Made by a program: the position numbers and the translations under genes
Notes under the pieces: generated by a model
Databases searched by the model: none
What the model saw: the letters and a program-made list of their open reading frames with translations, nothing else
What the model was told of the DNA's origin: nothing
Part shown: positions 1 to 64,000 of the stretch, piece by piece
Layout of the letters: the number at the start of each line of letters is the position of its first letter
Position numbering within the stretch: the first letter of the stretch is position 1
Origin: Glycera tridactyla
Taxonomy: Eukaryota
Assembly (NCBI GenBank): GCA_965644265.1
Contig: OZ286472.1
Span: forward strand, 52,514,001 to 52,578,000
Reading direction: 5' to 3'
DNA: 64,000 bases

Positions 1-547
1 TGCCGAACACCGCAACCTGCTCCATCCCCGACGGACTGTCGAACAATATGTTATACGATGCGTTCAGTGCAATTGTTTTACTGTATTTGCCCTGCTGAAA
101 CAAATTATGAACGATGATGAACATGGAGCAGCCTTCATGATGGCATCTGACTGTGCAAAAATCAGAAACAAAAGATGAATCAAGCGCCTGTCTCATCAGA
201 TCATCGATCACTATGATGAGATGACGGGCATCCGGCGAACCGAACTTCTCGTTGATCTCGTCGTCCGTTGCTAATCCCTTGTGGAATACTATGTTTTTCA
301 CATCTTTCTCCATCTGCCTAAACAGTGGCTGATCCGAATTATAGCAGTACAAAACGAACGTCGGTCTAGTAGACGGAATCAGCTTTTCCACATCAGCTAA
401 AAATCTGTGCATGAAACTGGATTTCCCGCTGCCCGACCTCCCGCTCAAAACGTAACTCTGGTTTTCCTTGAACGGAACTGTCAACTCATTCCCGCCAACG
501 CCGACAACTCTGTTAGAATACTCTGGCTTTAGACGTATCTCCTCCAT
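1..547 (-). CDS. Maverick/Polinton-type packaging ATPase (A32/FtsK-HerA family), 3' end truncated by window edge
   Basis: Manual translation from ATG at 547, open to the edge: MEEIRLKPEY...VLSGRSGSGKSSF (Walker A)...HLIIVIDDLM (Walker B)...VRCHHEGCSMFIIVHNLFQQGKYSKTIALNASYNILF. 182 codons with no stop. Confidence 0.85.
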   Translation of the reverse strand, partial: MEEIRLKPEYSNRVVGVGGNELTVPFKENQSYVLSGRSGSGKSSFMHRFLADVEKLIPSTRPTFVLYCYNSDQPLFRQMEKDVKNIVFHKGLATDDEINEKFGSPDARHLIIVIDDLMRQALDSSFVSDFCTVRCHHEGCSMFIIVHNLFQQGKYSKTIALNASYNILFDSPSGMEQVAVFG

Positions 548-1237
548 CACGACGACCGCTATATCATTCCTCGCTCGCAATCCTGTACAACTTCCACCAG
601 TGCTCCTATCCTAGTTGCCATCCACCCATGCTTGCAGGCAATGTAATCGACGTGGACAGGCAATCGCATCGAAATGGCAATGTCGCTGACCTCACCACTC
701 CTCTGTCTTCTGTTGCTATCAGCACAGTGGGCGGGCTATGCCTCGCTCTCGGCGTAAAGAAAATGAGAGGTATGACGGCGGAGAGTATACTAACACTGCA
801 TCCTGCTTGCACTCCCCCATCTTCCAATCTGCACCTCTGCTCTCACATCCTCTACCCGTCTTTCTGAACCACGCCGCCATCAGACCTCGACTGTAACTCC
901 TCCCTCCTCTCTATACATGCCGCAAACTCCGCTGATCACTCGCCAGCTCCTCCTCCTCCTTCATAAATCAATCACAATAATGCATTCACCTATTATAAAT
1001 GTTTTATTGCAGATGTACATCGTTCTAGGAATCGCCGAACACGCCACATCAACACAGTGCCCGTCGATAATGAAGGCAATGTTCGTCTGACTGTACCAAA
1101 CAGACAACGCCGTATCAATAATGGTCAGTGCTACTATTCAATCAGCTTCCAGCAAAACACATTACAACCAGCCCCCCCCCCCCCCCCCCGCCCTCAGCAT
1201 TGCGATCAATATTTATATATGTGTGCATGAATGGCAA

Positions 1238-1500
1238 CTCTATTCTCATGCAACTACTTGCAGTCATTACGAGATACACATTCCGCACCAACGCATATAT
1301 CAAGCCACATGTAGCAGTTAATCCCGAGTGCATATCAACAGAATCGTATATATATATATATATATGCAGGAACGCCACCTCTATTCTCATGCAAGCACTT
1401 GCAGTCATTATGAGATCGCCATTCCACGCCGATATCACACATACATATATATGTCAAACCGCAGTCACTCCTTAGTATGTAGCAACAGAATCGTATGTGC
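1238..1500. repeat. Imperfect ~141-bp tandem duplication with TA microsatellite
   Basis: ctctattctcatgca...cttgcagtcatta...caacagaatcgtat starts at 1238 and again at 1379. Confidence 0.7.
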
Positions 1501-1753
1501 CCATGTGTGCGTCCACAAAACCTAATCCCGCATCTTTATCCCAAGCCCCCCACCCATCCTACCACATCAGCTACTCACTTGTCCAACTCGATATAATGTT
1601 CATACCCTATTTGCAGAGTCGCTACGCATTCCACATCAAAACCATCCGCCACCCGCCTTTCCTGCTCAAAGCCTCCCGCCTCCCACTTTCCCGGCCCGAC
1701 TATCTCGACCGGCTGCGCCTCCTCCTCCTCCTTCCGATGGAAAACACCGCCGT

Positions 1754-2362
1754 TTGATCACAACCCCTATAGGAAACATAAGGCTAGAACCTCTGCGCAG
1801 CCTGACCTCTTCCTCGCCGGCTGGTGCTCAACGCAGACGCTCTTCAGTATGCAAGGAATTGTTTCAATCGATTGGCGTACCTCCGTCCACCATTAAGAAA
1901 CATGTACAGTCACTGGACACCTCAGAATTGCACCTGCGAAAACGCGATAAAATGTTCATGGCTTATCTGAACATTGCTTCGGAGTCGGAGGACTGCAGCC
2001 GAATGGGCGACATATCCAGCGACAACAGCGACACCACGGTCGATATCAGTTCAGAAATGGAAACATTTGAAACCCATCTAGGAGAACTGTCAACAATTCA
2101 GGATGATACTGCAACGGCAGACACCACTGTACTTCACATCCAGCCTGACGACATACCTGGGAAAAATACCCCGATGCCCAAACTTGAACGTTCAAACGTG
2201 GAGATTCCGACAGAGCGCACTCAATTTGAAGACGGGATGATAGGCGCGGTGGGAGGATTTGATTGGTCGATCGTAAAGCCACTGCACAACAAGCGAACAG
2301 CACCTGCAGCGCACGTCAGACGTGGATGCAGGATCCGATACAAACGTGGGTACCCTTGCTAG
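1754..2362 (+). CDS. Hypothetical acidic Ser/Thr-rich ORF within the Maverick-like block
   Basis: 202-aa open frame (TTG start), no recognisable motif. Confidence 0.25.
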   Translation: MITTPIGNIRLEPLRSLTSSSPAGAQRRRSSVCKELFQSIGVPPSTIKKHVQSLDTSELHLRKRDKMFMAYLNIASESEDCSRMGDISSDNSDTTVDISSEMETFETHLGELSTIQDDTATADTTVLHIQPDDIPGKNTPMPKLERSNVEIPTERTQFEDGMIGAVGGFDWSIVKPLHNKRTAPAAHVRRGCRIRYKRGYPC

Positions 2363-2811
2363 CATGCTACCGCCCCCCCCCCCCTCTCCTCCCTCACATA
2401 GTACATATATCTATCCTGAATACCGTATGCGAATATATATCAATGAACATGTAGATAGTAAACTATTAGCTCATAAACAGAGTCACAAATGTATCTGTGA
2501 GTGAACCGACAGACAGACAAACTAACGGACATCAGAAGATAAACAAATATAAGTGAGGATGGATGGTAACATTGACAAAAAGAAAGACAGACAAACAGAC
2601 AGAGCAACGAATGACCGAACAGACAGACAACACAAATGAATACATCACACACGACATACACGCTCATCTAACATCAATGCTTCTTGTATTATTTGTTGCA
2701 GCTGACAGATACAAAGTTTGACCTGGAGCAGTTTCAGCCGGGGAAGGAGCAGGCAGTCCTCTGATTCGATCGATCAATACACATATGTATACGATAACTG
2801 CTTGTGTCCTC

Positions 2812-3426
2812 TTATTTTTTATTTCCAATCGCCCCTGCAGCTGGTGACACCTGTATCGGCGGAAGTAGATTATCCATACATACTGCACATGTGTCTGCAT
2901 CATGGTCAGCAGAATCCATGCACAGACTCACACGTTTGAGAGCATCAATCGCAGCATTAAATCCGTCGATGTGCGCCGCAATTTCCTGTACCTCTTCTAT
3001 ACGGACACGCACGCCAATCCTGGTAGGTGCCCACACGCGGTCGTCATCTTTAGATCTAGAAAACTGGCGTATCTGCGCGATCTTGAACTTACTGCTGATT
3101 GTCGCAAATAGACCGCCCCCCAGATGAAACCTAGTCTCTTCCACTAAGGCATTCTCCTCGATCGCACTAGCTCGGGCAACCAACTCTTGAAGCCACCTAC
3201 TCAGCATTGCCCATTGCTTTAGACGAATCATCACTCTCGATGCATTCCCGCCAGACTTGCGATCATTCGTTCTATACGCTGTTACTGCGGTGGAGCCAGG
3301 ACAGTAGCTGAAATACAGCTCCTGGTCCATCTCGATCCCAGCAATCAAGCGAACCACACCTTTTCCGTCTGAAACGAATGCAATGCCATGATAGTACACG
3401 TATATTGCGACATCCGACAACAGCAA
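2812..3426 (-). CDS. PC4-like (ssDNA-binding/coactivator fold) protein with C-terminal Cys/His cluster
   Basis: RFHLGGGLFATISSKFKIAQIRQF...PTRIGVRVRIEE resembles the PC4-domain pattern, followed by C...H...CAVC. Recognised by eye only. Confidence 0.55.
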   Translation of the reverse strand: MLLSDVAIYVYYHGIAFVSDGKGVVRLIAGIEMDQELYFSYCPGSTAVTAYRTNDRKSGGNASRVMIRLKQWAMLSRWLQELVARASAIEENALVEETRFHLGGGLFATISSKFKIAQIRQFSRSKDDDRVWAPTRIGVRVRIEEVQEIAAHIDGFNAAIDALKRVSLCMDSADHDADTCAVCMDNLLPPIQVSPAAGAIGNKK

Positions 3427-4220
3427 CTACTACCGCCATGCACATATCACAGCATCAGATAACAACAGCCGCCCACTCGCCATCACGACCCGCTATCAAT
3501 ATATCGCCATCATCTCATTGTCATCGTCCACACCCCCACTACATCATCACCAAAATCATCAAAATGTCATACACAGCTGTAAGGCATCACTCCAACAACG
3601 ATAAACAACAATATGGCAACAACACTAACACACAAAACATGCTGCTGCCCCTCTACTTTCCACAACCAACCTCCTCCTACAAATCAACTACCGACACATA
3701 ATACCCTATGCAATCGATAAAAAACACTCACCAACATGGATTCCAGCTCCTACTGTCTGCCATTTCTCCAAATGGAAGGCAGTATCCTGATGAAGGGGAG
3801 GCGGATAAGGGTAGCTGTGCTGACTACTCAACTGCTGCAAAAGCGGCGATGGAGGAGCAGCCGCCTCCGCCCCCTCGACCCTCTTCTCAACATCTCCTTT
3901 GACGCCACCCTGAGGAGCTGCCTTCTTATGCATCTTGACATCAATAATCGGGTACTGGCACAATGACAAGACTGAATCGGAATAAGGGCAACTATTCCTA
4001 ATAAAGATGATCTTCCCATCCCCTCTTCTCTCTACAATAACGTCCTCCATCTCATGATGCAAACAAACGTTCTACTCCCTATACTTCATATGAGATGCAT
4101 GCACAGGTTGCCCTTATAGTAACATCCTTTAGATAATATGCCCCTCCCCTCTCTTCCCTAGCGGTGACTCTGCTCTCTCTCCACCGCTCACTGCCCTCTT
4201 GTGCTTATCCTTGTCACCGG

Positions 4221-4296
4221 TAGTTCTCGGTCTTCCCTTGTGGTGGCTCTGCTGACGTTAGTTCTCGGTACTCCCTAACGGTGGCTCTGCTCTAGT
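4221..4296. repeat. 38-bp imperfect tandem repeat x2
   Basis: tagttctcggt...ggtggctctgct at 4221 and 4259. Confidence 0.65.
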
Positions 4297-4459
4297 TACT
4301 GCTGTCGTGCCTAGATGTCGCTCCTCATGCTGGAACTTATGGTATAAAACGTGTGCCTGACCTGACACAATTCTGAGATGACCTATTTGCCATAGGAACT
4401 ACAGCAAGAAAAACAGGCTGCCCTTTTAGTAGGGTCCTTTACTACTACCATGCCTCCAT

Positions 4460-6500
4460 CACATGGACCAGAATGATGCTTGCCCCTTATCCAACGTTAA
4501 ACTGCCTAGCATGACTACAGTACTTGGAAAATCCACCATATTAGTAATTGAACTAGAAACCGCCACCTGCACGTTGAACAGGGACCTTGTATCAATCTGG
4601 CTCACTTTGCGATTGCCCAAAACCAAGCCCATTCGAATTGGTGCATGTTATAGACCGGCAGATGGCAGTTTGAATATTGCAACCAATGCACTGGGTGATT
4701 CCACCAATATGCTACTTTCGGACAAAAATGAAGAGATAATTTGCCTTGGTGTCCTGGACATTGATACATCAACCCCATGCCAAACCCTGAAAATCTACAG
4801 GGACCCCCTTAAACAAGAGAAATTGGTCAAAATTATTAAACATCTCACTCGAGTCACAAAAACGTCCTCAACCATTATTGACCACATATGCACGAATAAT
4901 TAGAATCTATACCAACGTTGGGGCCCATAGTCTTGTCTTTGCCTGCAGAAAATATCGAAAGCTACCGAATCCCAAAACTATAATCACCATACGTTCTCGT
5001 CACAATTTTTATGAGGAAGCATCTAGGTCTGATCTTGGTAATACTGACTGGAGTTCCATTGAATAACGCCACTCTGATTTTCAATAGAATCATGGTTCAA
5101 TTGTTAAATAAGGATCTACCACTTATTCAAATTATGGTTAGGAGTAATAGTGCCCCTTGGATCACAAAACAATACCTTAGCTATACCGATCATCATGATT
5201 ATCTATCTAGATTATTTAAAAAAAGCCCTTCTGATCATATACTAGAACTGAAGAAAAATGCCATTCGTGAATGCAACCGATTAAAGCGCCATCTCAAAAC
5301 CGACTATATCATCCTAAAATTAGAGGAGGATAAAAGCGACGAAAAGAAACTGAAATAACCTGCCTGATTCTAAAAATAAATTAACTCTACGATTGACGAA
5401 ATTAATGGCATTTCTGGAGATCTGAACATCTGTACATGAATACTTTACTAAACACAACCTCCTTACAAATGTCCAGGCGGGGTTCAGGGAGGGACACTCC
5501 ACTGGTACATGCCTGATGGCATTTCTCGATGAGAAGGGTGATCTCTGTGGTGTTCTCTTCCTGGACCTCTCCAAGGCATTTGATACTGTGGATCATAGCA
5601 TACTTGAACTAAAGTTGAAGAATATTGGCTGCAAGGCGAACACCCTGTCCTGGCTGAAGGCTCACAGAAGACAATAGTCAATGCCTCTGCATCGGAAACT
5701 AGAAAAATAAACTATGGTGTACCCCAAGGCTCAATATTAGGCCCTCATCTCTTTACAGTCCGCGTAAATGACATCATAGCTCACACCCCATCCAGTAAAA
5801 CCTTCCTCTACGTAGACAACAATACTCTGCCCGTGATCCAAAATCTATCTGCGAGACACTTTCGCAGGACTTAAGTGTATTGAATAATTGGTTCAATACC
5901 AACAAGTTGTTGCTTAATATTAGTAAATGTAAACACATGTACTTTGGAACTCGTTATAGATTAGGGCAATCAAAAGGTTTTGATATTAAATTCAACGACA
6001 CCCTGGTGGAACAACCCTCATCCTCTAAATATCTTGGCTTGACACTAGACCCCAACCTGACGTTCACAGAGCATGTCTCAGACCTGGTACACAATGTCTC
6101 TTTTAAGACTGGAGTTCTCTGGTGGTTACGCCCTTTCATGAATAAGGATATCTCTTTTTAAGGCCCTAATAAACCCCTTGTTCAACTATGTTGACTTTAT
6201 TTAAAATGCTACCTCATTGACCAACAAAAAAACTGCTGAGTTCTCAGAACAAAGCCCTAAAAATGTGTCATGAATGTGGGCAGTTTAACTCCAAGTATAA
6301 GATATACACATAAGTCAACTGAGATATTGTACTTGCAGAAACAAAGAGATCTACGGTCTATTATTGAAATTCATAAGGTAATCACTGATCAAGCACCACC
6401 TTTGATCTCAGACAGGATTTTGCTGAAAAAACATACTGGCATACATACAAGCAAAGACCCTATAACGATAAGACGTGTCACTGAGGCGATTTTGCGTATC
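4460..6500 (+). mobile_element. Degraded L2/CR1-type LINE ORF2 (APE endonuclease + RT)
   Basis: IGACYRP, TRVTKTSSTIIDHI (endonuclease); LFLDLSKAFDTVDH (~5555); GVPQGSILGP (~5715); LNISKCKHMYF; KYLGLTLDPNLTF. Many frameshifts. Confidence 0.85.
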
Positions 6501-6626
6501 TAGGTCATTCCTCACCTCCCCCAGCCGGCCGGTACAAACTACCCCAGTGATGGGTGGCCACTGCAGGAGCTGGCCATGAGAGTGAATGGTGCAGCACTAA
6601 TACATTGTATAAATGGGTACTATAAA

Positions 6627-6792
6627 TACAGAGAAACCTGTCTTGGGAGACCACCCTCTAATGGGAGACCACTCTTTATCAGCTCTTCTCTATTTGCCAT
6701 AGTCAAATATACCTCCGATGAGAGACAACCTATCTTGAGAGACTGCTTTTCATTGGTGTTTGGGACAGTCTCCCAAGAGGGGTTTTACTGTA
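6627..6792. mobile_element. MITE with CAG(A/T)RAAACC-type terminal inverted repeats and TA flanks
   Basis: tacagagaaacctgtcttgggagac ... gtctcccaagaggggttttactgta. Inverted relative at 63548-63728. Confidence 0.7.
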
Positions 6793-6993
6793 CATCATCT
6801 ATTTTATTTTAGATCATCAGAGATGGAGTATTATCAGGGGCATATTTTGACATGACTAAATGCGAGGTGGATTGAGTACTTGAAATGCACATTTCTATGG
6901 ATTATTTCATGCTGTAGTCTGCTAGTCATATGTTCTCCATGGCCTCATCAGCACATCAATACAGTAGTAGATCTCTCCTCCCTCCTCTATTCC

Positions 6994-7053
6994 TCACTCA
7001 CTCACTCTCTCACTCACTCACTCACTCACTCACTCACTCACTCACTCACTCAC
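6994..7053. repeat. (CTCA)n microsatellite
   Basis: Direct reading. Confidence 0.9.
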
Positions 7054-7796
7054 TAGCTGTTTCCTTTTCTCTAACAGTTTGTATGTTATTTCATTCAAAT
7101 TAGACCAATCAATACAGTGAAACCTGTGATGAGAGAAATAAACATCACAGAAATGAAGTCTAGAAAAAATTGGTCTGTCTTCAGAGGTATATTTGACTAG
7201 GTTAACTGATGAACCTGCCATGCAAAAGTGGTTTTCCATTGAAGGTGGTTTTAGGTGAAAATAGCTGACTCTCTCCATCCCTGCCCAGAGCTGGTAGATT
7301 TTCCAGGTGAGCTGGTGAATGATGATCACAATTCCTCTACATCATATATAACTTGGGTATGTCAATTTCCTCTATGGGTAGGTTAATATTCTTGATGTCT
7401 CATCACCATGTTTTATCAGTGACTAGACCCGAATACAGCAGTCTTCACAAAAACCTTTTTCAGTCACTCCAATCGGGAGACCAGAAAAATCACCCTCCTG
7501 AAAATAAATTCACCATCACAAATTTGTTCAAGAAGTGCACTGAAAACAAGCTCAAAATAGGCTTGAGAGCAAGATATTTGTGTGAGTAAATGCCTTATCA
7601 TGATGTGATTTCTAACTTATCCATAATGTGAGTGAATATCTAAGTAATACCAACCCATTTTTTGCTCGGGTCCGTTCATCCAAACCAAATTCACTCTTTC
7701 TGGGATTCGGGAGATGGGCAAAATTCGAAGACTACTGAAGTATTTCAAGGTTTTCAACAAATTTGGCAGCAGTCTCAGTTGGCTACACAAGAGATA

Positions 7797-7799
<3 letters not shown>

Positions 7800-7849
<50 letters not shown>
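7800..7849. repeat. (TCTG)n microsatellite
   Basis: Direct reading. Confidence 0.9.
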
Positions 7850-7850
<1 letters not shown>

Positions 7851-8639
7851 AGTGTCGTTTCATGTATATTGGTTTGTACATAGACAAGTGTGGATGCAAT
7901 CATCTGTGGTTTTTTCATGGCAGAGAAGGTCATTCTGTGAACAAATGTGTCACTAATGTCAGCCAATATCTCTCCACATTGTCTTGACAGACATCATCAA
8001 GTGATACTAACTCCACAGTGCTCTCCATGGGCTGAGATCACCAGAGAATCCATGAGTTACGCTGCCTCTCCCATATATTTTGCTGGTGGGGTATGGCCAG
8101 CTGGGGTGTTTGTACCAGCCCACCGCTTGGTGCGCTGCTGCTGCCCGCGATACTATGGGAGTCAATGGGAGTGAGACGTCTTATCATTATAGTGTCTTTG
8201 ATACAAGGCAATCGGACCAGTGCCTAATTGAAGTTCCAGGCTCAACTATGCATCAAATCGTAGCAATATCTTTATTTGAGGCAGTAGACTATGGAACGAT
8301 ATGGATTCGGACCTTAACGAAATAGAAAATATTGAATGCCTTAGACAAAAGCTGAAGAAAATGGTCCTTGACTCCTTGATGAATCTACCTGAGTAAGTGA
8401 TATGCAAACTGTTGTTGATGCATCAAGTCTTGTTGTACCATCTCTCTTGCTATCTCTAACTGTACATATATGTCGTGTATATTCTGTTTATATTGTTATA
8501 TGTTCTCGCAAGCCCTGAATTCATCTGGCTTTCAGATATGGGGCTTAAGATTAAAATAAAGAATTAAAAAAAATGTTCAATATGTCGACATGGACGGATT
8601 CTGATAATTGTTCTCCTTTCAAAATGTAATACGTGTGTA

Positions 8640-11600
8640 GAGGGCGCTGTGTGTAGGGCTATATAAAGGTCCCACAACCTTCACTCAGTCCACTCACGGT
8701 CGACTTTCTAAAGGTACGTGCGTATTGCACTTAGTTTTCAGAGTCATGGCGGGGTTCAAACCAAAGATGCCCTATATACCCATAGAGCAATGGCTTGAGC
8801 GCAAACCAATGGTTGTTGTATTGGGGCATTCTTTTATTAGACATCAAAAAGAGGCCATTTTGGAAGAAGTTTCAGCTGGTAAGGTACCACGTGGTGTCAT
8901 AATCGCTGGAATACTTCTGATATTGCGGACCAAATACTTGAGGCTCTAAAGCCCGACCTGTCGGTCTTGAATTTGGGTTCTAATGACCTGGTGAAGAAGG
9001 ACTGCCAGCCTGTACAGTTTGATCTATTGCAAATAGCATACAGGCTGATGGATGAAAACAAGGTTCGGACGGTAACGTTTATGTCTTGTGTGGACAGGCT
9101 GACAGCTCAGTCAGTTTTTAGGACTCGAGCCTGGAGTTCTCAATCAATGTTTAGAAACTGAATGTGAAGGGGCTTTGAGGATTGCTTGTTACAAGGTCCG
9201 GGTTTTGGATCATTATATCCTGGCCTGCCATCCATTGTCAGGATCTGGAGCTTAGATGACATCCACCCAGATAAACACTCAAAATACTTCAAAAGGTACA
9301 GGATGGAGATCAGGCAGGCTATCTTGTCCTCCTCCCGGCTTTGAGCAGGATTGTTTGTAGGTTTAACTGACCTCTGTAGTCGACCATAGGTGGTAACGAC
9401 TGATGGACATATTTAGGGATCGCTCATGAATTCGACATTGCTTTCAAAGGTGTGTCGCCCGCTTTCAGGGGCAGGAATTCAATTTCTGTTTCAGAACACC
9501 CTGTGGAACGTTGGAGCTCATTGAGAAGGGCCAGAAACTTGGTAGAATTGCTGGTCCATTCAAGAAGGCTCCATATGTTAACATTCAGGTTTTACCAGTG
9601 GCAGTGGGGCCAAAAAGAAAACCTGGCTCTTTCAGTCTCATCCATGATTTATCCGCACCATACAATTTTGTCGGTGAATGCTCACATACCTGATGTTGAA
9701 GCTACGGTACAGTACACTACCGTACGCTCTGGTATAGATTTTGTCATGGACACAGGTAAAAATGCATACATTTGCAAGAGCGATATCAAATCGGCGTTCT
9801 GCATTGTTCTGCTTCATTCCAGTTAATTTCATCTGATGAGGCTTTGGTTTCAGGATCTATTCCACATAGATAAATGTCTAGCAATGGGAGGACGGCCCTC
9901 ATGCTGCATATTTGAACGTTTCTCAACAGGGATACAGTGGATTGCCAATCACAAGTTAAGAATTCATAAAAAGGCACATATGATAGATGACTTCTGCATT
10001 GTAGCATCGGGATATGACGAATGTCTAAGGCAAATCCACGTTTTCAAAAAGTTTTGTCAAGATGTTGGCATTCCCCTTTGTCCTAACAAGACGGAACTTC
10101 CGTCCCAGTTTGTCTTTTTTGGGAGTGGAGATCAACATCCTCCAGGGCTTTGCAAAAAATTCCTCCAGACAAATTGCTCAAATATGGAACACAGATCAGT
10201 GAGATTTTGGAGGCAGGCACATGTACTTTTGGGGTGCTACTGTCACTCATAGGCAAGCTTTCGTGGTGCACGTTTCTGGAGCCACCGGGCAAGTCCTTTC
10301 TAAGAGAGCTTCTAGACGCCACCAGAAGTTATATTGCTTTCACTATTCTGTTCAGGGCCAATGTGATCAATGATTTGAAGATGTGGCATCAATTCCTAGC
10401 ACAATATAATGGTATTTCTTTTTGAGAGATTCAACACTAGATAAACAGGAACCTGAACACATGGCATCTGATGCTTGCAAAGATGGTGCAGGGGTGGTTT
10501 ATCGCAACCTTTGGTTTTTCATTCGATACTTAAGACAGGTGGGGGTGCCAGAACATAGCGTACTTGGAATTCTTCCCACTTTTGGCTGGGCTGATTACTT
10601 TCAGATGCTTGCTCAGACACAAGCAATCAATCTTTCATTCTGACAACATGACAGTGGTGGAGGTAGTGAACAGAAAGTCGGCTACAGACCCTAGCCTTAT
10701 GAGCACGATGAGACATTTAATGTCATTTTCATTGTGTGATGACATTGATTTCTTGCTGAGCATGTGCCCGGCATGGAAAATTGTATTCTGGATCGAATTT
10801 CACGATCTTGTTGTTCATAGGAGGATGTGAGATGAGCGGGCCTTGCTATTCATCCAGTGCTGGTGGACGAGACTGTCGACCCGTGTATTTGTGAACTGTG
10901 GTGACATTAGTGAATGGTTCTTTTGCGACTTCTACTGTGGTTGTGTATGAGCAAGTCTGTGAATAATCCAACAATTTTCTATTTGAGGTAGGCATGAGCA
11001 TTTCATATGATTCTGTGTGTCTGTACATGGCACATTTGTTTGATGAAAGGCTTAACACAGATAGAGCCAAAATGTCTGGCTTATCTCATTGTCTCAAACG
11101 TAACAATATGGAAGACTGGTGTAAACATTACGTTGTATCTCGCATGCTTAATGGTTTTGGTAAAGTGGCTAGGGGCAGTGACCTTCGCATGGCCGTCAAT
11201 AATCCTCGTTTGCAGACCATGGTTAAATGCTTATATTCTCTCTGTAACGATTTATATGAGATATACATGATTAAGTCTCTTTTCATTTGGCCCTATTACT
11301 TGTGTCTACGAGTCTCTGAGTATGCCAACACAGGGAATTCAGAGCATTTTTTGAGAATAAATGATCTGCAAGAGATTCAAGGCTCAGTTCGGAGGGGTTT
11401 AGGCTCAAAATCAGAACGTATAAGTTCTCTTCTGGTCCAAAAACTTTTCTTGTGCATCGCACAGGCGATGAGTTGTGCCCAGTTCAGTGTATGATTGACT
11501 ATTTGATCCTCAGGGGCAGAGCGCCTGCCCCATTTTTCTCTTACGAGGAAAACCTATTACAAGTCAATTTTTCAATATCTGGCTTGAAAAGATGAGGAAC

Positions 11601-11820
11601 TTTCTCTGCCTATCCGGAAGACTCTCCAGTCATTTTCTTTTGCATTGGACGATGCACAGATTGGGCATCGGCGGGTCTTTCAGATGAGCAAATCAGGCTG
11701 AGGTCTTCGGACGCGTTTCAAGTCTATGTTAGGCCTAAGGTAGTGACTATTTAGGGCCGTCTGAATTCTTGGGGCAGACGTATCTATTCAACATCGTCTG
11801 TGTGCCTGGTTGCCGCCGAA
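8640..11820 (+). mobile_element. Ngaro copy N1 (degraded, gag deleted): SGNH - RT/RH - YR
   Basis: TATATAAA 8660; donor AAG|GTACGT 8714; SGNH pseudogene 8746-~9345 (VLGHSF, NLGSNDL, DDIHP); RT (KSDIKSAF, HMIDDF); RNase H (ASDACK, FHSDN); YR (WCKHY, LCLRVSEY). Confidence 0.9.
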
Positions 11821-11821
11821 T

Positions 11822-12960
11822 TGTATTCATTCACATTTCGAAGCATTGCTTCTTTTGCATTGCTGTATTTATTCACATTTGATAAATTGGTTTATCGGGG
11901 CGCCCTCCAGGTGGCGAATTGGAATTCGAACTTTGAATATTTTTCACTAGAAAGATTTTCATTGTTTTTATTCATGAAAGTGCTATTATATTACAATATA
12001 TACGTTGTTCATTTTGCATCGCCTCCAAAAAAATATCTTGTTTTAGCATTGTCTGTTTACGATCCAAGTGCATATTCGCAAGGGTATATGATGGCGTGAA
12101 TTGTGGGGAGTCGACCCATTTTCAGCCTGAAGAGCAATGGTGATTTCTCTGTTAGCTAGCTAGTGTATGGTGGCAGGGCACACTCCAAACCAATGTGTCC
12201 TCATGTGCCGGTTGAACAGTGGCTGGGTAGGGAGCCGATGGCCTTAGTATTTGGGCATTCTTTAGCCCGTCACCTGGATGAGGAACTGGTGAATTTGTCA
12301 CACAGTGAGGAATACTGGCCAGAAATAGAGAGGGGCGTGCTCCGTTGGTAGACACCCAGATGGTTACGAGTATGCACAGGTTGATGGGTATTGCTGTAGC
12401 AAAGACCCTTTCTTGGATTTACTTGGCGCCAATGGCGCGATATCTGGCACACCCTCTCAGGTTGGTCAACCCATTGAGCTATCACGAATACCATGTGGAC
12501 AACCTAACCGTCTCCACAAGTTTCTGACAACCTATCAGCGAGTGGTGGTTCAATCTCTCAAGCTCCTAGTATGGGATTAATCACAACTTGCTACGTTTAA
12601 GAAGACATGCAGCTAATGCTTGCTTGTTCAAAATCGCCACATCATTTCAGGAATAGGTCATCCGGGTTCTAATACTTTTAGTCCTGCTTTCGGCTTACAA
12701 AATTCCAATAGTAACATTCATCTTAACGTTTCTCAGCCTACCGGTTCTCACAATCTGTTGCTAATAGCCAAAATGTTTCTGCTCTACAGCAGGAGTTCCA
12801 GGCCACCATGTCGTCAGCGTCTCAACAAATGGCGATTTTATCAAAAGTTGTGCAGGATATGCAATCCATGATCGACAACCTGGCTGATGGTTCCTCTCCT
12901 AGGACACCATATGGATCGCCACCAACCAACATACCTTCATCTCAAGGTAATTTATCTTTA
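11822..12960 (+). mobile_element. Ngaro copy N2 (5' fragment): SGNH N-terminus fused by deletion to gag N-terminus
   Basis: PVEQWLGREPMALVFGHSL; then gag motifs SKDPF, RRHAANA and SSQGN with donor CAAG|GTAAT at 12947. The left boundary after AAT 11819-11821 is tentative. Confidence 0.8.
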
Positions 12961-12964
12961 CAAT

Positions 12965-15292
12965 CAATCAAAATATGAGTGAAGCGTGACCTAATGCATA
13001 GCATATTTTGTTTTTCCTAAAGCCTATTTCTCGAATTCAATTTTTACTAGAAAGGTGTTCATAGGACACGGATGCCTCCGCTGAGACCCTGACCTATGAG
13101 TGAGCGACAATTTTTGCACATAACATGTCATCTTCATACCAAAATGTCATTGATACCCAGGCTCATCTGACCCAGCATCTGTAATATGCATGCTAAAACT
13201 GAATGCAAAATTCAAAAAGTGACCCAATCGGCCTAATTACTAAGTTGTGAACAAGAATTACACACAAAATATAACCAATAACAATCAATACATATTCAAT
13301 ACAAACTCTGAAATTGTTTGTGGCCATCGGATACTAGTGGCCATCGGATACTATCTATTTAGATAGTGTAGCCATTTGGTACCCACAGGTGGCAATGTAT
13401 GTGCACACACACATCTTTTTAGTGATAGAAATCATGTCAGAGACATATTTCCAGATTGTACTGGCAGCAGGTTGGTTGGTTGGTTGGTTCTGGTTTAACG
13501 TCACGTCAGCACCATCTGGGCTATATTGTGACGCCCATGCAATGGGCATGGGTAGGATCTTCCAAGACTCCTCCTTCTGGGTCCCCAATAGAAGGTGAAA
13601 TGATATGAAAATCACAGACACACTATGTGCCATTTCAGAGTCTGGCAGCAGGTCCATGAAATGTGTTCCAAATGCCCAAATTATTTTATTGGCTTGTATG
13701 GGATTTGAACCATCAACCTTCCAGTTTGGCACCTTCGCCAGCAACAAACCTGCCAATGCTCCTGTCCTCTACACCACGGCGGATCCACAAAAATGATTCA
13801 CTGTGGATGCAGTTAAGCCAGAGCACTGGCAATGTGTTACCCCTAAAGGTCAATATATCACGAAACCTGGCACTCACATTCACACACATTTTTTCAGTGA
13901 AAGAAATCATGTCAGAGACATATTTCGAGATTGTACTAGCAACAGGTCCATGAAATGTGTTCCAAATGCCCAAATTATTTTTGGCTTGTATGGGACACAC
14001 ACAAACACACACACACACACACACACAAACATATGCATGCACACCTACAGGCCCAGGCACAGGCACAAATGCAAGCACACACACACACACACACTCATTT
14101 TTTTTAATTGATTAGGAATGGGAAAGGCAAGGGAAGGAAAGGATGAAATCAACACCCTAGTCATTGTTAAAGAATTCAATTGGTGATTACCACTGGAGAA
14201 CCTTACATAATGATGAAAGCAAAGCCCAGAGGAGTGCGTTCATTACGGAGAGGTCTCACACAATAGAGACTCAGCGAATGATATGCGTCAATTTCAGCTA
14301 TTTCAAGAATGTGCACTCTTAAGCAAGTTAGGCTCGTACACAGATGCGAGCAAAGTGGCCTAATTGCCAATTTGTTGATAAAAAATTCACACAAAACATG
14401 ACCAGGCTTTATGCCCAATGCTCTTTTCTCACTAATGAAACAATCATAATCAAAATCCATCAAGAATTGAAGGAGATACAATTTCAGTGTCACCTGGCTA
14501 ATGACCCAATTAGTCTAATCACCAAGTCATTATCAAGAAAGTCACACAAAATATGACCAGGATCTGTGTGCAATGGTTGATTCTAACCAATAAAACATTC
14601 AGAATCAAAATCCATTGAGAATTGAGAAAGGAGATACAGTTTTCGTGATTTTTAGCTGAAAACCCAATTAGGTGTGACACAATTAGCCTAATTACTGAGT
14701 TTTGAAGAAGAATTTTTGAAAAAAAACCTATCCAACTTTTGTGGGCAAAGCTTATATCTCACCAATAAATCAACCAGAATCAAAATCCATCGAAAATTGA
14801 GGGAGGAGGTACGTCTTGCATAATCACTCAATTAGCCTAATTACTAAGTCATTAATGAGACTTTCACACAAAACATGACTAGGATGTGTGTGTAATGCTT
14901 GGTTCTGTCTAATAAAACAATCAGAATAAAAATCCATCAAGAAATGAGGGAGGAGATGCAATGTCTGTGAATTGTGGACGACGACGGACGACGGACGACA
15001 GACGACAGAGGCCACCATTTGCCAGGAAATCACTCAAGCATGATGGTTCTTGCTCATGACTCATCGCCCTCATATGATGATCATGTGTACCAAGTTTTAT
15101 GAAAATCCAGTCATGGATGGCAGAGTTATGCGCCGGACACAAATTGACCAATCAGGGGCCACCATTTGGCGGGAAATCAGTCAAGCATGACGGTTCTTGC
15201 TCATGACACATTGCCCCTATATGATGATCATGTGTACCAAGTTTTATGAAGATCCAGTCATGGATGGCAAAGTAATGGGCGGGACACAGACT

Positions 15293-15339
<47 letters not shown>

Positions 15340-15392
15340 CAGGGTAAACATTATATGCCATCCGCAATGATATGACGGAGGCATAAAAATAT
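12965..15392. mobile_element. Helentron/HINE-like non-autonomous repeat complex with internal ~150-bp repeats and CA microsatellites
   Basis: Repeated acaaaacatgaccagg...aaaatccat units (14392, 14546, 14869); catgtgtaccaagtttt units; terminus tatatgccatccgc...ggaggcataaaaa at 15353-15389. Paralogous blocks at 61.8-64.0 kb. Confidence 0.55.
13472..13641 (-). mobile_element. Short retroposon with I/Nimb-type 3' tail, flanked by an 11-bp TSD
   Basis: ctggcagcagg at 13461-13471 and 13642-13652; (ttgg)n tail then tttaacgtcac...gggctatattgtgacg. Closely related copy at 56670-56830. Confidence 0.8.
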
Positions 15393-15469
15393 CACACGTC
15401 AGGTCTGGTGTATTTGTTGTCTGTTTTATATGTTTTCCCGACTTAAAAGAATTTGTTGCACGAGGCGTC

Positions 15470-15821
15470 TCGTGTAGGGGATGCCCTCAGAGCCTATATA
15501 ACACGGTGCCTCGCTGATCTCGGCCTCACTTCCGTTTAGCTTCCAAGGTATGCAGACGTACCCTTTATCTCTACTCATCTTACACGGTGCCTTGCAGTTC
15601 TCGGCCTCACTTCCGTTTAGCCTCCAAGGTATGCAGACGTACCCTTTATCTCTATTTTATCTTACACTTGCTTGTCATGGCATGTCATCCCCATAGAGCA
15701 ATGGCTAGGCAGGCAGCCTACCGCCTGTATTTCAGGTCATTCATTTATCAAACACCATGAAGATGTGCTTTTGGAGAGAGTTATCAAAGCTGGTTTACAT
15801 GAGGAAACAGATAATGGTAAT
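15470..15821 (+). mobile_element. Host Ngaro H, part 1 (promoter, duplicated leader, SGNH N-terminus)
   Basis: TATATAA 15495; donor AAG|GTATGC 15548, duplicated at 15629 (81-bp unit); PIEQWLGRQPTACISGHSF...ETDNGN ending at AAT 15819-15821. Confidence 0.8.
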
Positions 15822-15931
15822 CTGATTTCTTTAGAAATCTATTTTTGAGAAAGGACATAAAGTAGTGGCTGTTAGTTTCAAACACGCTCACTAGGTGGTA
15901 GGATCTCTCCCTTAGGGGACTATTTTGTGTC
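15822..15931 (+). repeat. Split direct repeat A1 of N4 (110 bp)
   Basis: Identical base for base to 22237-22346. Confidence 0.9.
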
Positions 15932-16078
15932 TAGAACTTTGTCATAAGAATTTATTCCAAATGAACGGCAAGCTATAGATGTCTATAATTTTGTCTATTA
16001 TATATTGTCTACCTTTGTTACAAAAATCTTTCTTGTTTTAGGAATTTGGAAGATGTGACCAGTGGCGCCCTCACTGCA

Positions 16079-16137
16079 TATATAAAGCAGAAACACGTGT
16101 TGCTCGGCCCATTTCGGTTGAGTCGTTGAAGGTGACG
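16079..16137 (+). promoter_or_regulatory. TATA box, ~25-nt non-coding leader exon and 5' splice donor
   Basis: TATATAAA 16079; AAG|GTGACG 16132. TATA-to-donor spacing is 53-55 nt in five copies. Confidence 0.65.
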
Positions 16138-16174
16138 TGTTTATTCTTTCAACCTATCTTGTCCAATTTGGTTT

Positions 16175-16927
16175 ATGGCTTGTTTCAGACCTAAGGCACC
16201 TTTTGTGCCTATCGAACAGTGGCTAGGGCGGAAGCCCAAGGCCCTTATTCTTGGTCATTCGTTTGTAAGACATCAAAATGAAGATTTATGGGACCAAATC
16301 GTGGATAAGGGTTGGCAAGCTGACATTGATTCTGGCCGCTTGAAACGTGGAGTAGCTAACGCGCGACTCATGAACCTATCTGAAACGTTCCAAGAGGTTA
16401 ACTTTAGAACGTGTCACTTTCTCAAAGCATACCCTACCAACTCTGATATAGACGATGAACTATTGGCACTCCATGCCTTAGCTCCGGACGTTGTATTGCT
16501 AGACTTTGGGTCTAATGACCTAGTTAGACCGGAAAACAATGCTACTAATTTAGCACAACAACTTGTTGATATGGGCCGTTATATCCATACACTATCTTCG
16601 GTGAGAATTGTCTGCTTCATGTCTTGTTTAGACAGAACCTCTGCTCCTTCTTTTTTCCGGAAAAGAGCGCTGGAATTCAATTGTTACCTAGAGTGGGTAT
16701 GTGAAAATGAATTTGGCCTTCGCTTCCATGAAACCAGGGGGTTTGGGAGGTTGGAACCTTTCACACCACGTACTGTCTCTAAATGGAGTCCGGATGGCAT
16801 CCACCCTCTCAAAGGGTCAGTCTACTTTCGACGATATAGATTACAGCTTCGTCAAGCGCTTTTATCAAGCATTCCGGATCTTGGAAGGGCTATTCGTAAC
16901 TTCCGGATACGGGCTCCACTCAACTGA
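16175..16927 (+). CDS. SGNH/GDSL-type hydrolase (esterase), intact
   Basis: Block I ILGHSF (Ser nucleophile), block III DFGSNDL, block V DGIHP; 250 aa. Confidence 0.85.
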   Translation: MACFRPKAPFVPIEQWLGRKPKALILGHSFVRHQNEDLWDQIVDKGWQADIDSGRLKRGVANARLMNLSETFQEVNFRTCHFLKAYPTNSDIDDELLALHALAPDVVLLDFGSNDLVRPENNATNLAQQLVDMGRYIHTLSSVRIVCFMSCLDRTSAPSFFRKRALEFNCYLEWVCENEFGLRFHETRGFGRLEPFTPRTVSKWSPDGIHPLKGSVYFRRYRLQLRQALLSSIPDLGRAIRNFRIRAPLN

Positions 16928-17072
16928 AATGGGCTAGTTATGTGAGATTCTGTTGTTTTTCATTTGTTATACATTATTTTCACAAGTTATCTTTATTTAT
17001 TTTCGTTTCTTTATGAAACTGGTTATGTTAGTCATGCACAAATACCTGTGGGAATTTGTTTCGGTTTTTTAG

Positions 17073-18980
17073 ATGGCCAAACGTGGCCACTCCCTTGATA
17101 CGGATGAGCGTATCAAACGCAAACCTGAAGCAGTTGGTAGACATCCGGATTCTGTGGATTATGTGATCGTCGATGGACATTGCAGCAGCAAGGATCCTTT
17201 CCTAGATCTCTTAGGGGTTAAGGATACTCAAGCTAGCGCTCCTTCTCAGGTTGGTGATTCACAGTTATCGCAGATACCGTGTGCTCAACCCGTTAATAGT
17301 TCATCTGGAACTATCTTCACTCAATCTGCTGGGAGCCTTTCTTTTGAATCCCAACGCTTATCAATGGGTCAAAAATTGGATAGGCTTCAAAGACATGCTG
17401 CCAATGCGACATCAGTACAGAATAGGCATGTTATCAGCTCCGTGGGACAACCATTCGCCCAGCACACGCATACTGCCTCTGTTTTTAACCCTATCCTCAG
17501 CCAACCTCAGTGTATTCCTTCTAATGCTTTGAATGATAACAGTATGAACTTTTCTTTACACAGGCAATCTCTGCCGGACGAGCGAGCTGACCTTCGTTCA
17601 GCACTAGCATCTGCTGCAAACCAAATGGAGAATCTGTCCACCTTTATGACTGGCATTCAGGAACGTTTAGACGCTATAGACGATGGGCAACACACCAACC
17701 ATTTAAAGGGCAACAACATTCCGACATCTTGTCAAGGTAATTTCTCTTCAGCTAGTTCCTTACCCAGGGCGTCGGCTAAAGATTCAGACATGCGCTCAAA
17801 AATCGCTTCAAACAATTCATCTTCTCTCTTTCCCATGGGATTTGTGCATGACAGACTGACTCACGGACAAACGAACTTGCATACGTTAACGAATACGCAC
17901 TTATCTAACGACAAAGACGATCGCTTGAATTCATCTTCTCGCGGTTCAGGAATTTTTCCCTTTCCGCAGAATACAGGTTCTGGTAATCTTCCTTCTTATA
18001 ATACTGTTTCGATGCCAGGTTCGGGATACATGTCTGTTCCGAATGTTTCTGATTCGCACCACATGTCCATGTATCAATTACTAGAGAATCTAAGATCTGG
18101 AGTGAATAGTAATACTACTGCCTCCACTCGGGCTCTTACGGATGCAGAAAAACAAATGGGTTTCCGTTTACCAATTCAGGGTTCTGAGGGTGATTCTCCC
18201 TCTTCTCCATTTGGTGTTTTTCCCACAGCTAAACATGTAGGTATTCCAGCCATAGATAACCCGGAAGCTAGACCTATCATTACGGCAGGGCTACCCATTG
18301 GTTTTGCAGTGGATCTCCAAACCAGGATCGACATTTGGCAAGATAAGTTTATAGACCTTGCTGAATTGCTTCAACCTGCTCATTTTGGAAACCAACAATA
18401 TCGTGTTGACGGGAAAACAGGGCAGTTCGTAGCTGCTAAAAAACGGAAAGCCATTAGAACGATTCACGAATGGGACCAAGCTTTCTTGGTTTTTCAAGCT
18501 ATCTATAATCAGCACCCCTTTAAAAGCATGGAACAAAAAGCACGAGATGGGTGTGATTTGCTAACTCACGTAAACGAAGTACGTGATATAGCTGCTAAAG
18601 GTGGTAACTTTCTCTTTTATGATATTAACTTTCGTGCTTTGAGAGCCCAAATGGCTTCTCCTTTTCCCTGGTCCACTTTTCACGTATCTTTGCATCAGAA
18701 GTCTTGGAAGACGGATATAGTGGATGGTTCTTCTGTTAAATCGGAAGCCTCTTCTTCTTCTTCCCCTAAAATTCCAAAAGGGGTCTGTCAGCTATTTAAT
18801 GCTCAAGGCAAACGTTGCCTTTTCCCAAACTGCATTTTTAAACACATTTGTGCCACCTGTTCAGGTTCTCACACGGTTTATGCATGCAGGAATGTCGGAA
18901 GTCATGGATCACAGAGTTCGGGAGTTAAATGCAAGTTTGCTGGAGGTAACGACTCCAATAAACCCTCTACGTCTCAATAG
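17073..18980 (+). CDS. gag: Gag-like ORF1 with C-terminal CCCH and CxxC-H-C zinc fingers
   Basis: 635 aa; GLPIG...WQDKFIDLAELL...IHEWDQAF core; CQLFNAQGKRCLFPNCIFKHICATCSGSHTVYAC. Confidence 0.85.
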   Translation: MAKRGHSLDTDERIKRKPEAVGRHPDSVDYVIVDGHCSSKDPFLDLLGVKDTQASAPSQVGDSQLSQIPCAQPVNSSSGTIFTQSAGSLSFESQRLSMGQKLDRLQRHAANATSVQNRHVISSVGQPFAQHTHTASVFNPILSQPQCIPSNALNDNSMNFSLHRQSLPDERADLRSALASAANQMENLSTFMTGIQERLDAIDDGQHTNHLKGNNIPTSCQGNFSSASSLPRASAKDSDMRSKIASNNSSSLFPMGFVHDRLTHGQTNLHTLTNTHLSNDKDDRLNSSSRGSGIFPFPQNTGSGNLPSYNTVSMPGSGYMSVPNVSDSHHMSMYQLLENLRSGVNSNTTASTRALTDAEKQMGFRLPIQGSEGDSPSSPFGVFPTAKHVGIPAIDNPEARPIITAGLPIGFAVDLQTRIDIWQDKFIDLAELLQPAHFGNQQYRVDGKTGQFVAAKKRKAIRTIHEWDQAFLVFQAIYNQHPFKSMEQKARDGCDLLTHVNEVRDIAAKGGNFLFYDINFRALRAQMASPFPWSTFHVSLHQKSWKTDIVDGSSVKSEASSSSSPKIPKGVCQLFNAQGKRCLFPNCIFKHICATCSGSHTVYACRNVGSHGSQSSGVKCKFAGGNDSNKPSTSQ

Positions 18981-20535
18981 CTATTTAGAAGGGTTTCCTC
19001 CAGGTGAGAGGAATTATATTGTTGAAGGTTTTACTCGAGGCTTTGACATTGGGTTTACAGGTTTATCTCCTGCTTATAGGGGTCAAAATTCTCCTTCTAT
19101 TCAAGAGAATTGGGAGGTAGCTCATCGTCTAGTTTTAGACGAAGTTAATCTTGGCCGTATTGCGGGTCCATTTTCAGAGCCACCTTACTTAAATTTACAG
19201 GTCTCCCCTATATCGGTAGTACCGAAATGTGCTCCAGGGTCATTCAGACTTATTCATAATCTTTCAGCACCTTATAATGTACATTCAATTAATTTTCATA
19301 TACAAGACTCTGCAGCTTCTGTTCAATACATGACAACGCAAAAGGTTATTGATTACGTGATCGATATAGGCAAGTCAGCTTATATTTGCAAATCAGATAT
19401 TAAATCTGCCTTTCGTATTGTTCCGATAAAGCCAGACCAATTTCATCTTATGGGTCTACGCCTTGGTTCTGATTTCTACATCAATAAATGCTTAGCCATG
19501 GGAGCGAGATCCTCCTGCAAAATCTTCGAACGTTTTTCCTGTGCCATACAGTGGATTTGCAATCATAAGCTAGGCATCTCCTGTATGGCGCATATGATTG
19601 ACGACTTCTGTATCGTCGCTAATGGCTATGATGAGTGTTGTAGGCAGCTGGCCGTTTTTCAGTCTTTTTGCTCAGAGATAGGCATTCCTCTTTGCCCCAA
19701 AAAGACGGAATATCCTCGACAAGCAATGTCATTTTTAGGCATTGAGATTGACGTAGTTAGAGGCTTTGCTCGTATTCCTACAGATAAGCTATCCAAATAT
19801 GCTCAGGCTATTGAGCATATATTAAGCGCAGGTTGCTGCTCCTTTGGGGTAATGCGTTCACTAGTGGGCAAATTGAATTGGAGTGCATCGTTAATTCCTA
19901 CGGGCAAGTCCTTTTTGCATGGGTTGATTGACTCCACTAAAGGTTTATCCAACCCAGCACACATGATTGTCTTTTCAAATGCTGTAGTTAAGGACTTGTC
20001 CATGTGGCTTACATTTCTTTCATCTTATAACGGATACTCTTTCCTTAGAGATGTCACGATGAGACGCCATCATCCGGAACACATTTTCTCTGATGCCTGT
20101 AAATTTGGGGCTGGCGTTATTTACCGAAACCTATGGTTTAAACTTGATTTCATAGGCAAGTGGTGTGAACAAAATATCGCCTTTTTGGAATTTTTTCCTC
20201 TTCTAGTTGCTTTGGTAGTTTTCAGATTATCTTTGTGCCACAAAAAGGTCTATTTTCATAGTGATAATATGGCCGTAGTTGAGGTGGTCAATAGGAGATC
20301 AGCTAAAGATCCCTTATTATTGAGCATTATGAGACACATAATGCTCTTCGTTCTTTTGAACGATATAGACATCCATGCGATTCACATTCCTGGGGTAGAG
20401 AATGATTTACCTGATCGCATTTCCCGATCTAATTTTTCACAGGACGATCTTCTCAAAGCAGGCCTAGCTTTGCATCCGGTTCCTGTACCCCAAGACTACG
20501 ATCCAACACTTTGTACCCGCTGGTGTGTCGTTTAG
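18724..20535 (+). CDS. pol: Reverse transcriptase + RNase H (Ngaro type)
   Basis: VTTPINP, LGRIAGPF, FRLIHNLSAP, KSDIKSAFR, HMIDDF, FLGIEID; RH: FSDAC, NIAFLEF, FHSDN, NDLPDRISR. The true start is uncertain (ATG 18724 or 18880). Confidence 0.92.
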   Translation: MVLLLNRKPLLLLPLKFQKGSVSYLMLKANVAFSQTAFLNTFVPPVQVLTRFMHAGMSEVMDHRVRELNASLLEVTTPINPLRLNSYLEGFPPGERNYIVEGFTRGFDIGFTGLSPAYRGQNSPSIQENWEVAHRLVLDEVNLGRIAGPFSEPPYLNLQVSPISVVPKCAPGSFRLIHNLSAPYNVHSINFHIQDSAASVQYMTTQKVIDYVIDIGKSAYICKSDIKSAFRIVPIKPDQFHLMGLRLGSDFYINKCLAMGARSSCKIFERFSCAIQWICNHKLGISCMAHMIDDFCIVANGYDECCRQLAVFQSFCSEIGIPLCPKKTEYPRQAMSFLGIEIDVVRGFARIPTDKLSKYAQAIEHILSAGCCSFGVMRSLVGKLNWSASLIPTGKSFLHGLIDSTKGLSNPAHMIVFSNAVVKDLSMWLTFLSSYNGYSFLRDVTMRRHHPEHIFSDACKFGAGVIYRNLWFKLDFIGKWCEQNIAFLEFFPLLVALVVFRLSLCHKKVYFHSDNMAVVEVVNRRSAKDPLLLSIMRHIMLFVLLNDIDIHAIHIPGVENDLPDRISRSNFSQDDLLKAGLALHPVPVPQDYDPTLCTRWCVV

Positions 20536-21404
20536 TGGAAAGCTCTTTCGCACGTTCCACAGTAGTGAATTATAATAAGGTCTGGTCAGATTTTTGTACT
20601 TTTACTTATGAACATCAGCTTATTTGGTCTTACGAAGCCGTGGCTTTATATGTAGCTTTTCTCTACCAGCAGGGTTTGAAAGCAAATTCTATCAAATCTC
20701 GTTTATCGGCTATATCCCACGGTTTGAAACTATTTAACGAATCGGATTGGTGCAAACATTATTTGGTGGTACGTACAGTCATGGGCATTAGTAAGGAAGT
20801 TTCCGTGGCTGACCAACGTTGGCCTATTAACAAATCTTTACTCAATCTATTAGTAGAAGCTATTGTTTCTACTTTGGGCATTTCCTTTGATGCTTTGCTT
20901 TTGACAGCTATTTTTTCATGGGCATACACTGCTTGCCTTCGGGTATCCGAATATTCTAAGACTGGTTCGAGTAATCATGCTATTCAATTTCATGATATTG
21001 CTCCTATTGGCGAGCTTGGTAACTTGGTTGCTTTCGAGTTAGTTCTACGTTCGTATAAATTTTCATCTGGACAAAGAACCTTTATACTCAAGCAAGACCT
21101 TAATTCTGTATCCTGTCCTGTAGCCGCTATGCAACGCTATTTGAATGTAAGAGGTACATGTCCAGGCCAACTTTTCATACGCAGCGGTAAGCCAGTGCTT
21201 AGTTCTTTTGTCAACCATTGGCTTAAGGTTATTGGGAACTTAGTCTTGGGTTCTAGTCATGGTTTAACTAGTCACTCATTTAGGATAGGCAGATGCCTTG
21301 ACTGGGCAGCGGAAGGATGTTCGGACGAGCAAATCAGGATTCGAGGTAGATGGTCGTCGTCAGCATTTCGTTCGTATGTGAGACCCAATTCGGTTATTCT
21401 GTAG
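20511..21404 (+). CDS. Tyrosine recombinase; frame open from ~20433 with no N-terminal ATG
   Basis: Catalytic residues: ACLRVSEY (R), SYKFS (K), SHSFRIG (HxxR), RGRWSS (W), AFRSYV (Y). Confidence 0.92.
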   Translation: MYPLVCRLVESSFARSTVVNYNKVWSDFCTFTYEHQLIWSYEAVALYVAFLYQQGLKANSIKSRLSAISHGLKLFNESDWCKHYLVVRTVMGISKEVSVADQRWPINKSLLNLLVEAIVSTLGISFDALLLTAIFSWAYTACLRVSEYSKTGSSNHAIQFHDIAPIGELGNLVAFELVLRSYKFSSGQRTFILKQDLNSVSCPVAAMQRYLNVRGTCPGQLFIRSGKPVLSSFVNHWLKVIGNLVLGSSHGLTSHSFRIGRCLDWAAEGCSDEQIRIRGRWSSSAFRSYVRPNSVIL

Positions 21405-21634
21405 GGCCGCCTGTTTCTTTAGTTATTGTGGGGCAGGCGTCTATATTTTTCCTGGATTGCTTATGTTTCGACTACGTTTGACGTCATCGTATGTCTTATG
21501 ACGTCATCACGCATCTCCATTGTCTTGTGACGTCACGTGATCCACATTCATCTGGGATATACCATGCTGCTGAATCATTGTGTTTTTCCTCTTCGGAGGC
21601 CTGTAACATGGGGGGGGGGAGGCTTTACTTCTTG

Positions 21635-21660
21635 AATAAATATGTGTTTGTGTATGATTT
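21635..21660 (+). terminator. Polyadenylation signal AATAAA with GT-rich downstream element
   Basis: G-run, then AATAAA 21635-21640, then tatgtgtttgtgt. Same arrangement in N6 at 30542. Confidence 0.55.
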
Positions 21661-22221
21661 ATATCTTGAATTCAACACCTTTGTTTTCCTTGTATTCAAT
21701 TAAAGGAGTTTACAGGATCCAGGTATCCTTATTGCTAGGGAGGTTTTCCTCCTGTATTCGAGCTGTTTAATTTTGTTGATGCTCAGCATCTAGTTGAAAT
21801 TTCCAGGGGAAAAATTCCATTTTCGACTCTGAAGTCTGCAAAAGCTAGTTGCGGTTCAGACTTCAAAGTCTTGTTACCTGTGCCTCCTGGCACTTTTTGG
21901 ATTAATTTCAAAATTCCAGTCATTAGGACTTGTAGTGCCAGGAGGCATGGGTGTTGACAATTTGAGAACTATGAGCCAGACATAACACTAAATGTTATTT
22001 CTTTTGTACACTTCTCCCAGCAATCAGTGCTAATCAATATCACGTAAGTCTGCGGGCTTAGAATGAGTCACAACCTAAGTGGATGCTTAGGCGCTTAGGC
22101 TTATGATCATTGCAAGAATTACACTTATACTTGGCATACGCAGTAACACACAAAGACCATGATACGATTTGACTTCATTGATGGAATTCTGCATAATATT
22201 GGTGTCTTCTTACTATTATGG

Positions 22222-22363
22222 GAATTTTGCAAAAATCTGATTTCTTTAGAAATCTATTTTTGAGAAAGGACATAAAGTAGTGGCTGTTAGTTTCAAACAC
22301 GCTCACTAGGTGGTAGGATCTCTCCCTTAGGGGACTATTTTGTGTCCAGAATTTTGCAAAAAT
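22222..22363 (+). repeat. B1 (22222-22236), A2 (22237-22346), B2 (22349-22363) of N4
   Basis: B = gaattttgcaaaaat (15 bp) on both sides of a perfect copy of A1. Confidence 0.85.
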
Positions 22364-25119
22364 GTACCTCATGACCAAATTTACGCTAACCAACTTGATC
22401 TTGATACGTTCAGCGTCGTCAATTTCCGCCACTGCTTGTTTGTAAACAATTACGATTACGAGGATATAGCAGACGAGATCCTTCCACTTGCAGTCTTGAA
22501 ACTGGATCTCTTAGTTCTCAATCTTGGATCCAATTACCTTACACGTTGGGATATAGAACCACAATCATTGGCTAAAGATTATTTCGATCTTGCCGTCAGG
22601 ATCAGGAAGGCATGTAAGGTAAAGATGGTTGTGCTTATGTCTTGTGTGGATCGCTTGGTAGGTCATCCTAATTTCAGACAGCGTGCTGCTATCTTCAATA
22701 AGTTTACAGAACAAAACTGCGATGGTGTTCTAGGCGTGGATTTTTACCATGTCCGTGGTTTCGGTTCCTTCATGGAAGGCGTTCCTCCCACTGGGAAGAC
22801 ATGGAGCAGAGACTGGATTCATCCAGAAAAACATTCGCTCGGTACACAAAAGAGATGCGCCAGACGGCACTTACCAGTTTGCCTTCTTTAGGCTGGGTCG
22901 TCCGCAGCATTAACAGGAGCTATTAATGGAAGTGAGCAACCTTGACTGACAGACGACAAGGGAAGGGGGGTGGGGGAGAAGAGGGACGGATTTTACTTTC
23001 TGTTCGTTTGGTACAATGCCTGTCGTTTACCACCTTTTGATTTAGGGTTATTACATTGTTATTTTATATCATACTTATTTTTTCTCATGCTTATTTTCCG
23101 AAATTCTGTCTCGCCCTCAATATTTTCAGATGGCGAAGCGCATTTGTTCTGACGATTTTACCGGCCTCCACAAAAAAACGGCGACCATGGGCCATCCTCC
23201 TGATGCCAGTGTTTTCCATCCTGCAACTCAGGTAACTTACGACCCCTATACTGAACTATTATCGAATCATACGATGCCTGTCGTATCTGCTCATGACTTA
23301 TCTCCAAGTCTAATTCCTTGTGGCCAGACTGTAAATCCATCCCCGCCGAGGATTGCCTGTTCCTGATGCATCTTCAGGCTCTTTAGGTCCCAAGCTCAAT
23401 TATCTCAGATCTGCAGCTAGCAGGGCCTGCTCCATGCCGAATAGGCCATTGTTGAGTGGTATCAGAAGACCGGTATCTAATGCTTGTTATAGCACTTACA
23501 ATCATCCTGCATATGAACTCATTTGAAATTGCACTGTTACCAATGCAAATGTATCAGACACTGCACGATGTGCATCAGGAATTTAAGGTTACCATGGACT
23601 TTGCCATGCAATAAATGGCCACTATGAGTTCTGCAATGCAAAATATGCAGTCCAGGCTGGACAGATTATCTAACTGCCCTTCTCAAGGATCCGTTCAACG
23701 GTCGTCTGACTCGTTAACAGCACCACCAGGAGGTATGTTTGTTTGTTTGTTTGTTTAAGTTTAACGTCACTTAAACCCACTTGGGTTATATCGGACTGAA
23801 AAAACTGAAAATGCTGAAGAAAAGAGTCACTGCCTGCCGGGGGCCATCCCTACTCTGCGAAAGACAGCAGTGGATCTTTAACGTGCGTCAAGGAAAAGAC
23901 TCCTATCAGCACGGCCGGCCTTTGATATCCCAGTCGGCATGCACTGGGTTAGCATGCACACGATTCATATTTGTCTAAATATTCCCAATTCATGCAAATA
24001 ATCAAATATGTCTGTTGGATCGATTTTCATGAAAAGTTGCGTCATATTTTCAACATTGTGATACTTTACTCTAGTTTGCGATAGTTTTCTACAGTCGAGC
24101 AATAAATGTTTAACTGTGAGATGGCATCCGCATGCAAAGCAATTAGGATCGCCTTGTTTTTTCAGAAGGTGTGAATGGGTGAGATATGTATGTCCTATCC
24201 TCAGACGGGAAAGTACTATCTCCTCTCTTCTATTCATAGTTCTCACAGGAAATCTGTCCTCAAGTTTTGGTCTGATGTGATATAATTTATTTTGCTTTTT
24301 GGTTCCCTATTCATTCTGCCAGAGTTGGTCAATATAGAGCTTTATTCTTGGTTTGAAGTCAGAATAATGGATTTCCATCTCAGTGACTGGCAAACCTAGA
24401 GCCCTTTTGGCCGCTTTATCCGCTGCCTCATTTCCAGGAATTCCGATATGGCTCGGAATCCAGCAAAGTCTAACAGTCTTTTGATGATCTTTGATTTTTT
24501 TATACTCTTGCAAGATTTGCAAGAGTATACAGTTCCTGAGATTTCCCTGCAAGGCCTGCAGAGATGACAGGGAGTCTGTGAAAATTATGAATTTTTGTTT
24601 TTGTGACCTTGATAAGTATTTGAAAGCCATTAGTAAGGCCCTCAGTTCAGCTGAGAACACTGTTGACCAATCAGGTAATCTGCATGCATAGGAATTTTCT
24701 TCCTAATTCTACACATGCTGGTGTTCCCACACTTTTTTCCGAAGGATACTGATGAATGCTTATCTAATCGGCCTCCTAACTTGTGGAGACCTCACTTAAT
24801 TGGGAAGTCTCAATTGGGGGGAGGGAGACCTGACCTTACGCACAATATAACTGACGTTAACAGACAGACGGTCAACCCGACGCACACTCCTTTTGCTACG
24901 AGCTTACCTTCTATTTACCCTGACGTGCATTCTCATATGGACAACCCTTTGAACAACCATAACACAACGGTTGTTGATTATAGTAATGAAAATGTACCTT
25001 TGGAAAGAATGCGTCATGGTAGGTCTGCTCGTGAATCTAACGCGTCTTTGTCGTTGCATTCAGCAGCTAACGATGCGGGTTTCCGTGACTCGAGTGTTAC
25101 AGGCCCTTCTGCACATAAT
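22364..25119 (+). mobile_element. Host Ngaro H, part 2 (SGNH C-terminal two thirds, gag N-half)
   Basis: VPHDQIYANQLDLDTF...NLGSN...DWIHP; acceptor ttttcag|ATG at 23130 (MAKR...); interrupted by Nimb at 23736-24690; ends at AAT 25117-25119. Confidence 0.8.
23736..24690 (-). mobile_element. 5'-truncated I/Nimb-clade LINE (RNase H, C-terminal zinc knuckle, 3' UTR, (AAAC)n tail)
   Basis: FSAELRAL, IFTDSLS, WIPSHIGIPGNEAADKAAK; RLRIGHTYLTH...CFACGCHLTVKHLLLDC. Confidence 0.9.
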
Positions 25120-28100
25120 TTTATTTCTCGGAAATATCTTTTTGAAGAACGGAAGAAGTTGTGTGCTGCTGTTTTCCTTTTGGTAACGATAGGTGGAGCT
25201 TTAAATATTATGGGAAACGTATGTAACGCAATTTTGAACTATAGTATCAACGGGAAAATGTTCTAGAATTTATTCGACTTGTTTTTGAATATGTATAAAG
25301 TGTTACTTTGTTTACATTAAAAAAATATCTTGTTTCAGGTAGAATTGTTATGTGATCATCTGTGCATGCGCGAACCTATATATACGGGAGACTCGAGAGG
25401 GCTCGGCCATTTTCGGCCAGATCTGCAAGGTGACGATTCTTTCTTAGCTCTTAGCTCTTAGCATGAAGTACTTTAAACCCAAGTACCCATTTGTTCCAAT
25501 TGAACACTGGCTTGGGAGGCAATCTAAAGCGTTGGCTTTGGGACATTTGTTCGTGGCTCACCAAGACCAGGCCCTCTTGGAATTGGCAACTGAAGAGGGT
25601 TATTTGCCCGACATTGAAAGTGGGGTTTTGAGCCGTGGAGCAGTGAATGCCAGGTTGCTGAACCTAAATGAAACGTATTCTGTTGTCAATTTTCGGACAT
25701 GTCCATTCTTTAAAGTATATCCTAACGATGATGCAATCAATGACGAGCTGTTGGCGCTCAACGCTCTGGAACCAGACGTGGTTTTGTCCAATTTTGGGTC
25801 CAACGACCTGGTTCATTCTACAGACAATGCAAATGCATTGGCCGACGCGTTGTTTGACATTGGTGTCGATATCATTGACAGAGGGAAAGCTAAAGTGATC
25901 AATTTTATGGCATGTTTGGATAGGACAGCTGCGCCTAAAGGGTTTAGAGCCGGAGCGCTTGAAACAGCTTGAAGCATCTTGCATCAGTACGTTTGGTTTA
26001 CGTTTCCACAATACAAGTGGTTTTGGACGTCTTGAGGCTTTTACTCCCCGGTCAGTGCATATTTGGAGCCCAGATGGGATACGCCCTAGGAAGAACACGA
26101 AGTACTTTAGAAGGTACACAAATGAGAATGGCTCAACTCACATGTTACCTGAGCTGGGCAGAGTGGTCCGGGGCATTCGCACCAGGCTGGGTCTGGTCTA
26201 AAATGGGATTACCAGTTGTTATTGTTGTTGTTCGGATTGATTTGTTGTTTGTTGTTATGACTTTTTGCTGTGACACGCTTGCTCGGAAAATTTTGACTTT
26301 TAGGTGTCGAAGAGGAAGCTTACGGAGGACGTGGATGATCGTATAAAACGCATGCCAGCTGCTTTGGGAAAAATACCAAGAGGATATACTCCCGTTGATG
26401 GTCATGCAGCTAGCAAGGATCCTTTTCTTGAACTTTTGGGAGGTGCGAGTGCGACACCTATCGCACAGTCACAGGTGAGTGATGACATGTCTCAAATCTC
26501 TTGTGGACAGCGCAGTTCAGACTCATCTGGAGCTGACATATCTGTATCGGGGGGGGGGGGGGGGGGGTCTCAATCTCTGAACCTCATATCGGCTTGGGAA
26601 ACAACATGGACAGATTGAGACGTCATGCCGCCAATGCATGTCCTGTGAACAATAGACATATCTTCACCGGTATAGGGAGACCTGTCCCTAGTGTTGGCAA
26701 CTTTACTTCAGGGTTCGGCAATTTTCCTGGGCAGACTCAAACGCAAACTTTTTCCAATTCTGGTCAGATAGTCAACAATGCTCCTTTTACTTTGCATAGG
26801 CCTTACGCTGATAGTCTACGGGAGAATTTGAAAGCCTCGTTGGTTTCTGCAACGCAGCAGATGGACAACTTGTCAAAGATTATGTCGGACATCCAGACCA
26901 GAATCGACCATCTGGAAAGTTCACCAGCAGGTCCTGCAAGTGCTAGTGGGTTCGCTCCTACGAATCTGCCTTCATCTCAAGGTAATCATATTTCACATCC
27001 TCATAATGTTGGCGTTCAGACAAGCAGTTTGTCTGACCAGGATGAACGTCGGGGCACAGGGAGTGTATGTGCTTCACAGCGAGGGTTTCTGAGCAATGTG
27101 GGTGTCACAGCGACTTCAGACGGACAGACGGACAAAAATTTTCAAAATAATTTAGCTAATCATTTCAGAATGGATTTAGATGACCGCATACGGACAAACA
27201 GATTTCAACCAAATAGTGGTCTTCAGTTTTGAACCCTGGACTCGGTTTCAGATGATCAATATGCCATTGCTAATGGGTCTCAATTGCCTAGCGCTAGAGC
27301 AGCGAATAATGTGTCTACTTTTCACTTGCTTGAGAACATGAGGCGTGGTATGGCAGATAGAGGCGACGCTCGTCTGCTGCCTTTATGCGTGCAGCTGAAC
27401 AAGCTGGTATACGCAATCTGTTGCAGGATGAAATTCCGTCTGCTCAGCAGACAGGGGTGGCTTTGTTTGATGTTTCTGAGTCAAGGAAAGTAATCACGGC
27501 GGGGCTCCCCATAGGGTTTTGTGTAGATCTCCAAACGTAGGATCGACGTGTGGCAAGATAGGTGCGTCGATCTTGCAGAATTGCTACAACCAGCTAAAAT
27601 CTCAAATCCTGAATACAAAGTTGATGGGAGAACTGGTCATTTTGTTTTGGCGAAACGAAGAAAGGCTATTGAAAATATTCATGATTGGGACCAGGCATTT
27701 TTGGTATATCAGGCTATCTATTCACAGCACCCTTTCAAGAGTTTACAGCGGAAGGCTAAGGAAGGCTTAGATATGCTTACTCATATCAATGAGGTGAGGG
27801 ATATCACGTCTAAAGGAGGGAATTTTCTCTTTCACGACGAGAATTTTAGAGCTTTATGTGCGCAGATGGCGGACCCATTTCTGTGGTCCACCTTTCATGT
27901 AGACTTGCACCAGAAATGCTGGAAGGCGGATGTGGTTCAGAGTAACAATGTTCAATCAGATGACAGTGGAGGCGGTACCAAAGTACCCAAAGGTGTGTGC
28001 CAGTTGTACAATGCTCAGGGGAAGAGACGTCTCTTCCCCAACTGTATATTTAAGCACATTTGCGCATCTTGTACAGGCATTATCCTGCTTATGCATGCAG

Positions 28101-31100
28101 GACTCCTTCCAATGGCACAGGATATCAGGGTGGTCAGAAGCAAAGACCTACATCAGGTGGTGACGCCAGTAAACCCACGCAAGCTTGATTCTTACTTTGA
28201 GGGATTTAACTTAGGTGAGAGACATTATTTAGTACATGGTTTTACTTTCGGGTTCAAGATCGGTTTTGTTGGAATCTCTCCAGCTTATTGAGGCAGGAAT
28301 GCTCTGTCTATTCATCAAAACGTAATTGAAATTGGCAATGTAAACAGGCTCACATTTGTAAGTCCGATATAAAGTCAGCGTTTTGTGTTGTTCCGGTGTC
28401 GCCAGAAGATTTTCACTCAATGGGGCTTAGACTGGGTTCTGATTATTATATCAACAGATGTTTGGCGATGGGGGCTAGATCTTCTTGCAGGATTTTTGAA
28501 CGTTTTTCTTGTGGGATTCAGTGGATATGTAATAGCAAGTCAGGAATATCGAGAATGTCCCATATGATAGATGATTTTTGTATAGTTGCGGAAGGTGAAC
28601 AAGAGTGTAAGCATCAGCTTTCAGTTTTTCAAGATTTTTGTAAAGAAGTAGGCATCCCCTTATGTCCAAAGAAAACGGAACTTCCAAACAGAACGATGTC
28701 ATTTTTAGGCGTAGAAATTGATGTGAAGAGGGGATATGCGCACATTCCCCAGGATATGCGCACATTCCCCAGGATAAATTATCCAAGTACGCTTCCATTA
28801 TAGATGAAATTCTTTCATCTCATGTTTGTACCTTTGGAACCATTCGTTCACTTGTGGGGAAGCTGAACTGGAGCACATCCCTTGTACCAGTGGGGAAATC
28901 TTTGACGCTATTGACGGATGATTGACGCTACTAAGGGTTTTTACAACCCGGCACATCTTATTCCTTTTACGGAGGAATTACGTCAGGATTTGACCATGTG
29001 GAAATCGTTTTTAGATTAATACAAAGGGTATTCATTCTTGAGAAATGTGACTCTCAGACGACATGAACCGGAGCATTTATTTGCAGATGCTTCCAAGTTG
29101 GGAGCAGGGGTGGTATTCCGGAATTCATGGTTCTATTTAGAATTTCCGCCATCTTGGCAACTGTTGAACATAGCAGTGCCAGAATTCTATCTAATTCTGG
29201 CTGCTTTAGTTATCTTCAGATTATCCTTGAGACATAAACGTATTATTATGCATAGCGATAACATGGCGTGTTGGAGGTGTTGAATCATCATTCGGCTAAA
29301 GATAAAAGACTTATGAACTTCATTAGACGCATAATGTTATTTACATTATTAATTGATATTGACTTTCAAGCAGTTCACGTACCGGGGATTGAGAATTGCA
29401 TACCTGACAGGATCTTCCGATCAAATGTTTCTCAGGACGAACTCAGGGAGGCAGTGCTGGCAGTGCATCCAGTACCGGTACCGATGGAATACAATCCGAT
29501 GTTTTGCGCACCACTGTAGATCGTTTGGTTGACGATTCATTTGCGAAAGGAACTCTTGTCATCTATAACAATGTCTGGCTTGAATTTTGTAATTTTGTTC
29601 GGGATTCTCATTTTCCTTGGGATTATGAAGTGATTACATTGTATGTAGCATGGTTGCACCACAAAGGGTTGAAATCTACATCTCACGGCTTGAAGTCGGC
29701 TAACAAGCCTCATTGGTGCAAACATTACCTTGTGAGTCGGATGTTGTTTGCTTTGGGAAAAGCTGATAAATCTTCGGATAAAAGAGTGGGAGTAGATTTA
29801 TCGCTTTTGGAGAAACTGATCGGAGCGGTTTTTGAGCTGCTTGATAATTCTTTCGATGCATGGCTCATAAGCGTTATGTTTGCTTGGGCTTATGAGGCGT
29901 GTGAGTACGCTGAGATAGTGTCCAGTGATCACGTTTTGAATTTAGGAGATATCGAGAAGGCTTATGAACGAGGAGTTACAGGGCTTCAAAATAACTTTTC
30001 GTTCATATAAGTTTTCTTCTGGAGAAAAGAGGTTTGTCATTAACCGGGAAAACAATCGGGAGGTTTTGCCCTGTTGATTTAATGGTGTCATACCTTTCTA
30101 TCAGGGGGGACCAGGATGGACCACTTTTTCTCAGAAACGGCAGGGTAGTATCCAGTCAATTTGTAAACAAATGGCTGAAGACAGTGGGTGATTTAGTGCT
30201 GGGTGAAGGACACACATTAGCGACACATTCTTTTCGGATTGGTCGTTGCTTGGATTGGGCAGCCGAAGGCTGTTCAGACGAGAAAATTCGCATCATGGGG
30301 CGATGGTCGTCGTCTGCGTTTAGGTCATATGTACATCCTAAAATAGTTAGCTTGTGGGGGCCGCCTGTTATGTATTAGTGTTGTGGGGCAGGCGTCCTTG
30401 CTTTGATAGTCGGTAGTGTTAATTTCCTATCCGGATACTGCTGACTTAAGATTCGACAAATGTCCTGAAACTTAACATGTGTTTACGCTATCATCCATTT
30501 CCTCTGTGAAAAGCTTGTATAATGGGGGGAGGGTTTTTGAAAATAAAATTGTTATTTTGTGTCTCTGATGTTCTGTTCTACACATGTGTCTCAATTACAA
30601 CATTCATTCACATTTATTGAGCTCTGGTTCATCCTAGGATCTGGTCTTAGGATTGGTTGACATCCTAAGCAGACTTATGGCTTAGGATCTATTGGCATCC
30701 TAAGTGTTTGCTTAGGATTGGTTTCTGTCTTAAGTTGTCTTAAGAAGGTTTACATGACATGCTTTGGTGTTTCACACCTTTGTCGAGCTGATTAATTTTC
30801 GATGCAATTCTTGCATCTTGGTGTGGGCAACATTCTTGCCCTGGTATCGACTATAAGTCTGGTACATTGTGCCTCAAGGCACTGCTTTGGATTAAGGTCA
30901 AAATTACAGCCATTATGGCTTTGTAGTGCCTTGAGGCATATGTGTAAACAAGATATGAGCCAAACATGTTTGTTACATCAGTGTTCTTTTGTCCTTGAAA
31001 TACTGGCCATCGAGATAGATAATACTTGGCAATCGCAAACTTATGTTGAAGTATGAAAGTGGCTGAATGAAAGTTGGAGCAAATGACAAGGGAGTAATCA

Positions 31101-31127
31101 ACATCCTCATGGAGATTTTGCAAAAAT
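25120..31127 (+). mobile_element. Near full-length Ngaro copy N6 (frameshifted), ending at B1 and lacking A2-B2
   Basis: A-like start after AAT, 257 nt upstream of TATA 25377 (same as N4); SGNH 25463-~26200; gag from 26304; RT/RH ~28130-29520; YR 29504-~30350; ends gattttgcaaaaat at 31127. Confidence 0.88.
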
Positions 31128-34090
31128 GTGGTTTCACGGATCAAGAGATTTGCCTTAGTCTAGATCCCAACTCTCGCAACATTGCTACTGGTGGCTTGCC
31201 CATTGGTTTCTCTGTTGAATTGGATGTCAGAATTAACATCTGGCAAGACAGTATATAGACCCCACCGAGCTTCTGGAAACTGAAAAAATTTCCCACCAAC
31301 ATTACGTTGTTGATGTCTAAAAAGAGGAAAATTATCAGGAATATTCACGATTAGGATGAGGCCTTAATTTTTCAACACATTTATCATCAACACCCCCTTA
31401 AGTCACAAGAACAGAAGGCTAATGAGGGTATTCAGCTTTTGGCCTATGTTTCTGAGATTTGGGAAATATTCTGTACTATGATGAAAACTTTCGTACTTTA
31501 GGAGCCCAGGTGCGTGTTCCATTCCCATGGGATACATTCCACGTCGTTCTCCGCCAGAAAGCCATGAAGTCATCATCCCCACCTGAATAACTCGGGAAAA
31601 CAAATTTCTGGTAAAATCGGAAAACCAAAATTACAGAAGGGTTTCTATCAGTGCTATCATGCACAGGACAAGGAGTGCATGTTCTCCAAATGCACATAGG
31701 CATTTTTGCCCTGTTTGTGATGGCAAGCACCCTGTTTATCTGTGCCGGACTGACAGCTCTGGAAACTCAGAAAAATCAGATTTCACAAGGAAAAATCAGC
31801 TCCTAACAGTGACGCCAATCAACCATCGACGCCTGAATGAATTTTTACATGGTTTTTCTCAAGGTGAGGTAGTTTATCTCATTAACGGTTTCAAATTCGG
31901 ATTCGATATTGGATTTGTTGGCTCATCTCCTGCATATCGAACAAAAAATCCTACCTCTTTAGAAAATCTCTATCAAGAGGTTTGTTTGTTTATTTGTTTG
32001 TTTGTTTAAGTTTAACGTCACTCAAACCCACTTGGGTTATATCGGACTGAAAAAACTGAAAATGCTGAAGAAAAGAGTCACTGCCTGCCGGGGGCCATCC
32101 CTACTCTTTGCAAAAGACAGCAGTGGATCTTTAACGTGCGTCAAGGAAAAGACTCCTATCAGCACGGCCGGCCTTTGATATCCCAGTTGGCATGCACTGG
32201 GTTAGCATGCACACGATTCATATTTGTCTAAATATTCCCAATTCATGCAAATAATCAAATGTGTCTGTTGGATCGATTTTCATGGAAAGTTGCATCATAT
32301 TTTCAATATTGTAATACTTAACTCTAGTTTGCGATAGTTTTCTACAGTCGAGCAATAAATGTTTAACTGTGAGATGGCATCCGCATGCAAAGCAATTAGG
32401 ATTGCCTTGTTTTTTCAGAAGGTGTGAATGGGTGAGATATGTATGTCCTATCCTCAGACGGGAAAGTACTATCTCCTCTCTTCTATTCATAGTTCTCACA
32501 GGGAATCTGTCCTCAAGTTTTGGTCTGATGCGATATAATTTATTTCGCTTTTTGGTTCCCCATTCATTCTGCCAGAGTTGGTCAATATAGAGCTTTATTC
32601 TTGGTTTGAAGTCAGAATAATGGATTGCTCATGATCTCATCATGAAGGACGTTTGCTTTGGGCCGCATCGCAGGGCCATTTTCGGACCCTCCTTTTCCCA
32701 ACATACAAATATCACCTATATCATTTGTTCCGAAAAAGGTTCCAGGCACTTCCCATCTTATACACAACTTATCTGCGCCCTACAATCATCTTTCTGTGAA
32801 TTTCCACATTCCAGATAGTGAGGCCTCTGTGCAATACACTACTGTTTTTTCTGTTATTAAATTCATTATTGCTTCAGGAAAATCTGCTTTCATATGCGAA
32901 ACACATATCAAATCTGTCTTTAGAATAATTCCTATTCACCACAGCCAATTTCGTCTCATAGGTATTAGGTAACGTATACTTTATTAATAAATGCCTCGCT
33001 ATGGGTGGCAGGTCTTTCTGTCGTATCTTTGAAAGGCTATCCTCCGCCATTCAATGGATTTGTCAACATCAGTTGAACATTCCTCACGTTTCTCATATGA
33101 TTGACGACTTCTGCTTTGTTGGCAATGGTTATGATGAATGTTCGAACCATCTACATGCTTTTCAACACTATTGTTCTTATGTCGGCATTCCGCTCTGTCC
33201 CAATTGAATGTGCGTGAGGGTTTCGCTAAGATACCCCATGATAATCTTCGAAAATATGCTGGGGAAATCGATGACATTTTGTCAGCAAAGCAGGTCTCTT
33301 TGGAGTACTCAGATCACTCATTGGAAAACTCAATCGGGCTACCTCTCTCATTAAACCTGGAAAATCCTTTTTTTACGAGGCCTCATTAATTCATCACGTG
33401 GTTTTCGTAACCCTGCCTGTTTGGTTCCTTTCACCGAGGAGCAATATTATGATTTGGAAATGTGGAAGGAATTTCTGGAAAACTAGAATGGTTTCTCTTT
33501 CTTGAGAGAGATCACCCGGAGCAATCAAGAAGTGGAGCAAATTTCATCAGACGCTTGCAAGCGAGGGGCTGGAGTAGTTTACCATAACCTTAGGCTTTGC
33601 ATGGAATTTTCCGGTGTTTGGTCTGAGCAGAACATTGCTTACCTTGAGTTCTATCCACTATTGGTCGCTCTCATGTCTTTTTGCTTGTCTTTGACACATA
33701 AACAAGTTATCTTTCATTGTGATAACATTGAGGTGGTCGATGTCGTTAACAAAAAATCCGCCAAAAACCATGATCTCATGCACATCATGCGTCATATCAC
33801 CCTTTTTGCCTTGCATAATGATATTGATTTCTCTGCTGTACATATTGCTGGTGTTGAAAATGTGATACCTGGCCTAATTTCACGTAACAAATGTTTGCAG
33901 GAAAAGCTGAGAGAAGCGGGACTGGCCATACATCCCATCAAGATCGCCGATCACCTCAACCCCACAAACTGTGGCCTATGGTAGACAACCTCGTATATAG
34001 TTCACTTGGGCTGAGTTTCGCGCTTTTGTTTCGGAGGTAGGCATCTCTATTTCTCAAGACGCAGTGGCTCTTTATATCGCGTCTTTACAT
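31128..34090 (+). mobile_element. Host Ngaro H, part 3 (gag C-half, RT/RH, YR N-terminus)
   Basis: TGGLPIG, WQD, HFCPVCDGKH, VTPINHRRL, HMIDDF, SSDACK, FHCDN; YR start MVDNLVYSS at ~33978. Confidence 0.8.
31983..32626 (-). mobile_element. Second 5'-truncated I/Nimb LINE copy inserted in the RT of H
   Basis: Highly similar to 23736-24370. Removing it rejoins ...YQEV|AHDLIMKD..., matching N4 ...WEVAHRLV... Confidence 0.9.
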
Positions 34091-34399
34091 CATAACGTCA
34101 TACATCATACATCTATATCTGCTATGTTATCGCATTCGGTGTTTATTTGCCGCATTTCAAATACCATTTTCCTACCTGCCAATCTTCACATATCTACTAA
34201 TCCTTTCCCTCTCTCCAGTCTCTATCTTGTATTGTGTTCTGGGTACCAATTGTATGGTACACTAATAGGACGATATGGTACATGTACCTCCTTAGAGTGT
34301 TGAAGCAATAAAATAAAAAAATAAAAAAACACACTCAGAAACACTTTGGGTCAAGCTATCGCTGCCGCATACTAGGCTAATGTACATATCTGTCATATA

Positions 34400-35360
34400 T
34401 CGTCGGTGTTGATGTTGGTCACCGCCTTGACTCTGAAACCTACTCAGATATCTCATTGATGGGTGATGTCAACATTGATCTGCATAAAAACTCACCTGCA
34501 TCTAACAAACCGAAACGCCTAGGACACCTGTTTTTCCTTATACAATCAATCTCAGGATCGACAAGAGCTACCTTGGAAACCTCAACGATCATTGATCATA
34601 TATGGGTAAATAATGAGGGCCAATTTTCACATTCTGGCACTTTGGATCCGGGTCTGAGTGACCACTTTCTGGTCTTTGTATTTCGGCAGCGCCCCAGATT
34701 AAGCCAAGAGAGAGAACGTTTCTCATATCACACAAAAAGACATTTGAATCTGGACGCCCTGAATAGAGATCTAGAGGAAAGAAGTAATGACCACGATCTT
34801 GGAAAAAATGCCATGGATGACATTATCTTAAAACTTAATGCCATCTTCACCGCTGTACTTGACAGGCACATGCCAATAATTTACAAAACAAAGCAAATTA
34901 CTACTGCACCTTGGGCAACCGACCTGTATCACACCTGGGTTGATAGACGAATTTATTGGGCTAATCACTTTCCCAAAACAGGCAATGCCAATCATCTGGA
35001 ACGTGAGATTTAGTGTGTTATTAAATGTCAAGATACGAGATCCCACCTTGAGAGGAACTACAATCATGATAGAATCAGGAAGGCCAGTAATGAGAATGAA
35101 AAACTACGGAATGTGTATCGTACCCTCTACCCGAGATCTAAGACAATTGTAACCAATAAAATGAAAATTACGGCCTGCGACACTGATGAAATTGGAGCCA
35201 ATACTCTCAATACTTTCTTCAATGACATTGGGCCTTAATAAGCTGCAGAAATTGATCACTTAGAACCAGATCAACTACCTAACCCGCCCGATAACAAGTT
35301 ACTGTTCAATGATATTGGGGAGGAAGTGATTATGAAAATCATTAAGAAACTAAAAAAGTC
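34400..35360 (+). mobile_element. L2/CR1-type LINE fragment (endonuclease C-half and linker)
   Basis: MGDVNIDL, TRATLETSTIIDHIWVN, GLSDHFLVF; later LNTFFNDIG. Confidence 0.8.
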
Positions 35361-35479
35361 AGGTGCCCGAGCAGAAGACCTTTCTCGAACAACTACATCT
35401 GCCTAGCAGTCCAAAGGTTGACCAAACCTATCTCGAAGATTATCAACACGTGCATCCGTTCTCAAGTCTTTCCAACAAG

Positions 35480-37200
35480 TGCGAGAGTACGTGTTTCAAT
35501 GTTACTTTCTTAATTGACAGTATTTCTTTTCACTATGCCACGTAGGCGGAAGACAACACCTAAACTGCCGTTTGTTCCGGTACCTTCTTGTTAAGGCATA
35601 AAGCCTAAAGTAGTGATATTGGGTCATTCCTTTACAAGGAGAGTAAGGGATCATTTGAAGAAGCAAATAATAGAAAAAAGGTTTCCGGCCTCTCATAAAC
35701 GATGCCACAAGGAAAGAAGGGAGCATAATGCCTGAACTATTGCACCTGGATGACAGGTATTGTGAGACAGTATTCTGGTCCTGTAATTTTCTGCTCAAAT
35801 ATAGTGACAGTGAGGACATGGGGATGAAATGCTTGCCTCAGCGGCTTTCGAACCACCCATTGTTCTCTTTAATTAAGGTTTGGATGATTTAATGAGAACA
35901 GGCAATAAACTAGTAGATGTTGCTCAATATCTTTTTGATTCAGGCACCATCTTGAGAACAGAACATGGAGTGAAAACTGTGGGGTTTTATCAGTTCTAAA
36001 CAGAACTTCAGGTCCGCATGACTCTGCATACAGGACAGCCCAAATTAATGCTAAGATGCAGAATCTGTGTGGTAATTCATTTACGTCCGTATTCTTCAGA
36101 ATACGAGGATTCCGTTAAAATCAGCATGGTTTCAAATTGAGAGTCAGTGATTGGTCACAAGATGCCATACACCCCACGCCAGGGTCACGATTCATCAAGT
36201 TCCTATATGAAATGCGTGGAGCTTTGGTTGCGTTGCTTCCCAATTTATGCCAAATATGGGTAGCAAGTATAGGTTACGTCACAGGCTAGATCCATGCCAA
36301 AACTGTTCTATTCCGCTATGTGGTCCATTTATTTAGGCAAAGTGGCCGTGCGCAACCACATAGCGGTTCCGGAAGGGGGCAGAGAGGATAATTTGATGTT
36401 TGTTCTGCCATTACATGAATTTTGTTTTTATCTGTTATCAATAGTTTGTATATTACACCATGCCTCCTAAGAGGAAATCTGGTGACCCTGGTAATCAAGG
36501 GGGTACGAGTAAGAAGCTTCCGAGGGATGCCGGAATGCAAGATCCCGATATGAATTCTGCATCACAAGATGATTATGACAATTGGCCTAGTGTTAGTCAA
36601 TATATGCCAAGTACCACGAAAAAGTCCACATTTGATCATTCACAATTTTGTCAATCGCTGTGGACAAATGACATCGCAACCGATTGTTCCATCGCTGTAT
36701 TCTCAACTTTCTGATGATCAACTGGCTCAGATGGGTTTACCGTCACACCTTGTCAGATTGAAGAAACATGCTGCAAATGCAATTTCAGCAAGACAGTCTG
36801 TCTCATTTGCTGGAACAGCTTTTGTTCAATCCAGTATCTTCCAGTATCTTCAGCTAACAAAATGCCTTTTCCAATGAGTTTACCAGATACGACAAGGACT
36901 CACTCCATGCCTTCTTCTACAGCAACGTCAGCGCATCAGGATCGGGAGCAAAAAATCAGGGGCCATCTACGAGTGAAGTCGGGGATTTGATTTCATCGGC
37001 TTTGGGTTAAGTAATGAACCAAATGCTGGATACCATGAAAGACATGTTTACGGCTTTTTCAGATATGAAAAGGACTATGTCTGATTACATGGATACTAAT
37101 AAGCACCCAACAATGTCATCTCAAAATCGGTCAGGTGATGTTGGAGTAGACAGCACCCGCTTTTTCGGTCTGGGAGAAATTAGCCGAAAAGCAATCTAAA
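35480..37200 (+). mobile_element. Divergent Ngaro copy N8: SGNH pseudogene then gag N-terminus
   Basis: Donor-like GTACGT 35487; ATG 35535 ...KPKVVILGHSF...WSQDAIHP (~36170); gag from 36460 with LVRLKKHAANA. Confidence 0.7.
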
Positions 37201-37249
37201 AGCAACAATCCGCCTCCTGGTCAGCCACAAATCACGTCGTATGCCACCA

Positions 37250-38190
37250 GGATTACTGACGTCGCGCTATTGGATACGGAAAAAAACTAAAAATGATGAC
37301 AGCAGAAAAGAAATTTCAACCCGCTGCCGAGAGTCCAGGTTCGAATAGTAAACATGCCAGTAACGCAGACGACTCTTAACGAGGGCGTCACAAATCTCCG
37401 CTAGCAACCTCGGATGATACCAAGGAAGCCCATGACGATGAATCTGAAGATGAAGACGATGATGGAGAGGACTCTGACGGCACAAATCAAGTAGGTGACG
37501 GGGCTGAGTTGCCGGGTAGCCCAGGCAGTGTCGCTGTACAACCGGGGCAACAGCCGCTCATGGAAACCCCGAGCTCGGCTCCACTGTCTACTGAGACCGC
37601 TAGCAGTGTCACTCTACAACCGGGGCAACAGCTGCTCGTTGAAACCCCGAGCTCGGCTCCATTGTCTACTGAGACCGCTGGAGAAAATAACGACCATGGG
37701 ATCGATCTAGGCTTCCCCACCTTAGTGTCACCTACTGATGACCTCCTCTAACTCGCTACCTCAGCCCGGATAAGAATCTCGATGAACTGAAAAGTGAGGT
37801 ATAAGCTTAAAGCTGAACTAAAAGCAGAACTTCTTGATGGATGCCATGAAAAATCTTTCACAAACTGTATTGACGACATTATCCTGCTGATAAACAAGCT
37901 TGAGACTAGAATATCAGCCGCTGCCAATGATATTTCAGCACTAAATGGTGCTTCGAAAAATAATGATGTCAGTGCTATTCATGTTGACCCCCCTAGTGAT
38001 GAGACAAGCACCACTCCAAACGATATAGCGTCTTTGAAGTTAGCCTTAGAGAAAGCCATTTCACGCATTGAAAATCTAGAGTTAAGTAACAAGAGTAGAT
38101 GTGTTGCTTGTCGATGGAATCACGGCTGATGCAAACCGCCCACTTACTGATGTTGTGCTTTCACAGTTAAATTCACACCCTTAACAGGCA
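37250..38190 (+). pseudogene. Probable LINE ORF1-like fragment (coiled coil) with a 78-bp coding tandem repeat
   Basis: 26-aa repeat at 37537/37615; LKLALEKAISRIENLELSNK resembles the ORF1 coiled-coil end. Confidence 0.4.
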
Positions 38191-39330
38191 ATAGCAACCA
38201 TTGCATTCAAATTTCCGATCTGGAACATACAGGACCATCATGGGATATACTAGCCTACAAGCTCACTATCAGATCGCACAAATTTTTCATCCGGTTCTCG
38301 CAGTTTTATATTGGAAAGACGCCAAAATGATTTGCTTTGCCCTGTTGAATGTATGCATGTATATTTATATCAAAGGAGTCGTGTTTCAGGTCCTGTGGTT
38401 CTACGCAATGGCCTGGGTATTTCCGATAACTTCGTCAATCGATGGCTTAATATTGTTGGCGAGCTTGTACTCGGAAAGAAGCATGGTCTCTCCAGTCACA
38501 GTTTTCGTATAGGTAGGTGACTGGGCCAAAATAGGGCTTTTCGACGAACAAATTCGTCTTAAAGGGAGATGGGAATCTGCTGCATTCAGAAGTTATGTCC
38601 GTCCGTCGTCTGTCCTGTTGCAGTTGGCCGGCTGATTTCCGGGGCAACCGGCCTTGGTCCTTGGAGCTTCATTAGTGCCTCATTTTTCACTACACTACAC
38701 TCCCTTCGGAATTTAATTTTGGATCCTTTGGCAAGTCCTTCGGTGATACCTACCTGCTCTCCTGATTAATCTGGACACCAATGCTTCTCTCATATTTTCT
38801 ATGTAAACCAGCATTGCTGTGTAATGAATTGTGTTTATGAAGATTTTTGTCATTACTGCATCATGTGCTGCACCTGGGCTCATAGTTAGGGACTCATGCA
38901 GTAGCATTAGATTACATGCACAGTGTTAGCCAGTTTCACGTTTTAGCCAACTAGAGTTATCTCACCTGTGTGAGTTTCCAGTAGGCTAATTAGTTAGCAT
39001 AGTTCCAATGGGTGCCGGGGCATCCAATTGGTTTTGACCAGAAATGGTCTAGTTCCCACTGTGCCTCCAGGCACTTTAGTTTCCTTGTGTTAAGCGGTCC
39101 CAGGACCAGGGTGCTGCCTAGAGGCACAGCGGTGCACGTTTTGAAATATCGACAAACATAACACTAAGGCTTTTCTTGTGTCAGTGTTCTTTTTGTTACA
39201 AAATAAAACATTAATTGAACTTGGAATATCGAGCAACAAGAATCGTGCGGCAACACCAATCATGATATGAAATCCAATATGACCGGAACCAGTATTTTAC
39301 CATGGAGTGTTCAGGGTTTATGAGAGAGTG
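38190..39330 (+). mobile_element. Ngaro 3' fragment (YR C-terminus and 3' UTR)
   Basis: LCPVEC...HGLSSHSFRIGR...GRWES.AFRSYVR; post-stop hairpin 38626-38653; long hairpin 39061-39127; acataacacta motif shared with N4. Confidence 0.8.
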
Positions 39331-39367
39331 GCCACACTACATACACTTCTATAGAGTCAGTTCAAAA

Positions 39368-40611
39368 ATGAACAATAACATGGCACCATTACCTTACAAC
39401 TACGCTTCGTACTCCCCACCCAACTACCCTCATTCCCCCTCTCAACCGCCGCCTCACTGGAATATCGGACATCAGCAGACCTCGGCAGGAGTATCTGTCT
39501 TTAACCGTTTCGATCCTATCGCGCCGTGGAATACCAATTGACTGAACTTTGCCTTGAACAACAACTATGGCTGTGAATATAATTCCCATATACCAGAATG
39601 TGTACAATCCGAGATTTTCTAACCTTTAATTGTGACCAATGACAACCTGATCGAAGCCCGGAGCGTACTCAATCCGCCGACATACCAGGACAAATGCTAC
39701 GCAACTGCGTACTGGCTGCATCTGTACGGTCCGCCGAAGCTTGGGTTCGTTGGAGCTAGCCATATTCACCACTTTACGCAATTTCAAAATGCACCAAATG
39801 CTGCTCAATCATTGCAAATGGTCTTCGGTGAGTCAAAGTTCGTGACACAAGGTGGACCCAAGTGGTCGACCACAATGGATAAACTAAATGGTATTTTCGA
39901 CACCAAGGAAGAGTACGGACGTTTTGGAAATTCGTGGGGTAGGTTTTATGCTGGGTCAATGAGTACAAACCACACTCCTGAATACGCGATAATTGGCCTT
40001 GGATCCAATGACATGGATAACTTTGATGCGACCGTTAGAAGCCTCGCTGAACATGATAGCCCTCTCGGCCTAGCAACAAGGCGGGAAATTCATCTGAATA
40101 CCTGGTTTAATCAATTATCTGCTCTGGTTAGGAATGTGATCACTGGAATCAAAAGCTCATGCACCCGGCTGTCCCCTAGCCTATATCCCCATTATCACCC
40201 GCTTTTGGTGGGAACCAGAAACTTTTCAGTTGTGTAGATATATGAATTATTTTATCACTTCCACACCTGGCAAAAATGGCGGCATCAGAGTGAAAGCAAT
40301 TGATACACGCAGTATGTACATCAAGTCTGATGAAAATCATGACGTCATTAACCCTGCTTTCTTACAGGAGGATAATCTGCACCTAAATTGGTTGGGGGTA
40401 TGTGGCACTTGCCCGCTGTATTGGCATACCTATGCAACAGTATACTGTAGGGTGCCAGTCTAAAGATCGCGAACGGCACCAGAGCGCGGGTGACTTCCGG
40501 CGTGGGACCCCAGCGCCAGAGTTTAGTTTGACAGCCACTGGTAAGGACATGTTTTCCCCTGCTCTGCATTCTATTGCTCTCACTTTGACTCGTATTATTG
40601 ATTATTGCTGA
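39368..40611 (+). pseudogene. Second, unrelated SGNH hydrolase ORF with Pro-rich N-terminus (stops and frameshifts)
   Basis: NRFDPI; GFVGASH (block I), QGG (block II), IGLGSND (block III), EDNLHLN (block V). Confidence 0.65.
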
Positions 40612-41109
40612 CATGTTTATGTACTTTTCATGTCTCATAATGTATCTGCTGACTGGCATTGGTGTTTACAACATTGGTGTCAGAAGTATTCTGGAACCTG
40701 GAATATTTGTATAATGTAACTTGTTTTGACAGCCACTCTGACATTTCTGTCATGTCATGTTGGTTGAACTTTGCATTTGGAACTGAACTGTAACTTGAAT
40801 TTCCCAACTAAGCAAGAAGCAACAACAACAATGAGAATATTTTGTAACTAATAACCCATGTATATTTCACAAACAAGTGTGCTTGCATGTGTTTGTGACT
40901 TTTCGAATAGTTTTGTGATATTCAAAATTCATTTAATCTGTGGACTTTGTCTGACATTTGAAACAAAGGACTTCTGTATCTGTAACATCAGTGCTGTGTC
41001 ATGGCAGATTCTTAGGGTGGGTGTTCATGCGCTGGCACTGCATGCATCAAATCTACAGTCAGCATTAGTGCTAAATGACCTCAGATTGATGTTCTTGCAT
41101 TGATTTGTG

Positions 41110-41706
41110 TCAGAAAGCCATTGCAGAGAAAGCATCCATTTGCTCCACCTCTCCCCCAGGCGGGAGTAGAGTATATCTATTGAGAGCAATTGGTATACGC
41201 CTAGAGCCTGGTTTAACATTGCCAATGGGTGTCATTGTTGGTTTTGGCTCCTGACTTTGACCTTTAACCAATTTCTTGTGTGGGTTAGTCGAATCTGGTC
41301 TGCTTGATGTTTTTGCAGCATATGTCATCTTTTCATCTTGTTTATCAGTACTGTTTTCTTCAGTCTTATCTGATGTCCCCATCATTGCCATTTGATCTTG
41401 TGATAGTTTGAGTTGTTCTGCAATGGTATTCAATTGCTTGCGTAGTACTTGGCATGTTTGACATTCTTGTTGATTTTGGCCTCGTTTAGCTGCATTTGCA
41501 TATGGACCTGTAGATGGTATTCTGGGTTGTTGTAAATCCACTAGTCGCCTTGCTTCTTTAAATGATTTGCCCCCCCCCCCCACCTTCGTCTTTTGTATCT
41601 GATATTCTCTCTGCCATACAGGACATCTTCTATCGCGGGTTAGATGTTCATCACCGCAGTTGGCACAACATACATTATTTTGACAAGCTCCTTCTTCATG
41701 ATTCAA
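41110..41706 (-). mobile_element. I/Nimb/Jockey-type LINE ORF1 fragment (gag-like zinc knuckle)
   Basis: CANCGDEHLTRDRRCPVWQRE...SFKEARR...NRYTLL. Confidence 0.75.
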
Positions 41707-41707
41707 A

Positions 41708-42830
41708 GTGAACGTGGAGCTAAAAGTGAAGATTTGGTTGGATCAGTCCCTCAATCTAGCTGAACTTGATTTCCCGGAAAGAATAATGTCTAATAATTTC
41801 ATTGCGAATGGAAAATCAGGGAAATTTGTTCCAGAGAAAATGAAAAGGTTTATCAACAACATCAATGAATGGGATGAGGCCTTTACAATTTTTCTCATCA
41901 GTATATGCCATGCACCCTTTGACCCTTTGGAATTGATAGTCAGAAATAATAGATTTGTATATTTATAGTGCAGAAATCAAAGAAATAGAAGCTCAAGGAG
42001 ATGATCATGAGTATCACGACGAACAATTTTGTTTAGAGAGGTCGTTCATGGAACATCCATACCCGTGGAATACACTACACGTACAATTACATAATCGATC
42101 AGGCATGTATCCCAATGGGCCGTCTGGGTCTAATAACAATGGAAATGACAACAAATCGCCAAATAACCAGCAAGGCACGCCAAGGGGCTTTTGTTTCGCC
42201 TCTCAAAACACCGGGCAGATGGCGCCTGGTGAACGATTGTGCATACAAACATCTGTGTCCGTCATGTAATGGACGGCACCCTTTGTTCTTGTGTTCCAGG
42301 AATATGGGCAATCCAATTTTAAAGAATCCCAGGCTACAAAGGTTCACCCTCTGGTGAGACCAGGGAAACTTGAAATTATGATTTGGATGAGAAATAGTAT
42401 GATAATCGTCCTAAGGTTTAGATACGGATTTGACATTAGTTTCGAAGGTATATCTCCATCATAACGAGCAAGAAATTCAGATTCAGTCAAAAGATTTCCA
42501 TTAGCAACTGAGAAATTGATCCACAATTAAGTAGTGTTAGGTCGTAGGATTGGTCCTTTCAGTGATCCTCCCTATGAAATTATTCTATGAAATTATTGCA
42601 GTAATTCCGAAAAAAAGATCCAGGTGTTCATCGTATGATACATAATCTCTCAGCCCCCTATGATAAAAACTCTATAAACTGGCACACTCGAGATTCAGAG
42701 GCTACGGTCACTTTCGTCACGGCTCAAAAAGTCTTCGATATCGTTATAGAATTAGGTACTCAAGCTTACCTGGCAAAGGCTGACAAAGTCCACTTTTAGG
42801 ATTGTCCCTTTCACCCTTTCAAGCCATGAT
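41708..42830 (+). mobile_element. Ngaro fragment (gag C-half, RT N-terminus)
   Basis: KIWLDQSLNLAEL, INEWDEAF, CAYKHLCPSCNGRH, GRRIGPF, HRMIHNLSAP. Confidence 0.8.
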
Positions 42831-43399
42831 GGTAACTTTGGAGCTCTGCACTCGCAGATGGCAGATCCTTCCCCATCATCCACTTTTCACGTGCACCTAT
42901 TTGAGCATCTGTCTAGGAGGTGACGACAAAAACGAGTCTGGACAGGGGGCAAGGACGGAAGTGATGCTGTAGCGCACGTAATCTCTTTGTGCCAGTCTGG
43001 GAGAAAGCGTCACCGGCAACGGACCCACTTCTGGACTGAGTCAGCATCGCATACATGGTGAGTGCATATGATGGATGGGGAGATAACATTCGGTGGAAGC
43101 GGTGGTTGCTTCCTGTAGATGACAGGAGAACCCGATGAAGGAATTATATGTCTGCAGAAGGCAAAGTTGGGCTGTGTGACAGTTGGTTAGCTGTGATTGA
43201 TGTGTTGACATGACTCAGTTGTTGCTCCATGGGACAGGTATGTTGATAATGTTCATGAAATAGTGATTGATGAATGAATAGTTTTTTTGCTGATGATTTC
43301 TGTTACTTGTCAACTTTGTATGTTTATAAGGTACAGTTTGCAAATAGTCCACCTGTATTGTGATCTATGTCAGCAAGTTGTGCATGATTTGAACAGCAA

Positions 43400-46300
43400 C
43401 GTTAACTGGTGGTAGCATGTGGCTATAACAGGGTTGCTCTAATACTAAAATATTTGTTTCTGGTCACTTTGGATTCGATTCGAGACAAAATGGAAGACAC
43501 TTTATCGAAATTGGGGAGTGTCCCAAAGACTTTTGAGGGCAATCAGGGGGATGATTTCCTCACATGGGTTGAAAGGTTTGGGCTATGGTCATTGCTATCA
43601 GATATGGATGATGCCCGGTGGCTCAAAATGTTCCCAACATTGCCTTGTATACATCTGGATTTGCCTTGTATACATCTATCAAAATTCCTGCCTAAGCCAA
43701 GAAATCTCCATATGATTTCATCAAATCACAGTTCATCGAGGCCTTTCAATCGGATGCATTAATCGATACTTTTCGAGCACAACTGTAGAAAAGAAAACAG
43801 AAGGATGGGGAAAACCTTGAAATCTTTGCTGACGAACTGAAAAGGGTGGTGGAAAGAGCATACTCAAAATACAATGCAGAGGCGAAGGCAGATCTTGTTA
43901 TGACACATTTTTTGATGGTCTATCATTTGGGCGCAAGATAAGAGTGAAGGAACAAAAGACAATAGATGAGGCCATTCGTAAAGCAGTGAAAAATGAACTG
44001 TTACATGACGAAATCCCAACAGTAAATGCAGTGTCTGGAGAACAAACCACAGGATTGTCGAATCAGGTGGATTGGAGGTATGAAAAACTGGTGAAGGAGA
44101 TAGCTGAACTCCGTTCCATTGTTCAACAGGTGTTGGCTATTCAAACAAGGACACAGTCACAAGAGGTGACAAAAAGAGCATGTTCGTATGTGGTCAGATT
44201 GGCCATTTTACTAGGCAATGTCCCTATAATAACCAAGTACGGGGACAAGGTCATGGTCGAGGACGCGGCCCTGGCTGTGGTAGAGGGCAGGCATCTGGAA
44301 CAAGTGAATATGGCCGTAACTCATGCTACAACTGTAGAGGTAGGGGCAATTATAGTTGCGATTGTCCATTGGATCCTGTAAACTAGAGGAGGCCGGTGTT
44401 TGCACAGTAGCACCGGCTGGGATGAAGGATTCTGAGATGACACCCGTGGTAGAGATAGACATTGAAGAGGTAACAGTGAAGGCATTGGTGGACACCGGTT
44501 GAGCTATCATGGTTATGGGGGAACACTTCATGACGTCCCACCGTATACTGAAATCTTGTGCGCTAGATTCTGTGGGTTCATTATTGGCAACCTCTGTAAA
44601 TGGAGATCCTCTGGATTTGCTGGGTATGGTGAGTTCTGAAATCAGGATGGGTGGCATGGAGACCAGCCATCAGTTCTATGTCTCTCACAATGTAGCTTAT
44701 CCGCTGCTACCTGGTTGGGATTTCGTGAGGAGTACAGGGATGATGGTGAGTGCGAAGGATGGTGTGCTTCAGATGGGCGAAACCGACCATTTCATTTCTT
44801 AGAAAATTGCAAGTGTACCCCGAAAATGTTTGGCTGGAGTGAAAACCACGTTGGATGTGCCAACACAATGGGTCAGAGCTCTACCTGTTAGGTTGATTCC
44901 AGCGAATACTGAAATCTTGTGCGCTAGATTCTGTGGGACCATTATTGGCAACCTCTGTAAATGGAGATCCTCTGGATTTGCTGGGTATGGTTAGTTCTGA
45001 ACTCAGGGTTGGTGGCCTGGAGACCAGCCATCAGTTCTATGTCTCTCACAATGTAACTTATCCGCTGCTACCTGGTTGGGATTTCGTGAGGAGTACAGGG
45101 ATGATGGTGAGTGCGAAGGATGGTGTGCTCCAGGTGGGCGAAACCCACCATTCCATTTCTTAGAAAATCGCAAGTGTACCCCGAACATGTTTGGCTGGAG
45201 TGAAAACCACGTTGGATGTGCCACCGCAGTGGGTCAGAGCTTTACCTGTTAGGTTGATTCCAGGCAATGCTACGAATGTTATACCAGATGAATTCACTGA
45301 AATTTCGGAGGCAAATTGTGAAGTGGACTCTGGTGATGGATTGTTATTTGCCTGTACCGTCGCTTCAGTGAATGATGGAACCACCATAGCGCAGCACTGA
45401 AGTTACAGAAAGATGTCATAATAGGAGAGTTTCAGTTGAGAGAACAGTGTCCCATGTCTGTGCTTATGAGATCCTGGATGTATCACATTGGCGGATGCAG
45501 ATGGCATCTGTAGATGTGGGAAAGCAGCAGATGCAGGTGACATCCAAAAAGATCACCATGAAGAGTATTCTAGTAGAGACACCCAAATCAGTCAGACTGA
45601 CCGAGAGAGAAAGTTCTCAGCCATGCAGCTATTCTTTGAATACACATCTTTAGTTCAGGGCCTCATTTCATTCGAGGGAGGCAGTCGAGGCACCAAATAC
45701 ATGTTGGAAGATGGCATCATAGAGCACAAAACAAGTCCCTGGTCATCACTTATTGTGTTGGTAAAGAAGAAAGACGGGACATTGCGGTATTGTGTAGATT
45801 ACCGAAAATTGAATGCCTGCACAGTGAAGGATGCACACCCGTTACCTCGTATTGATGACTGCCTGAATATTCAAGGTGGTGCTCATGTATATTCTACCCT
45901 AGACCTGGCTTCTAATTATTGGCAGGTGGAGGTCAATGCTGCAGACAAGGAGAAGACAGATGGTCTATCAATTCAAGGTCACGCCTTTTAGATTGACCAA
46001 CGCACCGGCAACATTCTAGAGGCTCATGCAGTTGGTCCTGCCAGATATCAGCTGGAAGCAGTGCTTGGTCTACCTGGTGGATGTGATTATGTTTAGTACA
46101 TTGGTAGAGGAATACTTGGCCTTGTTAGGGGAACTATTCGAATGCTTGCGACAACATGAGCTGAAACTGAAACCAGAAAAGTGCCACTTCAATCAGGCAG
46201 TGTCTACTTGGGACATAAATTTTCTGCAGGAGGTGTTGAACCACCCAGTGTATATAACTTCACGGTGCGGCACAGGAGAAGTAAGGACCATGGGAATCCA

Positions 46301-47110
46301 GACTTCATGTCCAGATCGACAGGAGGATCATGTCTGGACGAAAGAGCGTCAGCATTCATTTGAAAGATTGCGGGAAGCATTGGTATCTCCTCTGGTGCTC
46401 ATGTACCCAGATGTTTGAAAACCCTTCATTCTCCATACTGATGCTTCTGGCGAGGTGAGGGCAGTATTGGTCTAAAATATGTCTGAGGGACACGAAGGGG
46501 TCATGTCATATGGCAGTGAGCTACTGACAGAAACAGAGGTGAAATGGGCAGTATATGACAAGGAGCTGTGGGCCATTCTGTGGGCAGTCCGGCATTTCAT
46601 GCCATATTTATGTGACTTCCCATTTGAAGTTGTGACCGACCATAAACCATCGGTGGGTTTGAAGAACTTGCGTGGTGCCAGTAATTCAACAGGCAAAAGA
46701 GAACGGTGAGCGATTGAGCTCAGTGTATATAACTTCACGGTGCGGCACAGGAGAAGTAAGGACCATGGGAATCCAGACTTCATGTCCAGATCGACAGGAG
46801 GATCATGTAAAAATGTGGCATATATTGCTGAAGCAATGCCATACAACGAAATACTGAAGTTGCGGGATGATTCGATGAAGGCAGCTCTTCAGGCAGCAGC
46901 TGTCATTGTTGGAGCATACAAGCAGGATGAAGTGAATTCAGTACTGAAGCAGTCATGGAGAAGGGCTGGGCAAGTGGCCCACCCACAAAACCGGGTGCCC
47001 GAGAATGGAGTTGCAGAGGGCAGCAATTCTTATTCCAAGCGGTTTGGTATATGTACATATCAGTACGTAATAGAACAACTGTGAAATTGATTGCATAGAG
47101 AGAAAACAAA
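43400..47110 (+). mobile_element. Degraded Gypsy (Metaviridae) LTR retrotransposon internal region
   Basis: PBS-like tggtggtagc 43407; gag; two CCHC knuckles (44180-44380); protease ALVDTG; RT SPWSS...KKKDGTLRYCVDYRKLN...PLPRIDD; RH HTDAS, DKELWAI, VTDHKP. No integrase core seen. Confidence 0.88.
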
Positions 47111-47329
47111 TGAGTTGGATTACTTGTAGTATTCGCCTTGCAATTTCAATGACCTGTGGGAGTTATCCTCTGATTTTTGAGAACGTATTCATCTTTAGTC
47201 GGCACTCAAACCCGGAGAATGTAGGCCCCCCTACGTGGTGTAGAGTATTTTGAATAAATATGCTTTTATCTGTTATCTGTTATCTATCCTTTCATAGACT
47301 AATCGCATGCAAATATTCCCGATTTGAGT

Positions 47330-47990
47330 TGTTGCCAAGAGGGAACTGAGCTCATTCAGGCTCATCCAGGCTCATCCACAATTTGTCGGCTCCTTATAAT
47401 GAAATGTCGATCAACTTACACGTTCCCATTTCAGAGGCAACAGTTCAGTGTGTTTTGGTTCAATCGATTATTGATTTTGTGGTGGATATTGGGAAGTCGG
47501 CTTACTTATGTAAGTCAGATATAAAATCCGCACTCAGAATTGTGCCTATTTCACCGTCCTGATTTCATTGTGAATGGCCATGGGAGCTAGATCGTCATGC
47601 AAAATCTTTGAACAATTTTCATGTGTGATTACATGGATTAGCAATCATAAATTGGGTATCACAGAAATGTCACACATGATAGACGACATTCGTATGGTCA
47701 TGGATGGAGACGAGCAGTGTAATCACCAGTTAGCCACTTTTCAAAAGTTTTGTGCAGAAGTAGGTATCCAGCTCTGTCCTAAAAAGACAAAGCTTCCGTG
47801 TCAAACTTTGTCACTTTTAGGCACTGAAATTGATATGTATGTTGCTTGGTTGCACCAGCAGGGTTTGAAATCCTCCTCTATAAAATCACGTCTTTCAGCG
47901 ATATCTTATGGCTTGGAATATTTGGACATGCCAGATTAGTGTAAACATTATGTAATTTCACGTATGATAATGGATAGTGAATATATCTTG
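47330..47990 (+). mobile_element. Ngaro fragment (RT pieces joined to YR N-terminus)
   Basis: MAMGARSSCKIFE, HMIDD, YVAWLHQQGLKSSSIKSRLSAIS. Confidence 0.8.
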
Positions 47991-48029
47991 TTTCAGAGTT
48001 TGTGTGCTTGCGCTAGAGGAATATCTAGA

Positions 48030-48830
48030 GAATCAACTTTCATTAAATAAAAATGACAACAAAAAATATTTTGCCAATATTGGAAGAACGCCGGACATTG
48101 TTGGTGAACCATTAACAAACTTTCCATTTCATTTGGAGGACACATTCTCGTTTAGACCTGTTACCTGTATGGAAACTCTTGACGTTATTGCAAAACTGTC
48201 TGTTAACAAGTCTGGTAGGGAAGATGGTGTTCCAAACAGGGATCTCGTTGAATGTAGAAATGCTATTTCTCCTATATTATGTGATGTTTTAACAAGATCA
48301 TTGATTGTGGTAAATTTCCAAGAATATAGAAAGCAATGTTGTATCGTACATTGGTGCTTTCAATTCTCGACTATGGTGATGTAGTCTTCAATTGCTTGTA
48401 GTAGAGGGATTCTAGCACGCTCCAAAAAGTCCAGAATATCGCTATACGATATATTCCGAGGCGACCAAGATGGTACAACATTGAACAATTGCATAGGGAA
48501 CTTCCTTTATTACTACTCGAGAACAGACGTGATGGACATGAATTGGTTCATGTAAATAACATATTAGCTGACCACTTTACAAGTAAACCTTCATGTAAAT
48601 TGGTCTGTAGCTCACACTCGCATGCAACAAGGTCCAAGGAATGACCTATGCTGAAAGTTGATCACATGAAATACTCCTTGTGTGCCAAGAATTTCAGGTA
48701 ACGTGCACCCAAAAAGTGGAATACCTATATTCGAGAACATCCTGATGTTGATACCCGACAGTTTTTAAAAAGAATATCAAAGAGTTACGGCAGTTGTAAT
48801 AAAATAATATTTATGCCTTATTGATGACAT
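48030..48830 (+). mobile_element. L2/CR1-type LINE fragments (pre-RT linker and C-terminus)
   Basis: YFANIG, FSFRPVT, KSGREDGV, ISPILC; later fdyg.vv/QNIAIR-like C-terminal region. Confidence 0.6.
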
Positions 48831-49225
48831 GGCCATTTCATTTTCATTCTCCTGTCATCTTACCAGTACCATCTTGTATCTCATCTCACTCATCCATTTG
48901 TATATATTCACTTATTGTATTTGAGTATATGAGAATCTCACATATCGTCATCCCGAAGATGAACATGTTTGTATGCTTAATTGTATCATGACGATTCCAA
49001 ATAGAAGTTTTTCGATTCAATTCAATTCAATCAATATAGACCAGTTATGCCAAACATACAAGTCATTAAGAGACGTAGCACAGGAATTCCCATGGGTGTT
49101 GATTGATTTTTGTTTAACGTCCTTTCAACACCAAATGGGTCATATCGGACTTCCCATGGGTGTAACAGGAGGACAAAACCTGAGGTGCGTTTTGGCTGCC
49201 GGTCATCCTGCTGGCTTTGAAGCAC

Positions 49226-51050
49226 CATGGAGTCAAAGGTCAAAATATGGCTCAATCAGTATGTGAATTTGGCTGAATTGGACTTCCCTGAAAAGATAAT
49301 GCCGAATAATTACATAGTTAACGGGAGGGCCGGAAGATTGTTCCGGAGAAGTGGAAACGATTTATTAAAAGCATTCAAGAATGGGATAAGGCTTTTTCAA
49401 CCTTCTTGATGATTCATACCATGCATCTCTTCAAGCATTTACAGCTGGTAAAAGCAGAAACCATACACTCATGATACCGAGATAAAAGAGATCGCTGCTA
49501 GGGGGGGCGATTATCGCTACTATGATGAGCAGTTCAGATTGGAGAAGTCGTTCGTGGAACATTTCGGCTCATTCAGAAATGTCTCCAAACAGACCATCCC
49601 GGTCTACTACTTCATACGACTCTAACTCATATCCAAACTCAAATGAGAAAAACTCACAGAGCGTGCCGTGCCCCCTGGTTTCTATTTCACCTTTCCTTCT
49701 ACAGGTGAGAGATGCCAAGTAACAAGATGCATTTACAAACATTTGTGTCCTTCTTGTAACAATAGACACCCTATCCTCTTGTGTTCCAAAAATTCTGGAC
49801 CATTTAACAAAGAATCCCAGGCTGCTAAGGGTGTTCACGCCAGTATAGCCGGCGAAACTCTCCAGCTTCTCGGACTAAGAATTCTCAAACAGTTGACCAA
49901 TTCCCACAGGCAAAATCGAAACTCATTCAAGATAAGAGTCAAATTGGGTAGGATGATCAGGCCGCTTGATGAAACACCTTTTCCTAATATTCCATCCTCG
50001 CCTATTGCTGTTATTCCAAAGAAAGAGCAGTATTTCGAATGATTCATAACATGTCTGCCCCCTACAATGACAATTGTATCAACTGGCATATCCCGGATGG
50101 TGAGGCAACAGTAACATATGTGACGGCGCAAAAAGTTTTAGATTTTGTAATGGAAATTGAACCGGATGCGTATTTAGCAAAGGCATATTCGAGCGTCCTT
50201 GCACTGCATTGGACTAGATTTGTGTGAGCAAATTGCAAATTCCTAGAGTTGCTTATATGATCGACGATTTTTGCCTTCTTGCCATGTCGAAAGAACAATG
50301 TGATATGCATTTGTCTGCTTTTCAATATATGTGCAATGATGTTGGTGTTCCCATGCAGGAGCTATCGTCTGAAATTGATGCTAAACGTATGTTATCCCGT
50401 TTGCCAAAGGACAAGTTGCAAAAACACCTTGGTCATATAGTCAACCCTAAAAGGGAGAAAATGCAGTTTTATCGGATTTGAGATCTATGATAGGATGACT
50501 GATCTGGGCGGCATCTCTGATTCTAGTAGACAGGTCTTCTTTGAGAGGATCGATTGATACCTCAAAAGGCCTATCCAATCCAGCCCAGTACATAGTTTAC
50601 AGAACTTCTAAAAAGGCATCTGTTGTCGTCTCATTTCTGAAGCACTGCAATGGTGTAGCATTTTTGAAGCAGCGTCAATTGTGAAACTGACCCAATTCAC
50701 GTATACACTGATGCAAGCAAGAAAGGTGCCACCATTGTTTATGGCCATTCTGGGTCAATTTTATCATCGAGGTGACTTGTGCAACAGAAACATAGCACTG
50801 TTGGAATTCTATCCGGTTTCATGTAGCTATGATGTTGTGCAGATCTGCATTCAGAAACAAATTGGCCTTATTTCACATTGATAACGTGGCTCTTGTTGAG
50901 ACCATTGATGCTAGATCTTGCCGAGATATAATTTTGATGAAAATCGGTCTAACTGTATTGTTTAACAACATACGTCTTTGAGCCATTCATATTCCATAGA
51001 TGCCTTATCATGATTTTCTGTTCCGCAGGAGCAATTGACATGTTGGGTTA
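49226..51050 (+). mobile_element. Ngaro fragment (gag C-half, RT, RNase H)
   Basis: KIWLNQYVNLAEL, CIYKHLCPSCNNRH, MIHNMSAP, YMIDDF, YTDAS, NIALLEFYP; acceptor ccgcag|G at 51028. Confidence 0.8.
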
Positions 51051-51089
51051 TGGCAGTTTGGCCGATAATACTGCCGATAGACCTAGTCC

Positions 51090-51445
51090 CACACAATTGC
51101 AGGTGGTTATGAGGTGGCTACCATAGCAGGGCCTGGGACACTCGTTCATATGACAACAAGAGGACGTGTTACTAGAGCGTATGATAAAAACCGGCCTGTG
51201 GAAACATCCCGCGAGGTCAGTTGAACGCAGATTTGCTCGACTTGGATCAACTTCAGACATCACGTTTACATCAATGACTACGACAACAGCGAGGATATAG
51301 CCGATGAAATATTTGCCCTCACCGTGCTCAAATCGGATTAACTAGTCATGAATCTTGCCAGTATCGACCTCACAGGGCATTGAATCTGAATCTCGCAAAA
51401 GACTACTATGATCTTGCATTTGAATAAGGAAAGCTTGCAAAGTGA
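51090..51445 (+). pseudogene. Ngaro SGNH fragment of the H subfamily
   Basis: GHSF..QQEDVLLER, GNIPRGQLNADLLDLD, EDIADEI, AKDYYDLA, RKACKVK. Confidence 0.7.
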
Positions 51446-54400
51446 AATTTCCATTGTATTTGAGGAAAAAGGAAGTGGTTCCGGATAGAAGTAGACTGTG
51501 GTTCCATCTGCGCTTAGGTCTATTGTACAGACAGGTCTGTCTTGGGTTTTTCGGGAGAAGCCTATTCTTTCTCCAAAGTGGCTTCCATTTTCCCTCCCCA
51601 GAAGAGGCAACTCAGAGAGTGAAGCTCTTCTGAAAGAGAACTTGTCCATGCAGGCAGGGTATTACAGCGGGATATTTCTGGTGACAATGGCAACAGGTGG
51701 CTACCGGCTGATCAACTTGAAATCTTTGAATCAACATATTCACAATCAGAGGTTCAAGAAGGAAATGTAAAGGACGATAGTAATAGCAGTATTTTCAGGC
51801 AATAGGACAGCTACTTTCATATACCCTTCACTCCGGAGTTGCAGAAGTTCCTGAGGTTTGCCGACAGAAGCTTTCCAAATCTTTGCCATTTGGTCCTTGT
51901 ACAGACTTGGCATCTTCACAATGTTAGTGCGCCATATCTGCATGCCAAGGGTATGAAGTTTCCTTTCTACCTGGATGACTGGCTACTCAGACACCAGGAC
52001 CAGCACATTCTAGTAATCCAGTTATAATATACCCTTCAGTTTGTCCGTCAACTTGGTTGGGTGGTGAATGACAGGAAGTTGGACTTTGTTCCCAGTCAAG
52101 AATTTGTTTATCCGGGGATCGAGTTCAATACACAGTTATCCATGGTTTGTCCCACTCTTTCCAGAATAGGATGGATGGAGGGATGGATTCGTTCACTCAA
52201 GGTTTCTTGAGCAGCCAGTTCGTTCATATCACAAGATTCTGGGATACATGTTCAGCCTGTCAGATGCCGTATATATGGGCCATTTGCATATAAGGCCAAT
52301 TCAAATGGTCAGTTGCATCTGTTTGCAGATGAGATTTTAGTCTGACTACCTCTAGAGGTACAGGGAGACTTATTATGGTGGGCCTCCAGGGAGAACACCA
52401 TGAAGGCACCAGAACCAACAGTGAATTTGTTGACAGACACGCTGTTGGACGGGAGCCCACTTGGTAGTAAGAGATCATCGTTACCGGGTGTCGGGAGTTT
52501 GGTCTCAGGATCACCTGCAGCATTCCATTAGTGTCTTGGAATTCGAAGAAGTTCTCGCTCTGGAGGGATTTTTCAGTCCATCTCAGGAGAGAAGTGATTC
52601 TATTGCTCTCGGAAAATGTGACTGATCTCGTAGATACAAAATCAGGGAGGCACTAATTTAAAGCATTTTATGCGGTCTGATATGGAGAATATTCTCCCTA
52701 GCAGAGTCTGGGCGTGTTGTTACAGGTACGGCATATTCCAGGCAAATGAAACGTTCTGGCAGACTCATCTCGCCATGCACCAGTTAAGATGGAATGGGAA
52801 CTACTACAATCAGTTTTCCAGGAAGTAGTCAACCAGTTCAACCTGTCACCAATAGAAGACCTCATGGCCATCCCCCACAACTCCAAGCTGCCAGTGTTTG
52901 TAAGTCCATTCCTGGATCCAGCAGTGTTAGATGTGGATGCCCTGTCCATGTCTTGGGATAATCTGGGGATGGCGTACATGATTCCACTGACAGCATTAGT
53001 GAGGGACGTGGTCAATAAGTTAAGAGGCTTAAACATGGTTCTGATCTGCATAGCCCCCTGGTGGCTGAACCAGTCTTGATTTCCGGGCCTCCTGGAATTG
53101 TCAAGCGATCTTCGAATACAACTACCTCTCCCCCAGGACCTGTTAACGATCAGAGGGAAGGCAGTCAACCTTTGGTGCTTGCTCTTCAAGACTGGTGTCT
53201 GTGCAGACAGCGCTTAGTCAAAAAGGTTTCTCAGCAAAGGCGGTTGAGTGGATCGCTGGATCCACTAAATGCTCAACGTTTAAGGCCTATAATACAAGAT
53301 GGGCAAGTTGGGAGTCTTGATGCTCTGTCCACAACGTGGATAAGGAGCATCCCCCTCTTGCTCCAGTGAGTGACTTTTTTTATTAATTTAGTTTCATGAT
53401 TGGCCTTGGAATGTTCGTTTTATTTGTTTGTTTGTTTGGTTATATGGGACTGAAAACTGAAAATGCTGGAGAAAAGAGGCACTGCTGCCAGGGCCGTTCC
53501 TACTCCTTGCGAAATGCAGCAGTGGATCTTTTACATGCATACAGGAAAAGACTCGTATATACACAGCCGGGCTTTGATATCCCAGTCGGCGTGCACTGGG
53601 TTTGGCCTTGGAAACCATGAAGGGGTACCGTTTAGCCATAGGCTCTGTTCTATCTTGAGTAGGGATTAAAATCATAGCTTCTGAGGAAATTGGAGACCTC
53701 TTCAAGAATTTTGCTTTGGAGAGGCCTGTCAACCCGAAGATTATTCCTCAAAATAATCTCCCTCTGGTTTTGAAATACTTTAAAGAAGACTGAATTTATT
53801 TGTCGCTCTTGCTACTGGTTGTAGCAGAAGTAAATTGCATGCTTTGTTGGGTTTGTCGAGGTGTCTAGTTTGTGAGCCGGGATTTTTGGCGAAAAACCTG
53901 GTTCCAGATCACCCATTATTGATATTCCTTCATTGTCCAGTGTTCCTGATATACAGGAGGAAGATTCATGTTTATGTCATGTGAAAGCTCTTGTTGTTTC
54001 TCAGTCGTTCTGTTCATGTCAGAGGTAAGAGAAGAAAGCTCTTCTTTGATCCTTCATCAAATTCCGAGAAGAAAGTGAAAGCTAGTTTATTGTCAAAATG
54101 GATTATGGACATAGTGAAAGGGGCGTATTTGCAGGCAGATAGATCATCAAAATTTGGGGACCATGTATCTGCCCATGATTGCAAGCATTATTGACCTCTT
54201 GACATGTTTCATGAGAGCTTGCTCTGTAGAGGAACTTATGCGCTCATCCTTTTTATGCTCTAGTCACACCTTCAGTCCTTATTATTTGAGGGACATGTGT
54301 GGGCAGGCAATGGAACTCTACTCCTTTGGTCCTATCGTTGCCGAACAGGCAGTGGCGTTTCCAGCTGTCCAAAATGACTGATTGTATTCTTTCTCACCCA

Positions 54401-54530
54401 ACATCTGTGGTATATGTGTATGCATAATTTGATGGAGAAACCAGGTCTTATTGACCCCCCCCCCTCCCAGGTTTGTTTGCTAACCTGGGAGTTAACACTT
54501 ACCTGTTTCTCCATCAAATGGTATGTTCCT
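51446..54530 (+). mobile_element. Degraded DIRS1-like YR retrotransposon (RT, RNase H, methyltransferase-like domain, YR)
   Basis: YYSGIFLV..GGYR.INLKSLN; FYLDDWLL; DLMA...NSKLPVF...DALSMSW...APWW.NQ (MT-like); LSKWIMDIVKGAY (YR). Confidence 0.82.
53405..53660 (-). mobile_element. I/Nimb 3' UTR-only insertion
   Basis: Diverged copy of the 3' UTR at 23760-23960 (ctgaaaatgctg, gcagtggatcttt). Confidence 0.7.
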
Positions 54531-54745
54531 TCCAATCCTCCACTAGGTTTTGTGTGTATAGTTGTATATAATTGTTGTTAATTACGACTTACCCATGCGT
54601 AAAGTTGGTGACAGTTTTGGTTCCGTCGATCACCAGGGGATGTTCGAACGTAGGTGATTTAATGAGAATAAATGCATAATTCGATGGAGAAACAGGTGAG
54701 TGTTAACTGCCAGTTCAGCAAGCATACCGGGGTGAGGGGCGGAAT
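54420..54745. repeat. DIRS-type terminal inverted/complementary repeats
   Basis: gttaacacttacctgtttctccatcaaat (~54491) is the near-perfect reverse complement of attcgatggagaaacaggtgagtgttaac (~54678); atgcataattYgatggagaaac occurs at 54420 and ~54671. Confidence 0.65.
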
Positions 54746-55268
54746 CATTCAAAATCAGACAGAGGAAGATCGATTTTTAAATGTCGGTTTGTAGATCTCC
54801 AGTCAGTCAGAAGTCGTGTCTATCCATTCTCGTCAGGTAGTTCGTCTGTCTGAGTCGGGTATGTCTGTCACTACTATGGCTGTCCGGTCAGAATCGGTAT
54901 CTGGTGCTTCTATGGCACAGTCACTGGACAGATCGGCAGTGGAGTCTGTCCAGTCATCAGACAGTTCTTCCCATAAACCAGAGAAGAGTTCTGAGAACAC
55001 TCCTTCCGTATGTTCTAATAAATTGGCATCTCGTGCTGCGAGATCAAATTCGCAGGGCTTTAAGATTCCAAAGATATCCAGGGAGTTTAATGAGGTGACT
55101 CATATGTCAGGTTGTATGAGAATTGTTCCTGATTATATTGGTGATGGGATAGTGAAGAAGATACTCACCTAAAGATATATCCATGTGTGGTCCTAAGCCT
55201 GTAGAACCTCCTGTAGTTGAACCTGCAGTAATAGTTCGAGCAGATGTTCATCATTGAAACCAGGTCAG

Positions 55269-55358
55269 GAACATTTTCAGATTATTGAACATTTTCAGAT
55301 TATTGAACATTTTCAGATTATTGAGCATTTTCAGATTATTGAACATTTTCAGATTATT
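55269..55358. repeat. 18-bp minisatellite x5 (gaacattttcagattatt)
   Basis: Direct reading. Confidence 0.9.
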
Positions 55359-55374
55359 GCTGCTCCTGGTCTAT

Positions 55375-55560
55375 CTGTTGATTGATTGATTGTTTGAGGT
55401 TTAACGGCATGTATCAACCCACAGGATTATTTATGCCATGTGTTCCTGCTTAATGAAAGCTAGATGTTCTCTCCCCTGCAGACATCACTCTCACAAACCC
55501 TGAACACAAGATGATGGGGAACCTGAGAGGTTGTCAGGTGGAAGTAGCTGACAGTTCAAA
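55375..55560 (-). mobile_element. Short retroposon 3' end (Nimb-type tail), second copy at ~58640-58815
   Basis: aacggcatgtatca...tatgccatgtgtt...atcactctcacaaacc...aagatgatggggaacctg is shared by both copies. Confidence 0.6.
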
Positions 55561-56669
55561 CACACCTCTACCTAATATAAACATATACAAATAAACCTAG
55601 GATGGCATATCTAACTATATAGCTGGCTGGAAGCTAACACCCAAGCCTGATAGCAATGCATTTTTTTTCGCAAAGCGCAGCACTTGACACATAGAAAAGC
55701 ATTAGGTTAGGAGAATACTCGACCAAGTGTTCAATTTCAAACTGCCAACTTCAAACCAGCTTTACAATATTTTTTGCCCTATACTCGCAGTACGATGCCA
55801 TCACACATCCTAGCAACCTAGTCGTCAGCCCTAGTAACCCAGAACTGGTGTGCTTGGTACCCGCTTTTTGCATAGTGACAATATCTGCAACAGGCAAACC
55901 GTTAGCTACCTACACCGGAGACCATTTCGCTGAAGAAATAAGAAGGAGCATAGAGTGATAGAAAAGAGGTGAAGGGAAAGAAACCATGGTGATAGTATAA
56001 TTTTGGTAGAAATTGCCTAAAGACAGATGACAGAAAATTTGAAGGTATGTTTTCATTCAACCCCCACACCGAAAGACTATTGAGAAAAAGAGAAGGGATG
56101 ATGCTACATCTAGGCCACATCATCCCCGATGGCAACACTTCAAAGAAAATGACCCGCGCCCATCGGTGGCTGCCTTCTATAGAAACCCTGGACTCCCACC
56201 CTACCCACTCCTGGTCTATCTATTGAGGAGGCTAAGCAATAAGCAGTAAATGTTACTCATGGTGATCTTGATATTTCTGAAGCTAGAATTGTATTCCCAG
56301 AGTCAGAAAGTCAGGTTTCTCCTCCTGAGGAAATGGTGAGGCCTGGTGTATCTTTGTTAAGAGATGTTCACTTCTAAACAAGAAGATCCAAGGAAGAAGG
56401 TTGTCTCCGAGGAAGTGCAGGCTTTTATTTCCAAGGATATATCACCTCACACTGATTTCGGGCGTGATTCTATCCAAGCAACGGTTAAGTTCAGAGTTAC
56501 TCTGAATGTTTCAAATTAATCTACCCCTCCTGTCCCGAATCCTTATCCACTTCTGATCCTATTTGTAGTAAATATATTGATTTTCTGATTGACTCAACTT
56601 TTCCAATTTCACAACTTGTGCTAAATGTCCAAAAGATTATGAATAGGGCATTGCAGGTCAGAGATTTTT

Positions 56670-59590
56670 TTTGTTTTATTGGGGGTTTAACGTCACGTCA
56701 GCTCCATCTGGGCTATATTGTGACGCCCATGCAATAGGCATGGGTGAGATCATTCAAGACTCCTCCTTCTGGATCCCCAACAGAAGGCGAAAATTTATGA
56801 AATTCACAGACACTCAAGGTGTCATTTCTGTTATTAAAGATGTTGACCGTGGTGTTACCATGTGAACATGAGATTCATTCACATAGATTCCACTAGGTCA
56901 GTTATTTTAGGCCATTGTGTTACGCAGCGAACATGGGATCAGTTCAGAGAGGAGGAACACAAAATAATGATGTGCCTTCAGATGACTTCCAGATTGGTAT
57001 AGGAGGTAAAGCTGAAGCTTTGTTGAGAACTCAAAAGTTCCTTCCCAAGAATTTATGGGTGCAATTCGAGGGTATACTTGTTGAGGCAGGATGGGGATAA
57101 TCCTGAATTTGATCACTTCTCAATTGGTCTATCCTCAGACCTTCCTAATGGGTATGGCTACATAGTCTCATCGAATTCGGATGAGTATTGTTGCCGCAAT
57201 AGTGCTCACAAGACTTGTCATAACTCATCATAACTGTACTTATTGTACATATGAATAACCTACTTTTTTCCATAAGTACTTGATAAGAATTCTTGGGTAA
57301 CATCATTTTGATTTCATGCAAACATTTTCTTCATCTAAATAGTTATTAAAACGAACACTCAACTCCTTCTGGGTCCTGAAATTCACGGGCATCCAAGGTG
57401 TCCTCTCTTTGTATCTGGAATAGTTACGGCAGTGACATCCTTTGAACATGGGGACTCGATCACGTGGCCTTCATCAGGTTTTTTCGCCACCATCCGATGA
57501 GGTAGATTGGATCGGGGCGACTGGGACCAAAACAAGTAGTGGGGTATCATAAGGCAGAAGCAGTACTAAGGGAGTTGAAAAGAGTCAATACAGGTATTAA
57601 ATTGATTGGTTAGTTGGTTGGCTGGCTGATTTCCAACGTCTTCTTACCTCCACCTGGGCATTATTTCCCTCGTGCTTCTCTATCTAAAGATGGAAGAATA
57701 TGAAAATCACAGACACTAAAAGTGTCATTTCAGATATTATAAAGACCCTGAAGAATATGTGTGTATATATTCGACAGACTGCAAATCAGATTTCAGAATA
57801 GGACGTTTCGATTGACCAATATCTTCTAACAACACATCGAATATGTGTGTATATATTCGACAGACTTCAAATCAGATTTCAGAATAGGACGTTTCGATTG
57901 ACCAATATCTTCTAACAACACATCGAATATGAGAAGGACGGTTCACATGATGAGTCATGTGATCTAGAGAAGAATGGAATATTTCAAGTAACACTGTGAG
58001 GATGTAGGTATAATTTCCTGCCCTCTCCAAAAAGGAGAACGACGCCTTTACCTACGATGTCCCTCACGGGAATTGACATTGAGGTTTACGGTCCTACCTG
58101 CATTATGTGAAGAAAAATTGTATTATGCCCAGTACAATCGTCAGATTTCAGAAGCACCCTGCCCTTTTTTCTGGATATGCGACTAATGATGGGCAACAAG
58201 GCGGGTAGGACGATTTTTTAATACCGCGTGAGGAAAAAACACGCAGGCTTCTTCAGGCGCCATTATGACGAACATGGTCGGGATCTTTCACGAGTTATCC
58301 ATTTGGCTCCCCGGTATAAGTTGAACTGATATGAGAATCACAGACACTCAAAGTATCATTTCAGCATATTGGTTCGGGATGGCGTGAGAGTGACATCTTG
58401 CGCGACGTGGGATCAATGGTTAGGCACATTACAGATAGAGGGCAGAAATAATGCGGTCCTAATTTTCCAAGGATAGGTGGCGCTAATCGGCATGGGTTGT
58501 GAATGCCACGTACGAGCGAGTAGCAGTACAGCAGTGTCCTGTATGTCGTTTTGCACCCAATTGTGCTCAAATTTGTTTGAGATGGGCTCATCAAACCTGC
58601 CAACCTTTACTCGACGGCAGCTGTATTTTCTTCAATTGTATTGATTTGTTTGATGTTCAACGGCATGTATCATCCAAAAGGATTATGTATGCCATGTGTT
58701 TCTGGTCAATGAAAGCTGAATGTTCTCAACCCCTGCATACATCACTCTCACAAACCTTGAAAACAAGATGATGGGGAACCTGGAAGGCTGTCAAGTTGAA
58801 GTAGCCGAAACTTCAGACCATACATGCTGAGGCAAATAATATTTTGTATCCATTTCTTCACTAAGCTCTTGGAGATACCAAATACCATATCTTCCAAAGA
58901 GGAGTACGATAAAAAACAATGACTCATGTTAAATTGGGAGATATGCATTGAAAGGCATACATTCACAGCATACGAGAAGAGAACATGTACATATCTCTGA
59001 TTGAATACTGACACTTCGAGGTACGCAAGACGAGTACGGAAGGCTTATCTGGATCAATAGCGGAATGAGAAATGATATGAAAGTCACAGACACTCGGTGA
59101 CATTTCAGACAGAAGAGATCCCGCTATAGTCTTATAGGTGAGTTTGGGAATGAAAAGATGGCGTGTTCTCAGCTTCCCTCACAAAAATGGATTGTCTGCA
59201 TCTACAAATCGATAGATCTTTGCCCAAGGAACACACAATGTGAGAAAGACAATATAGAAAGCAGGGGGAGGAAAGGTTGGCTGATTGAGTACGTTTGATC
59301 TGCATACAATATAACCGATATGTTGAGGTATTAGAATCCACAATTTCGATGTTTTATTGATATTCGCGAATCAGACAGGACTGACTTGTAACAGGCACAT
59401 AGTTTGAATAGATTACGAATACATGTTTCGACAGAAAGATGGTTGATTGCTGTTTTGATGTCTCCTCGGATACAGTCATATTGAGACCATCTTGGCTGTG
59501 TTACTTATTGGATGAGTCCCGAAGGATCGCCGTCGAGATGGGAGATATGAAAATCACAGACATTGAATGTGTCATATCAGCCCTGAATGT
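56670..59590 (-). repeat. Cluster of five copies of a ~37-bp structured motif separated by unrelated sequence
   Basis: gATATGAAAATCACAGACAC-n-GTGTCATTTCAG at ~56795, 57697, 58328, 59074, 59544. Confidence 0.8.
57753..57931. repeat. 86-bp tandem duplication
   Basis: gaatatgtgtgtatatattcgacagact...aacacatc at 57753 and 57839. Confidence 0.9.
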
Positions 59591-61759
59591 ACGACTTATT
59601 CGGTAGGAGCGGAAGGTAGTATTCTGGATGGGACGGGAAAGGGGTTTCCGTGAAATGTTGAAAGAAAGTAGGAAATTTTTAAAGTCCTGAGGTCGTTACC
59701 AGACCGGTTCTCAAGGAATTGAAGTCAGAAACAGCAGAGTTATCTCCTATCCATGCGCCATTGCGCCATGAGGGTATGCTCATGACCAACAACTTAATGA
59801 CTTGTAATAACAATCCACTGACAAGCCTTTTGTAATATCTCGCGGGTTGTTGATGCAGTCGACGAATAACTACGGGTCTTTCATTTACAAGAGCTCCTAA
59901 ATTGACTAGTGAAAGCAGCATATTGATGTCGTGGAAACTGTTCTTTTCATACAACGTAGAATGAAGCGTCGTGCAGCCCATCAAATAGGAGTGAATAGCA
60001 TTGTCAACCTGTTCAATGACTCCGCTACGACACATGTATTTTAAGTTGTCAGTCGGAATGTCAGTCAGTTCAGACCACACCTTTCCTTGCGTGCAGTTGC
60101 TCGAGGGAGCTCATGTGACACACACGAACATTTGGCTGGAGAGAAGTAGACTCGATGAAGTTATGTTCTGGACAATGCACATCAACTGGAACATAGAATT
60201 GGATCAGTATCGGGGTATATTCATTCAAAGTATTCAATGATGTACTGTCAACCCCAAATCACCTGAAGGAGGCACTTCGGTGTGGAGGTAATCGAGTGGA
60301 ACCTCTGCACTCCACTGGGTGTCAATGGGTACTTGGCACATAGGCAGTGATGGTGAATATAGAGTGCTTAGCCCATGCAATTAATTTTGTCTGTGCTTGT
60401 ATACACCCCAGGGAGATGAGAAAGGCTCAAGCTTGAATAGGCCGGCCTGCCAAAGGAATAAAATTGTAAAGTCAGGTGAGCTCGACGAGGATACCAGACA
60501 CTAAACCACTACATCTACATTTTGACATTTGAACAATGACTATTTCCTTCCCTGTATCATTGATGCAAGAATTGCCTCATCAATATGATAAGCATACTCT
60601 ATCATCACTGTGTCAAACCCTTCAAGCCTGATCAGAAGCATGCCTGAAGCGCAATTTTGAACAAATCAGAATGAATTTGACAACAAATCCAATTTCGGAC
60701 AAAAATCCAGGCGATGTGTGCTCAAATGCGCCCTAACTGCAAAATTACACATTTTGAGTTCACACCTGAGACACCAGCTTCCTCAGATGTCCGTCAAATC
60801 CAGATGTGACATACGCTCAGGTCACCATTTCTCATTCGATTACAGGTCATCCAGCATCCCGAGTACTTCCAGACCCGCGTCCATATGGCTTGCTTGCTTG
60901 AAGACTATTCACTCTCACTCCGACACATTCATCCGGCTAATCCCGCGACAGTATAGGCTAGTCTCCTTGCGTGAAAACATATGCAATGTAACCATCAATC
61001 ATAACAAACTCCCTCAAAATCAGCCCTGCATTCGATCATTCAATAGTACATTTTTTTGTCTGGATGACCACTTACTGCTGCCAAGCATTCTGAGTTTTCA
61101 AATAAGTGGTCACCGCATTTAACCCATGACTCTAGAACAAAACAAGTGTACAATCCTCCACACTGTGTCCAGATCTTGCCTAGCATATTCATCTCGACCG
61201 GATTGGGCATTCAGGTGAACGCCGGCTCCACTTTAGTTCTGAGTTCTGATCGGTCAGTTGGGTTGGCGGGGTGAAATGTGAACCCAAGTCATATGAGTCA
61301 AATCTAGCGAATACTAATGAGATGACGGCATGATCAGCTTCTATATTACAGATACAGGTACGGAATTTTCACTGCATAAGTTATGACACAAAATGTTCAC
61401 ACTTGACCTAGTCGGTCATATCACATACTCACGTAAACAATGCGAATAGGTACATAAACGAATAGCAGCAACTGCAATTCAAATTAGAAGACTGACCCAC
61501 AAACACAGCAGTACATTTATTTGCATGGATAAATTTCAGAAGCACTGTTCTAGTGTGCTACTAAACACACTGAGCCCCCCCCCCCCCCCCCCCCGTGGTC
61601 CACATATACCAATAGGCCACTGTGGCCTTGATATCCTGGAGAGAGCAGCATGTATAAGAATTTCAATTTCAATTTGATGCCCATGTACACCTACCCTTCA
61701 TGGGTAGTCCATATGTACAATTTGGCGACTGTAGTTCCAATACCTGAGCCACAAAAAAA

Positions 61760-62420
61760 AATCAAGTTCGAGGTCATATTTCTAATGTCTCAGGGACAGA
61801 AATCAATGATTATATAACATCTACATCTAGAGGGATGCACATGCATACACTCAACCCCCACCCCACCCCACCCACAGACACACACACAAACACACACTAA
61901 CACACATACACACACTTGAGAGAAGGATTGGAGTATATACATCGTCTTCATATGGTGATCATATGTACCAAGTTTCATGAAAATCCAGCTATGGATTGCA
62001 AAGTTATGAGCCGGACACAAATTGACCAATCAGAGACCACCATTTGGCAGGAAATCAAACAAGCGTGATGGTTCTTGATCATGACACATCGTCTTCATAT
62101 GATGATCATGTGTACCAAGTTATATGAGAATCCAGTCATAGATGGCAAAGTTATGGGCCAAACACAAATTGAACAATCAGAAGCCACCATTTGGCGGGAA
62201 ATCACTCAAGCGTGACAGTTCTTGATCATGACATATTGTCTTCATATGATGATCATGTGTACCAAGTTTTGTGAAAATCCACTCATGGATGGCAAAGTTA
62301 TGGGCTGGACACGAAAATGAGCGGACACACACACACACTGACATCCTGACACACACACACACACGGACAGGGTAAACACTATATGCCATCCGCCATGATA
62401 TGGCGGAAGCATAAAAACAG
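61760..62420. mobile_element. Helentron/HINE-like element with 3-4 internal ~130-bp repeats
   Basis: Repeated catatgatgatcatgtgtaccaagtt; CA run; terminus atatgccatccgcc...ggcggaagcataaaaa. Same family as 15010-15390. Confidence 0.65.
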
Positions 62421-63300
62421 TTGGGCGGTCCATGGCATATGTGCTTAGGACAGGATTTCACCTAGAACAGGTTTTCACTCGAGCAGGTTTTACTGTATGA
62501 GAAAGTGAAATGAGGTCCATCTACCACTACTATGCTTGAGGGAGCAAATAATCTGACATGCATACTAGTGTATGTATGAGAAAGTGAAGTTAGGTCCAGG
62601 TAGCAATCGGTGTATGGAACTGATCAGACTATTATGTAACACAGCCAAGAACAAAAGAGTCACTGGGAGAGCCTTCCCGAACAATGAAAGGACAGCCAAG
62701 TGAATGTGTCTATTTCGGAGGGTCTTACACAATCCAGACAGAGTTAATGAGTTCTGCTGTCTCAAAAAAATCCAAACTCACAAATGAAAAAGTCTTCTTT
62801 TACCTCAAAATTACCCAATTATATGGGATTGAATGTGGAAAATAATGCTACAGAGTTGTTGTCCAATTACTAATGCAAATGTATACCAAATTTCAAGATT
62901 GTAGGTGCAATACTAACCGAATTAGGCCTCAGTGAAAAACTTGTACGCAAAACTTTAACCAAAAAGTTTACGTTCTACGAAGTGATAGCCGGACAGACGG
63001 ACAGACGGACAGACGGACAGACGGACAGATGGACAGACGGACAGACGCAACCAAACAGACAGACCACCTGCATCATTACATAGACTCGCATTTTGCTTCG
63101 CATGCGAGCCAAAAATACCACCACCATGGTCTTTAGAGGACGTTCGACTGTATAACCAAGTTGGGTGCACAATGCTTAGTTCTAAGCAATCCAAGGCATG
63201 AATTACAAAAAGTTTGCATACACACAGCTCATTAAGAAGGACAGACACACCAGGGCTCCATGTTGGCCGAATATTTGAAGGCCAGCTGATCCCAAGTTGT

Positions 63301-63470
63301 TACAGTGAAACCCCCTGATTAGAGACCGCCTCCTGCGCGAAACTACTTTTGCAGGGCAGCTTTTCTATTTGACATAGTCAAATATACCTGTGATAAAAGA
63401 CCACTTCTTTCGACAGACCACTTTTTATTGATATCTAGGGTGGTCTCTCGTCACAGATTCCACTATCATT
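63301..63470. mobile_element. MITE, CAGTGAAACC family (degenerate)
   Basis: tacagtgaaacccc...gtggtctctcgtcacagattccacta; internal agtcaaatatacct shared with 6627-6792. Confidence 0.55.
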
Positions 63471-63489
63471 GGTAGCAATTGCCAAATAT

Positions 63490-63849
63490 TGGTGGGCTGT
63501 CAATACATATTCAATTCCAAACTCTGAAATTGTTATTGGCCATTGGGTACAGTAAAACCTGTCTTGGGTGACCACCCAAAGCACCAATGAAAAGTGGTCT
63601 CTCAAGACAGGTGGTCTCTCGTTGGAGGTATATTTAAATATGTCAAACAGAAAAAGGCCGATAGAGAGCGGTCTCCCATTAGAGGGTGGTCTCCCAAAAG
63701 AGGGTCTCCCAAGACAGGTTTCACTGTACTATCATTTATGATAGTGTAGCAATTTGGTACCCACAGGTAGCACACACACACACACACACAAACACAAACA
63801 CACACACATGCATACACACCTACAGGCACAGGCACAAATGTATGTGCAT

Positions 63850-63885
<36 letters not shown>

Positions 63886-64000
63886 ATTTTTTTTTAATTA
63901 ATTAGGAATGGGAAGGGCAAGGGAAGGAAAGGATGAAATCAACACCCTAGTCATTGTTAAAGAATTCAAAAGGTGTTTACCACTGGAGAACCTTACATAA
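63490..64000 (+). repeat. Paralog of the 13290-14208 repeat block
   Basis: 63880-64000 is nearly identical to 14090-14208; shared gatagtgtagc.atttggtacccacagg. Confidence 0.8.
63548..63728. mobile_element. MITE inserted at TA
   Basis: TIRs tacagtaaaacctgtcttggg / cccaagacaggtttcactgta. A paralogous empty site is at ~13345-13355. Confidence 0.8.

Follow-up and report, generated by a model that had tools for sequence, protein, structure and literature searches.

A Ngaro-type retrotransposon of Glycera tridactyla with an SGNH hydrolase gene inside a probable spliceosomal intron and likely expression by alternative splicing

Hydrolase-bearing Ngaro-like tyrosine-recombinase (YR) retrotransposons are known from Xenopus, where DIRS-53_XT and DIRS-54_XT share with the element described here the repeat order A1...B1-A2-B2, the gag, reverse transcriptase/RNase H (RT/RH) and YR genes, the lack of a methyltransferase, and an extra SGNH ORF of unproven function (PMC9210276). 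In the Xenopus elements the hydrolase follows YR and all ORFs overlap (PMC9210276), whereas in Glycera tridactyla it is located upstream of gag without overlapping it, and is intronic. The accessible text of PMC9210276 on these elements does not mention splicing or introns, and native splicing in DIRS/Ngaro elements is likewise not reported in the accessible parts of PMC9210276, PMC6681497, PMC7192593, PMC3783388, PMC4157794, PMC8547959 and PMC9341512; the Repbase reports, Goodwin and Poulter 2004, and Poulter and Butler 2015 may describe the layout. For expression of the Ngaro YR, frameshifting has been proposed (Poulter and Butler 2015, quoted in PMC13003380).

The window is a 64,000-nt stretch of the G. 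tridactyla genome (OZ286472.1, positions 52,514,001 to 52,578,000); coordinates are positions in the window, all features lie on its forward strand, and a slash marks a splice boundary. By its sequence organization, the copy that includes positions 16,079–18,980, N4, is a Ngaro-type YR retrotransposon with the order A1-SGNH-gag-pol-YR-B1-A2-B2 and no methyltransferase, and it belongs to a large family within this genome, for which a first look gives about 1,900 candidate copies. Intact copies have split direct repeats (A1...B1-A2-B2) with an A of ~290–360 nt and a B of ~650–890 nt, the pairs being 98–100% identical. In N4, A1 (15819–16128) matches 22234–22356 at 98%, carries motifs resembling a promoter together with almost the whole of exon 1, and ends 3 nt before the first donor; in intact relatives, where A1 equals A2 at 98–100%, A ends 0–4 nt upstream of the donor. 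B1 (21430–22233) starts ~25 nt downstream of the YR stop and has the start and end motifs common to B1 and B2 of intact relatives, and N4's 3′ repeats are internally deleted, leaving a partial A2 fused to the last bases of B2 at 22234–22363. The gag, RT/RNase H and YR genes follow one another with overlapping ORFs, gag being assigned from its position and a Cys/His motif alone. A methyltransferase domain after RNase H, as in DIRS and PAT, found no match in the four pol proteins scanned, and pol ends ~35 aa beyond the last RNase H motif. A DIRS-like assignment, with inverted terminal repeats and an internal complementary region, fails on the element's own repeats, which are direct, and assignment to the amphibian hydrolase-bearing Ngaro subtype, with SGNH downstream of YR, fails on the 81 copies examined, where SGNH lies 0.5–1.3 kb upstream of gag. 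The Atlas RVT_1 clusters that match pol come most frequently from Mollusca and some from Basidiomycota, which is a lead only and not a placement in an RT/RH tree. We consider it very likely that this Ngaro-type element carries its SGNH gene inside a spliceosomal intron and that alternative splicing of a single RNA supplies all of its proteins.

The hydrolase ORF (250 aa, 16175–16927) contains the catalytic motifs GHS, GSND and DGIH. It matches Pfam Lipase_GDSL_2 at E=3.2e-7, slightly short of the curated cut-off, and its predicted structure (pLDDT 81.9) matches PAF-AH and GDSL structures; on this modeled fold and on its catalytic Ser, oxyanion Asn and Asp-x-x-His, the protein belongs to the SGNH/GDSL hydrolases. 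A single-sequence homolog search returned nothing at E≤0.001, a profile search gave 512 representatives (4 at E≤1e-30), sequence searches against solved structures gave nothing significant, and the ZfL2-1 structure was not among the listed fold matches of the model. The dN/dS of 0.03–0.08 indicates purifying selection, as for pol, and both the Asn and the His have been lost from one family (L052, L061). Copies with a further ATG ahead of the aligned SGNH start have it in frame in 32 of 33 cases. SGNH or GDSL proteins are also borne by CR1/L2/RTEX elements in ORF1p (ZfL2-1; PMC3905857) and by rotifer LTR and Athena elements as a GDSL ORF3 (PMC5408684), but there they are ORF1 domains or 3′ ORFs, unlike the 5′ intronic gene of Glycera. 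For ZfL2-1, enzymatic activity and phospholipid binding are reported (PMC3905857), which offers a lead for the function of the Glycera protein. No role has been proven for the SGNH esterases that turn up repeatedly in LINEs, LTR elements, Penelope-like elements and Ngaro, and Glycera supplies comparison material in the open-framed copies without a hydrolase (L036, L096) and in the family without two catalytic residues.

Comparison among copies confirmed, at the level of sequence, that the hydrolase gene sits inside a GT-AG intron that separates gag from a short leader exon. As the sequence-only reading had proposed, this intron 1 (941 nt, AAG/GTGACG ... ttttttag/ATG, 16132–17072) encloses the entire SGNH ORF; its predicted boundaries are supported by copies with exact loss and by a joint in the X1 contig. 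The acceptors which that reading had placed against the gag start are present as ttttttag/ATG at 17073, ttttcag/ATG at 23130 and cttttag/GTG at 26304, and the AG of copy N8 does lie 15 nt upstream of the gag ATG. Among copies with a placeable gag ATG, an AG stands directly or 1 nt upstream of it in 74 of 77. As a donor, GTGACG fits the consensus only weakly and ranks 6 of 293 GTs.

Intron 1 is missing at its ends in 3 of 150 gag-N matches, which represent three families; two of the losses are clean and the third comes with a triplication of 9 nt. Copy L036 shows an exact loss of 953 nt relative to L033, and L096 an exact loss of 926 nt relative to L098; both are full-length, with A1=A2 at 100%, B1=B2 at 99.8–100% and three ORFs open. 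L097 is a decayed third case, in which the leader/gag junction is followed by the triplication. The spliced junction expected by the sequence-only reading (...CGTTGAAG/ATGGCCAAAC...) is present in the genomic copy L036, at the homologous site in L096 and L097, and in one X1 contig. That contig (151 nt, from one sequencing run whose RNA status is guessed and which may be DNA) has a GT..AG joint skipping 941 nt, and the joint belongs to a fourth subfamily, since its 108 gag-side letters show 1 difference from L026, against 16 between L036 and L026. The leader side of the contig begins ~22–24 nt upstream of an Inr-like motif, which would mean that the contig is DNA from a further intronless copy or else that the start of transcription lies farther upstream. 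Over L026:1299-7790, X1 (RNA guessed, share 0.05) has depth in 13 of 30 bins, the uncovered parts being uninformative on other junctions, and the RNA search listed no RNA run that contains this interval. The copies without intron 1 or intron 2 are most readily explained by reverse transcription and reinsertion of spliced RNAs, and two intron-1-less copies with complete A1/B1-A2-B2, including sequence upstream of the TATA box, point to the element's own machinery. With two exact splices recorded by natural processed copies, the expression map becomes testable.

The second of these splices concerns gag and pol. The gag-like ORF (635 aa, 17073–18980), whose ATG adjoins the intron 1 acceptor, has a C-terminal Cys/His motif and no Pfam match, its name being taken from its position. 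Intron 2 (1153 nt, caag/GTAATT ... gcag/G, 17737–18889, phase 1 to phase 1) is predicted from conservation, and its removal fuses Gag residues 1–221 in frame to Pol. The pol open frame (RT-RNase H, Pfam RVT_1, 18724–20535) would be entered by splicing at 18890; it has no conserved ATG past the acceptor, and the first ATG lies 0–186 codons downstream in 17 copies. This GagN/Pol splice is an addition to the scheme of the sequence-only reading, and a copy with exact loss of intron 2 exists: L107 lacks exactly 1177 nt relative to L123, gives an in-frame product, and was found after the intron had been predicted. A2/B2 were not detected in L107, so its insertion route is not established. Donor 17737 is away from its aligned position in 2 of 15 copies. 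The donors 17737 and 19004 and the acceptors 18890 and 20443 are all in phase 1. Outside ORF overlaps, 9 of 678 amino-acid-conserved columns are codon-invariant over 11–12 lineages and 5 of these 9 fall on candidate splice sites, a test that is partly circular because the sites were first chosen as conserved in close copies. A candidate internal exon in gag (17564–17736) begins after the acceptor tacacag/G at 17564 and encodes a conserved helical, coiled-coil-like segment; all 11 of the lineages that have its Arg use the codon AGG for it. Site 17250 (ctcag/GTTGGT) is also conserved and could be a donor, an acceptor or both.

The YR open frame (323 codons, 20433–21404) shows the R, HxxR, H/W and Y motifs in translation and has weak Phage_int_SAM_1 and Phage_integrase matches; it has no conserved start codon, and its first ATG lies 25–227 codons past the acceptor in 14 copies. 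The path to it would be candidate intron 3 (ccag/GTGAG ... tttttcacag/G, 19004–20442, phase 1 to phase 1), whose donor is present in 15 of 17 diverse copies and absent in 2, and whose acceptor at 20443 reads CAG in 15 of 17 diverse copies and GAG/G in 2. From this conserved phase-1 acceptor alone, a GagN-YR product is probably made by a splice to 20443. Degenerate junction patterns for gag-donor/YR and pol-donor/YR, which cover some families only, gave 0 matches each, and a DNA search with the YR region gave no close copy beginning at the YR acceptor. The proposal that one RNA yields hydrolase, Gag and Gag-YR by alternative splicing is borne out by junction copies for the leader/gag splice, while its Gag-YR part has an acceptor and no junction copy in the families that the patterns cover. 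Introns 1 and 2 could be real and YR could instead come from a −1 ribosomal frameshift off pol or from an internal start, a reading we regard as unlikely but still a serious contender. All 14 copies compared have a YR that overlaps pol in the −1 frame, by 94–157 nt, frameshifting is the mechanism proposed for Ngaro (Poulter and Butler 2015, quoted in PMC13003380), the two patterns did not find a YR junction, and an ATG stands 25 codons into the YR frame in N4's close relatives. However, a canonical in-frame slippery heptamer occurs in only 1 of 14 overlaps, and in 13 of 14 copies the YR frame opens just 10–28 nt before a conserved pyrimidine-rich CAG/R that is in phase 1 like both donors. Because copies exist with exact loss of intron 1 or intron 2 at the splice sites, splicing is likelier for this element than the proposed ribosomal frameshifting.

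Upstream of intron 1, the five pairs of a TATA word and a GT donor noticed in the window from the sequence alone (8660/8714, 12085/12140, 15495/15548, 16079/16132, 25377/25430) were all recovered, with spacings of 54, 55, 53, 53 and 53 nt; the weakest is 12085/12140 (TATATGAT; donor context ATG/GTGATT). N4 has the TATA-like box TATATAAA at 16079–16086 and a predicted 21-nt non-coding exon 1 at 16111–16131, running from the A of an Inr-like CCATTTC, the putative start site, to the donor. Motifs were counted in 81 fetched copies having both the SGNH start and the gag start, which are related and therefore not independent draws. An Inr-like CC[AG][CT]T(T/C)C occurs in 75 of these, with a TATA-like word 23–37 nt upstream in 68 of the 75 and an AG/GT 20–26 nt downstream in 71 of the 75 (at +21/+22 in 68 of the 71); for comparison, AGGT occurs in 5.8% of 10-nt windows of the SGNH coding region. 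Only 3 of the 71 have an ATG between Inr and donor. Exon 1 might rather be an internal exon, from acceptor 16042 to donor 16132, with splicing real, the start further upstream in A1 or supplied by read-through, and the TATA/Inr not the sole or main start. The acceptor-like ttcttgttttag/G at 16030–16042, within A and ~37 nt upstream of the TATA box, is conserved in its ttttag/G, and the Inr-like motif lies downstream of the point where the X1 junction contig begins. We nonetheless find this distinctly unlikely, given the TATA-like word ~30 nt before the Inr-like motif in 68/75, the Inr-donor distance fixed at 21–22 nt in 68/71, and the chance that X1 is DNA. A T-rich AG/G similar to the 16030–16042 site is visible by eye in most families.

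Very unlikely, too, is a hydrolase made from a short RNA of its own with a poly(A) site ahead of gag, or a gag driven by a promoter in the spacer. In favor of this, the spacer between SGNH and gag is rich in T and G and has a conserved block right after the SGNH stop, but only 2 of 81 copies have A(A/T)TAAA in the 260 nt preceding gag and the N4 intron has no poly(A) hexamer. A separate promoter before gag, which would have told against the sequence-only reading, finds little sign, as a TATA[AT]A[AG] word stands within 200 nt upstream of gag in just 1 of 81 copies. The idea that the intronless copies are plain deletions, made when the reverse transcriptase switched template or when AG/AGG microhomology guided repair, with SGNH and gag translated from one RNA by leaky scanning or reinitiation, we find scarcely credible: every junction does have 2–3 nt (AG or AGG) common to both sides and microhomology-type deletions do occur (L034, 45 + 36 nt; L108, 1085; L109, 123 + 851; L125, 214; L097, 1128; L031, 296), but those have scattered, non-GT..AG ends, whereas intron-1 loss recurs at one pre-specified site in three families and the X1 contig, intron-2 loss falls at a site predicted beforehand, and the donor is kept in 71/75 copies. 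Unrelated internal deletions number at least 8 in the aligned copy pairs. None of five gag matches with odd open-frame lengths (L102-L106) is a splice product, nor are 19 of 20 YR matches chosen for a short or missing upstream part.

In the alternative-splicing reading that we favor, transcription would start at the TATA/Inr in A1, and the unspliced RNA would be both the genome and, via its first ATG, the hydrolase mRNA. Splice 1 would give Gag, splices 1 and 2 GagN-Pol, and a further phase-1 splice to 20443 GagN-YR. Since the A repeat ends 0–4 nt before the donor, spliced RNA would keep the terminal redundancy and be copyable. The comparison with a retroviral strategy made in the sequence-only reading needs a qualification; the layout is the reverse, because the unspliced RNA would encode an accessory protein and Gag needs a splice. 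Ty1/copia (EVD) likewise splices one transcript alternatively for its Gag mRNA, but in copia the catalytic polyprotein comes from the full-length RNA, and splicing yields a short, early-terminated one (PMC5580714), while in Glycera the unspliced RNA would encode only the hydrolase and Pol, too, would need a splice. As is likely in Glycera, Pol depends on splicing in foamy virus (PMC7828637) and in Ogre LTR elements (PMC6317226), where intron removal in a subset of transcripts permits translation of the whole polyprotein (PMC6317226). Foamy virus, however, makes Pol as a separate protein and Gag from genomic RNA (PMC7828637), whereas in Glycera Pol would be fused to the first ~221 Gag residues and Gag would need removal of a coding intron.

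Penelope-like elements also keep an intron upstream of the main ORF through retrotransposition (PMC8557442). Those 5′-UTR introns are non-coding and 75–751 nt long (PMC8557442), while the Glycera intron holds a whole conserved gene and intronless copies are rare. The question is why the element leaves a gene in an intron when a single round of reverse transcription of spliced RNA can remove it. Retention in most copies suggests either a preference for unspliced RNA or help from the hydrolase in cis. A tentative proposal, which we hold as possible rather than probable, is an inverted retroviral logic in which genomic RNA translates only the hydrolase, Gag, GagN-Pol and GagN-YR come from spliced RNAs and share a Gag N-terminal assembly tag, and the hydrolase or an intron signal marks unspliced RNA for cis copying. 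If true, cis marking would account for the ~98% of sampled copies that retain an otherwise dispensable intron.

Two neighboring copies show related arrangements. N4 is inserted in the SGNH ORF of an older element, H, which it splits into a 5′ part at 15495–15818 (TATA at 15495, tandem donors at 15548 and 15629, SGNH residues ~10–56) and a 3′ part at 22364–23130, with the rest of the SGNH ORF and the acceptor at 23130. Copy N6 (25377–26303) has its TATA at 25377 and a putative intron at 25430–26303 with a broken SGNH ORF. The similar intron lengths claimed for these copies hold for N4 (941 nt) and N6 (874 nt), while H gives ~957 nt only with donor 15629 and ~1040 nt from 15548.

N4, one of the elements in the window, has four open frames, encoding an SGNH/GDSL hydrolase (16175-16927), gag (17073-18980), pol (18724-20535) and a tyrosine recombinase (YR; 20433-21404). 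In Pfam its proteins gave an RVT_1 match, weak integrase matches and, just below the cut-off, Lipase_GDSL_2 (E=3.2e-7) for SGNH, whose predicted structure (pLDDT 81.9) resembles PAF-acetylhydrolase and GDSL structures. The 3′ repeats of N4 are partly deleted; relatives across the genome have the layout A1-SGNH-gag-pol-YR-B1-A2-B2, where A and B are split direct repeats whose pairs are 98-100% identical, and a Pfam scan of four pol proteins found no methyltransferase match. In its structure the element fits the Ngaro type. The family is large, with 1955 first-look candidates in an SGNH search of the genome, and most of the 150 scored matches lack internal stops.

The sequence-only reading had placed the hydrolase ORF inside a first intron (16132-17072, 941 nt in N4), and its five TATA/GT pairs and three T-rich AG acceptors are all where it had located them. 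We screened 91 loci, 81 with both the SGNH and gag starts, and excluded the remaining 10. An Inr-like motif is present in 75 of the 81 copies, AG/GT lies 20-26 nt 3′ of it in 71 of those 75 versus 5.8% of control windows, and an AG adjoins the gag ATG directly or 1 nt before it in 74/77. Intron 1 is 768-993 nt long (median 925, n=68).

The intronic position of the ORF is borne out by genomic copies that have lost exactly the GT-AG interval. Locus L036 reads gttgaatcgttgaag/ATGGCC, with the leader joined to the gag ATG, and compared with L033 lacks exactly 953 nt; its repeats are identical (A1=A2, 317 nt; B1=B2, 872 nt; both 100%), and gag, pol and YR are all open. L092/L096 lacks exactly 926 nt relative to L098 (94% identical) and has full repeats and three open ORFs. 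L078/L097 also joins the leader to gag, with a 9-nt triplication after the junction, and is decayed elsewhere. When 150 matches to the N-terminal part of gag were set by eye against 150 SGNH matches, a further 34 without a listed SGNH neighbor were retrieved, of which 32 contain SGNH and 2 do not; intron 1 is missing in 3 of the 150, from three families. In X1, a sequencing run that may be DNA, a single 151-nt contig skips 941 nt, GT..AG, on L026. Over the 108 letters of its gag side the contig has a single mismatch to L026, compared with 16 between L036 and L026, so it is a separate case. It begins ~22-24 nt 5′ of the Inr-like motif; what it shows is the joined form, not the start site. We regard intron 1 as almost certainly real.

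SGNH dN/dS is 0.03-0.08, similar to pol (6 of 7 pairs, those with finite dS), and an extra ATG ahead of the aligned SGNH start is in frame in 32/33 copies, which is consistent with translation from intron-retaining RNA. One family (L052:957-1706 and L061, reverse-complemented loci) retains a complete SGNH reading frame, which evolves under purifying selection (dN/dS 0.054) but has GSYD and DGVL where GSND and DGIH are expected; the missing oxyanion Asn and catalytic His suggest a non-catalytic role there.

Donors at 17737 and 19004 and acceptors at 17564, 18890 and 20443 proved to be conserved when 17 close copies were scanned, and are mostly retained in distant families. Both donors and the acceptors at 18890 and 20443 are in phase 1, and both pol and YR lack a conserved ATG. 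Among 678 columns conserved at the amino-acid level, just nine use an invariant codon; in this partly circular test, five of the nine fall on the candidate splice sites or on 17250. At 17250 in gag, ctcag/GTKGGT is conserved in phase 0, with CAG invariant in 12/12 lineages; the site combines acceptor and donor features, and no partner was identified. Setting the spacing of 150 YR matches against the SGNH and gag lists by eye, we picked out and retrieved 20 unusual ones. One of them, L107, compared with L123 (91-93% identical), has an exact 1177-nt loss (tctcaag/GTAACT...cctgcAG/gaa) that joins Gag-N to Pol in frame; it retains intron 1, and no A2 or B2 was detected in it. At least eight other deletions in aligned pairs (36-1128 nt) have scattered non-GT..AG ends. 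Introns 1 and 2 are thus exactly removed in genomic copies, two of them with complete repeats, and intron 2 (17737-18889, 1153 nt) is very probably real.

Under the proposal that one promoter feeds hydrolase, Gag and Gag-YR by alternative splicing, a leader-gag junction is expected, and it is present in all three intron 1-less cases; a degenerate junction-pattern search of the genome, with patterns covering some families, found no Gag-YR junction. Of the 14 overlaps between pol and YR, just one has a canonical slippery heptamer. We lean toward the YR splice being real.

The A repeat, which carries both the TATA-like box and the leader, stops 0-4 nt 5′ of the intron 1 donor; A2 runs on into a C-rich tract without a donor. 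This CCCACCACCGCCCC-like tract is directly 3′ of A2 in every copy displayed (L023, L025-L028, L030, L032, L033, L035, L036, L043, L049-L055, L057, L061), in a spacer of ~30-45 nt ahead of B2, and is a candidate priming or strand-transfer signal. AATAAA is at 21635 in B1, and B2 would carry an identical putative poly(A) site. A conserved acceptor-like ttttag/G lies within A (16030-16042); its A2 copy would fall between B1 and B2 in the transcript and, speculatively, could favor the B2 poly(A) site over that of B1. The 3′ ends of L035 and L053 are extended by further B-A-B units in tandem, giving three B repeats and two downstream copies of A.

We consider it likely that a single RNA yields all the proteins by alternative splicing. 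Transcription would start near 16111, and unspliced RNA would be both genome and hydrolase mRNA; the first splice would give Gag, the first and second GagN-Pol, and a splice to 20443 GagN-YR. Copies lacking introns would be reverse-transcribed spliced RNAs. Under the general split-repeat copying model, the final 18 nt of A would provide a terminal redundancy that is intact in spliced and unspliced RNA. That only ~2% of sampled copies are intronless points to a probable preference for copying unspliced RNA, or to help from the hydrolase in cis.

In published accounts, SGNH follows YR in Xenopus Ngaro elements (PMC9210276), whereas here it is within the first intron; frameshifting has been proposed for Ngaro YR (as quoted in PMC13003380), splicing strategies are used by copia (PMC5580714), foamy viruses (PMC7828637) and Ogre (PMC6317226), and Penelope-like elements retain an intron (PMC8557442). 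Among the systems so compared, only the present element has an accessory gene in the first intron with Gag behind the splice. Native splicing of DIRS or Ngaro elements did not come up in the literature searched, which did not extend to Repbase reports or the two principal reviews.

tblastn with the four element proteins (SGNH, Gag, Pol, YR) placed every match in the window, spanning 8660-51371, on the + strand, and this region is a dense, nested cluster of divergent YR elements in one orientation, N4 itself sitting within the SGNH ORF of the older copy H; self-targeting and a piRNA-cluster-like locus are possibilities. An unrelated insertion (24307-25266) separates the gag of H from another copy, N6, and contains ORFs at 24307-24630 (- strand) and 24715-25266 (+ strand), the latter with no Pfam match.

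What the first reader, a model, noticed from the sequence alone, without database searches (positions are those of the whole stretch)
17733..21404. Predicted spliced Gag(1-221)-tyrosine recombinase fusion explains the ATG-less YR ORF
Seen in sequence: the intact N4 YR frame has no ATG for its first ~90 codons. Inside the poorly conserved low-complexity part of gag there is a donor CAAG|GTAAT in N4 (GT 17737), N6 (26982) and N2 (12947), and GGAG|GTA in H (23733, hit by a Nimb insertion). It is in phase 1 of gag wherever the frame can be checked (N4, N6, H; N2 shows the same SSQG codons). A pyrimidine-rich YAG|G lies at the same place near the RNase H end in N4 (AG 20441-2), N6 (29434-5), H (33899-900), N1 (10819-20) and the 51027-8 fragment. 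In N4, N6, H and N1 its G is the first base of a YR-frame codon, exactly 23 codons before the conserved YR start. Inference: removing 17737-20442 (2706 nt) gives a stop-free 541-aa Gag-N/YR protein, so the recombinase would be made by splicing out most of gag and pol. I know of no description of this for Ngaro/DIRS elements, but I could not search the literature.
Basis: partly seen in the sequence, partly recalled or inferred. Interest (0 to 1): 0.9.

Follow-up and report, generated by a model that had tools for sequence, protein, structure and literature searches.

The report
Ngaro recombinase made by splicing
An intact Ngaro retrotransposon most likely makes its start-codon-less tyrosine recombinase from a spliced mRNA that joins the first 221 codons of gag to the recombinase frame, and the same splice is annotated or fossilised in Ngaro elements of a sea anemone, amphioxus, a scallop and an oyster, though apparently never described.

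Summary

All stated GT and AG sites exist. Removing 17737-20442 gives a stop-free 541-aa Gag(1-221)-YR ORF. The first in-frame ATG of the YR frame lies behind its SAM-like domain.

The window copies are only 65-70% identical in DNA. In the variable gag stretch, AGGTA at the donor is the only invariant run of five bases or more.

NCBI models in Nematostella, Branchiostoma floridae (two loci), Argopecten and Saccostrea join a gag N-terminal exon to YR through a 2.2-2.3 kb GT-AG intron that holds the rest of gag plus RT/RNase H. Every donor is in phase 1. Every acceptor is the CAG Gln codon just after the RNase H motif AD.LSR, the site equivalent to N4's.

A B. belcheri genomic copy lacks exactly that intron, so it looks like a retro-copied spliced RNA.

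No canonical slippery heptamer lies in the pol/YR overlap of N4, N6 or the five relatives with annotated or fossil introns; one metagenome relative has one.

No paper I could search describes this. Three key Ngaro papers could not be read.

Other unchecked first-reader notes on other DNA of this genome (s1-333362, s1-345393) also predicted Ngaro splicing.

Rating: new variant of a known kind (retrovirus-style subgenomic splicing). Interest 0.7.

The parts
15819..15941 (+). 5' terminal direct repeat (A1) of the intact element N4
   Evidence: 123-nt direct repeat, 98% identical to 22234-22356.
16175..16927 (+). SGNH/GDSL hydrolase ORF (250 aa), upstream of gag inside the element
   Evidence: ORF. 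Pfam Lipase_GDSL_2, E 3.2e-7, 31.5 bits against a cut-off of 32.9.
17073..17736 (+). Proposed exon: gag codons 1-221 plus the first base of codon 222
   Evidence: gag ORF 17073-18980. 17736 is the first base of codon 222, so the donor is in phase 1. A single-sequence AlphaFold2 model gives a mostly disordered peptide with one confident helix at residues 170-206.
17737..17738 (+). Splice donor GT (CAAG|GTAATT)
   Evidence: The same CAAG|GTAAT is found in N6 (26982) and N2 (12947). AGGTA is invariant in N4, N6, N2 and H. It ranks 2nd of 163 GTs.
17737..20442 (+). Proposed intron (2706 nt): the rest of gag plus almost all of RT/RNase H
   Evidence: Its length is a multiple of 3 and its removal gives a 541-aa open frame. 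Introns of the same content and similar size (2172-2268 nt) are annotated in L002, L006, L007, L009 and L010, and the equivalent 2223 nt are missing from L005.
18724..20535 (+). pol ORF (RT/RNase H, 603 aa), +1 frame relative to gag and YR
   Evidence: Pfam RVT_1, E 3.1e-10. It is 35-38% identical to the pol of relatives.
20420..20442 (+). Acceptor: pyrimidine-rich tract plus CAG. This CAG is the Gln codon of pol ...ISRSNFSQ|DDL
   Evidence: Positions -20 to -4 are 76% pyrimidine and there is no AG in -30 to -3. The site matches the annotated acceptors of relatives, which lie just after the RNase H motif AD.LSR.
20443..21404 (+). Proposed exon: 23-codon Ser/Gly-rich leader plus the tyrosine recombinase, ending at stop 21402-21404
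   Evidence: The YR frame opens only 3 codons before the acceptor. Its first ATG is at 20781. Conserved R, H-x-x-R and Y columns are seen in alignment A1.
20443..20535 (+). Dual-coding stretch: the 30-codon pol tail overlaps the YR leader
   Evidence: The pol-frame tail is the better conserved reading (AGLA.HP.P.P), while the YR-frame reading is a variable linker.
22234..22356 (+). 3' direct repeat (A2), flanked on both sides by a 15-nt repeat that may be B1/B2
   Evidence: The sequence gaattttgcaaaaat occurs at about 22222-22236 and about 22349-22363.
26982..29435 (+). Equivalent intron in the decayed copy N6 (2454 nt, in frame)
   Evidence: The donor is in phase 1 of the local gag frame. The acceptor CAG is at pol ...FRSNVSQ|DEL.
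12947..12948 (+). Equivalent donor GT in fragment N2
   Evidence: It is in phase 1 of the local frame that carries the conserved helix motif.
23733..23734 (+). Equivalent donor GT in host element H (GGAG|GTATGT)
   Evidence: phase 1 in the local frame.
33899..33900 (+). Equivalent acceptor AG in H
   Evidence: pol ...ISRNKCLQ|EKL.
10819..10820 (+). Equivalent acceptor AG in decayed copy N1 (TAG)
   Evidence: The AG is kept although TAG is a stop in the pol frame.
51027..51028 (+). Equivalent acceptor AG in a decayed fragment
   Evidence: pol-frame ...ALS*FSVPQ|EQL.

Best explanation
N4 (window 15819-22366) is an intact Ngaro-type tyrosine-recombinase retrotransposon. Like a retrovirus, it uses its full-length RNA both as the replication template and as the gag/pol message.

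Part of that RNA is spliced from a moderately strong donor inside gag (after 17736, phase 1) to an acceptor formed by the Gln codon CAG just after the RNase H domain (exon resumes at 20443). The spliced mRNA starts at the gag ATG and encodes a 541-aa protein. Its parts are Gag residues 1-221 (a basic, disordered N-terminus plus one long helix), a 23-residue Ser/Gly-rich linker that overlaps the pol tail in another frame, and the complete recombinase.

Shown here:
- The sites, phases and open frame exist in N4.
- The same exon-intron structure is annotated in Ngaro elements of three other animal phyla.
- A genomic copy in B. belcheri lacks exactly the intron.

Inferred:
- N4 itself is spliced in vivo.
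- The shared Gag N-terminal module brings the recombinase to the Gag/cDNA complex or to the nucleus, doing by splicing what Gag-Pol fusions do by frameshifting in retroviruses.
For: 1. The N4 sites and the 541-aa stop-free ORF are real. The YR frame opens 3 codons before the acceptor and has no ATG for 113 codons. The first ATG would remove the SAM-like domain.

2. A full HMMER search with the acceptor-to-stop translation found mostly YR-only proteins of about 300 aa. It also found proteins of 437-521 aa with a basic N-terminus plus YR. These are NCBI models from Nematostella, B. floridae, Argopecten, Mercenaria, Saccostrea and Littorina, and a submitter model from B. belcheri.

3. Exact junctions:
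- Nematostella L002: CTCAG|GTGAGA ... TCTCGTCTCCAG|C, at pol SLSRLQ|LQVF.
- B. floridae L007: TGCAG|GTAACA ... TTTTCAG|A, at CLSRFQ|IDTF. L009 uses a second donor, TACAG|GTATCA.
- Argopecten L006: CATAG|GTGTGT ... TTTACAG|G, at ALSRLQ|VDKF.
- Saccostrea L010: two donors 12 nt apart, one acceptor ATTACAG|G at SLSRLQ|VQEF.
All donors are in phase 1. All introns hold the gag C-terminal part plus RT/RH.

4. Fossil evidence. B. belcheri L005 aligns to full-length L008 at 96.7% and 98.3% identity on the two sides of a missing 2223 bp. The missing piece is bounded CCTAG|GTACGG ... TCTGCAG|GTAGAC, at pol TLSRLQ|VDRF, phase 1. The fused 437-aa ORF is intact.

5. Synonymous-site signature at the acceptor. 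All 12 elements with Gln use CAG and none uses CAA. The Arg of the SR motif is a CGN codon in 11 of 11 readable copies. Background in seven of the pol ORFs is 56 CAG to 65 CAA and 98 CGN to 64 AGR.

6. No canonical slippery heptamer lies in the pol/YR overlap of N4, N6 or five annotated relatives.
Against: - I have no RNA evidence from the window's own organism.
- No N4-family fusion protein was found in the protein databases.
- No processed N4 copy lies in the window, and the junction sequence has no hit in JGI metagenome contigs.
- I could not inspect the RNA-seq support behind the NCBI models. That alternative isoforms imply transcript support is my recollection of the NCBI pipeline.
- The L005 deletion has a 5-bp AGGTA ambiguity, so a DNA-level microhomology deletion cannot be formally excluded.
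- The acceptor scores only 6th of 160 AGs with a crude matrix.
- The acceptor sits 5 codons after the SR motif in the window family but 2 codons after it in relatives.
- Two metagenome relatives (L001, L003) have an ATG in the YR frame near the acceptor, and many YR-only database ORFs of about 300 aa begin a few residues before the conserved YR start. Some families may therefore not need the fusion.
- Codon counts treat related elements as independent.
Confidence: 0.8

Rival explanations
1. YR is made as a Pol-YR fusion by programmed -1 ribosomal frameshifting in the roughly 100-nt pol/YR overlap, and the GT/AG sites are irrelevant.
For: YR lies in the -1 frame relative to pol in every element examined, with a 100-232 nt overlap. 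[quoted passage not shown]
Against: There is no X XXY YYZ heptamer in the overlap of N4, N6, L002, L006, L007, L008 or L003. Only L001 has one. This model does not explain the conserved donor in a variable gag stretch, the exclusive use of CAG, the annotated isoforms or the intron-less L005 copy.
Confidence: 0.04
2. YR is translated on its own, without Gag residues. This could be from a non-AUG start (for example the TTG at 20511), from the internal ATG at 20781, or by reinitiation after the pol stop.
For: Many database YRs are stand-alone ORFs of about 300 aa. L001 and L003 carry an ATG near the acceptor. A TTG opens the mechanical ORF at 20511.
Against: The ATG at 20781 would remove the SAM-like domain. 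On unspliced RNA a start at 20511 would lie more than 3.4 kb and many ATGs downstream of the gag start. The Logan ORFs of the Argopecten family are truncated at internal ATGs, which shows that family also lacks its own start. This model does not explain the donor conservation or the processed copy.
Confidence: 0.08
3. No functional splice exists. On this view the CAG is kept only because pol needs Gln, AGGTA in gag is chance, the NCBI models are gene-finder constructs that borrowed a start codon, and L005 is a microhomology deletion.
For: The acceptor phase follows automatically from the pol and YR frames. I could not view the RNA support for the models. The L005 junction has 5 bp of microhomology.
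Against: A Gln requirement does not predict 12 CAG against 0 CAA, nor the avoidance of AGR Arg codons. Models in four species pick the same homologous acceptor and only phase-1 donors. Paired donors 12 and 18 nt apart are given as separate isoforms. The L005 deletion coincides to the base with those sites.
Confidence: 0.08

Closest known systems
Avian sarcoma/leukosis virus env mRNA (from memory, not checked here)
   Same: A subgenomic mRNA is made by partial splicing of the genomic RNA. The donor lies inside gag, so translation starts at the gag AUG and gag codons are fused in frame to the downstream protein.
   Different: There only about six gag codons are carried and the product is an envelope protein. 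Here 110-221 Gag residues, including a helix, are fused to the integration enzyme, and the element is a non-LTR-type, DIRS-order retrotransposon.
Foamy virus Pol expressed from its own spliced mRNA (from memory)
   Same: A replication enzyme of a retroelement is produced from a spliced subgenomic RNA and not by a Gag-Pol frameshift.
   Different: Foamy virus Pol carries no Gag part. Here the enzyme is a tyrosine recombinase and it keeps the Gag N-terminus.
Retroviral and LTR-retrotransposon Gag-Pol fusions made by frameshift or readthrough
   Same: The likely logic is the same: an enzyme is tied to a Gag-derived module so that it travels with Gag, at a ratio set by an inefficient RNA-level event.
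   Different: The event here is splicing, not recoding. Only the N-terminal third of Gag is shared, and RT/RNase H is left out of the fusion.
Spliced plant Ogre elements and Drosophila copia (from memory)
   Same: These are retrotransposons that carry a functional intron and use splicing to change which ORFs are translated.
   Different: Ogre splicing joins gag-pro to RT/INT, and copia splicing yields a gag-only message. Neither skips the RT to express the integration enzyme.
Ngaro elements as described (Goodwin and Poulter 2004, cited in PMC7192593, PMC9210276 and PMC6681497)
   Same: The gene set is the same (gag, RT/RH, YR and an optional SGNH hydrolase), with direct terminal repeats and overlapping ORFs.
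   Different: The papers I could read describe only overlapping or frameshifted ORFs and do not mention splicing. In N4 the hydrolase ORF comes first, not last.

Membership tests
Ngaro (DIRS-order tyrosine-recombinase retrotransposon) | RT/RNase H ORF | tested here: met
   Pfam RVT_1, E 3.1e-10. The ORF is 35-38% identical to the pol of annotated Ngaro-like loci and has the RNase H end motif .D.ISR.
Ngaro (DIRS-order tyrosine-recombinase retrotransposon) | Tyrosine recombinase with the conserved R, H-x-x-R and Y residues, and no DDE integrase | tested here: met
   Invariant R144, H255, R258 and Y289 in alignment A1. 1422 hits at E of 1e-10 or better.
Ngaro (DIRS-order tyrosine-recombinase retrotransposon) | Split direct repeats A1 ... 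B1 A2 B2 | tested here: inconclusive
   A1 and A2 are 123 nt and 98% identical. Only a 15-nt repeat flanks A2 as a possible B1/B2.
Ngaro (DIRS-order tyrosine-recombinase retrotransposon) | No methyltransferase domain (this separates Ngaro from DIRS1-like and PAT-like elements) | tested here: met
   The Pfam scan of pol finds RVT_1 only.
Ngaro (DIRS-order tyrosine-recombinase retrotransposon) | Optional SGNH hydrolase ORF | tested here: met
   Lipase_GDSL_2, E 3.2e-7, just under the gathering score. It lies upstream of gag.
Retroelement with a subgenomic spliced mRNA (retrovirus env type) | A donor in or near gag, an acceptor just upstream of the downstream gene, and an in-frame product | tested here: met
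   The same structure is seen in six annotated loci of four species.
Retroelement with a subgenomic spliced mRNA (retrovirus env type) | The spliced RNA is actually produced | tested here: inconclusive
   Nothing for N4. For relatives the evidence is indirect: NCBI isoforms and an intron-less genomic copy, L005.
Retroelement with a subgenomic spliced mRNA (retrovirus env type) | Splicing is partial, so unspliced RNA remains as the genome | not testable with these tools
   This is inferred only. Intron-containing copies are what propagate, and the N4 donor departs from the consensus at +5 (T in place of G).
Programmed -1 frameshift Pol-YR fusion | A slippery heptamer in the overlap, in the pol frame | tested here: not met
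   None in N4, N6, L002, L006, L007, L008 or L003.

The most novel reading that the evidence does not exclude
Splicing of a Gag N-terminal exon onto the recombinase may be the ancestral and general way that metazoan Ngaro elements express YR, conserved from cnidarians to chordates. It would use an acceptor built into the codon after the RNase H domain. The shared N-terminal module (a basic tail plus a helix) would be what delivers the recombinase to the Gag/cDNA complex or to the nucleus. Retro-copied spliced RNAs, such as B. belcheri L005 and perhaps the two Littorina copies, would then form a so far unrecognised class of RT-less gagN-YR elements or potential domesticated recombinase genes.
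Probability: 0.55. Interest if true: 0.8.

Novelty: new variant of a known kind. Interest (0 to 1): 0.7.

Why it matters
In the papers I could read, how DIRS-order elements translate their overlapping and often ATG-less recombinase ORF is not explained. They say only that the ORFs overlap or are frameshifted.

A conserved splice that fuses the Gag N-terminus to the recombinase would do three things:
- It gives a concrete and testable expression mechanism.
- It shows that these elements run a retrovirus-like splicing programme.
- It explains why ORF-based annotation yields truncated recombinases.

It also predicts a class of RT-less processed copies.

The claim can be tested right away with public RNA-seq from Nematostella, amphioxus and oysters. 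It also affects how Ngaro elements should be annotated and how their autonomous copies are counted.

Tried and rejected
- **Word-indexed protein search with the YR frame.** It gave only 4 distant hits and no N4-family protein, so there is no direct support for N4.
- **Logan members of the relatives' clusters.** All are ORFs truncated at an internal ATG on genomic contigs. No cDNA contig was found.
- **Exact look-ups of isoforms P0073 and P0096.** Neither is on record. I used sister isoforms instead.
- **N4 junction sequence.** It has no match in JGI metagenome contigs and none in the window at up to 2 mismatches.
- **The search for related loci with two YR alignments.** The planned broad sampling of acceptors was therefore not done.
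- **-1 frameshift.** No slippery heptamer in N4.
- **Leader-exon donor (GT at 16132) spliced straight to the YR acceptor.** Rejected, because the N4 leader has no ATG. In Argopecten the leader ATG is in phase 0, which does not fit the acceptor.
- **Littorina L004 as a proven processed copy.** I could not show this without its full-length parent.
- **Literature.** No description was found. Goodwin and Poulter 2004 is not held.

Full report
**1. What is in the window**

N4 spans 15819-22366 on the + strand. It is bounded by a 123-nt direct repeat that is 98% identical between its two copies.

It carries four ORFs:
- an SGNH/GDSL hydrolase ORF, 16175-16927
- gag, 17073-18980 (frame 0)
- RT/RNase H, 18724-20535 (frame +1; Pfam RVT_1)
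- a tyrosine-recombinase (YR) frame that is open from 20433 to 21404 (frame 0)

The other copies in the window (N1, N2, N6, H and fragments) are decayed. They are only 65-70% identical to N4 in DNA where they align at all.

**2. Check of the observation**

The donor is in phase 1 of the local gag frame in N4, N6, H and N2.

The G of the acceptor AG starts a YR-frame codon 23 codons before the conserved YR start in N4, N6 and H. N1 is one codon off and has an in-frame stop.

Removing 17737-20442 gives a 541-aa open frame.

The YR frame opens only 3 codons before the acceptor. Its first ATG is 113 codons downstream, behind the weak SAM-like domain match. An upstream start therefore really is needed.

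In the alignment of the variable gag stretch, AGGTA at the donor is the only invariant run of five or more bases.

The acceptor's phase is not independent evidence. It follows from a conserved Gln codon in pol and from the fixed -1 offset of YR to pol.

**3. Relatives**

I ran a full HMMER search of 1.84 billion cluster representatives with the acceptor-to-stop translation. It returned mainly YR-only proteins of about 300 aa. It also returned a set of 437-521 aa proteins that have a basic N-terminus (MPPKRK-like), a low-complexity stretch and then YR.

These longer proteins are NCBI models named "uncharacterized protein ... isoform X" from Nematostella vectensis, Branchiostoma floridae, Argopecten irradians, Mercenaria mercenaria, Saccostrea echinata and Littorina saxatilis. 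There are also submitter models from B. belcheri.

I fetched the loci and derived the exact junctions.

| Locus | Donor | Acceptor | pol frame at acceptor | Intron (nt) |
|---|---|---|---|---|
| Nematostella L002 | CTCAG\|GTGAGA | TCTCGTCTCCAG\|C | SLSRLQ\|LQVF | 2178 |
| B. floridae L007 | TGCAG\|GTAACA | TTTTCAG\|A | CLSRFQ\|IDTF | 2196 |
| B. floridae L009 | TACAG\|GTATCA | same motif | CLSRFQ\|IDTF | 2215 |
| Argopecten L006 | CATAG\|GTGTGT | TTTACAG\|G | ALSRLQ\|VDKF | 2268 |
| Saccostrea L010 | CAGG\|GTAATG and GAAA\|GTACGT, 12 nt apart | ATTACAG\|G | SLSRLQ\|VQEF | 2184 and 2172 |

- L009 uses a donor that is also present 18 nt upstream of the L007 donor. The L007 isoform X2 protein (P0073) is six residues shorter exactly there.
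- In every case the donor is in phase 1.
- In every case the intron holds the conserved gag core plus RT/RH.
- In every case the pol tail after the acceptor is about 30 codons long.
- N4's acceptor lies at the equivalent place, three codons further from the SR motif (ISRSNFSQ|DDL).

**4. Fossil evidence**

In B. belcheri, P0022 (437 aa, gagN-YR) is encoded without an intron at L005. L008 is a full-length copy of the same family.

L005 aligns to L008 at 96.7% identity up to L008 position 4334, and at 98.3% identity from L008 position 6553 onward.

The missing 2223 bp can be placed as CCTAG|GTACGG ... TCTGCAG|GTAGAC. That is a GT-AG intron, with a phase-1 donor and an acceptor at TLSRLQ|VDRF.

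Homology ends at the 3' side of the element, and the two copies lie on different scaffolds.

The simplest reading is reverse transcription and integration of the spliced RNA. The 5-bp AGGTA ambiguity leaves a microhomology deletion formally possible.

Littorina has two near-identical intron-less gagN-like-YR ORFs on different chromosomes (447 of 453 residues identical). I could not compare them with a full-length parent.

**5. Synonymous-site test**

All 12 elements that have Gln at the acceptor use CAG. These are N4, N6, H, the 51028 fragment, L001, L002, L003, L006, L007, L008, L009 and L010. L007 and L009 belong to one B. floridae family. N1 has TAG, which keeps the AG.

Elsewhere in seven of the pol ORFs, Gln codons are 56 CAG to 65 CAA.

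The Arg of the SR motif is CGN in all 11 readable copies, against a background of 98 CGN to 64 AGR. This avoids placing an AG close to the acceptor.

The elements are related, so these are rough odds. Divergence between them is nevertheless deep (27-38% protein identity).

**6. Alternatives**

There is no canonical slippery heptamer in the pol/YR overlap of N4, N6 or five annotated relatives.

Logan ORFs of the Argopecten family start at internal ATGs, which shows that this family also lacks its own start.

L001 and L003 are metagenome contigs of eukaryotic origin. They keep the CAG but also have an ATG in the YR frame near it. Some families may therefore have other options.

**7. How it probably works**

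Shown:
- the exon-intron geometry in N4
- its conservation in annotated relatives
- the intron-less fossil copy in B. belcheri

Inferred:
- Splicing is partial, so full-length RNA remains available for gag/pol translation and for replication.
- The N4 donor is imperfect (T at +5), which would fit partial splicing.
- The shared exon is a disordered basic N-terminus plus a confident helix at residues 170-206. Helix-like motifs occupy the same place in N2, H and the relatives. This module may tether the recombinase to Gag or to the cDNA complex, or carry it into the nucleus.
- In the dual-coding stretch the pol tail is the conserved reading and the YR leader is a variable Ser/Gly linker.

**8. 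Literature**

Seven full-text searches and targeted reading of ten papers on DIRS, Ngaro, VIPER and Crypton elements found only statements that the ORFs overlap or are frameshifted. None mentions splicing for YR expression.

Goodwin and Poulter 2004 is not held. The 2005 and 2015 reviews by Poulter and co-workers were not among the papers found by these searches and I did not read them. Prior mention there cannot be excluded.

**9. Verdict**

It is a new variant of a known kind: retrovirus-style subgenomic splicing, here fusing Gag-N to a tyrosine recombinase in a DIRS-order element.

My confidence that N4-type elements are spliced as proposed is 0.8. Interest is 0.7.

Noticed in passing
window 16079-17072: A TATATAAA box lies at 16079-16086. 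It is followed by a candidate leader donor GAAG|GTGACG (GT at 16132-3). A strong acceptor ttttttag|ATG (AG at 17071-2) abuts the gag start, so the hydrolase ORF (16175-16927) would lie in a first intron. N6 has the same cttttag| directly before its mutated GTG gag start at 26304.
   Followed up: partly
L006 3001-4481 (Argopecten): RefSeq isoform X1 uses a 24-nt leader exon (ATG at 3001, GT at 3025) spliced to an acceptor cttcttaag| that abuts the gag ATG at 4481. This is the same geometry as the predicted first intron of N4. I found no hydrolase in that intron by tblastn.
   Followed up: partly
L002, L004, L007 and L008, just upstream of the gag ATG: In each of these relatives a YAG lies 2-6 nt upstream of the gag ATG. 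This suggests that a leader-to-gag splice is also widespread.
   Followed up: no
L010 3439-3452 and L007 about 3511-3530: Paired alternative phase-1 donors, 12 nt apart in Saccostrea and 18 nt apart in B. floridae, are annotated as separate isoforms. They give Gag-N-YR proteins that differ by 4 or 6 residues.
   Followed up: yes
L004 3001-4362 (Littorina): This is an intron-less 453-aa ORF with a basic N-terminus, a helix and YR. A second copy on another chromosome is 447/453 identical, and a hydrolase-like ORF remnant lies upstream (1557-1883). It may be a mobile processed copy or an RT-less family.
   Followed up: partly
L008 1023-2826 and 8460-8833 (B. belcheri): The roughly 370-nt repeat of this family lies between the hydrolase gene and gag, and again after YR. 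The position of the repeat relative to the hydrolase therefore differs from N4, where the hydrolase lies inside A1...A2.
   Followed up: no
window 20443-20535, 29436-29519 and 33901-33984: The pol tail after the acceptor keeps the motif AGLA(L/I/V)HP.P in N4, N6, H and N1, although it overlaps the YR leader. Its role is unknown.
   Followed up: no
window 10818-10820: The decayed copy N1 has TAG at the acceptor codon. This is a stop in the pol frame but still a usable YAG acceptor.
   Followed up: no
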